From IMG/VR virus record IMGVR_UViG_3300035107_000641, positions 1 to 59,488 of that record: a stretch of 59,488 nucleotides of DNA. The stretch is one strand, 5' to 3'. The DNA comes from a virus (taxonomy: Duplodnaviria; Caudoviricetes). Positions 1-59,488 of this stretch are shown here, one piece after another; the first letter of the stretch is position 1, and each line of letters begins with the position of its first letter. Under the pieces are notes generated by a model. It did no database searches. It was not told where the DNA came from and saw only the letters and a program-made list of their open reading frames with translations. The position numbers and the translations under genes are program-made.

Positions 1-78
1 CTCAGGTCCCCCGTCTTTTTCCCGGTGAGCGGACCCACCGGGATGCTACCGCCTGCGCGCGCCTTCTTCCTGCGCTCC
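1..78. repeat. Terminal direct repeat, left copy (circular overlap)
   Basis: 1-78 is identical to 59411-59488. Confidence 0.97.
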
Positions 79-278
79 CTGAGCGTGAGGTCATGCGCGG
101 CGAGCAAGACGATCACGACGTCATACAGGTCGCCCCACGGCTGCTCGGCCTCTTCCTTCTCGGCGTAGCCAAAGAAGCGCAAGACGCGCGCGGTGTCCGC
201 GGCGTCGAGGTCGGTGATGTCCACCGGCGCGAGCTCGGGCGCGAGGTCCTCGAACATTTGAAGGCGCAGGGTCGACAT
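1..278 (-). CDS. Head-tail adaptor, DUF4054-like (5' part; continues at 59410..59287)
   Basis: Not in ORF track. ATG at 278 overlaps the upstream TGA; manual translation MSTLRLQMFEDLAPEL...LLAAHDLTL...GKKTGDLSESYG...STSYGAKYLELQK, 133 aa across the origin. Confidence 0.8.
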   Translation of the reverse strand, partial: MSTLRLQMFEDLAPELAPVDITDLDAADTARVLRFFGYAEKEEAEQPWGDLYDVVIVLLAAHDLTLRERRKKARAGGSIPVGPLTGKKTGDL

Positions 279-829
279 CAGCTCTCCTTGACGACCCCAG
301 CAGGCAACCCTTCAGGCACGTCCGCGCTCGGCTCACGCAGCGCGCGCAGTTCGGCAAGCTCTTGCTCCATGCGATCGAGTTGCGCGCGAAGCGCCGTGTT
401 CGCGTCGAAGTGAAGCGCCTGCGCCGCGAAGATCTCGTCGTCGTCGTTGTTGAGGTCGAAGATCTGACCGTCCTTGATCCGGCGAGACTTCGAGCTCAGT
501 TGGCGGATCCACGCGCGGTCCATCGGGCCGATGAGCTTGTCGTACATGTCGAGCCGCGCGAGCTGCGAGATCTTGCCTTCGACGAGCCAGCGGCGCTCGA
601 CGCGAGCCGAGAGGCGCACATCGTCCTTCAGCGCTTTCTTCCAGTCTTCCTTCTTGACCATGTTCTCGCCCAGCTTGAGCGTGAAGTCATACTCGAGAGG
701 CATCGGCTCCCCCGGCTCGCCGGGGTTCTTCGCGTGTCGCGTCATCCTCTTGCTGACCCGAAGCGGGTGGGGGAGGTAGTTGTTGACCTGGATGAGATCT
801 GCTCCGTGCGGCTTTTCTACTGCGGGCAT
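278..829 (-). CDS. Hypothetical head-region protein
   Basis: 183 aa ORF directly after the major capsid gene, coupled to the adaptor gene. Confidence 0.7.
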   Translation of the reverse strand: MPAVEKPHGADLIQVNNYLPHPLRVSKRMTRHAKNPGEPGEPMPLEYDFTLKLGENMVKKEDWKKALKDDVRLSARVERRWLVEGKISQLARLDMYDKLIGPMDRAWIRQLSSKSRRIKDGQIFDLNNDDDEIFAAQALHFDANTALRAQLDRMEQELAELRALREPSADVPEGLPAGVVKES

Positions 830-878
830 TGTCTTTCAAGCTCCTTGAAGCGGTTACACGTCGGGCAGGGGTTTAAAG

Positions 879-907
879 CCCGCGCGAGCAATCACGACTC
901 GCGCGGG
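879..907 (-). terminator. Hairpin after the major capsid gene
   Basis: CCCGCGCGAG / CTCGCGCGGG 10-bp stem followed by a short T run on the minus strand. Confidence 0.45.
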
Positions 908-917
908 AGGCTCAGGT

Positions 918-1835
918 TCAGCTCGCGAGCGGGAGCTCGGCGATCTCCATCTCGATGTACTTGTCGATCGCGGCGCCGCCGGTCTTCCCGGTGCAGTTGA
1001 CCTTGTACGCGAGGTTGTCAGGCTGCGGCGCGTGCTGCTTATAGATCTCGCTCGTCTTCGAGCTGCCCACCTTCATATCGAGCGGGTAGATGAGGATGAG
1101 GTCCTCGCCCATGGGACCAGCACCATCGAGCTCGGGCACGCAGCTGACCTCCTCGATCATGTTGTTGCTCTCGGTCCAGAACTTGAGCAGCGTGGTCGTC
1201 GTGTCACCGAGACGGCGCGAGTTCATGTGCCCGTAGGCCAACGTGGGCAAACGGACGACAAACTTTCGCGCGAGCTTCTTCGTCCGAGAGAAGATGTAGG
1301 TGATGGTGTCGTTGAGCATCGTCAGGATGTCATCCGGGTCCACCCCCGCCTCGATGCGGTGAGGGAGCAGCGTGCGCGGCACGTTCGGGTAGTTCGCCCA
1401 ACCGAAGAGCTGTTCGGTGGGATCACCAAAGAACTGCACGGCGTTGTGCTTCTCCTCGGTGACCTGCCTCGAGGTCTCGGCGCGGGTGCGATCAAGCCGC
1501 ATCCCGGTGGCCACCGACGCATCGATCTCTTCCTCGGTGTAGCGATAGGCGCACCCGAAGCGACGGAGGTTGAACGTCTCCTTGCGCGCGACGACGTCGA
1601 CGAGTGGGAGGTCATCGGCGTGATCGCTCAGGAAGTCCGCGATCCCGACCATCTCGTACATCTTGTGCGAGTAGGTCTCTTTCCAAGAGGGGAGCGAGGT
1701 GTCTTGTGGAAAGATCAACTGCGCCGAGCATTCAGGCACCGAGTCTGCGACGACTTCTTTCCTGATGTGCTCGAGCTCCGTGTCAAAGAACTTCGCGGCC
1801 TGCGGCGAGAGGCTATCAAAACGCCAGTTTGGCAT
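918..1835 (-). CDS. Major capsid protein (DUF2184-like, HK97 fold)
   Basis: 305 aa; ADDLPLVDV and FFGD...LFG..NYPNV motifs; position after protease and decoration genes. Confidence 0.85.
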   Translation of the reverse strand: MPNWRFDSLSPQAAKFFDTELEHIRKEVVADSVPECSAQLIFPQDTSLPSWKETYSHKMYEMVGIADFLSDHADDLPLVDVVARKETFNLRRFGCAYRYTEEEIDASVATGMRLDRTRAETSRQVTEEKHNAVQFFGDPTEQLFGWANYPNVPRTLLPHRIEAGVDPDDILTMLNDTITYIFSRTKKLARKFVVRLPTLAYGHMNSRRLGDTTTTLLKFWTESNNMIEEVSCVPELDGAGPMGEDLILIYPLDMKVGSSKTSEIYKQHAPQPDNLAYKVNCTGKTGGAAIDKYIEMEIAELPLAS

Positions 1836-1923
1836 GGTCTCTTCTCCTTACTTTTACCGAGGCTTTGATGGGCCTCATGCGCTCTCTTTTGGGTGACGGG
1901 CAGGGCTTAAACGATGTTGTTAT

Positions 1924-3021
1924 TCAGGGCACTTCGATGACGGCGAAGTTCGCGTCGATGCGGCGAACAAACTTTGCGTTCTCGAGCTTCACGCAGCCCG
2001 TGTTCGCCGTGGCGCGCACGCCCCCGAGCTTGTCCAGGGAGCCGTTGGCGGCGAGGCGGACGTAGACGTCCATGTTCGAGGCGATGTCGGCCTCGACCTC
2101 GACGCGCAGGCGCGCCTTGTCGTACTTGACGCTCATCGGGTAGTTCGCGGGGAACAGCGCGCGCGTGGACCCGGCGGGCACGACTTTGCGCGCGCTCTCG
2201 ACCGTCATCCCGGCGTATGCCTTGTTCAGGTCGGTGTCCTTGCTCGCGTTGCTCGCGTGGGTCCAGACGCCGGTATCGCGCCCGGTCCCAAAGCCTGTCG
2301 AGACCTTGAACGGCTTCCCCGCGAGCTCGGAGGTGAGCACCAGGGCATCGCCGTCCGTATCTGCAAGGACGGTCTCGGCCGGGAGCCTCGCGTTGATCTG
2401 GGTGGCGAGTGCGCCCACCGAGGTCGCCGCGTCTGTCGCCTGGGTGTGCTCGAACTTGTACGCCTGGCCATCGACCTCGATCTCGACGAGCGCATCGACG
2501 CCCGCGTCATAGACGAGCGTGAGGGTGTCTTCCTGCGCCAGAAGGTTCGCAGCCTTGGCGAGCTTGCCGGTCTTCTTCTGGATGTCGTCGTGGATGACGA
2601 TGCGCCCGAACTCGACCGGGTCAGCGACAGCATTCGCTTGCTCCTGCGCGATCGAGAGGTCGCCGGAGTAGACCGAGATGGTAAACGGCTTGCCCCCCTC
2701 GCGCGCCGTGACGAGCAGCTCGTCGGCGTCCTTGGCCTCGGCGATGGCGCCATTGTAGATGGTGTTGCTGCCGTTGATCTTGGCGATGAGCTGATCGCGG
2801 ATCGTCGTCTTCGTCGCGCCAGTTCCCGAGGTGATCTCGGCGGGCACGGAGTTGATCTCCACCCCGTACTTGGTCGCGTCCGTGGCGGTGACGATCGTGA
2901 CGGCCTCGATCTGCTTGGCGCGCGGGTTGTCGTTGATGAGCGTCTGCTCGCGCCCCGACGCGTCGTGGTCCATGCCATCGTACGCCGGGCGGCGATTGAT
3001 ACCGTAGTAGTTTTGACCCAT
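1924..3021 (-). CDS. Capsid decoration/cement protein with two inserted repeat domains
   Basis: Between DUF2213 and capsid genes; PVEFGRIV and VYVR motifs; two internal similar ~80-aa units. Confidence 0.6.
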   Translation of the reverse strand: MGQNYYGINRRPAYDGMDHDASGREQTLINDNPRAKQIEAVTIVTATDATKYGVEINSVPAEITSGTGATKTTIRDQLIAKINGSNTIYNGAIAEAKDADELLVTAREGGKPFTISVYSGDLSIAQEQANAVADPVEFGRIVIHDDIQKKTGKLAKAANLLAQEDTLTLVYDAGVDALVEIEVDGQAYKFEHTQATDAATSVGALATQINARLPAETVLADTDGDALVLTSELAGKPFKVSTGFGTGRDTGVWTHASNASKDTDLNKAYAGMTVESARKVVPAGSTRALFPANYPMSVKYDKARLRVEVEADIASNMDVYVRLAANGSLDKLGGVRATANTGCVKLENAKFVRRIDANFAVIEVP

Positions 3022-3114
3022 TCTCTATGCCTCTCTTTTCTCGCTCGGGTTTTGGCGTACGGTCGCGAGCGCATGGTCGCCGCGACTTATCTCAGGTGCT
3101 CGCGTCTGCTCGCA

Positions 3115-4443
3115 TCAAGCGCTTTTGTTCTTCTTCCAGGCGTTGGAGAAGTTGTTCTGGTAGTCACCCGCATCGTCCTGGCGCTGGCGACGCGAGGGAG
3201 AAGGCGTGGGCGGGGCTTGCCCGTCGTCTTCGAACTCGTAGCTGTCGTCACGCTGCTCGATGCGGTGGAACGCGGCCTCACAGAGCCCCTCGATGTAGAG
3301 GTCCTCGTCGGCGGCGTCCTGGCGAAGTTTCCCACCGATAGAGGCTTGCGCGATCGCGCGCTTGAGCTCCTTGGAGGAGAGCTTCTCGGCCCCATCGATC
3401 TTGTAGTACTTCGCCGCGCGCATGAGCTCGGCCTTTTGCTTTTGGCGCTGCTCCCACTCTTCCTCGGTGAACATGCCGTCTTGACGCTGAGGCTCCTTGT
3501 TCTTGAGCTCTTCGTGCTCGGCGACGAGCGCGTCATAGTCGGCCTGGAGCTTGGACATGTTGGCCTTGAGCTTCTCGTTCTCACCCTCCATGTCCTTCTT
3601 GACCGTCTCCATGTCGGCCACCTGCTCGATGGCCTTGGCCTTCTCGCCCTCGGCGGTTTCGAGCTGGCCCTCCATGTCCTTGCGCCAGGTGTTGATGGCC
3701 TGGGCGGTCGCTGCGTCCTGGACGTCGAGCGCGACGCCGTCGAGATTGACTTGAGGCATGATGATGATCTCCTGCTTGCTGGCCTCGAGCTCTTCTGGCT
3801 TGAGAGGCTCGTTGAGCGCGTCGTGGTAAAACCAAAACTTCTGCTGCGTGGTTTGTGGCTCGTCCCCCTCGCCATCGAGCACCCAGGAGGGGAGCGCATC
3901 GCCCCCGTCCGCGCGCAACGCCACGGACGCGCCGGCGCGTCCGCAAGGCACGATGGCCAGGTGGTTGGGGTCTCGAAAGACCTGGATGGCGTCGTAGTGA
4001 CCGAAGATGCGGTGGCGACCTTTCTCTTCGATGACCTCGGCCTGGTAGCCCGCGGACATCTCGCGCCAGTTGTCTTCCTTGATCCGCTTGATGCCGCGCT
4101 CGTCGTCGACCATGCACTCGACTTCGATGTAGCCATTGGCAAAGCGCGCGCGTTGCAAGGAGGTGCCCACGCCATCGCGGCGGCGGGTTTGGGGCGTGAC
4201 GGGTTGCTTGGGGTGCGGCGCGGTGATCGGGATCAACGCGTAAGAAGCGACGGCCTCAGGGGTGTTGAGGGTCTCGGGCAGGACAAGCTCTCGACGGATT
4301 TTTCCGTTATCGAGCCTGTAGGGGAGCACACCGACCCGGCTAACTCGCGCTGTAAAGATCAGCGAGCCGTTCCGGTGTTCGAAGGAAGGTGGCAACTCGA
4401 ACGTATCGAATCGCCATTGAAGATTTTGGGAGCCCTTTGGCAC
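3115..4443 (-). CDS. DUF2213 head maturation protease/scaffold
   Basis: SRVGVLPY, PITAPHP, EMSAGY, NHLAIVPCGRAG motifs and C-terminal coiled coil; start codon uncertain (GTG 4443). Confidence 0.85.
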   Translation of the reverse strand: MPKGSQNLQWRFDTFELPPSFEHRNGSLIFTARVSRVGVLPYRLDNGKIRRELVLPETLNTPEAVASYALIPITAPHPKQPVTPQTRRRDGVGTSLQRARFANGYIEVECMVDDERGIKRIKEDNWREMSAGYQAEVIEEKGRHRIFGHYDAIQVFRDPNHLAIVPCGRAGASVALRADGGDALPSWVLDGEGDEPQTTQQKFWFYHDALNEPLKPEELEASKQEIIIMPQVNLDGVALDVQDAATAQAINTWRKDMEGQLETAEGEKAKAIEQVADMETVKKDMEGENEKLKANMSKLQADYDALVAEHEELKNKEPQRQDGMFTEEEWEQRQKQKAELMRAAKYYKIDGAEKLSSKELKRAIAQASIGGKLRQDAADEDLYIEGLCEAAFHRIEQRDDSYEFEDDGQAPPTPSPSRRQRQDDAGDYQNNFSNAWKKNKSA

Positions 4444-4518
4444 GTGGCTTGGGCGTCGCCTCCTGGCAACGCTTGAGGTGGACGATCTCGAAAAGAGAAC
4501 CAAAGCACTGAACTTATG

Positions 4519-4728
4519 TCAAGAAGAATCCTGGCGGAGCTGCTCGCGCAAGGTCGCGACCTTGGCGCGCGCTTCTTCATAGGAGAGCTTGCTTTCGATC
4601 TCGATGGGGACTTGCTTGGGCGCCTCGATCCGCATGCGCGTGCGACCCTTGGAGAGCCTGACGAGCGTGATGCGTGCATCGCCAACCCAGACAGAGTCGC
4701 CGTCGTTGAAGTCATGTTCGAATGGCAC
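4519..4728 (-). CDS. Divergent CsrA-fold protein
   Basis: GDSVWVGDARITLVRLSKGRTRMRIEAPKQVPI aligns with the CsrA core [32 protein letters not shown]. Confidence 0.7.
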   Translation of the reverse strand: MPFEHDFNDGDSVWVGDARITLVRLSKGRTRMRIEAPKQVPIEIESKLSYEEARAKVATLREQLRQDSS

Positions 4729-4731
4729 GGT

Positions 4732-7056
4732 CTACTCCTCTTCGGTGGTTTGAGATGCGGCGAGGTGCCCCATCGGGAACGTGAACTTTTGGCCTCCGCG
4801 CACGATGGCGAGGTGGCCAGCCTTGAACGTCGGCCATGTGACCTCCATGGGCTTTACGAGGAGGTCCGGGTCGATACCTTCCTTTGGCGCGCGGTAGCCG
4901 AGCGTGAGGTGAGGGATAAAGTCGTGGTTCTGTCGTGTGAGTTGCCCTCGCTGCTCGAGCGCCGCCACGACCTGCGCCCTGAGCCTGGCGAGCCCCAACC
5001 CCGAAAGGAGCAGCACGCGCGCTATCGAGGCGTCGTTAAAGAACGCGCTCGGCCCTGTGACCCCGAGCGTGAGCACTTCGAGCGTTGGCGCCAGGCTCGC
5101 CATCGTCGCGAGGATGTTCTCGGCCAACCGGTCATCGACGTCGGGGAGGTAGACGAGCGTCAGGTGGAGCTCGTCGAGCGGGATGTCGGTGTAGGGCGCG
5201 CAGCGCTCGGCCCACTCGCTCGGTGGGAAGAGCGCGATCATCATCGACGTGTTCGAGTAATCCTCGCGCCAGTCGAGCGCGTCTGACCGCAGCTGCTCCA
5301 CGTCGGGCGCGGTGGGTTGTGGGGGAGGCGGAGGCGAAGAGGTTTGGTTTCCTGCTGCTTCCTGTACTCGATCGAGCCAAGCGACGGCGACCGGATCGTC
5401 GAGGCCGAGGATCTTCTGGGCCTCTTGCTCTGGGACAGCGAGGAAGAAGCCCGTCATCCCAACGCTCGAGGCTCGCGGAAGTTTTCCCAGAAACATCGAC
5501 TCGGCGATGTCCTTGATGGCCGACATCTGCGCGCCGTTGGGCATCTGCTCCTGCCTGCGCACGCCGCCACCGTCGCTCCCATCACCACCGCCATCATCGC
5601 CTTTGGGCTCGCGGCGCTCGAGCGCGATGTCTGTCGAGAACTCTCCTTGCTCGTAGCGCCGCCGCGCCTCGTCGGGGTCCATGACGCCAAGATCCACCAC
5701 GATCTTGTCAGCTTCGGTGTGGAGCTTTCGGATCTCGGCCTCCTCCTTCGGGCTCGGACGCTCGTGGTCTCCAAAGATCACCTCCCACTCTTCGAGCGCC
5801 TCGCCGCGGGTGGGACCTTCGCTCGCGCGCGAGAGGACATGGACGACCTTGTCGATGGCAGGCTTCCAGAGTTCTTCCTGCTGGCTCGAGATGCCGTCGT
5901 AGTAGTTGCGCTCGCCGGTCTTGTCTGCGGAGTTAAAGCCGGCTGGAGACTGCCCGAGCGCCTTGGTAAGCGGCAGATCTGTCGACAGTGAGTACTGTTG
6001 GCTAAAGACCTCGAAGAGCTCTCGGATCCCCTTGAAGTCGATCGAGCGCGTCTCCCAGTCCTCGTTCTCGGCGTCGACGAGGATCACCCGGTAAATAGAC
6101 TTGAGGAGCTTGACGATGCGGACCCTGTCCTCGAGCGCGGTCTTGCCGGGCGTGTGCCGACTTTGCCCGAACATCAAATCGGCCAGGCCGTGCACCTTGT
6201 GGACGTCATAGACGAGCTCCTGAGTCTTCGAGGCCGCGGTGCTAAACAGCACCCCGAGGTTTTCGATCGTCGCGTAGCTCGCCTCGAGGTGGGGTTGTCC
6301 CCATCCGTCGTAGTAGCTGCGCATCTCCTCGCCGACTTCGCGCCCGAAGAAGGGAATGACGCGTGACTCGTGGATGAGCATGCGCCCGGTGAACGTGACG
6401 CCCTGGAGCGCGAACGGGGTCTCGGGGCGCAGTTCGAAGAGCTCGGTCTCGCCCCACTTTGGCCCGAGCCTGCTCGTGTCGTAGGCGCGCCATGGCTTGA
6501 TCTCGAAGCGATGGAAGACCTTGAGCGCGTCGATGTTTCGCAAGCTGTCGTAATCGATCGGCTCGTCGATCGGCGCGAGGTCATCGCACAGCATGACGAT
6601 GGCGGCGCCTCCATACTTGCGGACGTGGGTGTGCGCCTTCTTGCACCGGCGCTCGAGCTCCAGCGCGCCAAGCGCTTGCTTGAACGGCTCGGTCTTCTTC
6701 CTGGCGGCGTCGTCGTCGTTAACGAGCACGCGGAACCCCGTGCGCGCGGCGTCTCCAACCGGGACGTCGACGACCTTCCTGGCGGACTCCTCGTGCAGGT
6801 AAAGCGCGTCGAGTTCCTCCTTGTGGAGGAACTTCCCGTAGACGGGGCGCGTCCACTGACGCGCGTCGTAGTCGGGGTTGCCCATCCCGCTTATGGAGTT
6901 GGAGAAGGCATCCTCGCGACGCTCGATCCTGGACTTGATCGAGTGAAGTTGGTTCGCGAGCTCGTTGATTTTTGCGACGTCCGAGGCCGCGTCCATGCGT
7001 TGCCCGAGGCCGAGCGCGTTGCGCGCGCCTGCCTTGAGGCGATCGGTGAATCCCAT
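4732..7056 (-). CDS. Portal protein (DUF1073-type) fused to a C-terminal 2H phosphoesterase
   Basis: Follows TerL; portal motifs ALY..ARKVVDVP, IHESRVI, LTKALGQSPAGFNS, NYYD; C-terminal LHLTL and PHLTL motifs; SD GGAGG before ATG 7056. Confidence 0.85.
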   Translation of the reverse strand: MGFTDRLKAGARNALGLGQRMDAASDVAKINELANQLHSIKSRIERREDAFSNSISGMGNPDYDARQWTRPVYGKFLHKEELDALYLHEESARKVVDVPVGDAARTGFRVLVNDDDAARKKTEPFKQALGALELERRCKKAHTHVRKYGGAAIVMLCDDLAPIDEPIDYDSLRNIDALKVFHRFEIKPWRAYDTSRLGPKWGETELFELRPETPFALQGVTFTGRMLIHESRVIPFFGREVGEEMRSYYDGWGQPHLEASYATIENLGVLFSTAASKTQELVYDVHKVHGLADLMFGQSRHTPGKTALEDRVRIVKLLKSIYRVILVDAENEDWETRSIDFKGIRELFEVFSQQYSLSTDLPLTKALGQSPAGFNSADKTGERNYYDGISSQQEELWKPAIDKVVHVLSRASEGPTRGEALEEWEVIFGDHERPSPKEEAEIRKLHTEADKIVVDLGVMDPDEARRRYEQGEFSTDIALERREPKGDDGGGDGSDGGGVRRQEQMPNGAQMSAIKDIAESMFLGKLPRASSVGMTGFFLAVPEQEAQKILGLDDPVAVAWLDRVQEAAGNQTSSPPPPPQPTAPDVEQLRSDALDWREDYSNTSMMIALFPPSEWAERCAPYTDIPLDELHLTLVYLPDVDDRLAENILATMASLAPTLEVLTLGVTGPSAFFNDASIARVLLLSGLGLARLRAQVVAALEQRGQLTRQNHDFIPHLTLGYRAPKEGIDPDLLVKPMEVTWPTFKAGHLAIVRGGQKFTFPMGHLAASQTTEEE

Positions 7057-7067
7057 CAGGTCCTCCC

Positions 7068-8660
7068 TTATCTCTTCTTCTTGAGCCACCGGCGCTTCCA
7101 GGCCTCATGCCTGGCAACCTCCTGAGCTTCCTTGAATGATTTCGTCTCGAGCAGCAGGCGCCGGATCGCGATGCGCGCGGCATCTGCCCTGTCGTCCCAC
7201 TTCCCTCCAGGCACCGAACACACCTCATCCACCCAGTCCTCGATCCAGGGGTGGACCGACTTCGAGGGGAGGATGATCTGACCGTTGGTGAAGAAGTGGC
7301 TGATCGATTCGAGCGCGACGGTCTTGCCACCATCCGCCGTGGGGACAGCCACGATGCCCGGGAACTCGTTGATCAGGACCTCGAGCGCCTGGCGACCATC
7401 GGCGGCGTTCTCAATAAAGATCTGCTCCGCGAGCGCCCATAGCGGCGCGTGCTGCGCGGCGCGGAGCTTGGCGAGCGTGAGGTTCCAGCCCCACTGCCCG
7501 CGCCACTCATCGACGAGGTAGACAAGCCCTGGCGTGGCGTCGGGTCGAAACCAGAGCTGCCCCACGGCGAACGAGCTCTTCTTGCTCTTGCCGTTGTTTC
7601 GAAGGTCCCAGGATTGAACCCAGGTGCCCTCCAGGTCGGGGAGCTGCAACCACCTGAGCTCACACCACACCTTCTTGATGACCCCGCCCTCTTTGGCGAC
7701 GGGGATCTGCTGGTACTGCGTCGCGCGCACATGCGGACGCAACTTCGCCATCTTGTCTTCGGGGTAGCGCTCGGGGAAGAAGTTCTCATCCTCTTCGGTG
7801 CGCGGGTCGTCGGGGTGGTTGTATTCAAACTCCGGGTCGAAGTGGAGCTGGATGACAATGTGCTCGTGCTTCGGGTTCTCCCAGTCCGTCGTCTCGAGGA
7901 GGTAACCCGCGAGGTCGGAGCCGTGTACGCGCTGCATGATGAGCACGCGCGGATCCTCGGCGTTGTTGAGGCGCGAGACGAGGACCTCTTCCCAGATGTC
8001 GATGACGGCGAGCATGCGCTCTTCGACGCGCTCCACTGGCCCCTGTGTCGCCTCCTTGACGTCATAAGGGTCATCGAGGACTTGCTTGTCCGCGCGATCG
8101 CCGGTCACCTTCCCGCCAACGGTCGCGCTCAGGCGGTAGCCCGCCTCGGAATTTGCGAAGTTGAGCTTCTCGTTCTGGTCATGCGCGAAGCTCCAGAACT
8201 CACCCTCCCCGCACGCCGCCAGGTATTCGAGCGTGCGCTGATACCAGTTCGAGCGGATGACATCGCGGCATCGGCGCGAGTCGCGCTTACGCACGGAGTC
8301 CGAGCCCGACAGAAAGAGCGAGCGTTCGACCGGCGCCGAGAGCCACTCCCAGGCAGGCCAGAAGACCGAGACGAGGAGCGACTTCATCGAGCCGGGTGGC
8401 ACACATATGACGAGCAGCTCGAGCTCGCTGGCGGTCACGCGCTCGAGCGCCGAGCAGATCAAATCAACATGCCAGTTCCAGAGCAGCTCGGTCCCCGGCT
8501 CGACGACGTGCCACGCCTGACGCACGAACTCCGCGAGCGAACCACGCGCGGCGATCGCCTCCTCGAGCTCGAGCTGTTCGAGCTCGCGCTGATCGAGTTC
8601 GGCGACCTCGGCCTCGAGGCGCTCGATCTCCCAGTCGAGTTGTACGGCGGCGTGGGTCAT
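7068..8660 (-). CDS. terL: Terminase large subunit
   Basis: VPPGSMKS Walker A, LDDP Walker B, IMQRVH, QSWD, IENAADG, DDRADA nuclease motifs. Confidence 0.93.
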   Translation of the reverse strand: MTHAAVQLDWEIERLEAEVAELDQRELEQLELEEAIAARGSLAEFVRQAWHVVEPGTELLWNWHVDLICSALERVTASELELLVICVPPGSMKSLLVSVFWPAWEWLSAPVERSLFLSGSDSVRKRDSRRCRDVIRSNWYQRTLEYLAACGEGEFWSFAHDQNEKLNFANSEAGYRLSATVGGKVTGDRADKQVLDDPYDVKEATQGPVERVEERMLAVIDIWEEVLVSRLNNAEDPRVLIMQRVHGSDLAGYLLETTDWENPKHEHIVIQLHFDPEFEYNHPDDPRTEEDENFFPERYPEDKMAKLRPHVRATQYQQIPVAKEGGVIKKVWCELRWLQLPDLEGTWVQSWDLRNNGKSKKSSFAVGQLWFRPDATPGLVYLVDEWRGQWGWNLTLAKLRAAQHAPLWALAEQIFIENAADGRQALEVLINEFPGIVAVPTADGGKTVALESISHFFTNGQIILPSKSVHPWIEDWVDEVCSVPGGKWDDRADAARIAIRRLLLETKSFKEAQEVARHEAWKRRWLKKKR

Positions 8661-9031
8661 GGCGCGGGCGCTTCCTCCTCATCGAAGACGCGCAAGGCGG
8701 CGCGCGCGAGCTCGAGGGCCTGGTGCGCAGGGTGGTCTTCTCCCTGCTCGAGCAGGTCCAGGAAGTAGAAGCGGATCGCCTCGGCGCTCGTGATGGCGCT
8801 CGAATACCACGCGTCAAACGGGTAGTGCCTCGAGCCCGAGAAGTGCCCCGTGGGAAGCGCGAGCGTCACGCGCCAGCGGCGATAGACGTCGAGCCGAACG
8901 AGCAGGTGGGCATCGCCCACGCGCGCCTCGACGCGTCCACGCCTCATCGTCCACGTTAGGGTGGGGAAGTAGGTGATGAGCGCGGCGAGCGTCTCGCATG
9001 TCCTGTCCTCGAGCCATCCGGTACGGATCAT
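8657..9031 (-). CDS. Hypothetical protein
   Basis: 124 aa with ATGA overlaps on both sides. Confidence 0.65.
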   Translation of the reverse strand: MIRTGWLEDRTCETLAALITYFPTLTWTMRRGRVEARVGDAHLLVRLDVYRRWRVTLALPTGHFSGSRHYPFDAWYSSAITSAEAIRFYFLDLLEQGEDHPAHQALELARAALRVFDEEEAPAP

Positions 9032-9252
9032 GTCCCGCCTTCTTTATCATAGGCATCCATAAGGCGATGCGCCTCGCGCCTCACCGTTTGATGCGATTTG
9101 ATTTCTGATAAAAGCGAGGTGCACTGCGCGACGAAATCTTCGAACTCGCGCTCGGTCATCGCATCGCAATACAACATGCCGGCATCCTCGAGCGTCAAAA
9201 CAACCTCGCCAAACCGCTCGCTGTATTCGACTGTTGGCTTCTCCTTGCTCAT
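9028..9252 (-). CDS. Hypothetical protein
   Basis: MSKEKPTVEYS...; ATGA coupling to terS. Confidence 0.65.
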   Translation of the reverse strand: MSKEKPTVEYSERFGEVVLTLEDAGMLYCDAMTEREFEDFVAQCTSLLSEIKSHQTVRREAHRLMDAYDKEGGT

Positions 9253-10067
9253 TCCTCTTCCTCGTCGCGCAACGCCTTGAGCTCCTCGAGGCGGGCGACG
9301 CGCGCCTGTCGCTCGGCGCGCAGGTCCTCGAGGCGTGCGCGCCTTGCTTCGACGTCCCGGTAGCGCGTGAGCTCCTCGACGTTGTTGAGTTGGGCCGTGG
9401 TGGTGATTTGCCAGCCGTTGATCTTGGCGATCTGCTCGGCGGCCTTGAGGCGCTCGGTCATGCTCGCTCCCGCCATGTAGGGCACGCCGAACATCGTCAC
9501 CCTGGGGATGAGGACCTCGCCGAGCACGACGCCCGTGAGCCACCCGAGCATCTCGGTGCGCGTGAGCTTGGCGCGCGTGACGAGGTCCTCGCGGGTCATC
9601 TCGGGCAACCGAAACCGCTCCTCCTGCTCGTCGTCCTCGTCTTGCCCCCCCTTAACAGCACGCTTGCCCGCATGCTTGCTTGACGATTGGCCAGAGTTAA
9701 CAGCAGCAGAGTTAAGGTTAACCGCGTTGTTAACTCTGTGGCCTCTCTGCTCGATGCTGTCGGGCTTTCCGGCCGATTTGACCTTTCGTGGGGCAGGGTG
9801 GTCCTCGGGGTGTGGCTGTGGGGGTGGGGGGGGATCTGTGGAGAGACCTTTCTCTTCTGCTTCCGCCAGCGCGCGCAGCTCGAGGGCGCGCTGCACGTCC
9901 GAGCGCTTGAGCAGGCGCGAGGCTTGTTGGGCGGCAGACTTTGGCGAATAGCCAGCGATGCGCGCGGCCTCGGCGCCATCACCCGAGTAGGCTTCGACGA
10001 AGCGGCCGAGCTTCTCGTTCGGCAACAAGTCGAGCGCGCGTTTGTACCTTGCTAGAGGCGAGGTCAT
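9249..10067 (-). CDS. terS: Terminase small subunit
   Basis: FVEAY..DGAEAARIAGYSPKSAAQQASRLLK HTH and ERLKAAEQIAK motif. Confidence 0.85.
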   Translation of the reverse strand: MTSPLARYKRALDLLPNEKLGRFVEAYSGDGAEAARIAGYSPKSAAQQASRLLKRSDVQRALELRALAEAEEKGLSTDPPPPPQPHPEDHPAPRKVKSAGKPDSIEQRGHRVNNAVNLNSAAVNSGQSSSKHAGKRAVKGGQDEDDEQEERFRLPEMTREDLVTRAKLTRTEMLGWLTGVVLGEVLIPRVTMFGVPYMAGASMTERLKAAEQIAKINGWQITTTAQLNNVEELTRYRDVEARRARLEDLRAERQARVARLEELKALRDEEEE

Positions 10068-10372
10068 TGGCGCTCCGGGGTATGATGGGCAAAGGGAAAA
10101 GCGAGCACCTCGCGAGGACGCCTCGCAAAAAACACGCTCTTCAAAAGCGAGGAGTGCTCTTGTTTGTACCTCATCACACCAACCCACCCTCCCCGTTTCA
10201 ACTCACCCAAGATGGAACACGCACAAAGCATGGTGACCCCAGTCTGGCATGCCACTTCATGCAACGAAGCGTTGTGGTGTTGGAGAAGTGTCAAGACAGC
10301 TTTGTGTGTGGGGGTCGGTGGTAAATACGATGGAACCTCGATGTCCTCTTCTTCGATGTAGTCAATGTGCAT
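10064..10372 (-). CDS. Winged-HTH protein, possible late regulator
   Basis: SLHEVACQTGV...ILGELKRGGWV pattern; immediately upstream of terS. Confidence 0.55.
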   Translation of the reverse strand: MHIDYIEEEDIEVPSYLPPTPTHKAVLTLLQHHNASLHEVACQTGVTMLCACSILGELKRGGWVGVMRYKQEHSSLLKSVFFARRPREVLAFPFAHHTPERQ

Positions 10373-10403
10373 CTGAACGCTCCTCTGTTTTGGGGAAGGT
10401 TTG

Positions 10404-10637
10404 TCACTCTTGCTGCATCGCTTCGAGCGTGGCGAGGATGCACGCGGCGCGCAGTTGCACACCCCAGTACCAATGCTCGGTGAACGAGCACCCGACCATG
10501 CTGTGTGTGATGTGCCAGCCGCATAGCGTCCTGACCGCGCAGTGCATGTGTTGCATCCTTGCCTCCAAATAGTGCGCCAGCCCTCCGTGGGCTCCCTGGC
10601 TCCTGCTCCATGCAAAGCGCCGAGCGCGTGGTTTCAT
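10404..10637 (-). CDS. Hypothetical protein
   Basis: ATG overlaps the stop of the upstream gene. Confidence 0.4.
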   Translation of the reverse strand: MKPRARRFAWSRSQGAHGGLAHYLEARMQHMHCAVRTLCGWHITHSMVGCSFTEHWYWGVQLRAACILATLEAMQQE

Positions 10638-10858
10638 GTTCTGGGCGGCGACAATTGCGCCCGCACCGCGCAATCCTTCGCCTCGAGCAGTTTACGCAAG
10701 CACACGGTCAACTCGGGACTCTCAGGCGTGTCCTCGACGAGCTGGTGCGCGAGCTCGCCAAATGGCTTGCTGACCTTTTGCAAATGCTCGGGCAAGTGCT
10801 CCCAGACAAAGAATGAAAGGAGCTGCTCGATCCCTGGGTGTCTCTTCTTCTTGCTCAT
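10634..10858 (-). CDS. Small helical-hairpin protein, Acb2/Tad1-like
   Basis: FF.WEHLPEHLQKVSKPF...PESPELTVCLRKLLEAKDCAVRA; SD GGAGG. Confidence 0.6.
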   Translation of the reverse strand: MSKKKRHPGIEQLLSFFVWEHLPEHLQKVSKPFGELAHQLVEDTPESPELTVCLRKLLEAKDCAVRAQLSPPRT

Positions 10859-10964
10859 GTTGTCTTCCTCCAGAGCCACTCGGCTCTCATGATTGCTCGC
10901 GCTGCTGATTTGAACGCGAGGTATGCCAACCAGAACCAGCTCATGGTGCCCTCTTCGCTTGATC

Positions 10965-11162
10965 CTATCCCTTGCGCCTCGCGCTGATCCTCGAACAGTG
11001 CAACGCCACAGCCATCGCCATGGGCAAGTACAGGTCGAGGTGCAGCGACTGGCCTGCATCATTCGGCACATCACGCCGATTCGCCTGAGCGCGTCGGCTC
11101 GCCTTGCGTGTCGTGCGATGGCCTCGGCGTTCCTTCTTCGACCGCTTCTTGATCCTCTTCAT
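10965..11162 (-). CDS. Small basic hypothetical protein
   Basis: MKRIKKRSKK... with GGAGG SD. Confidence 0.45.
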   Translation of the reverse strand: MKRIKKRSKKERRGHRTTRKASRRAQANRRDVPNDAGQSLHLDLYLPMAMAVALHCSRISARRKG

Positions 11163-11178
11163 GGGTTGCCCTCCCGAC

Positions 11179-11580
11179 TCACCGAAGATGAGCGACGGCG
11201 AGCGCCACAATCCACGCGGTGAGCAAATGGATGGAGTTGTCGACGATGATCACGGACCACGGCGACAGGTGATCCTTGAAGCCCCGCTGACCGACCACAT
11301 CCATCCACCTCGCGGCGAGCCGATAGCGATCCATGAACCAGTGCGTCACCGCGATGACCGCCCAGGCCCAAGCTGGCCACATCTCGGCGCCCGTGGCGAA
11401 GTTCGCGAGCTCCACCGCAGCGAACGACGCCAGCGTGTAGAGCGTGACGTGGATCAGGCACGGCAACGGCGAGTGGGTAAGCTGGTTCTCGGCATCGAAG
11501 ACCTTCCGGGTCGCCATCCAGTCGTTCTGCAACAGGTAGTCGCCCACCAAGTGCCCTACCAAGGTCGAGAATCCCGTCAT
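11179..11580 (-). CDS. DUF3307 membrane protein
   Basis: HLVGDYLLQNDWMA..K, H...Y, THWFMD, DNSIH motifs. Confidence 0.85.
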   Translation of the reverse strand: MTGFSTLVGHLVGDYLLQNDWMATRKVFDAENQLTHSPLPCLIHVTLYTLASFAAVELANFATGAEMWPAWAWAVIAVTHWFMDRYRLAARWMDVVGQRGFKDHLSPWSVIIVDNSIHLLTAWIVALAVAHLR

Positions 11581-11604
11581 CTTTTGGCTCCTTCAAAACG
11601 CAAC

Positions 11605-11637
11605 GAGGCCAGCACATCGAGTGGACATGCTGGCCTC
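11605..11637 (-). terminator. Hairpin after ssb
   Basis: GAGGCCAGCA / TGCTGGCCTC 10-bp stem. Confidence 0.45.
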
Positions 11638-11650
11638 AGTGATTGGATTG

Positions 11651-12049
11651 TTAGAACGGGATCGAGTCATCGTCCCACTCGGGTGCTTCGTCGCGCTGGC
11701 GAGAGCCGCCTCCTCCCCCCTTCGAGCCCATAAACTGGACTGTCATGGCCACGATCTCGGTCGTGTAGCGCTTGTTCCCATCGCGGTCCTCCCACTCGCG
11801 CGTCTGGAGGCGACCCTCCACGTAGACCTTGCGACCCTTCTCGAGGTACTTCGCGCAGTTCTCAGCCTGCTTGCCGAACACCACGATGCTGTGCCACTCG
11901 GTGCGCTCACCGGGCTCGCCATCCTTGCTCGTCCAACGCTCGTTGGTCGCCACGCGCATGTTGCACACGGCGGCGCCCGATTGGGTGTGTCGGAGTTCGG
12001 GATCATCGCCGAGGTTTCCGATGATGATCGCCTTGTTCACACTCGCCAT
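11651..12049 (-). CDS. ssb: Single-stranded DNA-binding protein
   Basis: [33 protein letters not shown], acidic DDSIPF tail. Confidence 0.97.
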
Positions 12050-12234
12050 ATCTCGTCCTCATAAGCTGTGATGGGTGGCGTGGGCCTCTTGCCCGCTGCC
12101 TTCATCCGTTTCCACTTTCGTGCTCTTCTCCTCGCCTCCTTGCGCTCCTCGGCAGGTGGAGGCAGCGAGCGCTTCGAGGGGCGCAAGCTGAGCTCCTGGA
12201 TCGCCTCGGCGATCATCTGTTCCTGCCAGAGCAT
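12037..12234 (-). CDS. Hypothetical protein
   Basis: [10 protein letters not shown]...; TGATG coupling. Confidence 0.55.
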
Positions 12235-13058
12235 CACGCGGCGACTCCTCGCAATTCGATGACACAAGCGTCCTCGACCATCGTCTCGAGCACATCGCTC
12301 GCCAGGCGCGACCAGGCCGCCGCGTGTTCGCTGCGAAGCCCTCTCGGGGGCAGACCGCTCGAGAGCAACGTGGGCAGACCGCTCGCGGCGCGAAGGTCGA
12401 TGAGGTCGCTCACTTCGCGCGCCTCCCAACCCGAGCGCGAGAGCCGGTCCATCTCGCCCAGGCCATGCCAGATGAGAAAGTCCGCGCTCGCGAGCTCCTG
12501 CACGCTCGGGGCCTTGAACGAGGGGTCGTCCCAGCTCGCCTTCAGGTCTGAGAGCCACCACCTCTCCGAGATGATGTAAGCCGTGGGTTTGCGACCTTGC
12601 GCGAGCACGTGAAGCTCGAGGTAGGTCTGGAGAGTCCTGACGCACTGGAGCTGACGCATCGAACGAGAGCCCCCGAACAGGTAGCGCACGCCACCCTTGG
12701 CGATCAGGACCTCGAGGCTCGGGTCGAGCACGATGCGATCCGTCTTCGAGAGCAGCACGCGGTAGCGTTCGGGAGACAGGCCAGCGGCAAGGCACGCGGT
12801 CTCGAAGGCGCGCTGGCGCGACCCTTCGCGGATGGCGGGTTTGGTCATCACCTGCCAGTCATGCTCGGTCTGACACCTGGCGTGCATGCCTGGCTCGAGC
12901 CACTTGTTGTGAATCGCGGACCAGATCCAGTCGACGGGGCGCTTGCACCACTCGCACTCGACGGGTTCAGGCTTCGGGGTGTCTGGAGCGAGCTGGCGAG
13001 GTTTCTCGTCTGCCTGGAGCTCGAGCACGTTGAAGATTTCGAGAAAGATGTTCGTCAT
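12234..13058 (-). CDS. DnaC/IstB-like helicase loader with degenerate Walker motifs
   Basis: Follows Rep; CEWC Zn site; LSDLKASWD, ADFLIWHGLG, W.AREV..LID.R...LPTLLSS match the DnaC/IstB fold. Confidence 0.65.
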   Translation of the reverse strand: MTNIFLEIFNVLELQADEKPRQLAPDTPKPEPVECEWCKRPVDWIWSAIHNKWLEPGMHARCQTEHDWQVMTKPAIREGSRQRAFETACLAAGLSPERYRVLLSKTDRIVLDPSLEVLIAKGGVRYLFGGSRSMRQLQCVRTLQTYLELHVLAQGRKPTAYIISERWWLSDLKASWDDPSFKAPSVQELASADFLIWHGLGEMDRLSRSGWEAREVSDLIDLRAASGLPTLLSSGLPPRGLRSEHAAAWSRLASDVLETMVEDACVIELRGVAA

Positions 13059-14164
13059 CCCCGCACCTCCACGCCTCGATCCACACACCACTCCTGAAGC
13101 GTCATGCTGTGCTCACCGTCAAAGAGCCCTCGCCTCCACTCGTTGCGAAGCTCGGCCTCTTCCGGGGTCAGCATGTACTGCTCCATGACCTCATCGCGTT
13201 GCGCCGAGGTCAGGTTCTCGCCAGGCGGTTCTGCGTATTGCGAGTCAGGCGAAGGCGCCTCGGTGTGCTCCATGCGCTCGATGTGCGCCCTGGCCGCAGC
13301 GCGCGCAGCCGCGCGCTTGTCGCGCCACTCCTCGAAGTCTTCCATCAGCGCGTTGAGCGCCACGGACCCACGTCGCCGCTCGAGCGAGAGGCGGGCGAGC
13401 TTCTCGAGCGCGAACTCGTGGAGCTCGCCCTCGTCAGCGCCTTGGCGCGCGAGCGTCGCAGCGCACCCCGCAGCCGCACCCGTCGGGGGCTTTTGCCAGC
13501 CGTACCACTGGAAAATCTGCTCGATGTAGGCCGGGAGCGTGGCGTGCTCGTTGGCCAGGCGCTCGATGCGCGCGAGGTCCTCGAGGTCGCCGACGATGAC
13601 CTCGGGAGGCTTGGGACCTGCGCGCCGCTCGTCCTCGGGGGACGGAGAAAGAGACGAACTGTCTCCGACTTCCTGGGTGGGGGTGGGGGGCAACCCTCGC
13701 GCGGGCGCACACGCGTGAGAGTCTACTCCTACGTTACCTCCACCTCCTCCCTTCCCTATACCCTTTAGGGTATAGGTTCTTGAGGAAGCCCGCGCACACG
13801 TAGCACGAGACGTGCCATCGTCGTTTTGGCCGGGGTTTGGCCGTTCTGTGTCCGGGGTTTGGCCGGGGTTTGGCCGGGGTTTGGCCGGGGGTCGATGCAG
13901 GTTAATGAGATACACATACCCGCGTTGCCCTGACTCGAGCTTGAACCATTCGAGATCGAGCGCCTCGAGCGCCTTGATACGTCGGCGAGCGGTGCGCGAT
14001 GAGCAGCCCAGGACGCACGCCAGCGCGGTCGCTGTCATCTCCTCGCCGAGCGCATCGCCGAGCACGCGACCATGCTCGGCGAGGCACAGAAGCGTCTCGC
14101 GCTCCAAGCCGAAGTGCATCCCTGCGTCATCGAGCTGCTGCTTGATGTGGTCGAGGTGGTTCAT
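13055..14164 (-). CDS. Replication initiator (N-terminal HTH, lambda O-like layout)
   Basis: ALACVLGCSSRTARRRIKALE HTH; internal iterons; upstream of DnaC-like gene. Confidence 0.7.
   Translation of the reverse strand: MNHLDHIKQQLDDAGMHFGLERETLLCLAEHGRVLGDALGEEMTATALACVLGCSSRTARRRIKALEALDLEWFKLESGQRGYVYLINLHRPPAKPRPNPGQTPDTERPNPGQNDDGTSRATCARASSRTYTLKGIGKGGGGGNVGVDSHACAPARGLPPTPTQEVGDSSSLSPSPEDERRAGPKPPEVIVGDLEDLARIERLANEHATLPAYIEQIFQWYGWQKPPTGAAAGCAATLARQGADEGELHEFALEKLARLSLERRRGSVALNALMEDFEEWRDKRAAARAAARAHIERMEHTEAPSPDSQYAEPPGENLTSAQRDEVMEQYMLTPEEAELRNEWRRGLFDGEHSMTLQEWCVDRGVEVRG
13755..13890. repeat. Candidate replication origin: iterons plus palindrome
   Basis: CCGGGGTTTGG at 13830, 13852, 13863, 13874 and partial 13885; palindrome CCTATACCCT-TT-AGGGTATAGG at 13755-13776. 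Confidence 0.7.
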
Positions 14165-14268
14165 CGAAGCACCTCCTTCATGGTGGGTCCGAGCCACCCC
14201 GCTTGTGGTCTGCCAAGATGCAGGCTACTCTTCATGCATCTAAATCCATATGCAGCGAGGCGATTTGA

Positions 14269-14964
14269 ATGTTGAGATGCGTGTTTGTGGCGCTCGTTTG
14301 TGTGTTCGGTTTTGGGTGTTCGACGGCCGCGACCGTGGCGCTTTCTTACGCTCCGGCTGCTGCTTCGGCTGCGGCGGATCAGAAGCGGCAACGCGACGCT
14401 GAAAAAGCGCGAGAGGATGCTCTTCAAGAAGCAGAACGCCGAAACGCCGATGTCCGAGCGAAGCAAGAAGCCGTGATGCTTCACGCGAACACATACATTG
14501 TCATCGACGACTCGAAGCTCCTTATCTCTCGAGCAACGGTGCTGGCTGCATTCGAGGCAGAGACTGCATGGCGAGATGAACGGGACAGGATGCTCGCGGA
14601 GGAAGACGCGAGACTCGAACGCATCGCAAACGAAGAGAACGTTGCAGCCTTCGCGTCTGAGCTGCTGATCGAGGCGGCTGAAAGTGCTTGGTTCGACACC
14701 GATCCTGAAACTCAGGCACTGCTCGCTCTCGAAGCCAAGAAGGCACGTGAAGCCGAAGAAAAACGGAAAGCTGCCGAAAAGAGAGCGAGAATCCTCGAGA
14801 AAAGAAGGCAGGCAGCCCTTGAGAAGAAGGAACGGGAGAGGGCTGCAGCTCGACGTGCGGCGCGCGAGGCTGAAGGCTGGGATGGCGCCACCACCAAGAG
14901 TTGCAGCAAGGGTTGCCCTTGCGGGAACACTTGCATTTCTTGCAACAAGACCTGTCGCAAATAA
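14269..14964 (+). CDS. Exported/lipoprotein moron with coiled coil and Cys-rich C-terminus
   Basis: Hydrophobic N-terminus with FGC; C-terminal CSKGCPCGNTCISCNKTCRK; opposite strand to its neighbours. Confidence 0.7.
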   Translation: MLRCVFVALVCVFGFGCSTAATVALSYAPAAASAAADQKRQRDAEKAREDALQEAERRNADVRAKQEAVMLHANTYIVIDDSKLLISRATVLAAFEAETAWRDERDRMLAEEDARLERIANEENVAAFASELLIEAAESAWFDTDPETQALLALEAKKAREAEEKRKAAEKRARILEKRRQAALEKKERERAAARRAAREAEGWDGATTKSCSKGCPCGNTCISCNKTCRK

Positions 14965-15039
14965 GAGGGGGCGTTGACCCCCAGGTTTCGTCAGAATACA
15001 ATTCATAGACATGTGACCTCCTTATCAGGTCATGGTTAG

Positions 15040-15075
15040 AGGCCCCGCTTGAGTTCCAGTCAGGCGGGGCCTTTT
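15040..15075 (+). terminator. Intrinsic terminator-like hairpin
   Basis: AGGCCCCGC / GCGGGGCCT stem followed by TTTT. Confidence 0.6.
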
Positions 15076-15077
15076 GT

Positions 15078-15377
15078 TTAGGGCTCAGCGAGGATCAGCT
15101 CGAAGCTGAGGGTTTCCTGCTGCTCGTCCCATCTCACACTCCCCACAAAACCATCGCGCACTGCTGAGTTGATGACGTGCCAGACACGGCCCTGCTCCCA
15201 ATCTCGAGAGCGCTCGACCTCTTTGGGAGAGAGATTGGCACAAGAGCAAGGCTGGTCAGTTTCACGCTGGGCATGGACGATGATGGCGGTCAGGTCACGA
15301 GCATAGTCCACGCCACTGTTTGCTAACGACTGCCGCCAAGCCTTCCTGGGTCGATTGTTTTTATCTTCATGCGGCAT
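15078..15377 (-). CDS. Hypothetical protein
   Basis: 99 aa ORF with GAGG SD. Confidence 0.55.
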   Translation of the reverse strand: MPHEDKNNRPRKAWRQSLANSGVDYARDLTAIIVHAQRETDQPCSCANLSPKEVERSRDWEQGRVWHVINSAVRDGFVGSVRWDEQQETLSFELILAEP

Positions 15378-15506
15378 TTTCTACCTCATCGGGGTGGATT
15401 TTTTTAGCTTACAACTAACCCTTCTTGCAAGCAAAGCCAGTTTGGTTGAGGGGCTGCCTATGTCTGAAAGAGGTAGCTACAAACTTATCTTGGCCGCAGC
15501 GAGTTT

Positions 15507-15845
15507 TTACTCGTCTGAGTCACCGTAGATTTCGCGCCGCTTGATGAGCCTGTCGACCTCGTACTGAGCGCTCTCAACGAGATCTGCAAAGTCCGCCTCC
15601 AGATAGCGTGCGTAGATGAGGTGATAGTCTACCGCCATCCTGATGCCACGCTCGAGTTTGGCGACTTGAACGCTGTTCCAACCCAGCTTCTCGCTCATTT
15701 CTTTTTGGTTGAGCTCCGTGCGTTCTTGCCTGAGGGCCTTGAACTCACCACCGAGCGCCTCTCGCCACATCTGGGCGTACTCTTCGTCTGTCACAACTGG
15801 CTCCAAGTATGGTGCGATTGTGTCTCTCGTCGCTGCCGCGATCAT
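15507..15845 (-). CDS. XRE-family HTH regulator (repressor or Cro-like)
   Basis: FKALRQE...LNQKEMSEKLGWNSVQVAKLERG; AAGGAGG SD; sits at the divergence point. Confidence 0.85.
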   Translation of the reverse strand: MIAAATRDTIAPYLEPVVTDEEYAQMWREALGGEFKALRQERTELNQKEMSEKLGWNSVQVAKLERGIRMAVDYHLIYARYLEADFADLVESAQYEVDRLIKRREIYGDSDE

Positions 15846-15989
15846 GTCTTGACCTCCTTTTCTACCTCTATGCGGTGTTTCCCTCAAGCTCACGGCGGTT
15901 TCGATCTCCAGCCGAATGCGATCAAGCTAAAACAATACACCCAAAAAAGAAAATAGCCACCTCTATTCGGTGGATTTGTTCTTGACGGG
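15846..15989. promoter_or_regulatory. Divergent control region (genetic switch)
   Basis: AT-richer intergenic gap where the two main transcription units diverge. Confidence 0.5.
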
Positions 15990-16301
15990 ATGGATTCAGC
16001 CCCTAACATCCACCTGTATGAGGTTGAATCATCTTCTCGGAGGTTGGTTTTGGACATCAAAAGACAGAACAAGCTCGAACATGAACTCGAACAAGAACTC
16101 GCTCGGATCCGCACGAGGCGACAAATCGCCGAGGCAACGGTCGACGAGTACGAACGCCGCGCAATCCGCGGGTGTCGACCAGGGCAGGCGATGCACATCG
16201 AAAGGCGCGTGGCGGAGCTCGAGCAGGAGACGGTCGAGCCGCTGCGAAGGCGCGAGATGGAGCTCGAGCGGGCCCTGACCGAACTGCTGGAGGCTGCATG
16301 A
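15990..16301 (+). CDS. Coiled-coil hypothetical protein
   Basis: First gene of the plus-strand unit; ATGA coupling to the next gene. Confidence 0.6.
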   Translation: MDSAPNIHLYEVESSSRRLVLDIKRQNKLEHELEQELARIRTRRQIAEATVDEYERRAIRGCRPGQAMHIERRVAELEQETVEPLRRREMELERALTELLEAA

Positions 16302-16561
16302 GAGCGCATGCCCCTGAATACCCCGAGACCACCAAGAGGATCGAGCCGGTCAAGGAGGTTGGCCGATTGCGCCAAAGCATATGCGCCAAGATCCGCCTGC
16401 TCGACCTGTGGACAAAGCGAGAGGCCGACGCGGGTCACCTCGACGACCTCGAGGTGAGGCGACGCGAGATCGCGAACGACCTCGGGCTCTACGAACTTAT
16501 CGACAAACTCGAAGCGCTCGAAGGCGAGCTGCTTACCGACATGGAGGAGACACCATGGTGA
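16298..16561 (+). CDS. Hypothetical protein
   Basis: MRAHAPEYP...; GGAGG SD. Confidence 0.6.
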   Translation: MRAHAPEYPETTKRIEPVKEVGRLRQSICAKIRLLDLWTKREADAGHLDDLEVRRREIANDLGLYELIDKLEALEGELLTDMEETPW

Positions 16562-17631
16562 ACATCATCAAGAGCATGGACGACTTCAGCACGTTGGCGA
16601 CCATCAGCGAACGCCTCAGCAGAAGCACCTTCTGTGGCGTCAAGAAAGCGGAGGACGCGCTGTGGATCGTCGCGACAGGCGCCGCGCTCGGGCTCGACCC
16701 CCTGGCGTCCTTGCGTGGCATCCACGTCATCAAGGGGAAGCCGACGCTGTCCGCAGACATGATGATGGCGGTCGTGCTGCGTCACGCTGCGTGCAAGCGC
16801 TTCGTCGTCACGATGGGCGAGGTGGAGGCGAGCGTGGAAGTTCTTCGTGATGGCTGGCAGGAGCCAAAGCACTACACCTTCACGCGAGCTGACGCACAGC
16901 GCGCGGGGCTTTGGGGCAAGGGCACGTGGGCACAGTACCCCCAGGACATGCTCAAGGCTCGCGCCATCTCGCGCGCCGCTCGGGCAGCATTCCCGGACGC
17001 CTTGCTTGGCGTGTACGTGCACGGCGAGCTGGACGGCGACCAGGAGGAGCCCACCTACTCCGCTCCCGAGCAGGTCATCGAGGCGGAGTTCCACGAAACA
17101 AAGCAGCTCGAGAGCAAGGCCGTCGCGCTGGCGACCGACGAGCAGGTCTATCGGTTCGGCGAGTTGATCGAAGAGACAGGCGTGAGCGTCGAGCAGGGAG
17201 AAGCCTTCGCGTCTCACTGCGCAGGAGGCGGCGACATCGGCGAACTGGAGGCCGAGACCCTCTCCAAATACATCGCCACGCTCGAGAAGGATGGGGTGGA
17301 GGCCAGGCGCTCGCGCATCCTCAAGGCCCTCGGTCTCGAGGACAAGGACGCCTCGGAGTCGGACTGGAACGCGGCGAGTCGAAAGCTCTGGGCCGTGATC
17401 GGCCAGGGGCTCAAGGCTGCGGGCTTCGGCTCTCGCGAGGTCGCCCGGCTTCAGGATGGCTACAAGCACTTCCTCTACCAGCGCGACAACATCGAATCCA
17501 TGCACAACCTCAAGGTCGGCGAGCTCCGCGCCGAGGCCGAGCGTCTTGAGCGCATGGCCCCCGAAGGTCGCGGCGCCTACATCAAGGACCAGGCGCTCCC
17601 CTTCCTCGAGCAGGATGAGGAGGCGGCGTGA
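16555..17631 (+). CDS. RecT/Redbeta-like single-strand annealing protein
   Basis: GAALGLDPLASLRGIHVIKGKP, W..YPQDMLKARAISRAARAAFPDALLGVY. Confidence 0.8.
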   Translation: MVNIIKSMDDFSTLATISERLSRSTFCGVKKAEDALWIVATGAALGLDPLASLRGIHVIKGKPTLSADMMMAVVLRHAACKRFVVTMGEVEASVEVLRDGWQEPKHYTFTRADAQRAGLWGKGTWAQYPQDMLKARAISRAARAAFPDALLGVYVHGELDGDQEEPTYSAPEQVIEAEFHETKQLESKAVALATDEQVYRFGELIEETGVSVEQGEAFASHCAGGGDIGELEAETLSKYIATLEKDGVEARRSRILKALGLEDKDASESDWNAASRKLWAVIGQGLKAAGFGSREVARLQDGYKHFLYQRDNIESMHNLKVGELRAEAERLERMAPEGRGAYIKDQALPFLEQDEEAA

Positions 17632-17930
17632 TCACGCGGGAAGACTGCAAAGCCGCTGACCTCTACCTCGAGGCGATTCACGAGGCGAACCACGAGTGGT
17701 GGTACTCGCCGCGTCACGGCACGCGCCTGGCGATCGATCGCCACCTTGGCCGCGTCATCTGGCTGCGCCGCACGGTGCTCGAATACGAGGATGGCAGCGA
17801 AGAGGTCTTCTGGGACACCGACGGCGAGGTCATGCTCGCCAACAACCTCGATGAACTCCGACAGATCCTCCACCCCACTGAACAACGACCAGAAGAAGGA
17901 CCGAGGTGCAAGCGATGGGTATTGATCTGA
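17628..17930 (+). CDS. Hypothetical protein
   Basis: 100 aa, overlapping starts and stops. Confidence 0.6.
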   Translation: MITREDCKAADLYLEAIHEANHEWWYSPRHGTRLAIDRHLGRVIWLRRTVLEYEDGSEEVFWDTDGEVMLANNLDELRQILHPTEQRPEEGPRCKRWVLI

Positions 17931-19786
17931 AACTCGCGTCGTCACTCGACGCCGCACAACTTCGCGTGGTCACACACCCGCTCGATGGCCCTCACGCGTT
18001 CGTGGTTGCGGGCGCGGGGAGCGGAAAGACAAGGTGCGTGGCCTACCGCTGTGGGTGGCTTATCGAGCAAGGCGTCGAGCCTTCCCGCATCACCGCCGTG
18101 AGCTTCACCAAGAAGAGCGGTGACGAGCTCGGCGAGCGCATCATCAAGGTGCATCCTGAGCGCGGCGGCGAGGTCACGGCGTCGACCTATCACTCGCTCG
18201 GCTATTCCTGGCTGCGCGAGTGGGAACTGTGCACGGGCTCGAACGTGTGGATGGACTACCACGCGCTCAGGGTTTTGCGAGACCTGCTCAAGAAGCAACG
18301 TCGCTGGCCCAAGAAGGTCGGCGCCGAGGAGCTGCTCGCGCTGTTCACCCAGGCCAAGGAGAAGGCGCTCCTTCCCTCGCAGATCGAGACCGCCCTGTAC
18401 GAGTGGGGGCGCAGCCATAACTGCCCCGCCATCGTCGGCGTGTGGCGCCAGTTCAACCAGGCCAAGGCCGAGGACGGCGCCGTCGAGATGATCGATATGA
18501 TCTGGCGCTGGTGGGTCGAGATGACCACCAAGCCCGAGCGCGCAGGTCAGTGCCAGCGCGCGCAGGACTACTTCTTCGTCGATGAGGTCCAGGACCTCGA
18601 CGCGCTCCAGACACGCATCATGGAGCTCCTCGCGCGCGACGCCCAAGTCATGGCCATCGGCGACCCTCGCCAATCGATCTACGCGTTCCGCGGCGCTGAT
18701 CTCTCGAGGCTGCGCTACTACGTCGAGGAGAAGCTCGGCTGCGAGGTCCTCACGCTCGACACCAACTACCGCTCGCGCGAGCGCATCGTGCGATGCGGCT
18801 CGATCATCATGCGCGGCGCGAGCGAGGCCGAGTGGTCTGGCGAAGCGATCGCACACCGGGAGGAGCATGGTCACGTCGAGATCTGGGAGCCACAGAACTC
18901 GACCGAGGAGGCCGAAGAGGTCTGCGTCGACATCCGCCGCCGTTTGCTCGATGGCGCGAGCGCGGATGACATCGCCATCATCTACCGACAGAACGCGCAG
19001 GCCGCTGCCTTCGAACGCGCGCTCGGCGTCGCAGGTGTCCCCTATCTGGTCCATGGCGCGACGAGCTTCTTCGAACGCGCCGAGATCAAGGATGCGCTCG
19101 CCTACCTCAAGCTCGTGGTGGACCCGAGCGACTTCGAGGCAGCCAAGCGCGTGCGCTCCAAGCCTTGCCGTTACCTCGGCGATCGCTCCTGGCGTTCCGT
19201 TGAAGACCAGCGCGCCGCGACCGTCATCGAGGCGCTCGGGCTCGCGGCAGACCTCGCATCCTCCAGGGAGGCCGATCGCTTCGAGCACTTCCAACGCCAA
19301 CTCGAGGAGCTCGAGGCGCTTGCGCTCGAAGGTCCCGCCGTCGTGCTCGAGCGCGTGCTCGAGCTCCGGGGGCTCGACAACCTGACCTTCCAGTCTCGGT
19401 ACGAGGGGGAGGAGGAGGAGGACAACGATCGCGTCCAGAACCTCGCCGCGCTCATGGCCATCGCGCGCGGCTGCGACTCCATCGAGAAGCTCCTCACCGT
19501 GGCAAGGCCACCTCGCAAGAGAGGTGAAGCAGCGGTGCACCTGATGACCGTGCACAAGAGCAAAGGCTTGGAGTTCCCCTACGTCTATCAGGTCGGCGTC
19601 ATCGGCACGATCTACCGCGACAACGACGAGGAGTCGCGCCGGATTCTCTATGTCGGCGCCACGCGCGCTGAGGACGAGCTCGTGATCACGATGCCCAAGG
19701 AAGTCCTCGGGAGGCCCGGTTCCCCGAGCGTGTACCTGAACCCGCTGCTCGACCACATGACATCGACCGAGGCCGCAGCGGAGTGA
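17915..19786 (+). CDS. UvrD/PcrA/Rep-family SF1A helicase
   Basis: AGAGSGKT, VDEVQD, GDPRQSIYAFRGA, NYRS, TVHKSKGLEF, RRILYVGATRA. Confidence 0.93.
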   Translation: MGIDLKLASSLDAAQLRVVTHPLDGPHAFVVAGAGSGKTRCVAYRCGWLIEQGVEPSRITAVSFTKKSGDELGERIIKVHPERGGEVTASTYHSLGYSWLREWELCTGSNVWMDYHALRVLRDLLKKQRRWPKKVGAEELLALFTQAKEKALLPSQIETALYEWGRSHNCPAIVGVWRQFNQAKAEDGAVEMIDMIWRWWVEMTTKPERAGQCQRAQDYFFVDEVQDLDALQTRIMELLARDAQVMAIGDPRQSIYAFRGADLSRLRYYVEEKLGCEVLTLDTNYRSRERIVRCGSIIMRGASEAEWSGEAIAHREEHGHVEIWEPQNSTEEAEEVCVDIRRRLLDGASADDIAIIYRQNAQAAAFERALGVAGVPYLVHGATSFFERAEIKDALAYLKLVVDPSDFEAAKRVRSKPCRYLGDRSWRSVEDQRAATVIEALGLAADLASSREADRFEHFQRQLEELEALALEGPAVVLERVLELRGLDNLTFQSRYEGEEEEDNDRVQNLAALMAIARGCDSIEKLLTVARPPRKRGEAAVHLMTVHKSKGLEFPYVYQVGVIGTIYRDNDEESRRILYVGATRAEDELVITMPKEVLGRPGSPSVYLNPLLDHMTSTEAAAE

Positions 19787-19877
19787 CGGCGCTGTGGGGC
19801 GGCATACGCGCGCCCCGCTTCGGGTCACACCGAGGCGTCGTTTCGAGCCAATGAAGGCTCACCATAAGGAGGCAAGG

Positions 19878-20081
19878 ATGCTGACACTGACACGAAAGGT
19901 CGACGAGAAGATCGCCATCTATGACGCGCACGACGGAACCTTGATCGCCGAAATCCTCGTGAAAGAGGTGAGCAAAAAGCAGGTTCGCATCGGCGTCGAG
20001 GCCGAGCGCGAGTTGGGGATCGACCGTTGGGAAGTCTACGCCAAACGCATGCGCCTGGAGGAAACCGATGACCAGCCCTGA
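19878..20081 (+). CDS. csrA: Carbon storage regulator CsrA-like RNA-binding protein
   Basis: MLTLTRKVDEKI...QVRIGVEA...IDRWEVY; AAGGAGG SD. Confidence 0.85.
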   Translation: MLTLTRKVDEKIAIYDAHDGTLIAEILVKEVSKKQVRIGVEAERELGIDRWEVYAKRMRLEETDDQP

Positions 20082-20382
20082 AGACAAGGTGCTCGAGCTC
20101 ACCAAGCTCGAGCGACGCGCGAAGATCCCTGAGTTGGCCATCGGCCAGTGGCACGCGCAGCTCCTCGAGGAGCACAGCGCGGGTGATTTGCTCGGCATCG
20201 GGAACGAGGGATTAGGCCGAATACTGAGGATTGTGCGCCCCATGTCGCCCGAGCAGTTCCGCAACTGGCTTGAGGCGCAGCTCGGTGACGAGGAGCTCGA
20301 GTACTTCGAGCCGCAAGACGAACCAGGGCAGCCGATCGGTCTTCTGATGGCGAGACCATGGCGCGAGGGAGGGCTGTTGTGA
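20068..20382 (+). CDS. Hypothetical protein
   Basis: 104 aa, coupled to neighbours. Confidence 0.6.
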   Translation: MTSPEDKVLELTKLERRAKIPELAIGQWHAQLLEEHSAGDLLGIGNEGLGRILRIVRPMSPEQFRNWLEAQLGDEELEYFEPQDEPGQPIGLLMARPWREGGLL

Positions 20383-21026
20383 ACCAGCTCGAACTCATCG
20401 AGGGGCAAGGCTCCTACCAGGCCGGCGCACGCGATGACCTCGACTATTACCCCACGCCGCCCGAACTCCTCGGGCCGTTGCTCACGCGCTGGGGGATACT
20501 TCGAAGCAAGCAGCGCATCCTCGAGCCGTGCGCAGGCCGCGCGCTTTCGCTGGCGCGCGTGCTCCAGTCGGAGGGGCACGAGGTCCTGACCGCGGATATC
20601 GATCTGCTGGCGCCCGTGGACATGCACGTCGATGTGCTCGAGCACGACTGGAGTCAGCACAAGGCGGACGTGGTCTTGACCAACCCGCCCTATCTGGTGG
20701 GCGACATGCACGCCGCTGACGTGATCCGCGCGCTGCTCCCTCATGTGAAGTGGGGCGTCTTCCTGCTTCGCACGACCTTCAAGGAACCCTGCGCGAACCG
20801 ACTTGACCTGGTGACTGGTGAGGGCGCGCCCGTGCGCGTGATCACCAACCCTCGGGTCTCCTTTCGCGGCAAGGGCACCGACACGACCACGACGAGCTGG
20901 TTCATCTGGCGCGGCGCCAAGACCCGATACCTCCGCATGCCGAGGCAAGGCTGGTACGGCGAGACCGTGCACCCCAACGAACTCGAGCGATGGCGCATCC
21001 GCTTCGCCGAGAGAGGGTTGCTGTGA
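20379..21026 (+). CDS. DNA N6-adenine methyltransferase-like protein
   Basis: YYPTP, ILEPCAG (SAM binding), NPPY catalytic motif. Confidence 0.8.
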   Translation: MNQLELIEGQGSYQAGARDDLDYYPTPPELLGPLLTRWGILRSKQRILEPCAGRALSLARVLQSEGHEVLTADIDLLAPVDMHVDVLEHDWSQHKADVVLTNPPYLVGDMHAADVIRALLPHVKWGVFLLRTTFKEPCANRLDLVTGEGAPVRVITNPRVSFRGKGTDTTTTSWFIWRGAKTRYLRMPRQGWYGETVHPNELERWRIRFAERGLL

Positions 21027-21235
21027 GCCAGTTCAGCCACCTCACAAGAGACCAGCTCGAGAGGCTTTATGTGCTCGCGCTCGAACGTGCGGCGATTGCC
21101 GAGGGTCGCATCGCCGCGGCTGAGCTTCGCGCCGCCAGAGCCGAGTCTGATTTGAACCGATTACAACGCGCGCAGAAGGCCGCGGCCAGGCGCCGTGCAC
21201 TGCGCGAGCAAGGACAGGAGGAACTCGCGATATGA
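21023..21235 (+). CDS. Small coiled-coil protein
   Basis: GTGA/ATGA coupling. Confidence 0.55.
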   Translation: MSQFSHLTRDQLERLYVLALERAAIAEGRIAAAELRAARAESDLNRLQRAQKAAARRRALREQGQEELAI

Positions 21236-21657
21236 AAGCAGAACAAGCATACGAAGCGCTTCGCCACGCAGCCGAGAAGGTCGCCGACACTCGACACGAA
21301 CCGCACTCGGGCCGCACCGAAGCCTATGAGGCGCTCGTCAAGGTCATCGACGAGGAGCTCGCGCCGAAGCTCGACGACGTTTACGAGGCGCACCAAGAAG
21401 AGCTCGCCGCGCCCGAGGACTACCGAGGAGGGATCCTCGAGGAGCTGCGGCGCGAGCGCGAGAAGCAAGAGAAGGAGTGGGACATCGCGCACGACGACGC
21501 ACACTCCCTCGAGGAGTGGGTTGCTATCCTCGTGTGCGAGATGGGGCCTATCCCGTGGGGTGGCGAGGTCGACTCGCGCACCGCGCTGGTGAAGGTCGCC
21601 GCCGTGGCAGTCGCAGCGATCGAGGCCATCGATCGTCGCGGCCCTGGGATCGATTGA
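21232..21657 (+). CDS. Protein with MazG-like C-terminal helical region
   Basis: HDDAHSLEEWVAILVCEMG...LVKVAAVAVAAIEAIDR. Confidence 0.55.
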   Translation: MKAEQAYEALRHAAEKVADTRHEPHSGRTEAYEALVKVIDEELAPKLDDVYEAHQEELAAPEDYRGGILEELRREREKQEKEWDIAHDDAHSLEEWVAILVCEMGPIPWGGEVDSRTALVKVAAVAVAAIEAIDRRGPGID

Positions 21658-21669
21658 GGGAGGGTTGAG

Positions 21670-21873
21670 ATGACCAGCAGACTGATCACGAGAGTCGAGT
21701 GCGACCACCAAGACTGCGCCGTCCACCGTGATGTCCGAGAGGTCGCGCCAGGCAGCGCGCGCGAAGCGCTCCGACGCTACGGCTGGAGCTGCGAGGACAT
21801 CGGCGGGAGCTACCACGACTACTGCGGCGCCTGCACCGAGAAGAGGCGCCAGGCCGAGGAGGAAGAGGAGTGA
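21670..21873 (+). CDS. Small Zn-binding protein
   Basis: CDHQDC...GW...DYCGAC. Confidence 0.65.
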   Translation: MTSRLITRVECDHQDCAVHRDVREVAPGSAREALRRYGWSCEDIGGSYHDYCGACTEKRRQAEEEEE

Positions 21874-22073
21874 GCACGCAACCAATTCAGATCGACACCG
21901 CGCGCGCCATCATGCGCGGCCAGGCTAAGGACCTTCGCCACAACCGCAAGCTCGACGATGCCGCCATCGCCGAGGCGAACCGAGTCACGCTCGAGCTCCG
22001 CCAGCGGATTCCCTGGATGTGGCGCATGCGCGGCGCGTTGCGCGACTGGTGGGCAGGGAGAGCAAACCGATGA
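21870..22073 (+). CDS. Hypothetical protein
   Basis: Coupled ORF. Confidence 0.55.
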   Translation: MSTQPIQIDTARAIMRGQAKDLRHNRKLDDAAIAEANRVTLELRQRIPWMWRMRGALRDWWAGRANR

Positions 22074-22432
22074 CGTATTTCCACAGACCACAACCGCTCG
22101 AACAGCTCGCCGAGCATCTTGGCTTCACCACGACGCGAGGGTTGAAGAGGTCGCCGAAGTTTCGGCACATCGAGCAGTTCGGCGCCCTCTTCCGGGTCAA
22201 ACCAAGCGTCGAAGTCCTCGTGTTCGATCAGGGCCTCGATGGACCTTGTTCGCTCGCTTTCATCGCCGAGCAGCTCGGGCGCGAGGTCGAAACCATGAAG
22301 GCGCACGCAAGCCGAGACATCTACACATGGCTCTCGAAGCGCCTCCCCAACGACAACGAACTCGTGGTGGGCCGATCTGAGTACATCTACACCTTCGACC
22401 AGGACGCATTCGACGGGAGGGCAGCGGCATGA
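22070..22432 (+). CDS. Hypothetical protein
   Basis: MTYFHRPQP...; coupled ORF. Confidence 0.6.
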   Translation: MTYFHRPQPLEQLAEHLGFTTTRGLKRSPKFRHIEQFGALFRVKPSVEVLVFDQGLDGPCSLAFIAEQLGREVETMKAHASRDIYTWLSKRLPNDNELVVGRSEYIYTFDQDAFDGRAAA

Positions 22433-23925
22433 GGTGGACAGGCGCCGACATCCTCGCGCAGCTCGACGAGGGCTGGGAGATCGACGAGATCGCCGCGGCG
22501 ACCGGGATGGGCATCGCCGAGGTCAAGCGGCTGATCCGCGAGCAACGATACAAGAACACAACGCAAGCCAAGGTGGAGACCATGACCAAGACCAAACAAG
22601 AGGAGACCACGCAGGCCGAGCATCCCGAGTGGGAGTGGAGCTCCATCCGCGCGCTCTCCATGCTGCCAGGCGCGCCACCCTACGGAACGCTCCAGTACCG
22701 ATTTAGCAGCGGCACAGCGCAGTGGGCACACTACGAAACCGCGAAGCCAGAAGACCTCGAAGGGGTGGAGGCGGATCCGCGCGCCAGGTCGCTCGGGCGG
22801 CTCGCCCCTGGGACCACCTGGGAGCCTCTCAAGCCTGACCAAGACGAGCAGCCCACCGGCCCGGATAAGGCGCCAAAACGAGAGACCGCAAAGGAGAACG
22901 CGCAAATCGCCACGCTCGAGACCGCGTTGATCGCCGCGCGTGAAGAGGCAGCCAAGCACAAGGCCACAATCGCGCAGATCGCGAAGGAGAGAGACGCGCT
23001 CGAAAAGATCGGCGAGGTCCTAGCGCGTCACACTGCGTTCGGTGGCGACGAGCTCAGCGTCAGCGAGATGTGCGAGTTGATCGAGGCGGCCTTCGAAGAC
23101 GCAGGCGAACTTCCAGTCATCAAGCGCGAGCTCGAGCTTGTGAGCGAGAAGATCGTCGAGCTCGAAACCTGCTACAACGTTGCGCGCGAGACTCGCTTGA
23201 CATGGGCGCAACGTGCTGCGGCGGCCGAAGCCACCCTTGCAAGCATTCAGGAAGCGCTCGAACCCATCGGCGATTTCGCAGGCAAGGACACGCCGATCGA
23301 TCAACGCATCGCACAACTCGTCGAGCGGTCGTTCCGTGAACACGCGAATCTCTACGCGATGCAGCAGGCCGCGCTCGAGTTCATGGAGAAATACGACGTT
23401 TCCGATGATGGCTGGTGGGATTCTGATCTGGTCGATTATGTGAACGCTGCGTGCCAGGGCATCGAGAACCACTATGACAAGCAATTTGCTGGCGTCGAAG
23501 ACATGCGCGAGGCCCTCCTCGCCGTGCACCGTGAGTGCGAGCGACAGGGTTATGGCGCTGATGATAAGCGCGCTGCGGTCGAGAAGGTGCACGACATCAT
23601 CGACTATGCCGAAGAGCTCGTGCGCCTCGTCGCGCGGCAAGACCAGCGAATCAAAGAACTCGAGTCCAAGCGCGAGCTCACGATCGAGGAAACCGACACG
23701 CCGGAGCACCATGAGCGCGGCGAAGATGAAGCCGGTGGGACAATCGCGCGTCGTTTGGATCGACTGGCTGACCTCGAAAACGAGCTCGCCAACTTCTACG
23801 CCCTTCGCGCGACCGAGGACTTTGCGGATCCAGATGACCGCTGCTGGGACCTCGAGCACGCCACGAAGCACGTCCGCCGATGGCAAGAGGTTGTCGAGGA
23901 GCAAGACAGGGAGGCAGGCCGATGA
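22429..23925 (+). CDS. N-terminal HTH plus long coiled-coil protein
   Basis: GWEIDEIAAATGMGIAEVKRLI followed by heptad-rich sequence. Confidence 0.7.
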   Translation: MRWTGADILAQLDEGWEIDEIAAATGMGIAEVKRLIREQRYKNTTQAKVETMTKTKQEETTQAEHPEWEWSSIRALSMLPGAPPYGTLQYRFSSGTAQWAHYETAKPEDLEGVEADPRARSLGRLAPGTTWEPLKPDQDEQPTGPDKAPKRETAKENAQIATLETALIAAREEAAKHKATIAQIAKERDALEKIGEVLARHTAFGGDELSVSEMCELIEAAFEDAGELPVIKRELELVSEKIVELETCYNVARETRLTWAQRAAAAEATLASIQEALEPIGDFAGKDTPIDQRIAQLVERSFREHANLYAMQQAALEFMEKYDVSDDGWWDSDLVDYVNAACQGIENHYDKQFAGVEDMREALLAVHRECERQGYGADDKRAAVEKVHDIIDYAEELVRLVARQDQRIKELESKRELTIEETDTPEHHERGEDEAGGTIARRLDRLADLENELANFYALRATEDFADPDDRCWDLEHATKHVRRWQEVVEEQDREAGR

Positions 23926-24218
23926 GCGAATACGAAGAGCATTCGGGCGATGAGATCAGGTGTCCTTATTGCGGCATCGTCAACACCGATTCGTGGGAGC
24001 ACGACCGCGAGCGCACATACGAGTGCGAGAGCTGCTGGATACCGTCGAAGCTGGAGGTGGACACCGCCATCACCTACACCACGACGCCATCTGCCAAGCT
24101 TATCCAGGACGAGATCGAAGATCTGGAGAGGCGCCTTCAGGGAGGCGCGGTTTGGCCCTCCGAACGCATCGCCAGGCTGAAAGCAGTGATTGCCAAGCTG
24201 GAGGAGGCCGAACGATGA
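23922..24218 (+). CDS. Zn-ribbon protein
   Basis: CPYCG...ECESC. Confidence 0.7.
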   Translation: MSEYEEHSGDEIRCPYCGIVNTDSWEHDRERTYECESCWIPSKLEVDTAITYTTTPSAKLIQDEIEDLERRLQGGAVWPSERIARLKAVIAKLEEAER

Positions 24219-24490
24219 ATAGCGAGGCACCTTATCTGGCGTCCATCGTCGAGAAGCAGGCCGAGCAGATCGTGGAGCTCGCGCGCGAGAACGAACGCCT
24301 GCGCGCGCAGCTCGGCAACGCCTCCAATGTCGATGAGGAATTGATCGACTGTCGAACCGCGGCCGCACTCCTCAACATGAGCGAGCAAGGTCTGCGTCAG
24401 CTCTCCCGCGAGGGTGAGGTGCCGAGCGCGCGCAAGGTCGGCGGTGTCTGGAGATACTCGAAGGTCGCATTGATCACCTGGTCGCGCTAA
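24215..24490 (+). CDS. xis: Excisionase-like MerR/HTH_17 protein
   Basis: AAALLNMSEQGLRQLSREGEVPSARKVGGVWRY, directly before integrase. Confidence 0.75.
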   Translation: MNSEAPYLASIVEKQAEQIVELARENERLRAQLGNASNVDEELIDCRTAAALLNMSEQGLRQLSREGEVPSARKVGGVWRYSKVALITWSR

Positions 24491-24536
24491 CCTCCAAGGC
24501 TCACAGGATGAGCCGCCTCAACACACGAGGTAACTC

Positions 24537-25670
24537 ATGGAAGCAAGACGACACCCACAACGCGGGTATTGGGAGGTGTACTTTCGCTATCCCGACCCGG
24601 ACAACCCGCGCAACAACCGGACCTTCCGCAAGAAGAGTCCGGTTCAAACGCGGCGTGGGGCCGAGAAGTGGGGCCGAGAGATGCTGGCCATCTACAGCGA
24701 CCCGATACGCTTGAGAGAGGAGACCCGAGCGCTCCCCACCCTCCAGACCTTCGCTCGCGAGGTGGAGCGTGTGGTCTGGAAAGTGGAGCTCAGCGACCGC
24801 TCCGTCGCCAAGTACCGCTCTGTGCTCGACAACCAAATTCTACCAACCCTGGGAGACCTGATCATCGATCAAATCGACGTTCAGAAGCTCACGCACTGGC
24901 GGGCCGACATGGTCGAAGCCGATCTGAGCGTCGAGTATATCAACGCCGCGACACGCATCGCCAGCCAGATCCTCGGCGTCGCGAAGTCGTGGGGAATGAT
25001 CACGCTCGTCCCCACCCTCAAGAGGCTCCCACCGGAGGAAGAGGAGCCCTGGGATTACCTGACCGAAGACGAACAGGATCGCCTCGAGGCTCAGCTCGAT
25101 GACACCCTTGATCGAGACTGCATGATCATCATCGCGCTCGACACGGGCATGCGCGACGGAGAAATCCGCGCTATGACATGGGGGAACATCGACCTGAAGG
25201 CGAAGCAGATCTGGGTCAAGCACTCGCTCACGAGCAAGGGAAAGCTCGGCCCGACGAAGAACCGCAAGCACCGCATGATCCCCATGACCGAGCGCGTGGC
25301 GAAGATCCTCACCAGGCAACGCGCCAAGACCTTGCTCGCAGGGGATTGGGTGTGGACAGAAGAAGGCAAGCCGTACAAGACCAACAAGATCTTGCGTCGG
25401 CTGCGGAGCCGTCTTCGGCTGGCAGGGATGAGGGAGATCCGGGTGCACGACCTGAGACACACGTTCGCCTCGAGGCTCGTCCAACGAGGTGTATCGCTCC
25501 AGGTCGTCAAGGAGCTGCTCGGCCACTCTCGCATCAAAGAAACCGAGCGCTATGCGCACCTCGCGCCGGAGCAACACGCGGAAGCGGTCGCGGCGTTGGA
25601 GCGCACAAAGTTGTACTCTGATTGTACCGAAAATGCCGAGGGCCTTGATCCCGAGTGTTCATCGGCATAA
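24537..25670 (+). CDS. int: Tyrosine integrase
   Basis: TGMRDGE, HDLRHTFAS, LLGHS, RYAH catalytic R-H-R-H-Y set. Confidence 0.96.
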   Translation: MEARRHPQRGYWEVYFRYPDPDNPRNNRTFRKKSPVQTRRGAEKWGREMLAIYSDPIRLREETRALPTLQTFAREVERVVWKVELSDRSVAKYRSVLDNQILPTLGDLIIDQIDVQKLTHWRADMVEADLSVEYINAATRIASQILGVAKSWGMITLVPTLKRLPPEEEEPWDYLTEDEQDRLEAQLDDTLDRDCMIIIALDTGMRDGEIRAMTWGNIDLKAKQIWVKHSLTSKGKLGPTKNRKHRMIPMTERVAKILTRQRAKTLLAGDWVWTEEGKPYKTNKILRRLRSRLRLAGMREIRVHDLRHTFASRLVQRGVSLQVVKELLGHSRIKETERYAHLAPEQHAEAVAALERTKLYSDCTENAEGLDPECSSA

Positions 25671-25837
25671 AACGCGCACTGTAAAGACGCACTGCGTCAT
25701 ATCCGCGAACTCGCTCAAACCCTGATATGGTGGGCTCATCCTGTGTTCACGCGGATATGACGCGGTTTTCTTTTGTTGCTCGTTGTTGTTGGTTATCGCC
25801 GGATGCCGCTATGTATTTTGTACCGTCGTTGTACCGT
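25611..25837. other. Candidate attP
   Basis: Paired TTGTAC(C/T) repeats at 25611/25622 and 25818/25829 flank a 14-bp inverted repeat (25694-25707, 25750-25763). Confidence 0.55.
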
Positions 25838-25935
25838 ACAAAATCGACGTGCTCTTCAACACCCTCCCCTCCCTGTTCGCGGTACATATCGTGCCGGGGG
25901 TGCTCGATCTGCTTGGTCGGGCGCCAAAGACAACC

Positions 25936-26343
25936 TCAGCAAATCTCGATCGTATCAGCTTCGACATCGACCTCGTACTCGGTGGTGGATGCCTCCGAAC
26001 GACATCGTTCAGCGAGCGTATACTCGATGTGCTCGAGCAAGGTGCACACGTCCTCCATCGCTTCGATCATCTCCGCGGCGCGGTGTTCTTCGAAGAGGCT
26101 GCCGCTTTTCAGCTGAGATGTGACCCACGTCGCGTTGCTCTGGATCGCGCCCAGATACGATGCGAACACGTGAGCGTCCGGGCTTCGGGCGGGTACTGAT
26201 TGCAATGCTTGGTTGCCCCTGCCCACGAGCGACAATAGCAACTCCCCACCGGAGGTGCTCTCGAGAAGCTCGCGCGCAAACTGATGTGGCTTGGTCTTGT
26301 GGGCCTGTGAACTCGGCACGCGCCAATGATTCTTCCTATCCAT
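25936..26343 (-). CDS. Hypothetical protein with HisKA/DHp-like helix pair
   Basis: AHVFASYLGAIQSNA resembles the H-box AHDFNNLLGAILGNA. Confidence 0.5.
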   Translation of the reverse strand: MDRKNHWRVPSSQAHKTKPHQFARELLESTSGGELLLSLVGRGNQALQSVPARSPDAHVFASYLGAIQSNATWVTSQLKSGSLFEEHRAAEMIEAMEDVCTLLEHIEYTLAERCRSEASTTEYEVDVEADTIEIC

Positions 26344-26537
26344 TTCTACCCCCTCTTGGTGTCCTCTCCCCTAAACGGACCGTCAACGCCGAGTGTTTAG
26401 CATCTAATAACAACACCACGCTTAGAAATAGGAACGTTGGAATCTCATTTTTCTCAGTATCAAGCCGTGATCTCATGCTCGGATTGCGCTATTCTCAGGT
26501 TACAAAAACTTGGCAAGCACAACTAAAGGGGGTCGGG

Positions 26538-26858
26538 ATGCTCGAAGCAAGCTATGGCTGCAACTCGATTGTGTCATTGCAGCTCAAGACAGATGGCATC
26601 TGTCGTGAGATGCGGCGCACTGTGACACGTGACGAAGTGTTCGTGCTTTGTCGTGTGGTTTCGTGGAAACTCGTCTTGCTCATGTGCCGAACAAAACAAA
26701 CGGGGGAGTCGGGGCTGTACATACTCGTCCCCTCAGACGAGGATGCCTACCTGGTGCTCTACAACTATGCCATTAAAGGGAAGTTTCGCCATAGTCGTCA
26801 CCCCCTCGATGATAACTCACGAAAGTGGTGGAAGGACGCAGGCAAGCTCATTTGGTGA
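26538..26858 (+). CDS. Hypothetical protein (paralog A)
   Basis: YILVPSDED motif shared with the convergent neighbour. Confidence 0.6.
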   Translation: MLEASYGCNSIVSLQLKTDGICREMRRTVTRDEVFVLCRVVSWKLVLLMCRTKQTGESGLYILVPSDEDAYLVLYNYAIKGKFRHSRHPLDDNSRKWWKDAGKLIW

Positions 26859-26860
26859 CT

Positions 26861-27190
26861 TCATCGAAGCAGAACGTGTTCGCTCGAGTCGAATGCCTCG
26901 CGCGCCTTCTGTGCGTTGTTGATCTTCTCTTCAACGCCGAACGCACCAACCACCTTGAACGTACCGAGCGCGAGCTCGTTGTCCTCATCTGAAGGGACGA
27001 GGATGAACACCCTCCGCTTACCGCTCGAGCGCGCTGTAGTGGATACGAGCACACGACTCCAACCCGTGACATAGCCACTGACTAGGAGGTGTCTTGGCTC
27101 TGGGGTTGATCTGCTCGAGCGATGCCAGTCGCCGTCGGCCTTGACCTCGACGACCTGGTCGGCTGTAAATCCAAAGAAGAGAGATAGCAT
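26861..27190 (-). CDS. Hypothetical protein (paralog B)
   Basis: FILVPSDED motif; GGAGG SD. Confidence 0.6.
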   Translation of the reverse strand: MLSLFFGFTADQVVEVKADGDWHRSSRSTPEPRHLLVSGYVTGWSRVLVSTTARSSGKRRVFILVPSDEDNELALGTFKVVGAFGVEEKINNAQKAREAFDSSEHVLLR

Positions 27191-27243
27191 GGTAGTGCCT
27201 CCATCGGTGGAACCCCGAGAATCCTCTCTGGAGGCACGCTCGG

Positions 27244-27834
27244 TCAAGCAGCTTGCTTGCGATTCGACTCACGAGCCTTGCGGAAAGCGAGCTTTGCAGA
27301 CTCGCGGTAGTCGGGAGAGGTCATCCATCCCCAGGCGAGCCGAGCGAGCTCCCAGTCGCGATCGGCCAGGGCCGACCTGAACTCGCCGAACAACTCGCCG
27401 TCATCCATGGACTTGAAGAGGAGCTTCTGTTGGTGCAAGCCGAGGTGCTTGATGCATACAGGGCCGATGCCGCTCCTGATGCTGTCCGGGTCGGTGAGTT
27501 CGCGCCCGCACTCGCGGCATGTGCACTCGACCTGGTAGCCAAACCCGTGCTTGCTGATCCAGCCTTCAGGGTTGGCCACGATCGATGCGTGAGCGCGGTG
27601 GGTCTTGTCGTCGAACTTGCGGAAGGGCTTGACCTGCCCCTCCTGGTCGACAATGGCGAAGCTCTCGAAGTCGCGCCCGACCTTCTTGGCCACCACGCGC
27701 ACCTTCTTCTTGTTGCGCTTGGGTCCCCACTTCTCGGTGCGGATGCGGTAGATCTGCACCCCGCCAGTGGCGGGGTTGGTGACGGTGAGGTGCCCGTTGA
27801 AGAGCTCGACGCTGTACTCGGTATCCGTGTTCAT
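27244..27834 (-). CDS. DUF6011 Zn-finger protein
   Basis: CRECGRELTDPDSIRSGIGPVC. Confidence 0.8.
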   Translation of the reverse strand: MNTDTEYSVELFNGHLTVTNPATGGVQIYRIRTEKWGPKRNKKKVRVVAKKVGRDFESFAIVDQEGQVKPFRKFDDKTHRAHASIVANPEGWISKHGFGYQVECTCRECGRELTDPDSIRSGIGPVCIKHLGLHQQKLLFKSMDDGELFGEFRSALADRDWELARLAWGWMTSPDYRESAKLAFRKARESNRKQAA

Positions 27835-28057
27835 GATGTTCTCCGGTAAGGAGCTATCAGGTTCCGCCTGACTCGGCCGGGGTCATGTCCCCCGCTGACA
27901 ATATTTAATCTAGGGTGGTATCAAATTTTGTGTAACTTTATTTTTATCGTATTGCGAGCAAAAAACAGTTTTCAGTCAGGGTTCCATCTTGATGTTGCCT
28001 GAACATCGATGCTATCTCTGAATCAATACACTTCATGAAAACCGCTCGGAGATCCAT

Positions 28058-28888
28058 ATGCCGCCAGCCTTCACACCGCCTTTGTCATTGGCAGAAGTTC
28101 AAGCCGTTTTTGCTTCCGAAGGCATTCAGGTTGACGAGGTGTTGGGTTCAGGAGGGCAGGGAGCAGCGTTCAAAGCAACTGACAGTAAAACAAACAAGGT
28201 GGCTTTAAAGATTTACGGCCCGCAGACAACCCTCCCGAGAATTGAGGGGGAAATTGCCAAACTCCAAGAGCTCGATTCGCCCCATGTGGTCAAACTGTTT
28301 CAATCCGGCGACTGCCAACTCCGAAACTATCCGTTTCGTTGCCCGTATATAACACTCGAGTTTATCGATGGGCAGCCCTGCAATGAGTTGGTTGGCAGCA
28401 TAGCGAAAGAAACGGGGCAAAACCTTGACGCTGAAATATCAAAGCTCTTGTTAGATGTTGGTGATGGCCTTGATGTCATATGGTCAAAGAGGATTGTCCA
28501 CAGAGACATCAAACCCGCAAACATAATGAGATGCACTGATGGTTCGTATACCATTCTGGATTTCGGACTCGCCAAAGCTCCTGATGACGATTCAATCACG
28601 GCCACAGGGTTCGTAGTTGGTACTCCAGGATACATGTCCCCAGAACAAGCGCGAGGCGCGAGACGCCTCACGATTCGCTCAGACTTGTTTGCGCTTGGGA
28701 TCACCGCTTACTACATTGCATCAGGAGAACACCCATTCCACGGGTTCCAACACTTCATAGGAAGTGCTCGCCCCAAGCCACTCTGCGATGTTTGTGATGT
28801 AAGCCAGCGAACAGGAAGCGCCGTCGACTCCTTGCTAGAACTAGACAGAATGAACAGACCAACTTCAATCTCAAGCCTGTTAGGATAA
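28058..28888 (+). CDS. Hanks-type Ser/Thr protein kinase (catalytic domain only)
   Basis: LGSGGQG, VALK, HRDIKPANI, DFG, GTPGYMSPEQ, SDLFALG. Confidence 0.95.
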   Translation: MPPAFTPPLSLAEVQAVFASEGIQVDEVLGSGGQGAAFKATDSKTNKVALKIYGPQTTLPRIEGEIAKLQELDSPHVVKLFQSGDCQLRNYPFRCPYITLEFIDGQPCNELVGSIAKETGQNLDAEISKLLLDVGDGLDVIWSKRIVHRDIKPANIMRCTDGSYTILDFGLAKAPDDDSITATGFVVGTPGYMSPEQARGARRLTIRSDLFALGITAYYIASGEHPFHGFQHFIGSARPKPLCDVCDVSQRTGSAVDSLLELDRMNRPTSISSLLG

Positions 28889-28892
28889 AAAC

Positions 28893-30161
28893 ATGTTCTA
28901 CCTGAATGTAGGTTACCACTGGGACGTATTAAGAGAAGTCAAGGACGCCATAAGAGGCGCAATCTTTTGCGCCTCTACAATCGATATGGTTGCAGCACTA
29001 AGGAGAGAGTGCGCGTTGCCAAACAAAGTTTTATTTGATCCTCAGATGTATCTGCTGGACTACGAACTCGAGCCAGAGACTCACCTCTCACTCGTGAGAC
29101 GGCTTTGCACCTACAACTTCTTCGGAATAACAAGGCCTGAGTTCAATAGCAGTGAGCAGAACCAGTCGGAATACAAACAAGGTTTGTCCGAAAACCTAAA
29201 CGAGATCTGGAAGAATAAATCACCTCACGATCGCATATGGGGTGATTTGGTAGAAGCCGCAATCGCATTCCAAAAACTATTCGGCGTATCAAGTTATATT
29301 TTGCCATCAATCTTGATACGAGACCCAGAAGATAACTTGGATAGGTTCTTTAATCGGTTGGATGAGGCATCACAACACATACCAGATGACAAGCCTACGT
29401 ACATCTCGGTAGCGCTCAGTGAAGCCGCCATGGCTCATAAACCGGCCTCTGAAAACGAGCTGTTAGCATCCCTTGCAGATGAACTAACTGCGCGACCTGA
29501 GATCAAACATGTCTATATAGTTTTAGCATCAGAGTCTTCGAATAGCATTCGACACCTTAACCCAAATGCAATTGGTGGCTTTCTTGCTCTCACTAAGTTG
29601 CTTTCGGAAAACAAGATAGATGTTCTGGTGAACTTTGCTGAATCGCTCGGGATAGCTGCGTTAGGCTTTGGAGCTGGGGGTTACGGTGCAAGCTACTACA
29701 ATAAAGGAAGGGCGCTGAGGTTGTCTGACTTTGTAGAAACAAAAGGTCGCGGCGCTTACCCTAATTTCCATTCAACCCATTTGGCAGTCGATTTCGAAGC
29801 CGAAAACGATTTGGTGAAAGTTAGAGATTGCCATTTGTTGAAGTGCCTGAAAGACAGTTGGACTCCTGCTTCAAAAAATCTAAAAAAAGCTCTTGAAGCA
29901 GGGCAATCACCAGCAGTCATACCAGGTTGGGCCAGAACAAAGAACAACACTAAACTTGCTAGGATGCAATTTGCTCACGGACACAGCAAAATGGGGGACC
30001 GCAAATGGACTCCTTCAGATGTATTAGACTGGTTACAAAACGCTGAAATGATCACAGATTATATTGACAAAAAAACAAGCAACAATCCGATGTCATATAA
30101 GTTCAAAACAGCACATCTCAAGGTGTGGAGAAAGTCTGTTGAAGATCTGGTTAACTTGTAA
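28893..30161 (+). CDS. Uncharacterised alpha/beta (TIM-barrel-like) protein
   Basis: 422 aa, alternating strand/helix pattern, LFDPQMY motif; 4 bp after the kinase stop. Confidence 0.6.
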   Translation: MFYLNVGYHWDVLREVKDAIRGAIFCASTIDMVAALRRECALPNKVLFDPQMYLLDYELEPETHLSLVRRLCTYNFFGITRPEFNSSEQNQSEYKQGLSENLNEIWKNKSPHDRIWGDLVEAAIAFQKLFGVSSYILPSILIRDPEDNLDRFFNRLDEASQHIPDDKPTYISVALSEAAMAHKPASENELLASLADELTARPEIKHVYIVLASESSNSIRHLNPNAIGGFLALTKLLSENKIDVLVNFAESLGIAALGFGAGGYGASYYNKGRALRLSDFVETKGRGAYPNFHSTHLAVDFEAENDLVKVRDCHLLKCLKDSWTPASKNLKKALEAGQSPAVIPGWARTKNNTKLARMQFAHGHSKMGDRKWTPSDVLDWLQNAEMITDYIDKKTSNNPMSYKFKTAHLKVWRKSVEDLVNL

Positions 30162-30927
30162 ACCACTCGTCTTTTTGGTGGCGAGCCATGTCCCAAAGCA
30201 ATCTCAGCCTCATATTATTAATTTGGTCCCGCGCATTTTTGGTAGCGCGGGGTCGTACGAGTTTGAATATTCGACCTGACTGATCAAGTACCGCAAGTCC
30301 CAATCCTCTCTCTTTGCATTCCTTTCTCAGTTCGGAGTTTTCACGCTGCTCATCTGGCATTATAACCCAGGATCGATCTGACTTTTGTGCGTAAACAGCA
30401 GCTTGTATGATCGCTTGTCGCCAGTCATACAACTTGGCCTCAAACGCCACCACCTCAGATGGTAAGATGCAATGCCAATCACCAGCTGCCAACGCCATAC
30501 CTGATTCTGTTCTTGTAATCAGGTGATGGCGTTCCATCTTTCTGGTGATTTCTTTCACCTTATTTAGGTCGCTCCACGTTCTCGATGCCAAAGTCTCGGC
30601 CTTGAGAGGTCTGGGCACCAACTGCGCCATATAAAACAAGTCCGATTGTTTGACTTGTCTAAATGGCTTCAACCTTTTTTCACTGGGTGGAGGATTTTGA
30701 AATCTGGCCAAAACTATGTCAGCTATCCGACCACCGAAGTCGACTTCAAACCTATATTGAAAAGTGCCGGGTTGAAGCAGAAAGCTACCCAAATGAGGAA
30801 TGAAAGCTGTCACCAATTCTTTTTCGCTCAAAAAAGTCACGATTGAATCCAATGAGGGGCGGCAGAAGCTTTCAGATATGCTGTTTGGTTGTTCAGTGTA
30901 GGTCTTGCCTGCGCAAAACACAATCAT
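30151..30927 (-). CDS. PD-(D/E)XK nuclease-fold protein with inserted winged HTH
   Basis: FEVDFGGRIADIV ... wHTH ... AFEAKLYDWRQAIIQAAVY ... GLGL. Confidence 0.7.
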   Translation of the reverse strand: MIVFCAGKTYTEQPNSISESFCRPSLDSIVTFLSEKELVTAFIPHLGSFLLQPGTFQYRFEVDFGGRIADIVLARFQNPPPSEKRLKPFRQVKQSDLFYMAQLVPRPLKAETLASRTWSDLNKVKEITRKMERHHLITRTESGMALAAGDWHCILPSEVVAFEAKLYDWRQAIIQAAVYAQKSDRSWVIMPDEQRENSELRKECKERGLGLAVLDQSGRIFKLVRPRATKNARDQINNMRLRLLWDMARHQKDEWFTS

Positions 30928-31096
30928 ATGACGATCGATTAACGATCGCTTGAGCTATTGCATTTTTGACAATATGTGTTAGTGGCCAAACAGGTCAAGC
31001 ATCAGCCTGGTGCAAATCTCACACGACCACGCAACATCTCCATCGACACGCCCGATAACCTCCATGAGCGCAATCCCGCGCACCACGGAGGTTCCC

Positions 31097-31318
31097 ATGC
31101 ACCCCAACGATCAAGACGGCCTGAAGCAAATCACCGAGGAGCTGCTCGCGTGTGGCGTCCACCTGGACGAACCACGCGAGCCACTGGAGGTGGGCATCCT
31201 CGAACCCACCGAGGACATGGCGCCGCGTGAGCCTCGCGCTCGACGGCCAAGCCGGTGGTGCGACAAAAAATCTGGTAGACAGTTGATCTCTTATGCTTGG
31301 TGCGGCAGGCTTGACTGA
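31097..31318 (+). CDS. Hypothetical protein
   Basis: MHPNDQDGL... with GGAGG SD. Confidence 0.5.
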   Translation: MHPNDQDGLKQITEELLACGVHLDEPREPLEVGILEPTEDMAPREPRARRPSRWCDKKSGRQLISYAWCGRLD

Positions 31319-31352
31319 ACGAACGAGCAGCTAACAACACAGGAGGTTAGCC

Positions 31353-31622
31353 ATGGAAGAGGATTACACGGTCATTTATGAAGATGCGGATTTCCAACCA
31401 ATGGAGGCATACGACCGCGAGCAAACGAAATACATACGGGTTGCCGTACCAGGAGAGCTCATCTTGATGACCCATCTGAGCGGTGGACTCCCTGGATTCA
31501 ATGCCATTTACACTGGAAGTACAGACCATCCTGCAGGGCCATTTGAAACGGTCTTGGGTTGCACTGATCCCGAAGTGGCGATCCAACGTGCAGTCGACTG
31601 GTACGCTACCATCGCCAGATGA
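31353..31622 (+). CDS. Hypothetical protein
   Basis: AGGAGG SD, 89 aa. Confidence 0.65.
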   Translation: MEEDYTVIYEDADFQPMEAYDREQTKYIRVAVPGELILMTHLSGGLPGFNAIYTGSTDHPAGPFETVLGCTDPEVAIQRAVDWYATIAR

Positions 31623-31843
31623 CCACGCTACCACCAGCCACGCACGCGCCAGCGCCACCCACGAGCTTCCAATCCCGCTGACTCGCGCCGTACCCTGCGA
31701 CTGCTGAGCAGATCACCACAGCGGTCCACCCCACCACCGCCCCCCGCGACATCCTGCTCTTCTCCTCGTGTAGCTCGAGCTGCAAGCGGAGCACTTCATC
31801 CTGGGCGGCCTTCTTTTCGCGCGTGAGGGCCAGCGAGCAGGTT
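31606..31843 (-). pseudogene. Orphan 3' fragment of a coiled-coil/TM lysis-type gene
   Basis: GC-rich frame CSLALTREKKAAQDEVLRLQLEL...two hydrophobic stretches, cut off upstream by TAA and AT-rich DNA. Confidence 0.35.
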
Positions 31844-32091
31844 TATCTCGTACATCATTGGAGCCAAGATAGGTTCTCCCTTCCTGCCGTTGGCACCCAT
31901 CCTGACAAGGCTCGCGCTTCTTTATCTTCTTGATGCAGTCGGAAATTTACGTAAACTCGAATGAGTCAAATTAATTTATTGCGTCTGGAGTTCTCGTTAG
32001 TGCCACTGGCTGGCACTTTTGATTTCAAGTTCCTTGGTCAATTGTTTGTAAAGTTGGACTTATCTAACCCATATCCGAGCAAGGATTATGT

Positions 32092-32676
32092 ATGAGCGAT
32101 GAAAAGTCGTATCCCGATACTGAGAATGCGACGCCAACCAATAAAACCCCGAAAAGAGCGATGGTAAATGGCAAGCCTGTGCGTGTTGGGGAAGACTTGG
32201 ACGATGCCCATAGGGAACTGACTGAGTACTTCATGCAGATCAATGATGAAGCAGGAGTGTACGAAGCAAATCCGTTGATGAGCCAAATCCACGACAAATT
32301 AGAGCGATTGGCACACGAGGGCACTCCCAAGCGTATCGTACTCAGCCATCGTGGGTTGCTTGTTATGGGTTCTTGGTACCCAGAGCATCGTGCAGATGAA
32401 CTGTCCGAAGCAATGACCTCGGGTCGGTTTACGGAGACCTTTTCGACTGCTGACCAAGTCAACATTCTTATGCAAGGTTTTCATTCACTGGCAACCCAAG
32501 TTTTGCAAAACACGAATCATGCTCTCCGAACCGAGGATAGTGAAGATCGGCAAGATGCATGTGACACCGCCATTCGTCTTTTGCGAGTGATTGGCGATCA
32601 GGTTGATGCGCTTGTTCGTCAGGTTGATTTTGTTAAACAGGGACTCCACTTGGAGGACGAAGAGGGGGCAAAATGA
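32092..32676 (+). CDS. Hypothetical protein with degenerate DHp-like C-terminus
   Basis: MQGFHSLATQVLQNTNHAL resembles AHDFNNLLTAILGNTELAL with the His position as Gln. Confidence 0.5.
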   Translation: MSDEKSYPDTENATPTNKTPKRAMVNGKPVRVGEDLDDAHRELTEYFMQINDEAGVYEANPLMSQIHDKLERLAHEGTPKRIVLSHRGLLVMGSWYPEHRADELSEAMTSGRFTETFSTADQVNILMQGFHSLATQVLQNTNHALRTEDSEDRQDACDTAIRLLRVIGDQVDALVRQVDFVKQGLHLEDEEGAK

Positions 32677-33608
32677 AGGTTTTGAAAATTGCCATGTTCC
32701 TCATGTTCTGCATGGCGTTCTGCGGATGCGAAGGCGATAAACCTACAACTTGGATGGAAATCATCAGTCTCGGAGTAAGCATCTGCGCCGCTCTTGCGAG
32801 CGCGGTATCACTGTATTTCGCCGGCAGATCGGCGACTGCGGCGGAGACGTCTGCCAACGCCGCCAAAGAAACTGCACAGATTGAAAAGGATTGGTTGGAG
32901 AGGAATGTTAACATCTCACAAAATTATGTGGAACCAAGCGGACATGAAGTGCCAATTGGAGGTTTGGGTTTCAAGATATCAAACCCGCATCGTTCACTTG
33001 TTTGGGTTGAGGAACTTCGCGTGTGTTTCGGTGATGTGGTTTACGCCAAAAGTGACCAGGCAGATGGTTGTCTTACAATTTTGAGAGGTGGAGGCAGCGC
33101 GCGTGGTGCTCTCGGTCGGAGAATCGAAATGAGGAGCCTCGCCTTCCATAATCCCCCGTTTCTCTTACAACCAGAGGATCAGATCGAGGGCTTGTTTCAC
33201 CTCGATGCTATTCTTCCTCTGTTTTTAGAAAGTCTCGGCGAGATCAGTGAGTTTGCTCCGGTGATTGAGGCAAGAATAAGACACCGCGAAGGGTGGGTCA
33301 AAGGGGCTGCTCAAACTCTAAACCTTCGAGAATTGGCCAAGGCTTTAGAGGAATACGAAGCGACTCGAGAAGAACTCCAGCGGTCTGACTTGGCCAAGGA
33401 GTTGGCCAAAGAATTGAAGGGGGCCAAAAGCGGGTCGGCAATCAGCGAAAGACTTGAGCAGGTAATGGAGGAGCACGGTGCAGACGTTGGAGCTCTGGTT
33501 GTCAGGGCACTGAATGCTGCGAAGGCGGAGCCGGAAGAGGCCGCTATGACCGGGAGTGAATCAATAGCCGAGTATCTGGGTTCAAGAAATAGATCAAGCA
33601 ATGAGTAG
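32673..33608 (+). CDS. Membrane-anchored/lipoprotein moron
   Basis: Signal with FCGC, then a TM helix and SATAAETSANAA stretch. Confidence 0.65.
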   Translation: MKVLKIAMFLMFCMAFCGCEGDKPTTWMEIISLGVSICAALASAVSLYFAGRSATAAETSANAAKETAQIEKDWLERNVNISQNYVEPSGHEVPIGGLGFKISNPHRSLVWVEELRVCFGDVVYAKSDQADGCLTILRGGGSARGALGRRIEMRSLAFHNPPFLLQPEDQIEGLFHLDAILPLFLESLGEISEFAPVIEARIRHREGWVKGAAQTLNLRELAKALEEYEATREELQRSDLAKELAKELKGAKSGSAISERLEQVMEEHGADVGALVVRALNAAKAEPEEAAMTGSESIAEYLGSRNRSSNE

Positions 33609-33668
33609 CGAACAGCCAGTTTTCAGCCAGAACAAGAGCAGCGTTACGCGTCGAAGCCAACCCATCTT

Positions 33669-34103
33669 TCACTCCTTCTCGCGCTCGCGCTTCCACTGGT
33701 GCGCTCTCCCGCCCGCGTACCCGAGCACAAACACGCCGACGAGGATCACGAGCACCTTCTTCCAGGTCGGCCTACGCGCGAGCTCCTCGAGTTGTTTTCG
33801 CTGCTGCTCCTTCTGCGCGCCGCAGCTCATCGCCTCCCTGTGACAGGAGCGCTCCTTGAGCTCGAGCGCGCCCTCGAGCGCGCTGATCTCGCCCGCGCGA
33901 AACTCGGCGCACATGCTCGCGCGACGCATCGCACGCGCCGCGCACTCGCGCTCGGTCTCGCTCTCCTTGCAGCGGGTGGGCTCGCAGTTCTCAGTCGTTG
34001 GACGTGTCCCACCACTGGCTACCGGGGGGGACGCCCTTGTGGTCGCCGGGTGTGTCAGAAAGGTGGCCATCAGTGCGAATGTCATCAGGTGGCGGCGCGT
34101 CAT
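33669..34103 (-). CDS. Exported Cys-rich coiled-coil protein with C-terminal TM (spanin-like)
   Basis: Signal peptide, Cys residues, C-terminal hydrophobic helix; overlaps the upstream lysis gene by 113 nt. Confidence 0.45.
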   Translation of the reverse strand: MTRRHLMTFALMATFLTHPATTRASPPVASGGTRPTTENCEPTRCKESETERECAARAMRRASMCAEFRAGEISALEGALELKERSCHREAMSCGAQKEQQRKQLEELARRPTWKKVLVILVGVFVLGYAGGRAHQWKREREKE

Positions 34104-34419
34104 CGATTACCTCCGAGAGGTCTTTTGTGGGGGTGGGGGCGGGACGAAGAGGAGGCTTGACCTTGACCTCCGTGACAAGCCCCGGACCTGTCTCCTCCTC
34201 GAGCCCTTGCGGTTCACTCTTCTCATCTTCTTCTTTGCTTCCCCCCCTCTCCCACAGCTTCCCCCCGAGCAGGGCAGACAGCAGCGCGGCGAGCACGCCG
34301 AGGGCCTTGGCGAGCAGGGTCTTCCCCTGGATAAGCATCACGACCATCAAGGTCAGCGACACCAGGACGAGCCCGACGAGCGCCAGGTCACTCCAGGCCA
34401 GCAAGATCAACTCGTTCAT
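33991..34419 (-). CDS. Membrane protein in lysis cassette (spanin- or holin-like)
   Basis: Two N-terminal TM helices and an acidic Pro-rich tail. Confidence 0.5.
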   Translation of the reverse strand: MNELILLAWSDLALVGLVLVSLTLMVVMLIQGKTLLAKALGVLAALLSALLGGKLWERGGSKEEDEKSEPQGLEEETGPGLVTEVKVKPPLRPAPTPTKDLSEVIDDAPPPDDIRTDGHLSDTPGDHKGVPPGSQWWDTSND

Positions 34420-35330
34420 GGCGCGCTCTCCTTTTTCAAAAGCCTCGCCCACTCACAGCGCAGCGTGTCCACCAGGGGAGCCGAGGCGTCTTCGGTGATC
34501 TCGCCCTTGACCAAATAGCCCTTCGCGCCGAGCTCCAGCGCGCGCGCCCTCGTCTCCTCATCGCCCAGGCCCGACAGCACCCAGATCGTGAGGTCGGCCA
34601 GTTTCTTCTCCGCGCGCACTTGCTCGAGCACCTCGAGCCCGCTCATGTCCGGGAGTTCGAGATCGAGCAGCGTGATGTAAGGGCGCTCGAGCGCGCCCGA
34701 GCGCATCAGCGTCAAGGCTCCCACCCCTGTCTCGGCCACGGCGATCTTGTGCGCGACGTGGTGCCGCCGGAGGCTGCGCAGCAAGTGCTTGCGGTCGGCG
34801 CTGTTGTCCTCGACGAGCAGCACGTTTAGGGACGCGAGGTTTGTCACGAGGTCCTCCTCGCTCTGCGCGACGTCACTCGTGATCTCCTCGAGCGTGAGCG
34901 GCACGGGAATCCCCGGCATCGACTTCGAGCGCTTGCGCCCCGCGTCCGCCTTCTCCTCTTTCGTGTGCTTCTCGCGGTGCACCCGATCGAGGATGGCGCT
35001 GATCTGTTCGGGGTGCTCCTCGGCGAAGTAGAACCCGTCCAGCACGCGGTCATGCTCGCGCAAGATCTCATTGCGTTCGTCCTTGACCTCCTCGAGCTCC
35101 TGGCGAAGTTGCTCGATCTCAGCCTTGTGCTTGTCGCGATCCGTCTCGCACTTCTCCTTGTACGCGTCGCGCTCCTTGCGCAGCTCGGCGTTCTGCGTCG
35201 TCTCGCTCTCCTCGAGCTCCTTGACGCGTCCTCCGAGCAAGGCAAACAGCTTGTAGAAGAAGCCGGTGACCGCGAACATCACGCCGGCGATTCCCCCGAT
35301 CTTGGCCCCGTTAACGATCCAGTCGTCCAT
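34416..35330 (-). CDS. TM-coiled coil-receiver (REC) domain fusion
   Basis: N-terminal TM, coiled coil, then VLLVEDN, LLDLELPDMSG, VLSG, AKGYLVK. Confidence 0.9.
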   Translation of the reverse strand: MDDWIVNGAKIGGIAGVMFAVTGFFYKLFALLGGRVKELEESETTQNAELRKERDAYKEKCETDRDKHKAEIEQLRQELEEVKDERNEILREHDRVLDGFYFAEEHPEQISAILDRVHREKHTKEEKADAGRKRSKSMPGIPVPLTLEEITSDVAQSEEDLVTNLASLNVLLVEDNSADRKHLLRSLRRHHVAHKIAVAETGVGALTLMRSGALERPYITLLDLELPDMSGLEVLEQVRAEKKLADLTIWVLSGLGDEETRARALELGAKGYLVKGEITEDASAPLVDTLRCEWARLLKKESAP

Positions 35331-35754
35331 GGCGACCTCCGGTCTCTAGAGCATGCTCGAAGCAGGCAAACAACGCCGTCAGCATCGCGGTGCCGTACAT
35401 CGGCGTGGAGGTCAGTGACCAGGAGAGCGACCCGAAGGCCCACGCCACACAGGCCCACCAGGTCACGATGAGAAACAATGCTGGGATCTTGACCGGGTGG
35501 AGCTTGCGAAACAGGGAGACGAGCAAGAGCAACACCCCGAGCGCGAGCGCCAACCCGCCCGTCACGCGCGACCCGCCCACGAACAGGGTCCACGCATACA
35601 GCCTTGGAAACTGCACATCGAGCGGCGGGTGCGCCATGATCATCACTATCCCCCAGCCGACGAGCTGGATGATCAGGATCACATCCAGCGCGCGTAGGCG
35701 ATCCGGGGATCGGCGCATCCAAAAGAAGAGAAGTTTGGCGGCATACGCGCGCAT
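35311..35754 (-). CDS. Multi-TM membrane protein (holin-like)
   Basis: About four hydrophobic segments; downstream of endolysin. Confidence 0.55.
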   Translation of the reverse strand: MRAYAAKLLFFWMRRSPDRLRALDVILIIQLVGWGIVMIMAHPPLDVQFPRLYAWTLFVGGSRVTGGLALALGVLLLLVSLFRKLHPVKIPALFLIVTWWACVAWAFGSLSWSLTSTPMYGTAMLTALFACFEHALETGGRHGRLDR

Positions 35755-35769
35755 CTTTGACTCCCTCGT

Positions 35770-36051
35770 CTAGGGTTCGATTTTGGCCTCGGCATTCCCC
35801 GCCTTCACCGAGAGCCCCGCGTAGTGCTTGACCCCGAGCAGCGTGATCGTCCCGAAGCCCGCGAGCGCCGCGCCGATGGCGGCGACGTACACGAGCGGCT
35901 TCACGTCCGCGTCGAGCTGCGCTCCGAGGGCCGCGGCGAGCACCGCGCCAGCGGCCAGCAAGGCGATCAGTCCCCCGATGAGGATCAGGAAATAGCCAGC
36001 GCGCTCGTGCGCCTGGTCAAACGGCTTCTTGTCGTCTTCTTTTCGCGTCAT
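35770..36051 (-). CDS. Two-TM holin-like protein
   Basis: Two TM helices; ATGA-coupled to endolysin. Confidence 0.55.
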   Translation of the reverse strand: MTRKEDDKKPFDQAHERAGYFLILIGGLIALLAAGAVLAAALGAQLDADVKPLVYVAAIGAALAGFGTITLLGVKHYAGLSVKAGNAEAKIEP

Positions 36052-36686
36052 GCCTTCCACCTCGCTCCAAACAGGAAGGGGGAGTCAGGGCTACCCGGAT
36101 CCTTGCGCGCGCGCCGAAACACACGCACTGGCGCCGGGAAAGCGCCCACGTTCCCTTCGATCGTGTAAATCCATGCGTCGTCCACGGCTGCGATGACGCA
36201 GATGTGTCCTGACCAGTCGTTGTTCGGGTCTTTGTCTGCGTCCGGCCCGTCACGGTTGTTGACGAGCAGGTCATCCGGCGCGAGCTCGAAGGGATCCTCG
36301 ATCGCCGGATTCCCGCTCTCCTTGACGACCGCGAGGCCGAGGCGGCGCGCGCCGATCTTGTAGGGCGTGCCAGGGCCATACGCGCGCTCGAGCCAGGTGG
36401 ACGAGCTCCCCGCACACCACAGCCCCGGTCCTCCTCGCATGTAGCCTCGCACCCATGGTCCGTCATTGCGGGACCCTTCTTCCTGGGCGCCAGCGAGCAG
36501 GTCTTTAAGAGCTTCCTTCGCGATCGGCGTGGTGATCACGTCCGGGTCCAGGTAGCGCCCGCCTTTTGTCAGCTTGCCCGCGATGCCGTCCTCAGCGAGC
36601 GGGCGCCCGCGATGGTCAAAGCCCATGCGCTGCAAGATGGCGGTGTCCGTGATCCTCTTCGAGATCTCGGTGTAATCGATCAGCAT
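36048..36686 (-). CDS. Endolysin: PG-binding motif plus CHAP amidase
   Basis: LAEDGIAGKLT; WCAG, GHI, TIEGN; AAGGAGG SD. Confidence 0.8.
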   Translation of the reverse strand: MLIDYTEISKRITDTAILQRMGFDHRGRPLAEDGIAGKLTKGGRYLDPDVITTPIAKEALKDLLAGAQEEGSRNDGPWVRGYMRGGPGLWCAGSSSTWLERAYGPGTPYKIGARRLGLAVVKESGNPAIEDPFELAPDDLLVNNRDGPDADKDPNNDWSGHICVIAAVDDAWIYTIEGNVGAFPAPVRVFRRARKDPGSPDSPFLFGARWKA

Positions 36687-36708
36687 GATGCCCTCCTTGG
36701 AGCAGGCG

Positions 36709-37356
36709 TTATTCGATAAGTGCGCGCGCAGCTGCTCGCCCGGTCCCGAGCGCGGACAGAATCGCGGAACGATCTGCGCCAGTCGCATCGAGGTGTGCGT
36801 CGATCGCTGCGAAAATCTCGTCCTCGAAAGCAGCGTCGATCGCTGCGGTGCCGGTTTGCCCACCCGCTGTCGGCTGTGCCTCAGCCCAGGTGGTGAGCGC
36901 TTGTGTTGCCACGAGTTCGGTGGCCTCTGCCGCGTCCTGCTCGTCGAAGTCTTCGACAGGCACGAGGCCAAACTCACTGAGCGCCCACGCCTGCATCGCG
37001 CCCTCGAGCGCTGGCGACCACTCGCCCGCAACGATCCGGGTGATGACGCCCCAGGCCGCGACCATGTCACCCGCGCGCGTGATGGTCTGGTGGGTGCCAA
37101 ACTCGGAGAGGTCCTCGGTGTCTGTGAGGTCGGAGTACTCCGCTGCCACTCGGACGGAGCCAGGGAGCAGCGGCGCGATCACGGGCCTGGCGCTCGTCGA
37201 GAGCGCCCAGTGCGTGACCGGGCCAGCGGCGCTTTGCCCGTATGGCGCGAGGAAGCGACCAGCGGTCGCGTACACCCCGAGCCGGATCCCTGCGTTGGCG
37301 CGCTCGCGCCTGCCAAGCTCGATGAGCCCGCCGAGTCTGTACGTCCAGTCTGTCAT
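36709..37356 (-). CDS. Tail-region hypothetical protein
   Basis: Coupled ORF at the end of the tail module. Confidence 0.55.
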   Translation of the reverse strand: MTDWTYRLGGLIELGRRERANAGIRLGVYATAGRFLAPYGQSAAGPVTHWALSTSARPVIAPLLPGSVRVAAEYSDLTDTEDLSEFGTHQTITRAGDMVAAWGVITRIVAGEWSPALEGAMQAWALSEFGLVPVEDFDEQDAAEATELVATQALTTWAEAQPTAGGQTGTAAIDAAFEDEIFAAIDAHLDATGADRSAILSALGTGRAAARALIE

Positions 37357-38168
37357 TCCACCACCGCCGTGAGGCCGGTCTGTGCTTCCAGCCATTCTTC
37401 GAGTTGTGTGATTTCTTCAGGGGTGATCGTGTCATCGGCCACGATCTGACCGACGAGGTAGCCGGAGGACCTGTTTGACCCGGACCACGATCGGCCCATC
37501 GTGTCGAAGGGGCCTTCGTGGCTTCCCGCCGCGAGCGCGTGCGGCTCGATGTCGAGCTCGACGCCTGCGCCATACTGACGAGCCTCACCTGAGACGAAGT
37601 CGCCGCGACCCACGGCGCCGCTCACGTCGGTGTACCCGGCGCCCGAGCCGAGCAGTGACCTGACCTCGACCCCGCCGCGCGTGATGCGATGGCTATGCGA
37701 GCCTCCCTCGATGCGGTACCAGTAGCCCTTGTTGTTGACGTCGTTGCCGCCGTTGTGGTCGTAGAGCATGCCTCCGTTTTGCCCGAGCGTGACGCACCAA
37801 AGGTGGTAGTAGCCAAGCGTCAGCGCAGCGCTGTACACGTCATCGCCGTCGAAATATGCCGCGGGCAAATCGCCGAGGATCTCCTCACGATAGAGCGCGC
37901 GCTCGGACGTGATGATCTGGCGCACCTCCTGACCCGCCTTCCACTCGGTCAGGTACTCGAGCGGCTCGTTGTCGAGGATGCCCTCGTTCTGCGCGTACGC
38001 GCGCGCGCTCGATGGCGCGCTGGCTGGTGTGGCCTCCCAGGGGAGCCAGTACATCAGCAGCACGCTCTCGAGAGAGAGCGGCGTCCACGCCTCCTCGACG
38101 GAGCCACGGTGATCGCGAAACCCTCCCCGCAGGCCGCGCTTGAACTCTGGGCGGCGAAACGACCTCAT
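37353..38168 (-). CDS. Tail fiber-associated protein, LamG/ConA-like
   Basis: LPAAYFDGDD and C-terminal EEITQLEEWL pattern. Confidence 0.5.
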   Translation of the reverse strand: MRSFRRPEFKRGLRGGFRDHRGSVEEAWTPLSLESVLLMYWLPWEATPASAPSSARAYAQNEGILDNEPLEYLTEWKAGQEVRQIITSERALYREEILGDLPAAYFDGDDVYSAALTLGYYHLWCVTLGQNGGMLYDHNGGNDVNNKGYWYRIEGGSHSHRITRGGVEVRSLLGSGAGYTDVSGAVGRGDFVSGEARQYGAGVELDIEPHALAAGSHEGPFDTMGRSWSGSNRSSGYLVGQIVADDTITPEEITQLEEWLEAQTGLTAVVE

Positions 38169-38494
38169 CCGTTGCCAACCCTCGTGAGTAACACGATCAC
38201 GGTGACGGACGCGCCAGTTGCGGCGCGGCGAAGGTAGAGCGGGAGCGTGCGCACGTACGTGCCCGCCGTGTAGAGGTCGGGGTCGCCCGCAGACGCTGGG
38301 ATCGTGCGGTAGTTTGTATCCGAGGCGCTATCGGTGCTTTGCAGGAGCACGTCAGCGCTTCGGCCTGGCTCGAGCTCGACGAGCCATTTACTGCGCTTGT
38401 GCGTGGTCTCGGGCACCTCGATGCGCTTGACGGGGTCGCCATCGGTCATCGTGATGCTAAGACGCACGGGCGCCTGTCCGCTGGATGTCGTCAT
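38165..38494 (-). CDS. Tail-region hypothetical protein
   Basis: 109 aa beta-rich ORF with AAGGAG SD. Confidence 0.55.
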   Translation of the reverse strand: MTTSSGQAPVRLSITMTDGDPVKRIEVPETTHKRSKWLVELEPGRSADVLLQSTDSASDTNYRTIPASAGDPDLYTAGTYVRTLPLYLRRAATGASVTVIVLLTRVGNG

Positions 38495-38506
38495 CGTCTT
38501 CTCTCC

Positions 38507-39373
38507 TTAAGGGGTCGTGCCCTTGTTCCAGAGCGCGACCATCCTGGTGTTGCTGCTCGCGTCGTTGAGCCTGAGCCAGCCCTGATTGCTGGCCGTCGAT
38601 GGGGGTACACCGAGCGGCGCGGCGTCAGCGCCTCCGTCCACGCGGATGTAGTTGAGCTCGCCGACCGAGGGGTCACTGGTGGAAGAGGGTGACCCCGAAT
38701 CTCCAGCGAGGATGTCGATCGCAGCGAATCGCCGGTTGCCTGACGTGTCCGAGACGTTGGCGGGGCTTGTAAACGTGAAAGGAAGCCAGACGTCCTCACC
38801 CATGCGAATCACGCAGTGGCTGTTCGCAGAGTTTACGCATCCCCAATCGCCCACGCCGCTCCCTGGCGCCTCGTTCGGGAGGTAGGCAAGGATCCCCCAG
38901 CCATCGATGAAGACCTCCTCATCGCTCGCCAGGTCCATCACGCCGATGCGTCCTACGTGCGAGCAGTAGCGCTGGAACGCATCGCCGGTGTCCTTGACGT
39001 AGAACAGGACGGCGTCACCGTATTGCGCGAACCCGCACGCGGTCGAAATCCCTGTGGGGGAGGCGGGGATGAAGACGAGCTCGGGGGAGGCGTTTGTCGG
39101 CGAGCCTGGCGCCGACGAGTCCGCGATGGTGCCGTCCGGGTCGATCATGACGAGGATCGCGCCGCCGCTGATGCGAAAGTTCACCTGGCGCCCGGAAGAG
39201 TGCGTGGCGGTGAAAGACGTCACCGCGGAGGGGCCTCCCACCACGCTGGAGAGCGTGAAGCCGCCGACTTGCGTGGAGAAGAAGTCGTAGAGGCGCTGCA
39301 TCAAGTCGTTGATGGTCGTGCCCGCTGCTGCCCCGGACAGCGCGTTTGGGATCGTTGGGTTGGATACCGCCAT
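38507..39373 (-). CDS. Virion structural/tail fiber protein
   Basis: S/T/G-rich, beta-rich, located in tail module. Confidence 0.55.
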   Translation of the reverse strand: MAVSNPTIPNALSGAAAGTTINDLMQRLYDFFSTQVGGFTLSSVVGGPSAVTSFTATHSSGRQVNFRISGGAILVMIDPDGTIADSSAPGSPTNASPELVFIPASPTGISTACGFAQYGDAVLFYVKDTGDAFQRYCSHVGRIGVMDLASDEEVFIDGWGILAYLPNEAPGSGVGDWGCVNSANSHCVIRMGEDVWLPFTFTSPANVSDTSGNRRFAAIDILAGDSGSPSSTSDPSVGELNYIRVDGGADAAPLGVPPSTASNQGWLRLNDASSNTRMVALWNKGTTP

Positions 39374-39386
39374 GGGTCATGCCTCT

Positions 39387-39578
39387 CTAGTAGTCGTCCG
39401 CGATCGAGATCGCGTTGTCAGGTGCACCGTCCCAGACCCGGATCTCGTACTCCGGTGAGAATGGTGGCTCGAGCTCCATGGTGGTGTAGTCGTCCGCGAT
39501 CACGATGCGCTGATCGGGGACGACCTCTTCAACCTTTGGCGCGCGCCTTGGCGCGATGCGTCGCGAGGAGAGCTTCAT
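39387..39578 (-). CDS. Small hypothetical protein
   Basis: ATGA coupling. Confidence 0.5.
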   Translation of the reverse strand: MKLSSRRIAPRRAPKVEEVVPDQRIVIADDYTTMELEPPFSPEYEIRVWDGAPDNAISIADDY

Positions 39579-40306
39579 GTCTCCACCTCCAGCACACCCA
39601 CGCCATAGACCTCATAGACGCGCCCGTCTGTCGCGGTGAGTTCCAGGTAGCCTCGCTTCGCGCCCGAGACCACGTAGCGATCGAACTGGCTGAGCGTAAG
39701 GTCCTCGAACGCTTCTCCTGGCACGATCCCCCACCCCCACGACCACTCGACCCACAGCCTGTAGGACACCGTCGTCGCGTCCCGTTCGTAGGTCACAGCC
39801 CCCGAGCCACCACCTGTCACCGTGCCCGCGCCCGTCCAGGCCGAGTCGATCCCCCCGAGCAGGTCGAGGCGCACCGCCGAGATGTCGTTGTTCTCGTCGT
39901 ACTCGTAGACTTTCTGAGGCTCGACCTTGGTCGATGGAGTGCCCGCCTCATTGCTCCCGATGGCAGCAACAAGGGCGTCGATTACGTCCTCGATGGTGTC
40001 GCCAGGATCAGGCGTGACGTCGTAGTTGCTCCCGTTGAGCGTGACGCGGTAGGTCGTCGCCTCGTCGAGCGTGGTGATATAAAACGACCCGTCCGAGTGG
40101 CGCGGCTTCTTCGAGAGCCGCACGCCAGCGATCATGAGGATCGGCTTGCTATCGAGGCCATCCTCGAGGCTCACCCCCTCGCCATCGTCGCCCGTCTGGT
40201 AGGGCGCACCGTTGACGGCGAGGCGCTTGACCAGAAACGCTTCGAGCTCGCGCCCGAGCGAGAGCATTTGCCCCTCGCGGATTTTGGAGATGCTCGGCGT
40301 GGTCAT
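39575..40306 (-). CDS. Virion structural protein
   Basis: MTTPSISK...; contains the insertion-like unit also seen in sheath and decoration proteins. Confidence 0.6.
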   Translation of the reverse strand: MTTPSISKIREGQMLSLGRELEAFLVKRLAVNGAPYQTGDDGEGVSLEDGLDSKPILMIAGVRLSKKPRHSDGSFYITTLDEATTYRVTLNGSNYDVTPDPGDTIEDVIDALVAAIGSNEAGTPSTKVEPQKVYEYDENNDISAVRLDLLGGIDSAWTGAGTVTGGGSGAVTYERDATTVSYRLWVEWSWGWGIVPGEAFEDLTLSQFDRYVVSGAKRGYLELTATDGRVYEVYGVGVLEVET

Positions 40307-41631
40307 CGATCCCTCGTCATCAAGAGGCCAAACTTCTGCCCGCGCGCGCTGGCGGGAATCTTCGTCAGCAGCTGCACGCGGTGCGTGGTGTAGAGCCGTC
40401 GGATCTGCGGGTTGCCCGCAGAGGTCGTGTCCGACCACAGGTGTAAGCCGTCGCTAAACAGCTCGCCAAAGGCCGTGTTCGTCGAGGGGTAGTTGCCCGT
40501 GCGCTGCCAGGCGAGCGAGAGATCATCCACCCGGTAGGCGTAGAGCTCGATCGTCGCGGCTGCGCCGCCGCCATCTCCGACGAGCACATAGACGTACTCA
40601 TCATCGACGGCGAACATGTAGTCGGTCTTTGTGCCATCGACCGTGATGGAGGCGAACTCGGCGCCACCCCGATTGTAAAAGCCCGCGAGCACCAAGCCCG
40701 AAGAGGGGGAGGGGTTGTAGACGACGAAGATCTTCCCGTTCGAGACAAGCAGGTTGCGTACGTTGTAGGTGGCGGTCGAATGCGCGCACGTCGCGAGCAG
40801 CGTGGTCCCTGTCTCGTCATAGACAAAGACCTCCTCGTTCAGACCATCACCCACATAGACGTGCTGCTCGTCGATATCGAACCCGGTGGGGCTGTCGGTC
40901 GTCCCATAGGAGAGCAGTTCGAGATCTGTGGAGGTGCCATCAGCGAGTGCGATGCGCGTGACGTCGTGCGTGTCGGTCGCGTTCGCCGTGCGCGCGACCC
41001 AGGCGTAGGTGTGCCCCACGCGCACGCGTCGAATCAAGGCGCTGGCCGCCGTCGAAGAGATGGTGACGGTCGAGACCTCCGACCCGTCCGAGAGGTCGAT
41101 CAGCGTGACCTTCCCCTCGTCCGCCCCCGAGTCCGTGCCCGCGATGACGAGGTAGCCGCCGTTGGTGCCGAGGCGCTCGATCGTGCCCGCGCCCCAGCCA
41201 GGGTCATAGGTGATGCCCGTGTCGCTGCCATCGAGCAGGTCCCACTTCTTCACCTCGAACCCGTTGATCGCGTAGTAGTAGCGCCCGTCTGTGCACGCGC
41301 CCGAGACCTGCGAGCTCACGCCGAGGTTGATCGAGTTTGGGGAGGCTGCGACCTGGAGCCCGGCGCGAGCGCCGCTCGTTTTCTCCACCACGCGCACCGT
41401 CTGCCAGTCCTGCGCGCCAGCGATCGCGTTCGCCACCGAGGTGTGTTCTACCATCAGCGTTTCGTAAAACGCGCGCACCCAAAGACCAAGGAGGTTAAAC
41501 AGGTAGTTCAACCATCCATTGGGGACTTTTTCTCGATCTCGCAGGCCAAGTTCCTTCTTGGCTTGTGCTGGCTCTACAAGATCAGCAGCGCCATCGGTTC
41601 CCCAGTCCGCAAAGTCGTCGGGATAAGACAT
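40303..41631 (-). CDS. Tail fiber/receptor-binding protein with beta-propeller-like repeats
   Basis: N-terminal EP...KKELG...P..WLNYLFN fiber anchor motif; repeated D..YVY beta units. Confidence 0.7.
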   Translation of the reverse strand: MSYPDDFADWGTDGAADLVEPAQAKKELGLRDREKVPNGWLNYLFNLLGLWVRAFYETLMVEHTSVANAIAGAQDWQTVRVVEKTSGARAGLQVAASPNSINLGVSSQVSGACTDGRYYYAINGFEVKKWDLLDGSDTGITYDPGWGAGTIERLGTNGGYLVIAGTDSGADEGKVTLIDLSDGSEVSTVTISSTAASALIRRVRVGHTYAWVARTANATDTHDVTRIALADGTSTDLELLSYGTTDSPTGFDIDEQHVYVGDGLNEEVFVYDETGTTLLATCAHSTATYNVRNLLVSNGKIFVVYNPSPSSGLVLAGFYNRGGAEFASITVDGTKTDYMFAVDDEYVYVLVGDGGGAAATIELYAYRVDDLSLAWQRTGNYPSTNTAFGELFSDGLHLWSDTTSAGNPQIRRLYTTHRVQLLTKIPASARGQKFGLLMTRDR

Positions 41632-41640
41632 CTGAGCCTC

Positions 41641-42213
41641 TCAATAAACAGTAGACAGCGCGCCATCGTCGAACCCTTCAGCGTCCGGGTCTTCGATAAA
41701 GCCGAGGTAGTTTGGCGGTGCTTCGATCAGTTGAATGTTTGTGCCTGGTGGCGTGCTCGCTTTGACAATGGCTTTGAGTTGAGTTCGAAGCGCCAGCGGC
41801 CTCGCCTCTCCCTCGACGACATAGGTGATGATCACGGCTCGTCTCAGGCTTTCGAACTCGAGGTATCCTATTGGTACTCGGGTCCCTGCTGAGACGATTT
41901 CGAGGAGCCGATCGATGTGGCCACTCCCAGACATCGAAAGCGCGGCGGCCTTGAGCAAAGCTCGATAATCGAGATCACCAAGCCCCTGGCGCTCAGGCCC
42001 GAGCGTGCGTCCAGCGCTATCGAGCTGCGCACCGCTCGCGCCGTCCAGCGCGCGCGAGACCCAGACATCGAAGAGAGCGTCCTCGAGCTCTTGTACCTCG
42101 TTGTTCAGCACACGCGTGAGCGCGAGCAGATTGGGCTCCTCACGTTGCCATCCAGGCAAGCTCTCGATGGCTTGCTCGGAGTGGTCCGGGATATGTCCGT
42201 AATCGGGGCTCAT
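41641..42213 (-). CDS. Baseplate wedge protein (DUF2612/gp48-like)
   Basis: LDGASGAQLD..GR..G..R.GL.D.DYR motif following baseplate J. Confidence 0.8.
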   Translation of the reverse strand: MSPDYGHIPDHSEQAIESLPGWQREEPNLLALTRVLNNEVQELEDALFDVWVSRALDGASGAQLDSAGRTLGPERQGLGDLDYRALLKAAALSMSGSGHIDRLLEIVSAGTRVPIGYLEFESLRRAVIITYVVEGEARPLALRTQLKAIVKASTPPGTNIQLIEAPPNYLGFIEDPDAEGFDDGALSTVY

Positions 42214-43409
42214 GATGTCACCACGCTTTTCGTGACGCGCGAGAGATCAAAGCGTGCGATCTGATTGGCCGTGATCGCAAAGTCCGACGCGGAGGGCGTG
42301 GGGGTGGGGGTAGTCGAGAAGAAAGCTGCGACATTGTTCACCCCACGCACCTCGTCTCCAACCGCCTCGAGGCGAAAGCCCACGACGTCTTGCGAGACTT
42401 CGAGCAGGTTGCCCCGCGACACGACGAGCTCGGCGATCTGGTCTCCGGCGTTCGTGGGTGCGTCTGGTCCCACGAGGATGATCAGGTGGACATACAACTC
42501 CACCGCCTCGACCCATGACCACTTCACCGAGTGTTCGCGTCCGTTGGCAGCGATGACGAGTTTCTCGACGTCGCCAGCGTAGGGACTTCCTCCTGGCTCT
42601 TCGCGGTAGAGGATTTCGGCGATCGCGGCGAGCTCATCCGGGTCAGTGAGTTCGGGATAGATCTGGACGGCGAGTTCACCAGGTTGGAGCAACGCGCCCG
42701 TTGTCGGGTTCGTCCAAACGTCGCTCTCTCGGTTGCCTCTGTTGTTCACAGCTGCCGCGTATTGGATCAACGGGTTGGCGAGCAAAGACGCTTCGATCGA
42801 GTCCTCGAGACGATGCCCGAGCGCACGCCTTGTTGCTTCGAAGCGTTGGCGGTATGCCGCGTCGTCTTCGACGTCGGTGCCAGGCGTGGCGGCGCTTGCG
42901 TTGGTGACGCTGATGTGCCCTGGGACAAAGCCAGCGAGCGCATCGATCTTCCCTGCGCCGACCTGGATGGGGCCTGTATCGAGAGTGATCAGCGGGATGC
43001 TCGCCGTCCCCGAGACGCCGACGGTGACGGACTCGGTGGAGATCAAGTCCACGCCGAGCTCGCTCGCGCGAAAGCTCGAGCCCTGGGGATAGGTCGTCCC
43101 GTCTTCTGCCGTGACCGTGACTGTCGATGGCGTGGCGACGAGGCGACCCCCGATGTAGGGGTAGAAGAGGTTCTCGAGAGACTTCCCGACCGCTGCTTGT
43201 GCGTCGTTTGATTTGGAGACGCCCTCGGCGGCTTGCCACGCGAGGTCGAGCTGCGCGGCGAAGGGGTCGATCAGCTTGCTGAACGCGCTCCGTGGTTCGA
43301 GGTCGAGGTCCTCGCCAAAGGCCGCGCGCATCCCACCACGGAGATCCTCTCGGATGTCCTCGAGACGCTTACGGCGAAAACCATTGAGGGTGAGACCGTA
43401 GGCTGGCAT
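42210..43409 (-). CDS. Baseplate J/gp47-like protein
   Basis: YGLT..GFRRKRL, VTN...ATPGTDVEDDAAYRQR. Confidence 0.85.
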   Translation of the reverse strand: MPAYGLTLNGFRRKRLEDIREDLRGGMRAAFGEDLDLEPRSAFSKLIDPFAAQLDLAWQAAEGVSKSNDAQAAVGKSLENLFYPYIGGRLVATPSTVTVTAEDGTTYPQGSSFRASELGVDLISTESVTVGVSGTASIPLITLDTGPIQVGAGKIDALAGFVPGHISVTNASAATPGTDVEDDAAYRQRFEATRRALGHRLEDSIEASLLANPLIQYAAAVNNRGNRESDVWTNPTTGALLQPGELAVQIYPELTDPDELAAIAEILYREEPGGSPYAGDVEKLVIAANGREHSVKWSWVEAVELYVHLIILVGPDAPTNAGDQIAELVVSRGNLLEVSQDVVGFRLEAVGDEVRGVNNVAAFFSTTPTPTPSASDFAITANQIARFDLSRVTKSVVTS

Positions 43410-43825
43410 CAGACACCTCCGAGCGGATCGAGCAGAAGCATGAACTCTCCGTCGTCGAGCCCGAGCGTCGCGCCGATCGCGGACTCCTCGGTCTCACCCG
43501 TGGCTGGGTCAGTGAAGACAAAGGCGTGCGCGATCGACAGCGTGCGCTCCACGAGCTCGCCGCGCACCGCGCGCACGTTGCTCACGCCAGGCAAGCCCGC
43601 GAGCTTCGAGCCGAAGAGGACGGTGAGCGCTGAGATGTCGGGGGACTTGATGAGGACCTGGCCAAACCAGTCGATGCCATGCGTGACATCGAACTTCCAC
43701 TCCCCGAGCACGGCCATCACCTCCTCGCGGTACTGCTGACGCACGAGGTCAAGGCCAGTGACCAATACAAGATCACCAGCCTCGATTTTAATGTCGCCTG
43801 TCTCGGTGAGCGCGAGGTCTCGCAA
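43409..43825 (-). CDS. Baseplate gp25/gp46-like protein
   Basis: DLAL..TGD...GDLVLV.G...GEWKFD...GIDW. Confidence 0.75.
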   Translation of the reverse strand: MRDLALTETGDIKIEAGDLVLVTGLDLVRQQYREEVMAVLGEWKFDVTHGIDWFGQVLIKSPDISALTVLFGSKLAGLPGVSNVRAVRGELVERTLSIAHAFVFTDPATGETEESAIGATLGLDDGEFMLLLDPLGGV

Positions 43826-43965
43826 GGTGCATGCTGCGCGCCTCCTGGCGCGCGCTGGGGGTCCAGGTTCGTCCTAGATAGTGCCCCCACGCTGAACAAA
43901 CGTCAAGTTCCGCACGTCGAAGGCTTTTGGTAGGGTGTCGCAGATAGTAAGCGGAAGGAGGAGTC

Positions 43966-44556
43966 ATGCGCGCGTGGTGGAAAAGGTGGGTGCTCGTAGG
44001 GATATTGCTGGTGGGTTGTGGGGATCCTGAGCCTGCGACGAATTCGAACGAGGGCGACATGGGGTCGGAGGAGTCATGCACCATCGGCACCAAACGAACA
44101 GGGTGCACCTGTGACCAGGGAACCATCGGTTACAACACATGTACTGACCAAGGGTGGGGATCTGCCTGCTTTTGCCACGCGTGCAGTCCTGGCGAGAAGA
44201 AGGAAGAGTGCACGTGTGAAACGACGTCAGGGCACCCGGCTGGGTATCAGGTGTGCACCGATGATTATGAATGGGGTGAGGAGTGCCTGTGCGTTGGTGA
44301 TCAGCCTGTCGGTACACCTTGCGATGACAAGCTCGAATGCACGTCGAACTCCACCGTTCAACCTGACGGAAGTTGCCGTGATGACAACACCTCGTCTGCA
44401 TGTGATGACCAGGTGAATTTGGACTGTGCGACCACTTCTTGCTCGGAAGATGATGGCTGCACATTCCACCCCAAAAGGGAGGGGCTCAGTTGCAATGAAA
44501 GCGACCCTTCGACCATCGGTTGGACATGTTCAGCTGGTGAATGCGTCGCGCCTTAG
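43966..44556 (+). CDS. Cys-rich lipoprotein moron
   Basis: Lipobox LVGC; repeated C..G....C.C...G...C....W..C.C units; AGGAGG SD; opposite strand. Confidence 0.8.
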   Translation: MRAWWKRWVLVGILLVGCGDPEPATNSNEGDMGSEESCTIGTKRTGCTCDQGTIGYNTCTDQGWGSACFCHACSPGEKKEECTCETTSGHPAGYQVCTDDYEWGEECLCVGDQPVGTPCDDKLECTSNSTVQPDGSCRDDNTSSACDDQVNLDCATTSCSEDDGCTFHPKREGLSCNESDPSTIGWTCSAGECVAP

Positions 44557-45155
44557 AACGGGTGGGTGACGCTGAACCTTACCCATTTGTCTGTGTCGAC
44601 ACACATGTACAAGAGATCGTTGGGTTCATCGAAGAACATTTGCCCCTTTTGTCCTGTATCGCTCGAGTCTGAAGGAGCTGCTCCGACGAACTTCGCGGCG
44701 AGCACATGATCGACGATGGCGCCAGCGATGGCCTGGTGGATCTCCTCGGTCTCGGTGGCGCTCGCGGTGTCTTCCACATCAGGCTCGTGAGTCGTCGACA
44801 ACCCCGCCCCCACCACCACAGCAAAGTTGACGGAGATGGAGACGCCGGTCAGCGTGAGTTCGCCGCTTCCATCGTGGGAGAGCTCGAGCAACCCGGCTGT
44901 GGTCTCGTTTGCCTCGAGCGCCGCGAGGAGGACCTCGCCCACCTCGGCTGAGGTGTCATCGTCCTCTCCAGAGACAGCCTCGAGGTCCACGCTCCACAGA
45001 TCCCCTGGATCCTTGACGGTGATCTCATAGGTCGTTGTGGGGGAGGGGGAGGTGACCTGGATGCTCCAGGAGGTCTTCTTTGTCGAGATCTTGCCAGCGG
45101 CCTCGAGCGCCGCGACGATCTCGGTGCCGAGCGCGTCACCATCGAGCGTGGACAT
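44553..45155 (-). CDS. Baseplate/tail structural protein
   Basis: Follows spike gene; C-terminal AP..SSDTG..G...LYMCV....W fiber-type motif. Confidence 0.6.
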   Translation of the reverse strand: MSTLDGDALGTEIVAALEAAGKISTKKTSWSIQVTSPSPTTTYEITVKDPGDLWSVDLEAVSGEDDDTSAEVGEVLLAALEANETTAGLLELSHDGSGELTLTGVSISVNFAVVVGAGLSTTHEPDVEDTASATETEEIHQAIAGAIVDHVLAAKFVGAAPSDSSDTGQKGQMFFDEPNDLLYMCVDTDKWVRFSVTHPF

Positions 45156-45163
45156 GCCTTACC

Positions 45164-45940
45164 TCACTTCTTGAGCAGCGCGACCTTTGCCTTGATCGCG
45201 AGCAGTTGTGTTTGAATCGTGGCGAGCTGCGCCGCGATGGAGAGCGGTTGGGAACCGATGGCCGTGGGAGTCGTCGCGGTGGAGAGCTGGAGCGCGAGCG
45301 AGGCGGCCTGGCCAATGTCACTGCTCACCTGGTCAAGAAGCTCGATGGCGCCGTTGCCGATCGCGAGCTTGCTCCCCTCGAACTCGATGCGCGCTCCCTT
45401 GACCCCGAGTCCGAGGAACGCACCAAACTCCACGCTCCCTGCGCCATAGAACGAGATGTCTCCGTCCGGTGTGAAGGCCGCGGCGAGCTTCCCGTCGACG
45501 GTGCCAAAGGTGAAGTCGTCCCCGCTGCGCGTATCGTCCGGGGCGAGCGACCCCGTCAGCGCCACAGGCCCCAGTATCACCCCGTCGTTGACGTCGAACG
45601 CGCGCTTCTTGGCGGGCGTCTTCGTCTCGCCCGAGTCAAACCACCCGCTCGTGTCCCGGTCCATGAAGCCCACGATCACGGCGTCGCCGACCTTGAACGG
45701 CGCGTGCGCGTAGAAGGGGCCGATCATCCAGCGCCAGGCGGGGACGTTCGTGCACACGCCAGGCTCGATCAACTCGTCATTCCCCTTGCGCCGGCGCACC
45801 TGGAGTTGCACCGAGGCCCTCACGGTCTGCGGGTCGTATGAGGTGACCTTCCCGACCTCGATCGTGTAGAGCGCGGCGAGGCGCGAGTCGACCATGCGGA
45901 GCAGGATCTGGAGGTCTTCTTGTGTCAGGGATGTGGGCAT
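45164..45940 (-). CDS. Baseplate central spike (Gp138/gpV-like)
   Basis: GKVTSYD...ASVQ, P.KVGD.V.V.FMDRD...W, R.FD.NDG. Confidence 0.8.
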   Translation of the reverse strand: MPTSLTQEDLQILLRMVDSRLAALYTIEVGKVTSYDPQTVRASVQLQVRRRKGNDELIEPGVCTNVPAWRWMIGPFYAHAPFKVGDAVIVGFMDRDTSGWFDSGETKTPAKKRAFDVNDGVILGPVALTGSLAPDDTRSGDDFTFGTVDGKLAAAFTPDGDISFYGAGSVEFGAFLGLGVKGARIEFEGSKLAIGNGAIELLDQVSSDIGQAASLALQLSTATTPTAIGSQPLSIAAQLATIQTQLLAIKAKVALLKK

Positions 45941-46019
45941 TTTTCTCACAACGATGGAGTTGTTTAAACCTACCAACCCATGGGCACGCCAGCAACAAAC
46001 ACTAAACGCAAGATCAGTT

Positions 46020-46048
46020 TTGGCACCATTTAGGTGCCAATTTTGGCA
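46020..46048. promoter_or_regulatory. Candidate operator of cassette 1
   Basis: TTGGCACC-N5-GGTGCCAA inverted repeat plus an additional TTGGCA half-site. Confidence 0.4.
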
Positions 46049-46432
46049 TTGACGGCGTTATTGTTCGTGCGTAGAGTTGTAAGTGGAAGGCAGACGAACA
46101 TCAATGACGTGACCGAGCCTTCCCACCAAACGATCCCTGTTCTCCATCCACATAAATTCTCACCCGGCAAGATGTCGGTGAGGTGGAGCCCACTCCGCGG
46201 ATCGAACGGTGTCACGCCAGAAATGGCGGCAACTGAAAAAGAAGACGTTTTAGCTTCTGAACCAATTATCGCAAGCCCTTGGAGTACAGAGGGGCAACTG
46301 CTTGGCGGATGTTGGCGACAGGAGCGGAGAGAAACCAGATGGAAGATACCCATTTGGACTGTCCGCTTGTCGTGAACTTCCGTGGGATGAATCCCGCGAC
46401 ACGCGCGGACGCATCCCACGAGGAGTTGAACG

Positions 46433-46741
46433 ATGAGCGAGCAGGACAACACACAGCTTGAGCCCTACAACCCATCAGACGCTTGCCCTGTCTACAGCGG
46501 GGTCATCGACGCGCAAACATCACACGAACTCGCCAAAGGCGGCGGCGTGGTCAAGGTCTTGCACCTGATCTCGCGTAGTCCTGGTGCACCCATTCTTTGG
46601 GTGTGTGTGGTGATTGTTGTGATGGTGTTCGCCAAGGTTCTCACGACTTACTACTTCACGTGGTTGGTCGTAATCGGGGCGTGGGGCGCCTGGTGCCAGA
46701 GGGCCAACAGGAAGGTTGGCACACATGGCAACGAACAATGA
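46433..46741 (+). CDS. Two-TM membrane protein (cassette 1)
   Basis: Hydrophobic C-terminal half; GAGGAG SD. Confidence 0.6.
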   Translation: MSEQDNTQLEPYNPSDACPVYSGVIDAQTSHELAKGGGVVKVLHLISRSPGAPILWVCVVIVVMVFAKVLTTYYFTWLVVIGAWGAWCQRANRKVGTHGNEQ

Positions 46742-46949
46742 AACGGTCAGACTGAACCTTCGCATCACGCCAGATGTGAAGACGCGGCTCGAGGAGCTCA
46801 AGGACGAAACCAACTCGGCCAATCTGGCCGAGGTGGTTCGTCGCGCCTTGACGCTTTACGACGCGATGTACAGTGAAAGCAAAGACGGGAGCAAAGTCAT
46901 CCTGCGAGATTCCGAAGGGAAGGACAGGGAGGTGATGCTCATTTTTTAA
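46725..46949 (+). CDS. Ribbon-helix-helix (CopG-like) protein (cassette 1)
   Basis: TVRLNLRITPDVKTRLEELK....NLAEVVRRAL. Confidence 0.8.
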   Translation: MATNNETVRLNLRITPDVKTRLEELKDETNSANLAEVVRRALTLYDAMYSESKDGSKVILRDSEGKDREVMLIF

Positions 46950-46960
46950 ACGGAGATACC

Positions 46961-47962
46961 ATGGCCAAAGGCCGGAAACGAAAGACGCCAAAGAATATTC
47001 GGAACACCCTTCTCGGGGACCGAAAAAAATTCGATCAAAGCAAATTCAGCAACGCAAACCCCGAACTCACAGCGGCCTTGCTCGAGCGCATCGAAGAATG
47101 GGAGCAGCTCGAGCGCGATACGGGTGAGATCAAGAGCGAAGAGATTTTCGATGAACAGTCGCTGACCCCTCTGCGCGATTGGGGCCAAAACTTTCCGCCA
47201 CTCAGAGAGTGGCCAGAGGACATACTTGATCGAGACAACGTTTTCTTCGACGTTTGGTCTGCGGCTATCGCAGCCCAAGCATGTTTTGGGCAATCGAGAT
47301 CGCGCGCTGCCATCTTGCAGAAGATGGAGGATATTACGCAGCCAGATCATTGGACCGTAAAATCCTTCCGCGAGGAAGATTTCGTCTTGGTCCTTCCACT
47401 GCTCGAAACCTTCCTCGACGCCTACTTGGAGGACGAGATTCTTTGGCTTGCTGGTTTGAAATCTGCTCTTTACACATTCCTCTTGGTGTTTGGTCCAGAA
47501 TTTGACCTTAACAAATATGCAGCTGCTTGGTTGGGGGGAAGATCTACCGAACGAGAAAATGATTACGCGCATGGATCTTTCCAAGATATGTCCTCGCGAA
47601 CATTGGACACGCTCCGCTTACCCTTGGTTACTGGCGGTGGAAATCTCTCTAGTGCCCGGCAATTTGCTATCAATCAAGGAAAGCATCAGCTGGGGCAGTT
47701 CCGTGAATTGCAAGAGTCCCTCGAAAAAACAAAACGCTTGGCTGGGGCTAGAGATTTGGAATCTTTTAGATCTGTTGTCGAAACCAATAGATCACTGGGG
47801 CAAGTTCAAGAAGCCACCCGAACATTGGACAGGTTGAAGCGCAGTACCCCTTTGGGTGCTTCTTTAAACTTCCGCGATCGGCATGCTTTAGAAGAGTTGA
47901 ACGAATACAATCGACTCATGCAGCAACTGGACCCTACGGGTAGGCTACGAAAATTGAAGTGA
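46961..47962 (+). CDS. Unknown 333-aa protein (cassette 1)
   Basis: AT-richer ORF; ends EYNRLMQQLDPTGRLRKLK. Confidence 0.75.
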   Translation: MAKGRKRKTPKNIRNTLLGDRKKFDQSKFSNANPELTAALLERIEEWEQLERDTGEIKSEEIFDEQSLTPLRDWGQNFPPLREWPEDILDRDNVFFDVWSAAIAAQACFGQSRSRAAILQKMEDITQPDHWTVKSFREEDFVLVLPLLETFLDAYLEDEILWLAGLKSALYTFLLVFGPEFDLNKYAAAWLGGRSTERENDYAHGSFQDMSSRTLDTLRLPLVTGGGNLSSARQFAINQGKHQLGQFRELQESLEKTKRLAGARDLESFRSVVETNRSLGQVQEATRTLDRLKRSTPLGASLNFRDRHALEELNEYNRLMQQLDPTGRLRKLK

Positions 47963-47964
47963 TT

Positions 47965-48140
47965 TCACTCCAAGAGTTTCTTGAGCGCATACCCCGCGCG
48001 CTCGAGCCCCTTCGCCGTGAGCTCGTCGACGGCCACGAACTTCTTATCAAACCGCCTCTCGAACACGTGCACCGCGCCTTGCGCCCCTGCCTGCGCGCGC
48101 TGCAACCCCACTTCGGCGATCGTCTGAAACACAGGCAACA
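47965..48140 (-). pseudogene. Duplicated 3' end of the baseplate hub gene
   Basis: About 14 mismatches over ~176 bp versus 50154-50329; encodes LPVFQTIAEVGLQRAQ...YALKKLLE. Confidence 0.85.
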
Positions 48141-48158
48141 CAAATGTTCAGTTTTTAT

Positions 48159-48228
48159 TTGACCCGTGCGGCAAACGTGAGTACATTTGTGAGTACAGGA
48201 CGTGAGTACAAATGTACTCACGTCCTGT
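48159..48228 (+). promoter_or_regulatory. Sigma70-like promoter with overlapping operator (cassette 2)
   Basis: TTGACC-N17-TACATT; GTGAGTACA three times; perfect 16-bp inverted repeat at 48195-48228. Confidence 0.6.
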
Positions 48229-48595
48229 GCAGGGCTCATGAGTCTGTCCCCCAAAGGGGGGCAGGTTTACTCCAAAGGAGACAGCGAGCCCACTGCCTTT
48301 GTTCGTGTTAGTTCTATCCCCCGTCGTGGCAAGAGGCCCGTTGGGAGATGCTTCTCCTGCGCGGATAACAGAAGGCAATTTGACGACCGAAGAAGCCCGA
48401 AATTTTCCTGAACGCCGCATCCGGGATTGAAGAGCTGAAGAGGGAGAAGCTCGCCCGACAGATGTTGACGACAGGAGCAGAAAGGAAACCAAGTGGGTAA
48501 TTACCACCTGGCCTGCCTGCTCGTCGTGAACATCCGTGGTGTTGACCACGCGACACGAGAGATCGCCGCAGGTCAGCACCACAGGATGAACAACG

Positions 48596-48997
48596 ATGAA
48601 CCAAAAGCAGCAGACCAGTAAACAAAAAGAGACCAATCAAACCAAGCCGCTGACCATGGATTCGGTCGATGCCATCTACAAGGATGGATTCGACGCCGAC
48701 GTTCAGGTCGAGCAAGACCTCGTGAATCGAGGTGGCCCTTTGACGCGAGCGGGAGTTCTCGCCTCGCGAACATTCAGGTTCGTGATGCTGATGTTGATGA
48801 ACGGGGTTGTACCCTGGATTTGCCTCAGCTTCATCACACTGGGCTGTCTCGACAAACTGGAGTGGTGGCACGTGCTCGCGCTGACGTGCATCGCGCTTGC
48901 GCAGCTTGCCTTGGTGGGGTCTGGAGAAACAAGCCATGGGCAAAAAAGACATCCGAGTCAACCTGCGCCTCTCCAAGGAGGTGAAGGATCGACTTGA
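48596..48997 (+). CDS. Membrane protein (cassette 2)
   Basis: Two hydrophobic segments; same position as 46433..46741. Confidence 0.6.
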   Translation: MNQKQQTSKQKETNQTKPLTMDSVDAIYKDGFDADVQVEQDLVNRGGPLTRAGVLASRTFRFVMLMLMNGVVPWICLSFITLGCLDKLEWWHVLALTCIALAQLALVGSGETSHGQKRHPSQPAPLQGGEGST

Positions 48998-49157
48998 AAA
49001 AGCATGTGAGCGCTCAGGCGCGGGCACCTTGAGCGATACGATTCGCCAAGCACTCGTCGTCTATGATGTGCTCTTGGAAGCGACGAGTTCTGGGAAGGAG
49101 TTGGTCCTCAAAGGAGAAGACGGTTCAGAGCAGCCTGTTTACCTTGCATTCAAGTAA
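48936..49157 (+). CDS. Ribbon-helix-helix (CopG-like) protein (cassette 2)
   Basis: DIRVNLRLSKEVKDRLEKAC....TLSDTIRQAL. Confidence 0.8.
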   Translation: MGKKDIRVNLRLSKEVKDRLEKACERSGAGTLSDTIRQALVVYDVLLEATSSGKELVLKGEDGSEQPVYLAFK

Positions 49158-49167
49158 GAGGAGTAGC

Positions 49168-50151
49168 GTGAGCGATCGAGGCAAGAAGAAGAAGCGAAGA
49201 AGCCGTAAAGCAAAGGTCCCGCAGTTGCGAGGAACAGAACTCGTCAAGGATCCAAAGTTACGGCGATTCAATTTCAATCGGTGTTCCGATGAGCAACTCC
49301 ATGTGCTTATCGGAACCTTCGATGCTTGGCGTAACCAAGATTCTACGACTCACGTTGAAGCCTCCTTGAGTGATTACTGGCGCACATTCAGCACAATAGC
49401 AGTCACAAGGATGGCAGAAACTCAAGCAAATCCGCCTGTTGTGGAAGACATGACGTTGGAGGAACTTGAGGGTTTTGGATTCCTTCTCGCCAGCCACAAA
49501 AACGTTGTTGATTTGACGGAAGGCAAGAGTTTCTCAGCATCTATTGATAACCAATACAGGCTCTTGTTCTACAACAAAGTTGGTTGGAAATCTGTTGCGT
49601 CTTCGACAGGAGAAGAGTTTTTCTCCTCTTTGGTGAAATGCTACCAGCACGGAAAACGATATGTCTTCGAACTCATCATTGAGGATGATTACCTTGATCC
49701 AAAACCTGAGGGCGATACAAGCAGGTCTGGTCGAGACATAAGTACGTGGGGAGAGCTTCTCGCGCGTATAGACGTACTTTCCAAGCAATTGATGCTGCCG
49801 AACTCTGATAACCTGATGAGTACCACAGAGCTTGCCTCTTCACTGACTGCAAAAGCTGCATCGACAATGTTGCGGCCTGCCTCAAAAACCCTTCTGGAAC
49901 AAGCAAAACATGCAGAAGGCACGGGGTTGCTCAATACGATGAAGCACTTACGTAACGCAGAGGCGCACCTGATGGTGTCGAATACCAAGGAGTTGGAGCC
50001 TGTGAACTCTTCACTTCGCATGGCTTTGGCAGGCATGCATTCCCCTAGACGGCTGGGCCTTGTAGATACAATGGCGCGGGAGCATCTCGAGCAATACAAC
50101 CGGCTCATGCATCGGCTAGACCCTACGGGCGTGTTGCGAAATTTGAAGTGA
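49168..50151 (+). CDS. Unknown ~327-aa protein (cassette 2)
   Basis: GAGGAG SD with GTG start; ends QYNRLMHRLDPTGVLRNLK. Confidence 0.75.
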   Translation: MSDRGKKKKRRSRKAKVPQLRGTELVKDPKLRRFNFNRCSDEQLHVLIGTFDAWRNQDSTTHVEASLSDYWRTFSTIAVTRMAETQANPPVVEDMTLEELEGFGFLLASHKNVVDLTEGKSFSASIDNQYRLLFYNKVGWKSVASSTGEEFFSSLVKCYQHGKRYVFELIIEDDYLDPKPEGDTSRSGRDISTWGELLARIDVLSKQLMLPNSDNLMSTTELASSLTAKAASTMLRPASKTLLEQAKHAEGTGLLNTMKHLRNAEAHLMVSNTKELEPVNSSLRMALAGMHSPRRLGLVDTMAREHLEQYNRLMHRLDPTGVLRNLK

Positions 50152-50153
50152 CC

Positions 50154-51215
50154 TCACTCCAGGAGTTTTTTGAGCGCATACCCCGCGCGCTCGAGCCCTT
50201 TCGCAGTGAGCTCGTCCACGGCCACAAACTTCTTATCCAACCGCCTCTCAAACACATGCACCGCGCCCTGCACCCCTGCCTGCGCGCGCTGCAACCCTAC
50301 CTCGGCGATCGTCTGAAACGCAGGCAACAGCTCCATCCCAGGGAAGTCACGTAGCGTCGCGCCGGGCGGCTTTGGCTCGACCTTCGTGACCTCGAGATCC
50401 ATCATCATCAGCTTCCCCTCGTGCCCGTTGTCCCCGCTCGCCTTGATCTTTCGCACGATGTAGAAGCCATCGACATCCCCCTCCCCCTCCACCTTGATGA
50501 AGCGCCGCACCCGGTGCCTGGCGTCGAGGATCACCTTCAGCCTGAGCCCACGCACGCCCTTGTTGTTGACGACCTTGGGGTAGCCATAGAGCCCGGTCTC
50601 GCGCGAGACGACCACGGCCGGGAGCTTTCTGGCCTCACCGGGCTTCAGGATCACGATCTGATCGCCGTCCATGATCCAGTCAAAACGGTTCGCCGCAGAC
50701 AGCTTGACCATCACCTCCCTGGCGGGCGCGTGATAGGCGAGGTCCTTGAACACCTCCTGTTGCCCGAGGTCTCCTCGGATTGCCTCGTAGGCTGCGACAG
50801 GATCCTTCACCGCGCCCTCGAGCACGTAGAAGAGCCCGCTCCCGATGGTGGCCTTGCCTGGCACCTGCGCCTTGACGACGTTCTTCTGCAGGTTCTTCCC
50901 ATCCCCGCTCTTGATGATCGTCTTCGAGTCCGGCCCGTCATTGTCATGGCTTATCTTGTAGGGCGCCCCGACGAACAGCACGCCAGGATCCTCCTCGTCG
51001 CTCGCGTGTCCAGCGAACAGGGTCACGACGTTGTCCTTCTTCTCGATGAAGCGTTTCTCCTCATCGGTGAGGTTCCAGATCGTGAGCGTCGCGCGGTTTG
51101 GCTTGGGGTCGTCGTCCTTCTGCACGTCGAAGCCAATGGCGTGCTCCCGAAACTCCAACCCCTCGCCACCCGAGGGGCCAAAGATCGCGCGCACGACGCG
51201 GTCATACTTTGCCAT
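50154..51215 (-). CDS. Baseplate hub protein
   Basis: I.FDVQK....PN.A..TIWNL, V.L.AG, GL.G.P motifs. Confidence 0.75.
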   Translation of the reverse strand: MAKYDRVVRAIFGPSGGEGLEFREHAIGFDVQKDDDPKPNRATLTIWNLTDEEKRFIEKKDNVVTLFAGHASDEEDPGVLFVGAPYKISHDNDGPDSKTIIKSGDGKNLQKNVVKAQVPGKATIGSGLFYVLEGAVKDPVAAYEAIRGDLGQQEVFKDLAYHAPAREVMVKLSAANRFDWIMDGDQIVILKPGEARKLPAVVVSRETGLYGYPKVVNNKGVRGLRLKVILDARHRVRRFIKVEGEGDVDGFYIVRKIKASGDNGHEGKLMMMDLEVTKVEPKPPGATLRDFPGMELLPAFQTIAEVGLQRAQAGVQGAVHVFERRLDKKFVAVDELTAKGLERAGYALKKLLE

Positions 51216-51226
51216 CTCATCCCCCT

Positions 51227-51619
51227 CTAAGGGTCGATCACGGTGAGCCCGCTGTCCTGCTCGGCGAGCGGCAAGAGGTCTGCCTCGATCTCGTCCGCGC
51301 TGTACCAGGCGAGCTTGACCGCGGCGCCGAGCTCCTCGCGCCCCACGGTCCCCACGCCCTCTCCCTCGCGAAACCCCACGAGCAGCCCAGGCGGCCACCT
51401 GGTCCCGGTGTAGCCCTCGTTGAGCAATACGCCCACCTCGAGCGTCTTGCCGGCGATGACAGGATCCCCGGCCTCGTCGAGCAGGTTGATGGTCCAACGC
51501 TCGAGGCGCTGGTTCCACGTCAGCTCGATCTGAACATCGAAATCCGACAGCGTCACCTCGCGCACGATCGCGCCAGGTGGTGTGGGGGAGGGGATAGGGA
51601 GCGGGATGATCTGTGGCAT
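51227..51619 (-). CDS. Baseplate plug-like protein
   Basis: LTWNQRLERWTINL.D..G motif. Confidence 0.65.
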   Translation of the reverse strand: MPQIIPLPIPSPTPPGAIVREVTLSDFDVQIELTWNQRLERWTINLLDEAGDPVIAGKTLEVGVLLNEGYTGTRWPPGLLVGFREGEGVGTVGREELGAAVKLAWYSADEIEADLLPLAEQDSGLTVIDP

Positions 51620-52242
51620 TACCTTGTCCCAAAACTTCCGAGTGATTTGAGCGCCTGCGCCGCGCCATCAAAGCCGCCAGCGAACACGCTCTTTTGCGCG
51701 CTCGCCGTCTGCTCGGCGCTCGCGGGCGTGGGCGTCACCCTCGCCACGGCGGGAGTGCGCGCCTGGTCCCTGACGAGCGCGGCGAGGATCGAGGCTGGCA
51801 CCTTCGCCGTGAGCGTCTCGGCGATGAGCGCGCGCGAGAAGCTGATCTTGACCTGCACGCTCCTCCCCTGCCTAGCGCGCTTGACGACCTCGTAGGATTC
51901 GATCTGCACGGGCGAGTAGATCCTCAGCTCTCCGGTCACCGTGTAGCGCCCGCCCTGCTCGAGCAAACTGTCGAGGATCTCCAACCCCGTGCGCGTGCGG
52001 TTTAGCCCGAGGTTCTGTTGCGGGTTGTAAGGCGTCTCGGTGAGCCACCCCGAGAGCTCGAAGGAGCCCGCCTCGACCTCGGCGTTATCCGTGCGCTCCC
52101 TTGGCCCTGGGTACTTCGAGACCTTGGCGCGGCGCGCGTGCCGCTCGCTCTCGTTGCCGTCAAGCCAGAGCAGCACCTCGCCCGTGAGCGAGTAGATCGC
52201 GGAGCCAAAGAGCTCGCCTGGTTCGAGAAGTGTTGGCGCCAT
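51619..52242 (-). CDS. Dit-like baseplate/tail-tip protein
   Basis: LD...E.H....VSKYP...TDNA motif following the tape measure gene. Confidence 0.7.
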   Translation of the reverse strand: MAPTLLEPGELFGSAIYSLTGEVLLWLDGNESERHARRAKVSKYPGPRERTDNAEVEAGSFELSGWLTETPYNPQQNLGLNRTRTGLEILDSLLEQGGRYTVTGELRIYSPVQIESYEVVKRARQGRSVQVKISFSRALIAETLTAKVPASILAALVRDQARTPAVARVTPTPASAEQTASAQKSVFAGGFDGAAQALKSLGSFGTR

Positions 52243-52245
52243 GGT

Positions 52246-54303
52246 TTAAAGCCCCTGCTCGTCATCGAAGAAGTTGTCCAGGAAGTCCTTGTCGATGTCG
52301 AAGAAGCCCTCGTTGTACTCCTCCTTGACCTCCTCGATATCCCGCCCCCTGGCGTCGATGGTGATGTACTTGTCCCCGTTGCCAGCCACCATCGTCTTCG
52401 AGGACGCGCCAGGCAAGAGCCCGGCGGTCGCCACACCTGGCGCGATCGAGCCGAGCAGGCTCGCCGAGAGGTCACCTCCAAAGTCAAACCCGCCAGGCAA
52501 CTCGCGAAAGAACCCCGTGACCCTGTCCATCAGCGCGCCGATCTTCTCGGCGCCGAGCTCGAACATCCGCACGATCGCGTTGACGTAGAACTGAAACAAC
52601 TCGATTGCCCCGTCCTTCATCCTCACCAGCGCGCCCCAGATCCCGGTCAGGATGTCAGGGATGTAGCTCAAGCCTACAGCGAACGCCGAGACGAGCCCGA
52701 TGATGGCGAGTATCCCCACGACGAGCACCCCGAGCACGACCTTGATCGCGATGAGCAGCGCGCCATCGAAGAGGTCATAGACAAACATGATCCAGTCAAA
52801 GAGCGCGCGAAACGCCTTGCCCGCCGCGTCCTGCGCGCTGGCGATGAGGTCCATCACGTCCACCACGCCAAACCCGAACTCCTTGCCAAGCCACTCGAGC
52901 AACCCGTTGACCGAGTCCACGAAGAAGGCGATGAGATCGAGCACGAAGGTCTTGATCTCCTCCCAGTTGTTCGCGATGGCGATCGGCATCATGAGCAGCG
53001 GGTTGAAGATGCGCAGCAAGGTCAGCGCGATCTTCTTCCCCTTCTCGATGTCCGCGGCGACCTTGGGGTCGAGCCCGAAGAGCCTGGCGAAGAGGGACTG
53101 GCTCGCATCCTGTGAGTTGAAGAAGGTGTAGACGTCCTGCACGGCGCCGAGGAAGAACCCGATACCAGCCGCGATGGCGAGCAGTGGTCCGAGCCCCACG
53201 GCGAGCAGCGGCGCCAGGAACGCCACAAACTTTCCGATCGCGGCCGCTGCTGCGGGCGCCTTCAACACGGCGAACGCGCCCCCGAGCGAGAGCACCACGC
53301 CGAGCAGCAGGCGCCCTGCGTTGGTCCACCCTCCAAACTGGTCGAGGATCTCCCCCATCTCCTCGGGCATCCCGTCGATCGTCTCGCGCAGCCACCGGAT
53401 CATCTCGGTGGCGTATTCGACGCCCGTCGCAAACAGATCCGCCGGAGCTCCGAGGACCTCGTCGACAAAGGGCCTGGCGACCTTGTAGAGCTCGGTGAAC
53501 TCCACGAGCATCTCATCGAGCGCGGGCAGATACCGGAGCACGAAGGTCGAGGCGGACGCGTCGGTGATCTGCTGGAGGTTCGCGAGCGTGTCCTGGAACT
53601 TGCTGGCCTGCTCGAGCGCGGCGTTGGGGATGATCCCGAGGTCTGCGGCCTCCTTCTTCAAAGCCTCGATCTCAGACGCCGAGGCATTCAGAAGCCTGGT
53701 CATTTTGCGCAGTGCGTCTTCGCCAAAGAGCTTCGCGCCGAGCTGGAGACGTTTGGTGTCATCAGGGATCGCGCGCAAGGCAGCCGTCACGGCTTCGAGC
53801 CTCGCGGCGGGGTCCATGGCGAGCAGCTCTTTCACCGAGAGCCCGAGGTCGTCAAAGAGCTTCTTCTTCTCCTTGCTGCCCGCGGCCGCGTTGCCAAGCT
53901 CGAGCCCGATCTTGTTGAAGCTGTTGCGGAGCTCGTCGATGTCGGTGCCGGTGCGGCGCGCGATGAACTGCCAGGTTTGCCACGCCTCACCGTTTAAGCC
54001 GATGTCACGTGAGGTCTTGTTGATCTCGTCGGCGACCTGGCTCCATTCGTCGGCGCGCGCGAGCATCGCCGAGGGGGAGAGCTCGGAGATAAGCCCGACG
54101 GCCAGGTCACGGATCCCCTCGTAGAGGTCGGAGAAGAAGTTGATCTTGAAGACGTCGCCGAGCATGGAGGAGGTGTCGTCTGCCCACTTTTCGAGCTCGT
54201 CCTCGGTCTTCTTCTTCTCGTCGTCGAGAACCTCCTTGGACTTTTTATCCATCTTGTAGCCAAGAAGGATGTAGACGTCATCGATTTGCAAGCCCTCGGA
54301 CAC
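52246..54303 (-). CDS. Tape measure protein
   Basis: 685 aa helical, Ala/Leu-rich with hydrophobic middle; follows the tail assembly chaperone. Confidence 0.85.
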   Translation of the reverse strand: MSEGLQIDDVYILLGYKMDKKSKEVLDDEKKKTEDELEKWADDTSSMLGDVFKINFFSDLYEGIRDLAVGLISELSPSAMLARADEWSQVADEINKTSRDIGLNGEAWQTWQFIARRTGTDIDELRNSFNKIGLELGNAAAGSKEKKKLFDDLGLSVKELLAMDPAARLEAVTAALRAIPDDTKRLQLGAKLFGEDALRKMTRLLNASASEIEALKKEAADLGIIPNAALEQASKFQDTLANLQQITDASASTFVLRYLPALDEMLVEFTELYKVARPFVDEVLGAPADLFATGVEYATEMIRWLRETIDGMPEEMGEILDQFGGWTNAGRLLLGVVLSLGGAFAVLKAPAAAAAIGKFVAFLAPLLAVGLGPLLAIAAGIGFFLGAVQDVYTFFNSQDASQSLFARLFGLDPKVAADIEKGKKIALTLLRIFNPLLMMPIAIANNWEEIKTFVLDLIAFFVDSVNGLLEWLGKEFGFGVVDVMDLIASAQDAAGKAFRALFDWIMFVYDLFDGALLIAIKVVLGVLVVGILAIIGLVSAFAVGLSYIPDILTGIWGALVRMKDGAIELFQFYVNAIVRMFELGAEKIGALMDRVTGFFRELPGGFDFGGDLSASLLGSIAPGVATAGLLPGASSKTMVAGNGDKYITIDARGRDIEEVKEEYNEGFFDIDKDFLDNFFDDEQGL

Positions 54304-54304
54304 C

Positions 54305-54592
54305 CTAGCGCCTCCACTGCTGCTCGGTCTTCTCTTTCTGGTGGGCGTTCACCTCGCGCTTGACCTGCGCCTCGAGGTCGAGTTGGCAGAGCGCCGTGAT
54401 GAACTCGCCCCAGTCCATACGGTGCTTGACGTACTCGAGCGTCCCGTACCCCTCGCGGACTAGGGCGCGGTAGATCTGGTCGCGTTCGGAGATGCCGCTT
54501 TTTTCGATGTAGGCTTCGAGGCGACTTTGGATTTCTCTCTCCTCTTTTGAAGGCCGGCCCAGACGTCCAGGACCGACCCCATCTCGAAAGGG
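54305..54592 (-). CDS. -1 frameshift extension of the tail assembly chaperone (gpT-like)
   Basis: C CCT TTC slippery heptamer at 54592-54586; the -1 frame is open to TAG at 54305. Confidence 0.65.
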   Translation of the reverse strand, partial: PFRDGVGPGRLGRPSKEEREIQSRLEAYIEKSGISERDQIYRALVREGYGTLEYVKHRMDWGEFITALCQLDLEAQVKREVNAHQKEKTEQQWRR

Positions 54593-55257
54593 AGCCAGAA
54601 TGCCCCCATTGCCATGAGCACCACGAGGTAGTGCTGCATGAACGCTTTGCCAGCGAACACCTCCTTGAAGTGCTCGCCGCCGCAGTTTCGCCAGGCTTCC
54701 ACGCCCCCGAAGTCTTCCCGCACCCAGACGTGCTCGAGCAATTCGCGCACGTACTTGGGCTTGAGGCTGTTGAACGCGCGCGCCAGGTCCTTGCCTGCGT
54801 CCTCGAGCACGCCCATCTCGAGCGTCATGCCCTTGAAGCCACGCTCCTTGATGATCTTCTCACCCCGGTCCATGACAGCCTCGAGGCGCTCGGGGATATG
54901 GACCTGAACGTCTTGCGTGAGTTTTCGCCAGCCTGGCTTCTCGGGGTCATCTTCCCAGGAGCTTTGCTCGGACCACGCGCTCGCCTCCCCTGCCTCGCCT
55001 GGCGAGGTGGGCGTCTGGACCATGTCCGAAGCGATGGCGGCGATCAGCGGCGAGAGCATGCGCCCGAGGTTCGCCGCAGACGACCCGAGCAACGGGAACA
55101 TGATCTGCGCGGCCTCGGCGAAGAAATACTGCGAACGGTCTGCGCTCGGGTAATAGAAGGCAAAGAGCCGGCCGCCGATCTCGAGATCGGCGGCCGGGGT
55201 CTTGTTGCGGATCGGGTCGGGGCGTCCGCTGTAGTCGGTGGTCTTGTGCTCGCTCAC
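54460..55257 (-). CDS. Tail assembly chaperone (gpG-like)
   Basis: Between tube and tape measure genes. Confidence 0.7.
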   Translation of the reverse strand: MSEHKTTDYSGRPDPIRNKTPAADLEIGGRLFAFYYPSADRSQYFFAEAAQIMFPLLGSSAANLGRMLSPLIAAIASDMVQTPTSPGEAGEASAWSEQSSWEDDPEKPGWRKLTQDVQVHIPERLEAVMDRGEKIIKERGFKGMTLEMGVLEDAGKDLARAFNSLKPKYVRELLEHVWVREDFGGVEAWRNCGGEHFKEVFAGKAFMQHYLVVLMAMGAFWLPFEMGSVLDVWAGLQKRREKSKVASKPTSKKAASPNATRSTAP

Positions 55258-55303
55258 GACGAATGGCTCTTCTTGTGGGGGAGGGGGAAGAAAAGGATCA
55301 GGC

Positions 55304-55732
55304 TCAGATCACGAACCTGTGCTTGAGGTTCGGGGTGCGCCCCTTGACCTTGAGCTCGCCGCCTTCCTTGCCCCAGACAAGCTCGGGTCGGTCGGCGATG
55401 GTGCACTGGCTCGCGTTGGCGACCACGGCCTTGAGCTTGTCGACGATGGTTAACCGGAACTCGTCCAGGGGCGGCGGGCGATCGAAGCGATCCTGAAGCA
55501 GCTTGTGCAAGCGCCGGTCGCTCTTCATGAACGTGATCTCGAAGTCGTACGCGTCCGAGTCATGGCGGTTGCGCTGCGTGCCGCCGTTGGCCGTCTGGTT
55601 GTAGGTGTTGCGCGGCTCCACAGGCGTGAGCTTGATGAAGTCGTTCTCCCCGCCGGTCGTGATCACCTCGTTGTCGAGGATGATCGTACACCCGTTGAGG
55701 TAGTGCGTGGTCTGCCGGTTTGTCTCAGGCAT
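55304..55732 (-). CDS. Tail tube protein
   Basis: 142 aa directly after sheath gene; beta-rich. Confidence 0.75.
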   Translation of the reverse strand: MPETNRQTTHYLNGCTIILDNEVITTGGENDFIKLTPVEPRNTYNQTANGGTQRNRHDSDAYDFEITFMKSDRRLHKLLQDRFDRPPPLDEFRLTIVDKLKAVVANASQCTIADRPELVWGKEGGELKVKGRTPNLKHRFVI

Positions 55733-55781
55733 GTGCGGGCTCCTTTAGAAGAGGTCACGGTGGTGCCACACTTTGGTGGCG

Positions 55782-57170
55782 TCAGACGATGGCGTCAGGC
55801 TCCCCGAAGACATCGATCAGCGCCGTCAGGGAGTTGAACCCGTAGGCATCGAGCTTGAAGGTCTCGACGCCATCGAGGTTGACGATGGCCGCCTTGATCG
55901 GCACGCGCTTGTTGTCGAAGTCCGAGCTGCCTTCGAGCTCGGCGAGCGTTGGCACGATCACGCGCACGCTCCCGTTCACGAAGTGCTTGTTGTCGACGCC
56001 CTGCTGGAGGCGCCGGCGCGGGATGTCCGCCACGAGCTCGAACCCGCTCTGGTCGTATGGGATCTTTCGCTGCGTCTCGGCGTAGCTGGTCGCCAGCGTT
56101 GCCCAGTCCTCGAGCGTGCGTTTCAGCGCCCAGAGCATCCCCACGAGGTTGTCCGGGCGAAGGTCGGCTCCGAGCGCCTTGACGCGCGTCGTGGTCGACC
56201 AACTCAAGAGCCTGTTGTAGAAGCCGACGCCCTTGGCGAGCAGGTTCGCCGCCTGCGTCGGCGTGGGCTTTGTCTGCGTGAAGCCAATCAACGGCACGCT
56301 CGCCCACCCCACGCTCTTTTGATCAGCGTCAGCCGTGAGGCGCTCGCACATCAGGGCGAACGCAAACTGCTCGGCGGTCGTCGCATGATACCAGCCAAAG
56401 CCACCGAAGATGCCAAGTTCCTGCATCCTGTCGGTGAGATCGTCGGAGGCGTCGAGCAAGGTCACGTCGCTGAGTTGCTGGCAGTAGAGGCGATCGTTGT
56501 TCTGTGCCCAGAGCGAGGCGAGCTCCACGTCGCGCGCGTCAGGGCTCGTGTCGACGAGCGAGAAGCCAAACCATGCCTCGTTCTCGCTCAGGACCTCGTC
56601 GAGCTCATCCGAGATGGAGAGCGCGGCGGTGGTCGTGGTGGGCGCGCCGAGGTTGCTGTTTGGAGAAGTCACGGTGACCGTGTAGTCGTCTCCTTTGAGC
56701 CCGGTGATGGTGAGGATGTCGGTGCCCGAGTCAAACGCCGCGGTGAAGTCATCGCTGCCGTTGACCTCTCCCTGGAGCCCTGCGCCAATCGCGTCGGTGG
56801 TGCTGCTCGAAGCAGTGAAGGTGTAAGGTGTTCCGTTCAAGGTCACGACCCAGGCGCCGTCATCAGAGCCGGTGAGCTGGATGGTGACGACCTTGGCGAC
56901 CGAGTACGCGACGCGCCCGACGTACACGCGCGTGGGCTTGTTCTTCTGGTTGAACGCGTTGGTGACGGCGCGATACTGCTCGGCGCTGATCTCTCCTGCA
57001 TCGTAGTCGACCTTGGCGCTCTTGGCGCTGGTGTAGACCCGGACGCGCTCGGCCATGGAGCAAGGACCGGCGGCGAGGCCGTAGCTAAACGCCTGGCGCT
57101 CGGAGGCACCTGCGACCGCGCTGAAGGATCCCTGGAGGACTTCATCTCCCCAACTGTATTCGAGGCTCAT
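55782..57170 (-). CDS. Tail sheath protein (DUF3383-like)
   Basis: RVRVYTS, F.Q..KPTRVYVGR, WFG, KIPYDQSG motifs. Confidence 0.85.
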   Translation of the reverse strand: MSLEYSWGDEVLQGSFSAVAGASERQAFSYGLAAGPCSMAERVRVYTSAKSAKVDYDAGEISAEQYRAVTNAFNQKNKPTRVYVGRVAYSVAKVVTIQLTGSDDGAWVVTLNGTPYTFTASSSTTDAIGAGLQGEVNGSDDFTAAFDSGTDILTITGLKGDDYTVTVTSPNSNLGAPTTTTAALSISDELDEVLSENEAWFGFSLVDTSPDARDVELASLWAQNNDRLYCQQLSDVTLLDASDDLTDRMQELGIFGGFGWYHATTAEQFAFALMCERLTADADQKSVGWASVPLIGFTQTKPTPTQAANLLAKGVGFYNRLLSWSTTTRVKALGADLRPDNLVGMLWALKRTLEDWATLATSYAETQRKIPYDQSGFELVADIPRRRLQQGVDNKHFVNGSVRVIVPTLAELEGSSDFDNKRVPIKAAIVNLDGVETFKLDAYGFNSLTALIDVFGEPDAIV

Positions 57171-57180
57171 GGCACTCTCC

Positions 57181-57744
57181 TCACGTAAATGTCTGTTGAA
57201 CGGTCGAGAGGGTCACGCCCTCCCCATCTATCTCGGGCTCCTCGAGCGTGAGCGCGCTCTCCCTCACCCACGCGTCCGTGACCCACCTGGTCACCTCGAG
57301 TACTTCAAATCGCAGGCCCGCCCTCACGCGATCACGCACCCCCTTTTGCAAGGGCAGCGGCAAGCGCTGGGGCGGCTCGACCTCGGTCCAGCCGATCCTT
57401 TTTTTCAGGCACGCCGAGCGCACGCTCGAGCGCGCGCGAGAGAGCCGAAACGTCGCGGCCGCCTGGTAGGCGCCATCTCCTCGAAACTCCACGTACCCGG
57501 TCACCGTGCTCGTCTGCTCGAGGACCTCTTCCACCTCGTCCGTGTCCGCGTTGACCTGCACGTACTGGTCAGGCTCCATGCTGACGCCCTCGGGCGGGTC
57601 GAAGTAGACGACAGCGTACGTGCTCGCGCGCTCGGGGTCGTGCTGCTCGGCCCAGTCCAACTCCACCCCTGAAGGGATGGCGAGCAAGACGAGTTCGTAG
57701 AGCGCGACCTCGAGCGGGCTCGGTGTGAAGCCTCGGGATCCCAT
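57181..57744 (-). CDS. Neck/tail terminator protein
   Basis: Position before sheath gene; WAEQ...R...YA pattern. Confidence 0.65.
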   Translation of the reverse strand: MGSRGFTPSPLEVALYELVLLAIPSGVELDWAEQHDPERASTYAVVYFDPPEGVSMEPDQYVQVNADTDEVEEVLEQTSTVTGYVEFRGDGAYQAAATFRLSRARSSVRSACLKKRIGWTEVEPPQRLPLPLQKGVRDRVRAGLRFEVLEVTRWVTDAWVRESALTLEEPEIDGEGVTLSTVQQTFT

Positions 57745-58106
57745 CAAGGCACCTCCTCGTCCCCTTCACCCACCTCGGCACGCGCGAGGATGATCTTGGT
57801 GTGGGGGAGGGGGGAAGAAGGGAGATAAGGCCCAAGGCCGTGCACCTCGTACCAGACGCCGTCGACCTCGACCTCGTCCCCCCGCCTGCCAGGCCCGTAG
57901 CCATAGAGCGTGAAGTCCTGATCGAGGTAGAACTTGAGCTCGGCGCGATCACGCAGCGAGCCCGCGAGGTTTTCGAGCTCGGAGGGCTTGAGCGGCTGGG
58001 GCGAGCCAAAGACGTCGAACTCCGTGGCGGTCCAGGTGCGCTGGTAGTTCGCGTCCTTTGCCCCCTCGGTCCAACGCCGCGCTGTGTAGAACTCGCCTCC
58101 GATCAC
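57744..58106 (-). CDS. Head-closure protein
   Basis: SPQPL...EL..L..G.R, D.V..DG..YEV. Confidence 0.7.
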   Translation of the reverse strand: MIGGEFYTARRWTEGAKDANYQRTWTATEFDVFGSPQPLKPSELENLAGSLRDRAELKFYLDQDFTLYGYGPGRRGDEVEVDGVWYEVHGLGPYLPSSPLPHTKIILARAEVGEGDEEVP

Positions 58107-58113
58107 TGCTCTC

Positions 58114-58551
58114 TCACTCCATCCAGGACGTGATGGCCTCGACCATCGCGCCCGTGTCCTCGAGGGGATCGTCCTTCCCCTTCTCCTTGACGGTGTCCGG
58201 GTCGTTGGGCTTGGCTCGGTAGGTCTTTATCGCCTTCTTGAGCTTGCCCGCGGTGACCTCTCCCATCGTCTCCTGCGCTTTCCTGTCGATCCCTTCCTTG
58301 GTCAGCCCGACCTCGAGCACGCGCCGCAAGCCCCGCTTGATGCCTCGCTTCTTGTGGCGCCGGACAAAGCGTCGAACAGCGTCGCGCTCTGGGACTCCGA
58401 GGCCGTACTCGTTGCGGATCAGGCGCTCGGCGAGCTCGGGGTTGTCCTTGATGCCGACTCGGATACGGGGCTTGATGGACTCGAGCAGCTTCTTGTGGAA
58501 CGCCTCGAAGCCATCCTTTCCCTTGACCAGCTTGCCGACGCCGTCGCTCAT
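58114..58551 (-). CDS. Neck/tail completion protein
   Basis: NEYG..VPER, PN.P.T..KG...PL.DTG.M. Confidence 0.75.
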   Translation of the reverse strand: MSDGVGKLVKGKDGFEAFHKKLLESIKPRIRVGIKDNPELAERLIRNEYGLGVPERDAVRRFVRRHKKRGIKRGLRRVLEVGLTKEGIDRKAQETMGEVTAGKLKKAIKTYRAKPNDPDTVKEKGKDDPLEDTGAMVEAITSWME

Positions 58552-58853
58552 CGCGCCTCAGGCTCCTCGAGCGTCTCGATGTACGTGGTCAGGCGCGCCG
58601 TGCGCTCGCCCTTGTTCCCGGTCGCGTCGAGCCCGAGTTCCTCGAGCTTTGCCGCGAGCTCCTCGCTCTTTGGCTCGGCCTCGAGGAAGAACTGGAGCGA
58701 CTCCTTGCGGGTCGCCTCCCTCGCCTGCCTGCGCGCGAACAAGCTGCCCCTGGCGATCTCGGGGCACATGAACGCCTCGCCAGGCTGGATCATCTCGTTG
58801 GCCCACGGGATCGCGACGAGCGCGACGAGCAGGGTAAAGCCTTGCTTGCTCAT
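58548..58853 (-). CDS. Small protein with SAP-like motif
   Basis: ELAAKLEELGLDATGNKGERTARL. Confidence 0.6.
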   Translation of the reverse strand: MSKQGFTLLVALVAIPWANEMIQPGEAFMCPEIARGSLFARRQAREATRKESLQFFLEAEPKSEELAAKLEELGLDATGNKGERTARLTTYIETLEEPEAR

Positions 58854-59260
58854 GATGGTTCTTCCGCAAGTTCGAGCGCGAGCGCGAGGCGCTCGGGCTT
58901 GGTTCGGGGGATGCTCACCTCTTCCTCGTGCTTCTCGAGCCAGGCCGCGAGCTCCTTCGAGGTCATGGCCTTGAGCTTCGCGATCTCATCTTCGAGCGCC
59001 GCGCCCTCGCCTGGCTCATCAGGGAGCGAGGGCACTTCGATGGATCCGAGCGCGAGCGCTTCCTTTCGGATCTCGGCTTCGATGACATCTTCAAAGAGGT
59101 GAGGGGCGCGTTGTCGGGCCTCTTCTTCGGAGATCTCCTTGACCTTCCCGGTCGCCACGAGCGAGAGCGCAGCGTACGAAGGGTACTTCGTGACGTAGTT
59201 CTTGCTTCGCTTCTTGCCGTCGAGGACGACCCCGTGCCGAATAGCCATGATCCAACGCAT
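58850..59260 (-). CDS. Hypothetical protein with C-terminal HeH/Rho-N-like motif
   Basis: LKAMTSKELAAWL...I....KPE.L; AAGGAG SD. Confidence 0.6.
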   Translation of the reverse strand: MRWIMAIRHGVVLDGKKRSKNYVTKYPSYAALSLVATGKVKEISEEEARQRAPHLFEDVIEAEIRKEALALGSIEVPSLPDEPGEGAALEDEIAKLKAMTSKELAAWLEKHEEEVSIPRTKPERLALALELAEEPS

Positions 59261-59286
59261 CTTCTTCTCCTTGTCCTGCCAGGGCT

Positions 59287-59410
59287 TTACGTGATCAGCG
59301 GCCCGGTGATCTGCTTCTTCTGAAGCTCGAGGTACTTCGCGCCGTACGAGGTCGACCTGAGCGAGTCCTCGCGAGCAGACGAGCTGCCCGACCCTGCGCC
59401 ATAGGACTCG
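59287..59410 (-). CDS. Head-tail adaptor, DUF4054-like (3' part)
   Basis: In-frame continuation ending ...STSYGAKYLELQKKQITGPLIT with TAA at 59287-59289. Confidence 0.8.
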
Positions 59411-59488
59411 CTCAGGTCCCCCGTCTTTTTCCCGGTGAGCGGACCCACCGGGATGCTACCGCCTGCGCGCGCCTTCTTCCTGCGCTCC
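59411..59488. repeat. Terminal direct repeat, right copy (circular overlap)
   Basis: Identical to 1-78; an ORF reads through the join. Confidence 0.97.

Follow-up and report, generated by a model that had tools for sequence, protein, structure and literature searches.

A gene of the phage genome analysed here, located on the minus strand at positions 34416..35330, encodes a 304-amino-acid (aa) protein in which a transmembrane (TM) anchor is followed by a long helix with a coiled-coil segment, a linker and a response-regulator receiver (REC) domain, as delineated by Pfam, hydropathy, AF2 and alignment, and it lies within a block of lysis-type genes. The window, i.e. the whole stretch of 59,488 nucleotides, represents the complete genome (59.5 kb) of a temperate, myovirus-type phage with an integrase. 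The protein might be an accessory regulator of lysis timing of the antiholin or LysA/LysB kind, switchable by phosphorylation, rather than an essential lysis protein, an interpretation that we put forward tentatively. That host phosphorylation gates lysis is plausible, though unproven. The architecture and its context are new; the REC domain itself is already known.

The open reading frame represents a real gene, with an ATG start, a GGAGG Shine-Dalgarno motif 5 nt 5' of it and a GC3 of 0.89. It overlaps both neighbours, in agreement with the preliminary description: its start shares 20 nt with the 3' end of the upstream gene for a four-TM protein (35311-35754), and at its other end an ATGA motif holds both its TGA stop and the ATG of the following gene. 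Because of this overlap, the start of the next gene, which codes for a 142-aa protein, is most likely 34419 and not the GTG at 34452. No promoter-like site was found on the REC-gene strand within the block. One same-strand terminator-like site lies inside the REC gene (35265-35247), the scanned region containing three terminator-like sites in all, against 3.0 expected from shuffles. Metatranscriptome contigs from run X8 map to 36169-37020, with additional short pieces, none of them on the REC gene, a gap that says nothing about silence of the gene; RNA libraries may contain DNA, which limits the reading of these contigs as transcripts.

The REC domain was matched by Pfam PF00072 over residues 170-276 (60.8 bits, the cut-off being 30.2; E=1.7e-16), and a six-frame search of the phage placed the same family at 34503..34823 on the minus strand with 62.9 bits. 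Alignment across 173 instances of the REC domain puts all the expected residues in the canonical columns, namely the acidic pair E174 (34809-34811) and D175 (34806-34808), the predicted phospho-acceptor D223 (34662-34664), S253 (34572-34574), the aromatic switch residue Y272, within the REC core, and K275 (34506-34508), all encoded on the minus strand. The Pfam match together with E174, D175, D223, S253 and K275 bears out the earlier claim of a receiver domain with every catalytic position intact. The residue after the conserved Lys is Gly, as in 18 of the 173 RECs, Pro being present at this place in 130. The top PDB sequence matches were single-domain regulators of the CheY/Rcp type (best E=1.9e-12), the closest REC relatives were multi-REC or CheY-like proteins, and the PHROG REC-only family phrog_731 matched the protein with an E-value of 7.6e-18. 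No NCBIfam regulator equivalog was found, the best model being EpsW with 53 bits against a cut-off of 200.

The N-terminal TM helix announced in the preliminary description corresponds to one hydrophobic anchor, IGGIAGVMFAVTGFFYKLFALLGG, detected by hydropathy (codons 11-34, 35229..35300, minus strand). The only hydrophobic window of the protein covers residues 13-33 (KD 1.90), flanked by MDDWIVNGAK on the N side and by a C side that begins with RVKELEE. AF2 predicts a continuous helix from residue 2 to residue 105, with block-mean pLDDT values of 74-92 for residues 11-80 and of 71 for residues 81-90. Heptad periodicity is significant only at residues 65-104, where the score was reached by 38 of 2000 shuffles, whereas residues 35-104 taken in one register were matched by 689 of 2000, and residues 35-58 form a highly charged helix with no clear heptad. 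The earlier term "coiled coil" is therefore correct for only ~40 residues and does not extend to the charged helix; in our annotation the heptad helix spans codons 59-104 (35019..35156, minus strand; shuffle test and AF2).

The orientation of the anchor is left ambiguous by its flanking charges, as one K/R is found on the N side versus two on the C side (three including K27) and the C flank is net acidic. N-in anchors usually have basic N-termini, and that of the REC protein is acidic. The architecture, an N-terminal TM followed by a helical/coiled-coil part, is i-spanin-like. Residues 1-100 match PHROG families made up of TM-helix phage proteins of ~100 aa (phrog_1009, 1.4e-4; phrog_7330, 4.6e-4; phrog_11860, 7.9e-4) and Rz-like spanin families (phrog_6197, E=0.006; phrog_739, E=0.079), all of these matches being weak and prone to composition effects, and no spanin match to the protein was returned by NCBIfam or Pfam. 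Matches from padloc (LeoBC, PDC-M60B, SduA and JetC, E-values of 8e-4 to 8e-3) were discarded as composition or domain noise from the coiled-coil or REC parts. Complex prediction of residues 1-130 with the four-TM protein and with the 96-aa protein described below gave a score of 0.00, which speaks neither for nor against binding.

The block comprises, in co-directional order, a CHAP-type candidate endolysin, a two-TM holin-like protein, the four-TM protein, the REC gene and two more membrane proteins, and its identity as a lysis cassette rests on the CHAP-type hydrolase and on holin-like genes assigned by features. The candidate endolysin (36048..36686, minus strand), a CHAP-type cysteine peptidase/amidase of 212 aa, is encoded by the first gene, whose ATG at 36686 is preceded at 6 nt by AAGGAGG. 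Its assignment is transitive: Pfam CHAP gave 14.7 bits (E=0.046) on the protein itself and 22.5 bits (1.6e-4) on its 81%-identical orthologue L002, both below the 26-bit cut-off, and 32.5 bits (1.3e-7) on the 32%-identical homologue L003, which is above it and also matches PHROG endolysin families at 5e-8. By Atlas features, all of the ten best family-bearing matches were CHAP clusters, with or without PG_binding_1, mostly viral and with a score of 0.95. The protein has a PG-binding-like N-terminal part and no signal or SAR sequence and, lacking a signal sequence, needs a holin. No relative was found by tblastn against GenBank phages, and alignments of the endolysin and holin-like proteins gave nothing in metagenome_contigs and genome_contigs, weak blanks obtained with N-terminal patterns only.

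The 96-aa protein (35770..36060, minus strand), whose gene overlaps the candidate-endolysin stop by 13 nt, has two TM helices (hydropathy windows at residues 19-51 and 55-77) and charged ends, and is class-II-holin-like by features only; it is 85% identical to the product of the post-endolysin gene in the relative provirus G001, and no holin match was found in Pfam, PHROG or NCBIfam. The 147-aa protein (35311..35754, minus strand) has four helices by hydropathy and is positioned like P2 LysA. It lies in Atlas near mostly viral clusters of 143-149-aa membrane proteins devoid of Pfam families (430, 2274 and 199 members, score 0.94), has a structure similar to four-helix DoxX-like bundles (TM 0.6-0.66), is absent from G001 and has no relative in viral_contigs.

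Downstream of the REC gene, the 142-aa protein with two TM helices (33991..34419, minus strand, from its frame and the ATGA overlap) ends in a conserved acidic/proline-rich tail, ...TDGHLSDTPGDH.GVPPGS.WWDTSN; its family contains four proteins of 137-142 aa, including that of the phage itself (the others being 79%, 70% and 62% identical), and a scan for relatives with the family alignment found nothing. The last gene of the block (33669..34103, minus strand; frame and hydropathy) encodes a 144-aa protein with a signal-like N-terminal MTRRHLMTFALMATFL, a helical part with six Cys, a C-terminal TM and a basic tail; it has no family match, no relative in viral_contigs and no lipobox, and is thus not a lipoprotein. 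When every minus-strand frame of 33000-36700 was scanned for a lipobox, the pattern occurred twice, both times without a hydrophobic leader, and the REC protein consequently has no o-spanin partner in this region. Pfam, PHROG and NCBIfam name neither a holin nor a spanin among the block genes. The placement of the REC gene in a lysis cassette stands as far as a block of a CHAP-type hydrolase and small membrane proteins is concerned; the label "spanin-like" given earlier to the downstream genes is not supported. Being membrane-associated and encoded within the cassette, the REC protein has the position of an antiholin-type protein. The block borders a low-GC island carrying a PD-T4-6-like defence kinase.

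Only one full-length homologue of the REC protein was found in 5.8 billion proteins. This sister protein is 90% identical, mostly with conservative changes, and keeps all catalytic residues and the whole anchor, the sequence of which is identical; the next gene (142-aa protein) is 79% identical in the sister genome. Since these two near-identical proteins are the only members, there is no co-variation for the REC protein. No relative was present in viral_contigs, and tblastn against phages yielded nine records, all unannotated REC-only matches with a coverage of at most 51%.

The gene occupies a variable slot of the lysis module, as one relative replaces the segment and another carries a different gene there. 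Contig alignment defined the replaceable segment as 34303..35857, which runs from the 3'-terminal part of the 96-aa gene across the four-TM and REC genes and takes in the ~39 initial codons of the 142-aa gene. In a 49,614-base contig from run X3, position 35858 is joined to 34302, so that 1555 bases are skipped and 944 other bases are found instead; the same contig also covers 36028-37463 and 33635-34302, the latter with 41 differences and 12 gaps and with the 144-aa gene kept. The 142-aa gene is kept from codon 40 onward in this relative without the REC gene, and the lysis module can therefore work without it. In G001, the record of which ends just past this point, a 98-aa TM+helix gene directly follows the holin-like gene, indicating that a TM-helix protein belongs at the slot. 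P0125, the positional counterpart of the REC protein, matches phrog_739 at 0.02 and finds G001 alone in viral_contigs.

As stated in the preliminary description, no complete histidine kinase is encoded: neither HATPase_c nor HisKA had a match with E<=1 anywhere in the 59.5 kb, searches for which the controls were positive in 14 and 13 of 14 genomes, respectively. The phage contains exactly one REC. As it has no kinase of its own, any phosphoryl donor must be host-derived. The proposal of a myxobacterial-type host found no support, the runs holding the phage DNA being labelled marine metagenome. No tRNA was detected in the window and no genome relative was found. A megablast of 33000-45000 against GenBank phages returned nothing.

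A survey of phage TM-REC genes, covering 28 loci, revealed one other TM-helix-REC family, in records L033, L034 and L035 of an unrelated phage lineage. Its 281-aa protein has two N-terminal hydrophobic helices, a helical region of ~80 residues and a C-terminal REC (PF00072 at 1.8e-13) with the E-D, D, S-G and K-G residues as in the protein described here; the RECs are 31% identical and the N-terminal parts unrelated. In our reading of the sequence, the hairpin of the L035 protein, with its basic N-terminus, would place its REC in the cytoplasm. The gene lies downstream of the terminase, in the head/packaging region, with Ig-like/GerE-HTH genes on one side and a virion structural gene on the other, and no HATPase_c was found in the three records.

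If the protein regulates lysis timing, its short acidic N-terminus would lie outside and the helix and REC in the cytoplasm, a placement inferred because a REC needs cytoplasmic phosphodonors. The heptad segment may let the protein dimerise or oligomerise at the inner membrane, and D223 could be phosphorylated by host histidine kinases or acetyl phosphate. The resulting rearrangement of the REC would be passed via the helix to the anchor, which might alter the assembly of the holin-type proteins (the 96-aa two-TM, the four-TM or the 142-aa two-TM protein). This reading is favoured because the gene is real, the REC is intact and the catalytic residues and anchor are kept in the 90%-identical homologue; because the gene overlaps its neighbours and belongs to a block that is led by a holin-dependent hydrolase and has no promoter-like site on this strand; because the order of a holin-like, a ~145-aa multi-TM and an N-terminal-TM helical protein parallels P2 LysA then LysB; and because the G001 slot holds a TM-helix protein, TM-helix families in PHROG give weak matches and the phage has no kinase. 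It is weakened by the absence of homology to characterised holins, antiholins or spanins, by the relative that replaces the segment while the flanking lysis-type genes stay, by the analogue outside lysis genes, and by the ambiguous topology, the weakness of the PHROG matches and the existence of only two near-identical members. The narrower proposal, that an antiholin-type regulator is itself a two-component receiver through which the host kinase or acetyl-phosphate state would trigger the holin earlier or later, is rather unlikely.

A serious rival to lysis gating is a sink or decoy for host signalling, in which the tethered orphan REC would take up or compete for phosphoryl groups of membrane histidine kinases of the host, or bind these kinases, and so dampen a two-component response late in infection; we regard this as possible although doubtful, and the same applies to its corollary that the place among lysis genes is just a convenient late, variable insertion slot. 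The phage provides neither a kinase nor an output domain for this REC, the gene is in a replaceable slot, REC-only proteins form PHROG families such as phrog_731, and the nearest REC relatives are multi-REC or CheY-like. The independent two-TM-helix-REC protein outside a lysis cassette and with no kinase suggests that tethered RECs have a role independent of lysis, and phage interference with host two-component systems has been reported, e.g. for PIT4 (PMC10714779). However, a sink would not account for the close overlap with lysis-type membrane genes at both ends, would not need a helix of 90 residues and, if expressed very late, would leave scant time for a host transcriptional response to count; moreover, a relative has a TM-helix protein without a REC in the same position.

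The i-spanin-like architecture could also mean that the protein derives from an i-spanin, with an Rz/LysB-type anchor and helix oriented N-in C-out and a periplasmic REC serving as a non-phosphorylated interaction module. The N-terminal TM and helix do follow holin-like and multi-TM genes as in P2 LysB, the anchor is followed by a net acidic flank, and the weak Rz-like matches concern both the REC protein (phrog_6197 and phrog_739) and P0125 (phrog_739); but such a derivation is improbable, given that no lipobox ORF with a hydrophobic leader exists on this strand in 33000-36700, that a periplasmic scaffold would not need the five phospho-chemistry residues kept in both members, that the acidic N-terminus is unlike the usual basic one of N-in anchors, and that the L035 hairpin would put the analogous REC in the cytoplasm. 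Equally improbable is an accessory gene active in lysogeny and transcribed in the prophage under its own signal, for instance for superinfection exclusion or modulation of host behaviour: the phage is temperate with an integrase, and the slot is variable and its block borders the island with the defence kinase, but the GC3 is that of the phage backbone and not of the island, the block contains no same-strand promoter-like site, and the start and stop overlap neighbouring late genes. That the gene is neutral or decaying cargo without function is very improbable, for although only two members are known, the frame is open with a Shine-Dalgarno site and backbone codon bias, and the protein, whose active site is intact and which is 90% identical in its sister with changes that are mostly conservative, is more conserved than its 79%-identical neighbour.

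For phages, the timing of lysis is one of the main determinants of fitness, and it is known to respond to membrane potential, holin concentration and superinfection (T4, N4). If the REC protein does regulate lysis, host two-component or acetyl-phosphate signals, and with them the host energy or envelope state, would feed directly into the lysis decision; if it is a sink, it would be a compact phage means to silence host signalling at the membrane. Membrane-anchored receivers without an output domain were not found in the literature searched, and they occur here in two unrelated phage lineages; should the receiver act as an antiholin, the second family would mean that phages evolved tethered receivers more than once. 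The idea is cheaply testable in a heterologous cassette, given the small size of the protein and the fact that D223 stands out as the proposed switch residue. Its value is limited by the probably uncultured marine host and by the two near-identical members.

Lambda S107 and T4 RI and RIII are small membrane or membrane-associated proteins of lysis cassettes that set lysis time. For N4, gp62 and the cytoplasmic part of the pinholin gp63 have been put forward as recipients of a cytoplasmic signal (PMC12642591); the "Receiver domain" mentioned there was considered as a REC and rejected, as the authors use this term only for a section of gp63. None of these proteins contains a two-component receiver, whereas the REC protein does. 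In the literature on phage response regulators, membrane-anchored regulators and antiholin phosphorylation, a search in which subscription journals were not covered, no such protein was described. According to PMC7824862, jumbo phages carry divergent cREC domains outside histidine-kinase systems and linked to NAD+/ADP-ribose enzymes, unlike the present REC, which is classical by Pfam and PDB and linked to membrane proteins. Two-component phosphorylation is linked to holin/antiholin-like membrane proteins in the LytSR-LrgAB/CidAB systems of Firmicutes (PMC4830213), but the LytSR regulator is a cytoplasmic, DNA-binding, transcriptional protein of cells, whereas the phage REC is membrane-anchored, has no output domain and lies in a lysis block. 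The P2 genes lysA and lysB (AF063097) show a similar order, with a multi-TM protein of ~141 aa followed by a 141-aa N-terminal-TM protein next to the holin and endolysin, and the record describes LysA, LysB and LysC as encoded by non-essential accessory genes ('affects timing of lysis'); they share no sequence similarity with the phage proteins (all BLASTP E >= 0.15) and have no REC, and LysB has an overlapping lipoprotein partner, LysC, which the REC protein does not. CheY and Rcp1/RcpA, the latter being partners of cyanobacterial phytochromes (5ic5, 6xvu and 5brj; E-values of 1.9e-12 to 7.5e-9 over residues 167-296), have the same fold family and catalytic residues; the phage protein differs from them in that no cognate kinase is encoded nearby, in that Gly and not Pro follows the conserved Lys, and in its 165 additional N-terminal residues, which comprise the anchor and the long helix.

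The REC gene (34416-35330, minus strand) comprises 304 codons with a phage-backbone-like GC3 of 0.89, and a Shine-Dalgarno sequence, GGAGG, lies 5 bases upstream of its ATG. Pfam placed a receiver domain at residues 170-276 of the product (PF00072, E = 1.7e-16, 60.8 bits against a cut-off of 30.2), and the top solved-structure matches were single-domain regulators of the CheY/Rcp type, with E values from 1.9e-12. An alignment of 173 domain instances was built from the REC protein, 120 listed homologues and 28 viral ORFs. The canonical columns are filled in the REC protein (E174, D175, D223, S253, Y272 and K275), and its sole atypical position is the glycine after the lysine, found in 18 of the 173 instances, whereas 130 have proline. 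The only hydrophobic window spans residues 13-33, and residues 35-58 form a highly charged helix. AlphaFold2, run on a two-row alignment, predicted a continuous helix from residue 2 to 105 (block-mean pLDDT 74-92 over residues 11-80) and, beyond it, helices at 107-130 and 147-167, separated by disorder at 131-146, ahead of a low-confidence receiver domain. Heptad periodicity is clear only at about residues 59-104, and the score of residues 65-104 was reached by 38 of 2000 shuffles. The transmembrane (TM) helix, coiled coil and intact receiver domain of the preliminary description were thus all recovered, as was the lack of a complete histidine kinase: no HATPase_c, HisKA or second receiver domain was found in the whole phage genome.

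The gene belongs to a co-directional minus-strand block, delimited by GC3 phase and Shine-Dalgarno sites, that starts with a candidate endolysin of 212 amino acids (36048-36686), CHAP-type according to Atlas and a homologue. Two genes also called from GC3 phase and Shine-Dalgarno sites follow, encoding a 96-amino-acid protein with two TM helices (35770-36060) and a 147-amino-acid protein with four (35311-35754). The REC gene comes next, before the genes for a 142-amino-acid protein with two TM helices and an acidic, proline-rich tail (33991-34419) and a 144-amino-acid protein (33669-34103) with six cysteines, a C-terminal TM anchor and a signal-like N-terminus (MTRRHLM...) reminiscent of a twin-arginine signal. 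As had been claimed, the REC gene overlaps both neighbours, its start by 20 bases with the four-TM gene and its stop with the next start in an ATGA. No promoter-like site was found within the block on its strand, and the single terminator-like match on that strand is at chance level (3 found against 3.0 expected).

Only the first gene of the block gave a functional lead. Atlas grouped 36048-36686 with CHAP (with or without PG_binding_1) clusters with a score of 0.95, and the same family was seen in 10 of the 10 best family-bearing matches. The Pfam CHAP model stayed below threshold for both this product (E = 0.046) and the orthologue 81% identical to it (1.6e-4), whereas a 32%-identical homologue exceeded the threshold (1.3e-7) and also matched PHROG endolysin families. 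The Pfam, PHROG and NCBIfam models gave no holin or spanin family label to the membrane proteins of the block, and a credible lipoprotein signal was absent from all minus-strand ORFs between 33000 and 36700. Because the late operon closes with a signal-less wall hydrolase and then a run of small, overlapping membrane proteins, the block can reasonably be read as a lysis cassette. The preliminary description was right to this extent; its term "spanin-like" for the last two genes found neither a family match nor a lipoprotein to sustain it. The 142-amino-acid family has four members in total, each of 137-142 amino acids and with a strongly conserved tail, whose motif (TDGHLSDTPGDH.GVPPGS.WWDTSN) is near-invariant across these four known members. 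The 142- and 144-amino-acid proteins are conserved partners in the lysis module.

A search of 5.8 billion clustered proteins with the REC protein returned 333 matches at E <= 0.001. Among the 120 listed matches, full-length coverage was seen only for P0001, a 90%-identical homologue on a 60,052-base contig, in which the anchor is unchanged and every catalytic residue is kept; the gene after the REC gene in this sister genome is just 79% identical. The remaining listed matches cover the receiver part alone (query coverage 30-58%), and the nearest of them, at 39-40% identity, are CheY-like or carry several receivers, none having a membrane anchor. When residues 1-165 were searched alone, P0001 was the sole match among 330 candidates. 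The receiver domain itself is ordinary; its architecture and genomic place are new.

IMG/VR was scanned with degenerate patterns from a receiver alignment, and 28 loci were confirmed among 227 pattern matches. The receiver ORF has no hydrophobic window at 24 of the 28, and at another (L011) the window lies inside the receiver domain. The search did yield a second TM-helix-receiver protein. Three contigs (L033-L035) encode one identical 281-amino-acid protein, in which two hydrophobic helices at the N-terminus precede about 80 helical residues, and a receiver domain (PF00072, 1.8e-13) with the E-D/D/S-G/K-G pattern of the REC protein forms the C-terminal part. The two receiver domains are 31% identical, whereas the N-terminal parts are unrelated. 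The gene follows a terminase fragment, with a GerE-type HTH gene and an Ig-like gene on one flank and a virion structural protein (phrog_3287) on the other; no HATPase_c domain was found in these incomplete records. As this protein is encoded outside lysis genes, membrane-tethered receivers appear, judging from sequence, to recur among phages, with lysis modules not their sole setting. In L035 (3467-5390), and likewise in L033 and L034, a free-standing GerE/LuxR-type HTH protein (PF00196, 1.5e-16) is encoded two genes before the receiver gene, and the pair looks like a split NarL-type regulator with a membrane-tethered receiver half.

The position of the REC gene is variable among relatives. 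The related provirus G001 matched 12 of the 56 window proteins by tblastn, sharing the replication/integrase module (89-100%), the endolysin (81%) and the 96-amino-acid protein (84% by tblastn, 85% by alignment); none of the structural genes is shared, nor is the four-TM gene, the REC gene or either of the two downstream genes. Directly after its 96-amino-acid gene, an ORF with a TM segment and helix extends to the record end. A relative of this ORF product, P0125 (73% identity), has 98 amino acids, and the G001 gene therefore encodes a short TM-helix protein; in at least one relative the slot starts with a TM-helix protein without a receiver domain. Contigs from four runs were also mapped onto 33000-37500. 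One of 49,614 bases from run X3 covers 36028-37463, 35858-35892 and 33635-34302, the last with 41 differences and 12 gaps. At its joint, from 35858 to 34302, 1555 window bases are skipped and 944 others stand in their place. The four-TM gene and the REC gene are thus absent from this relative, as are the ~39 codons at the start of the 142-amino-acid gene; the greater part of that gene is retained, together with the 144-amino-acid gene, the endolysin and the holin-like gene. This makes the REC gene an accessory of a conserved module.

The window, 59,488 bases long and bounded by direct terminal repeats, is an entire IMG/VR virus record. It encodes head (major capsid protein, portal, small terminase) and tail proteins (sheath, tape measure, baseplate hub and wedge), together with RecT, a UvrD-type helicase and a tyrosine integrase, and the phage is therefore temperate and of myovirus type. 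No tRNA genes were found in it, and the public runs containing its DNA are labelled marine or seawater metagenome, apart from four entries with a small share, which bear coded single-organism labels. Comparison of 11179-25670 and 35770-36686 with G001 (L004-L006) revealed strong mosaicism: the integrase (99.5%), UvrD helicase (99%), RecT and its neighbours and the endolysin/holin-like pair are common to both, and no head, tail or baseplate gene is. Towards the C-terminus of the portal ORF (4732-7089, minus strand; Phage_portal_3, 1.7e-56, residues 92-462) lies a 2',5'-RNA-ligase/LigT-like phosphoesterase domain (2_5_RNA_ligase2, 6.9e-9, residues 636-742), which would be an unusual fusion provided that the ORF is a single gene. 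G+C content is close to 63% but drops in two islands, one at 28-33.6 kb and the other at 46-50 kb. In the first, the gene at 28058-28888 encodes a Ser/Thr protein kinase (Pfam Pkinase, 6e-32) that matches models of the PD-T4-6 anti-phage defence kinase (best E = 6.8e-45). For the two genes behind it (28893-30161, plus strand; 30151-30927, minus strand) no family was matched. These three genes have a GC content of ~47-50%, against 63% for the phage, and 28058-30927 is probably a prophage-borne defence island adjoining the lysis block. At the island's end, a 311-amino-acid ORF (32673-33608, plus strand) has a lipoprotein-like leader (…MAFCGCEGDK) and another hydrophobic stretch, and no match in Pfam or padloc. 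The second island (46000-50150, ~52% GC) lies within the baseplate/tail operon and interrupts it from 45976 to 50154; its plus-strand ORFs 46961-47962 and 49063-50151 had no padloc match, and the former no Pfam match either.

The REC protein is helical and combines a membrane anchor with an intact receiver; its gene, unaccompanied by a phage kinase, occupies a replaceable slot and overlaps lysis-type genes on both sides. Our tentative reading is that it acts as an accessory regulator of lysis timing. Its C-terminus would be cytoplasmic, because the fully conserved phospho-chemistry requires cytoplasmic donors; the short acidic N-tail and the R35/K37 (plus K27) side of the anchor fit this orientation, the charge count by itself being ambiguous. 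The heptad segment may mediate oligomerisation, D223 could be phosphorylated by host kinases or acetyl phosphate, and the change might be passed to the anchor and alter the assembly of holin-type proteins. The possible gating of lysis by host phosphorylation put forward in the preliminary description is thus partly backed, on the side of context, namely the overlapping lysis-type genes, the intact receiver and the lack of a phage kinase.

The main competing explanation, possible if rather doubtful, is a tethered phosphate sink or decoy acting against host two-component signalling, for which both the cargo-like slot and the occurrence of the L033-L035 family outside a lysis cassette speak. A spanin derivative with a periplasmic receiver is unlikely, since an o-spanin is missing and the receiver active site is intact. 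Similarly, expression as an accessory gene during lysogeny seems improbable in view of the phage-backbone composition of the gene and its overlaps with its neighbours, and the conservation of the REC protein makes neutral cargo very improbable indeed. As an accessory lysis-timing regulator, the REC protein offers a cheaply testable idea on signal input into lysis timing, the value of which is limited by there being two near-identical members only and by a credible non-lysis rival.

No description of a phage receiver protein in a lysis cassette, or of a "membrane-anchored response regulator", was found in the literature searched. The "Receiver domain" of N4 was rejected as a precedent, as this is the name that the authors of the preprint give to a pinholin stretch (PMC12642591). 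The cREC of jumbo phages is divergent and associated with NAD+/ADP-ribose enzymes (PMC7824862). Residues 1-100 of the REC protein weakly matched PHROG families of functionally unassigned TM-helix proteins of ~100 amino acids (E from 1.4e-4 to 7.9e-4) and, also weakly, Rz-like spanins (0.006 and 0.079), and P0125 matched an Rz-like family at 0.02; these matches are composition-prone and at most suggestive. The P2 record lists Y (holin), K (endolysin), LysA (141 amino acids, several hydrophobic windows), LysB (141 amino acids, N-terminal TM) and LysC. Although there is no sequence similarity to LysA-LysB (all E >= 0.15) and no LysC-like lipoprotein in the block, its order of holin-like protein, four-TM protein of 147 amino acids and helical protein with an N-terminal TM segment is like that of LysA and LysB, which the P2 record annotates as non-essential proteins affecting lysis timing.
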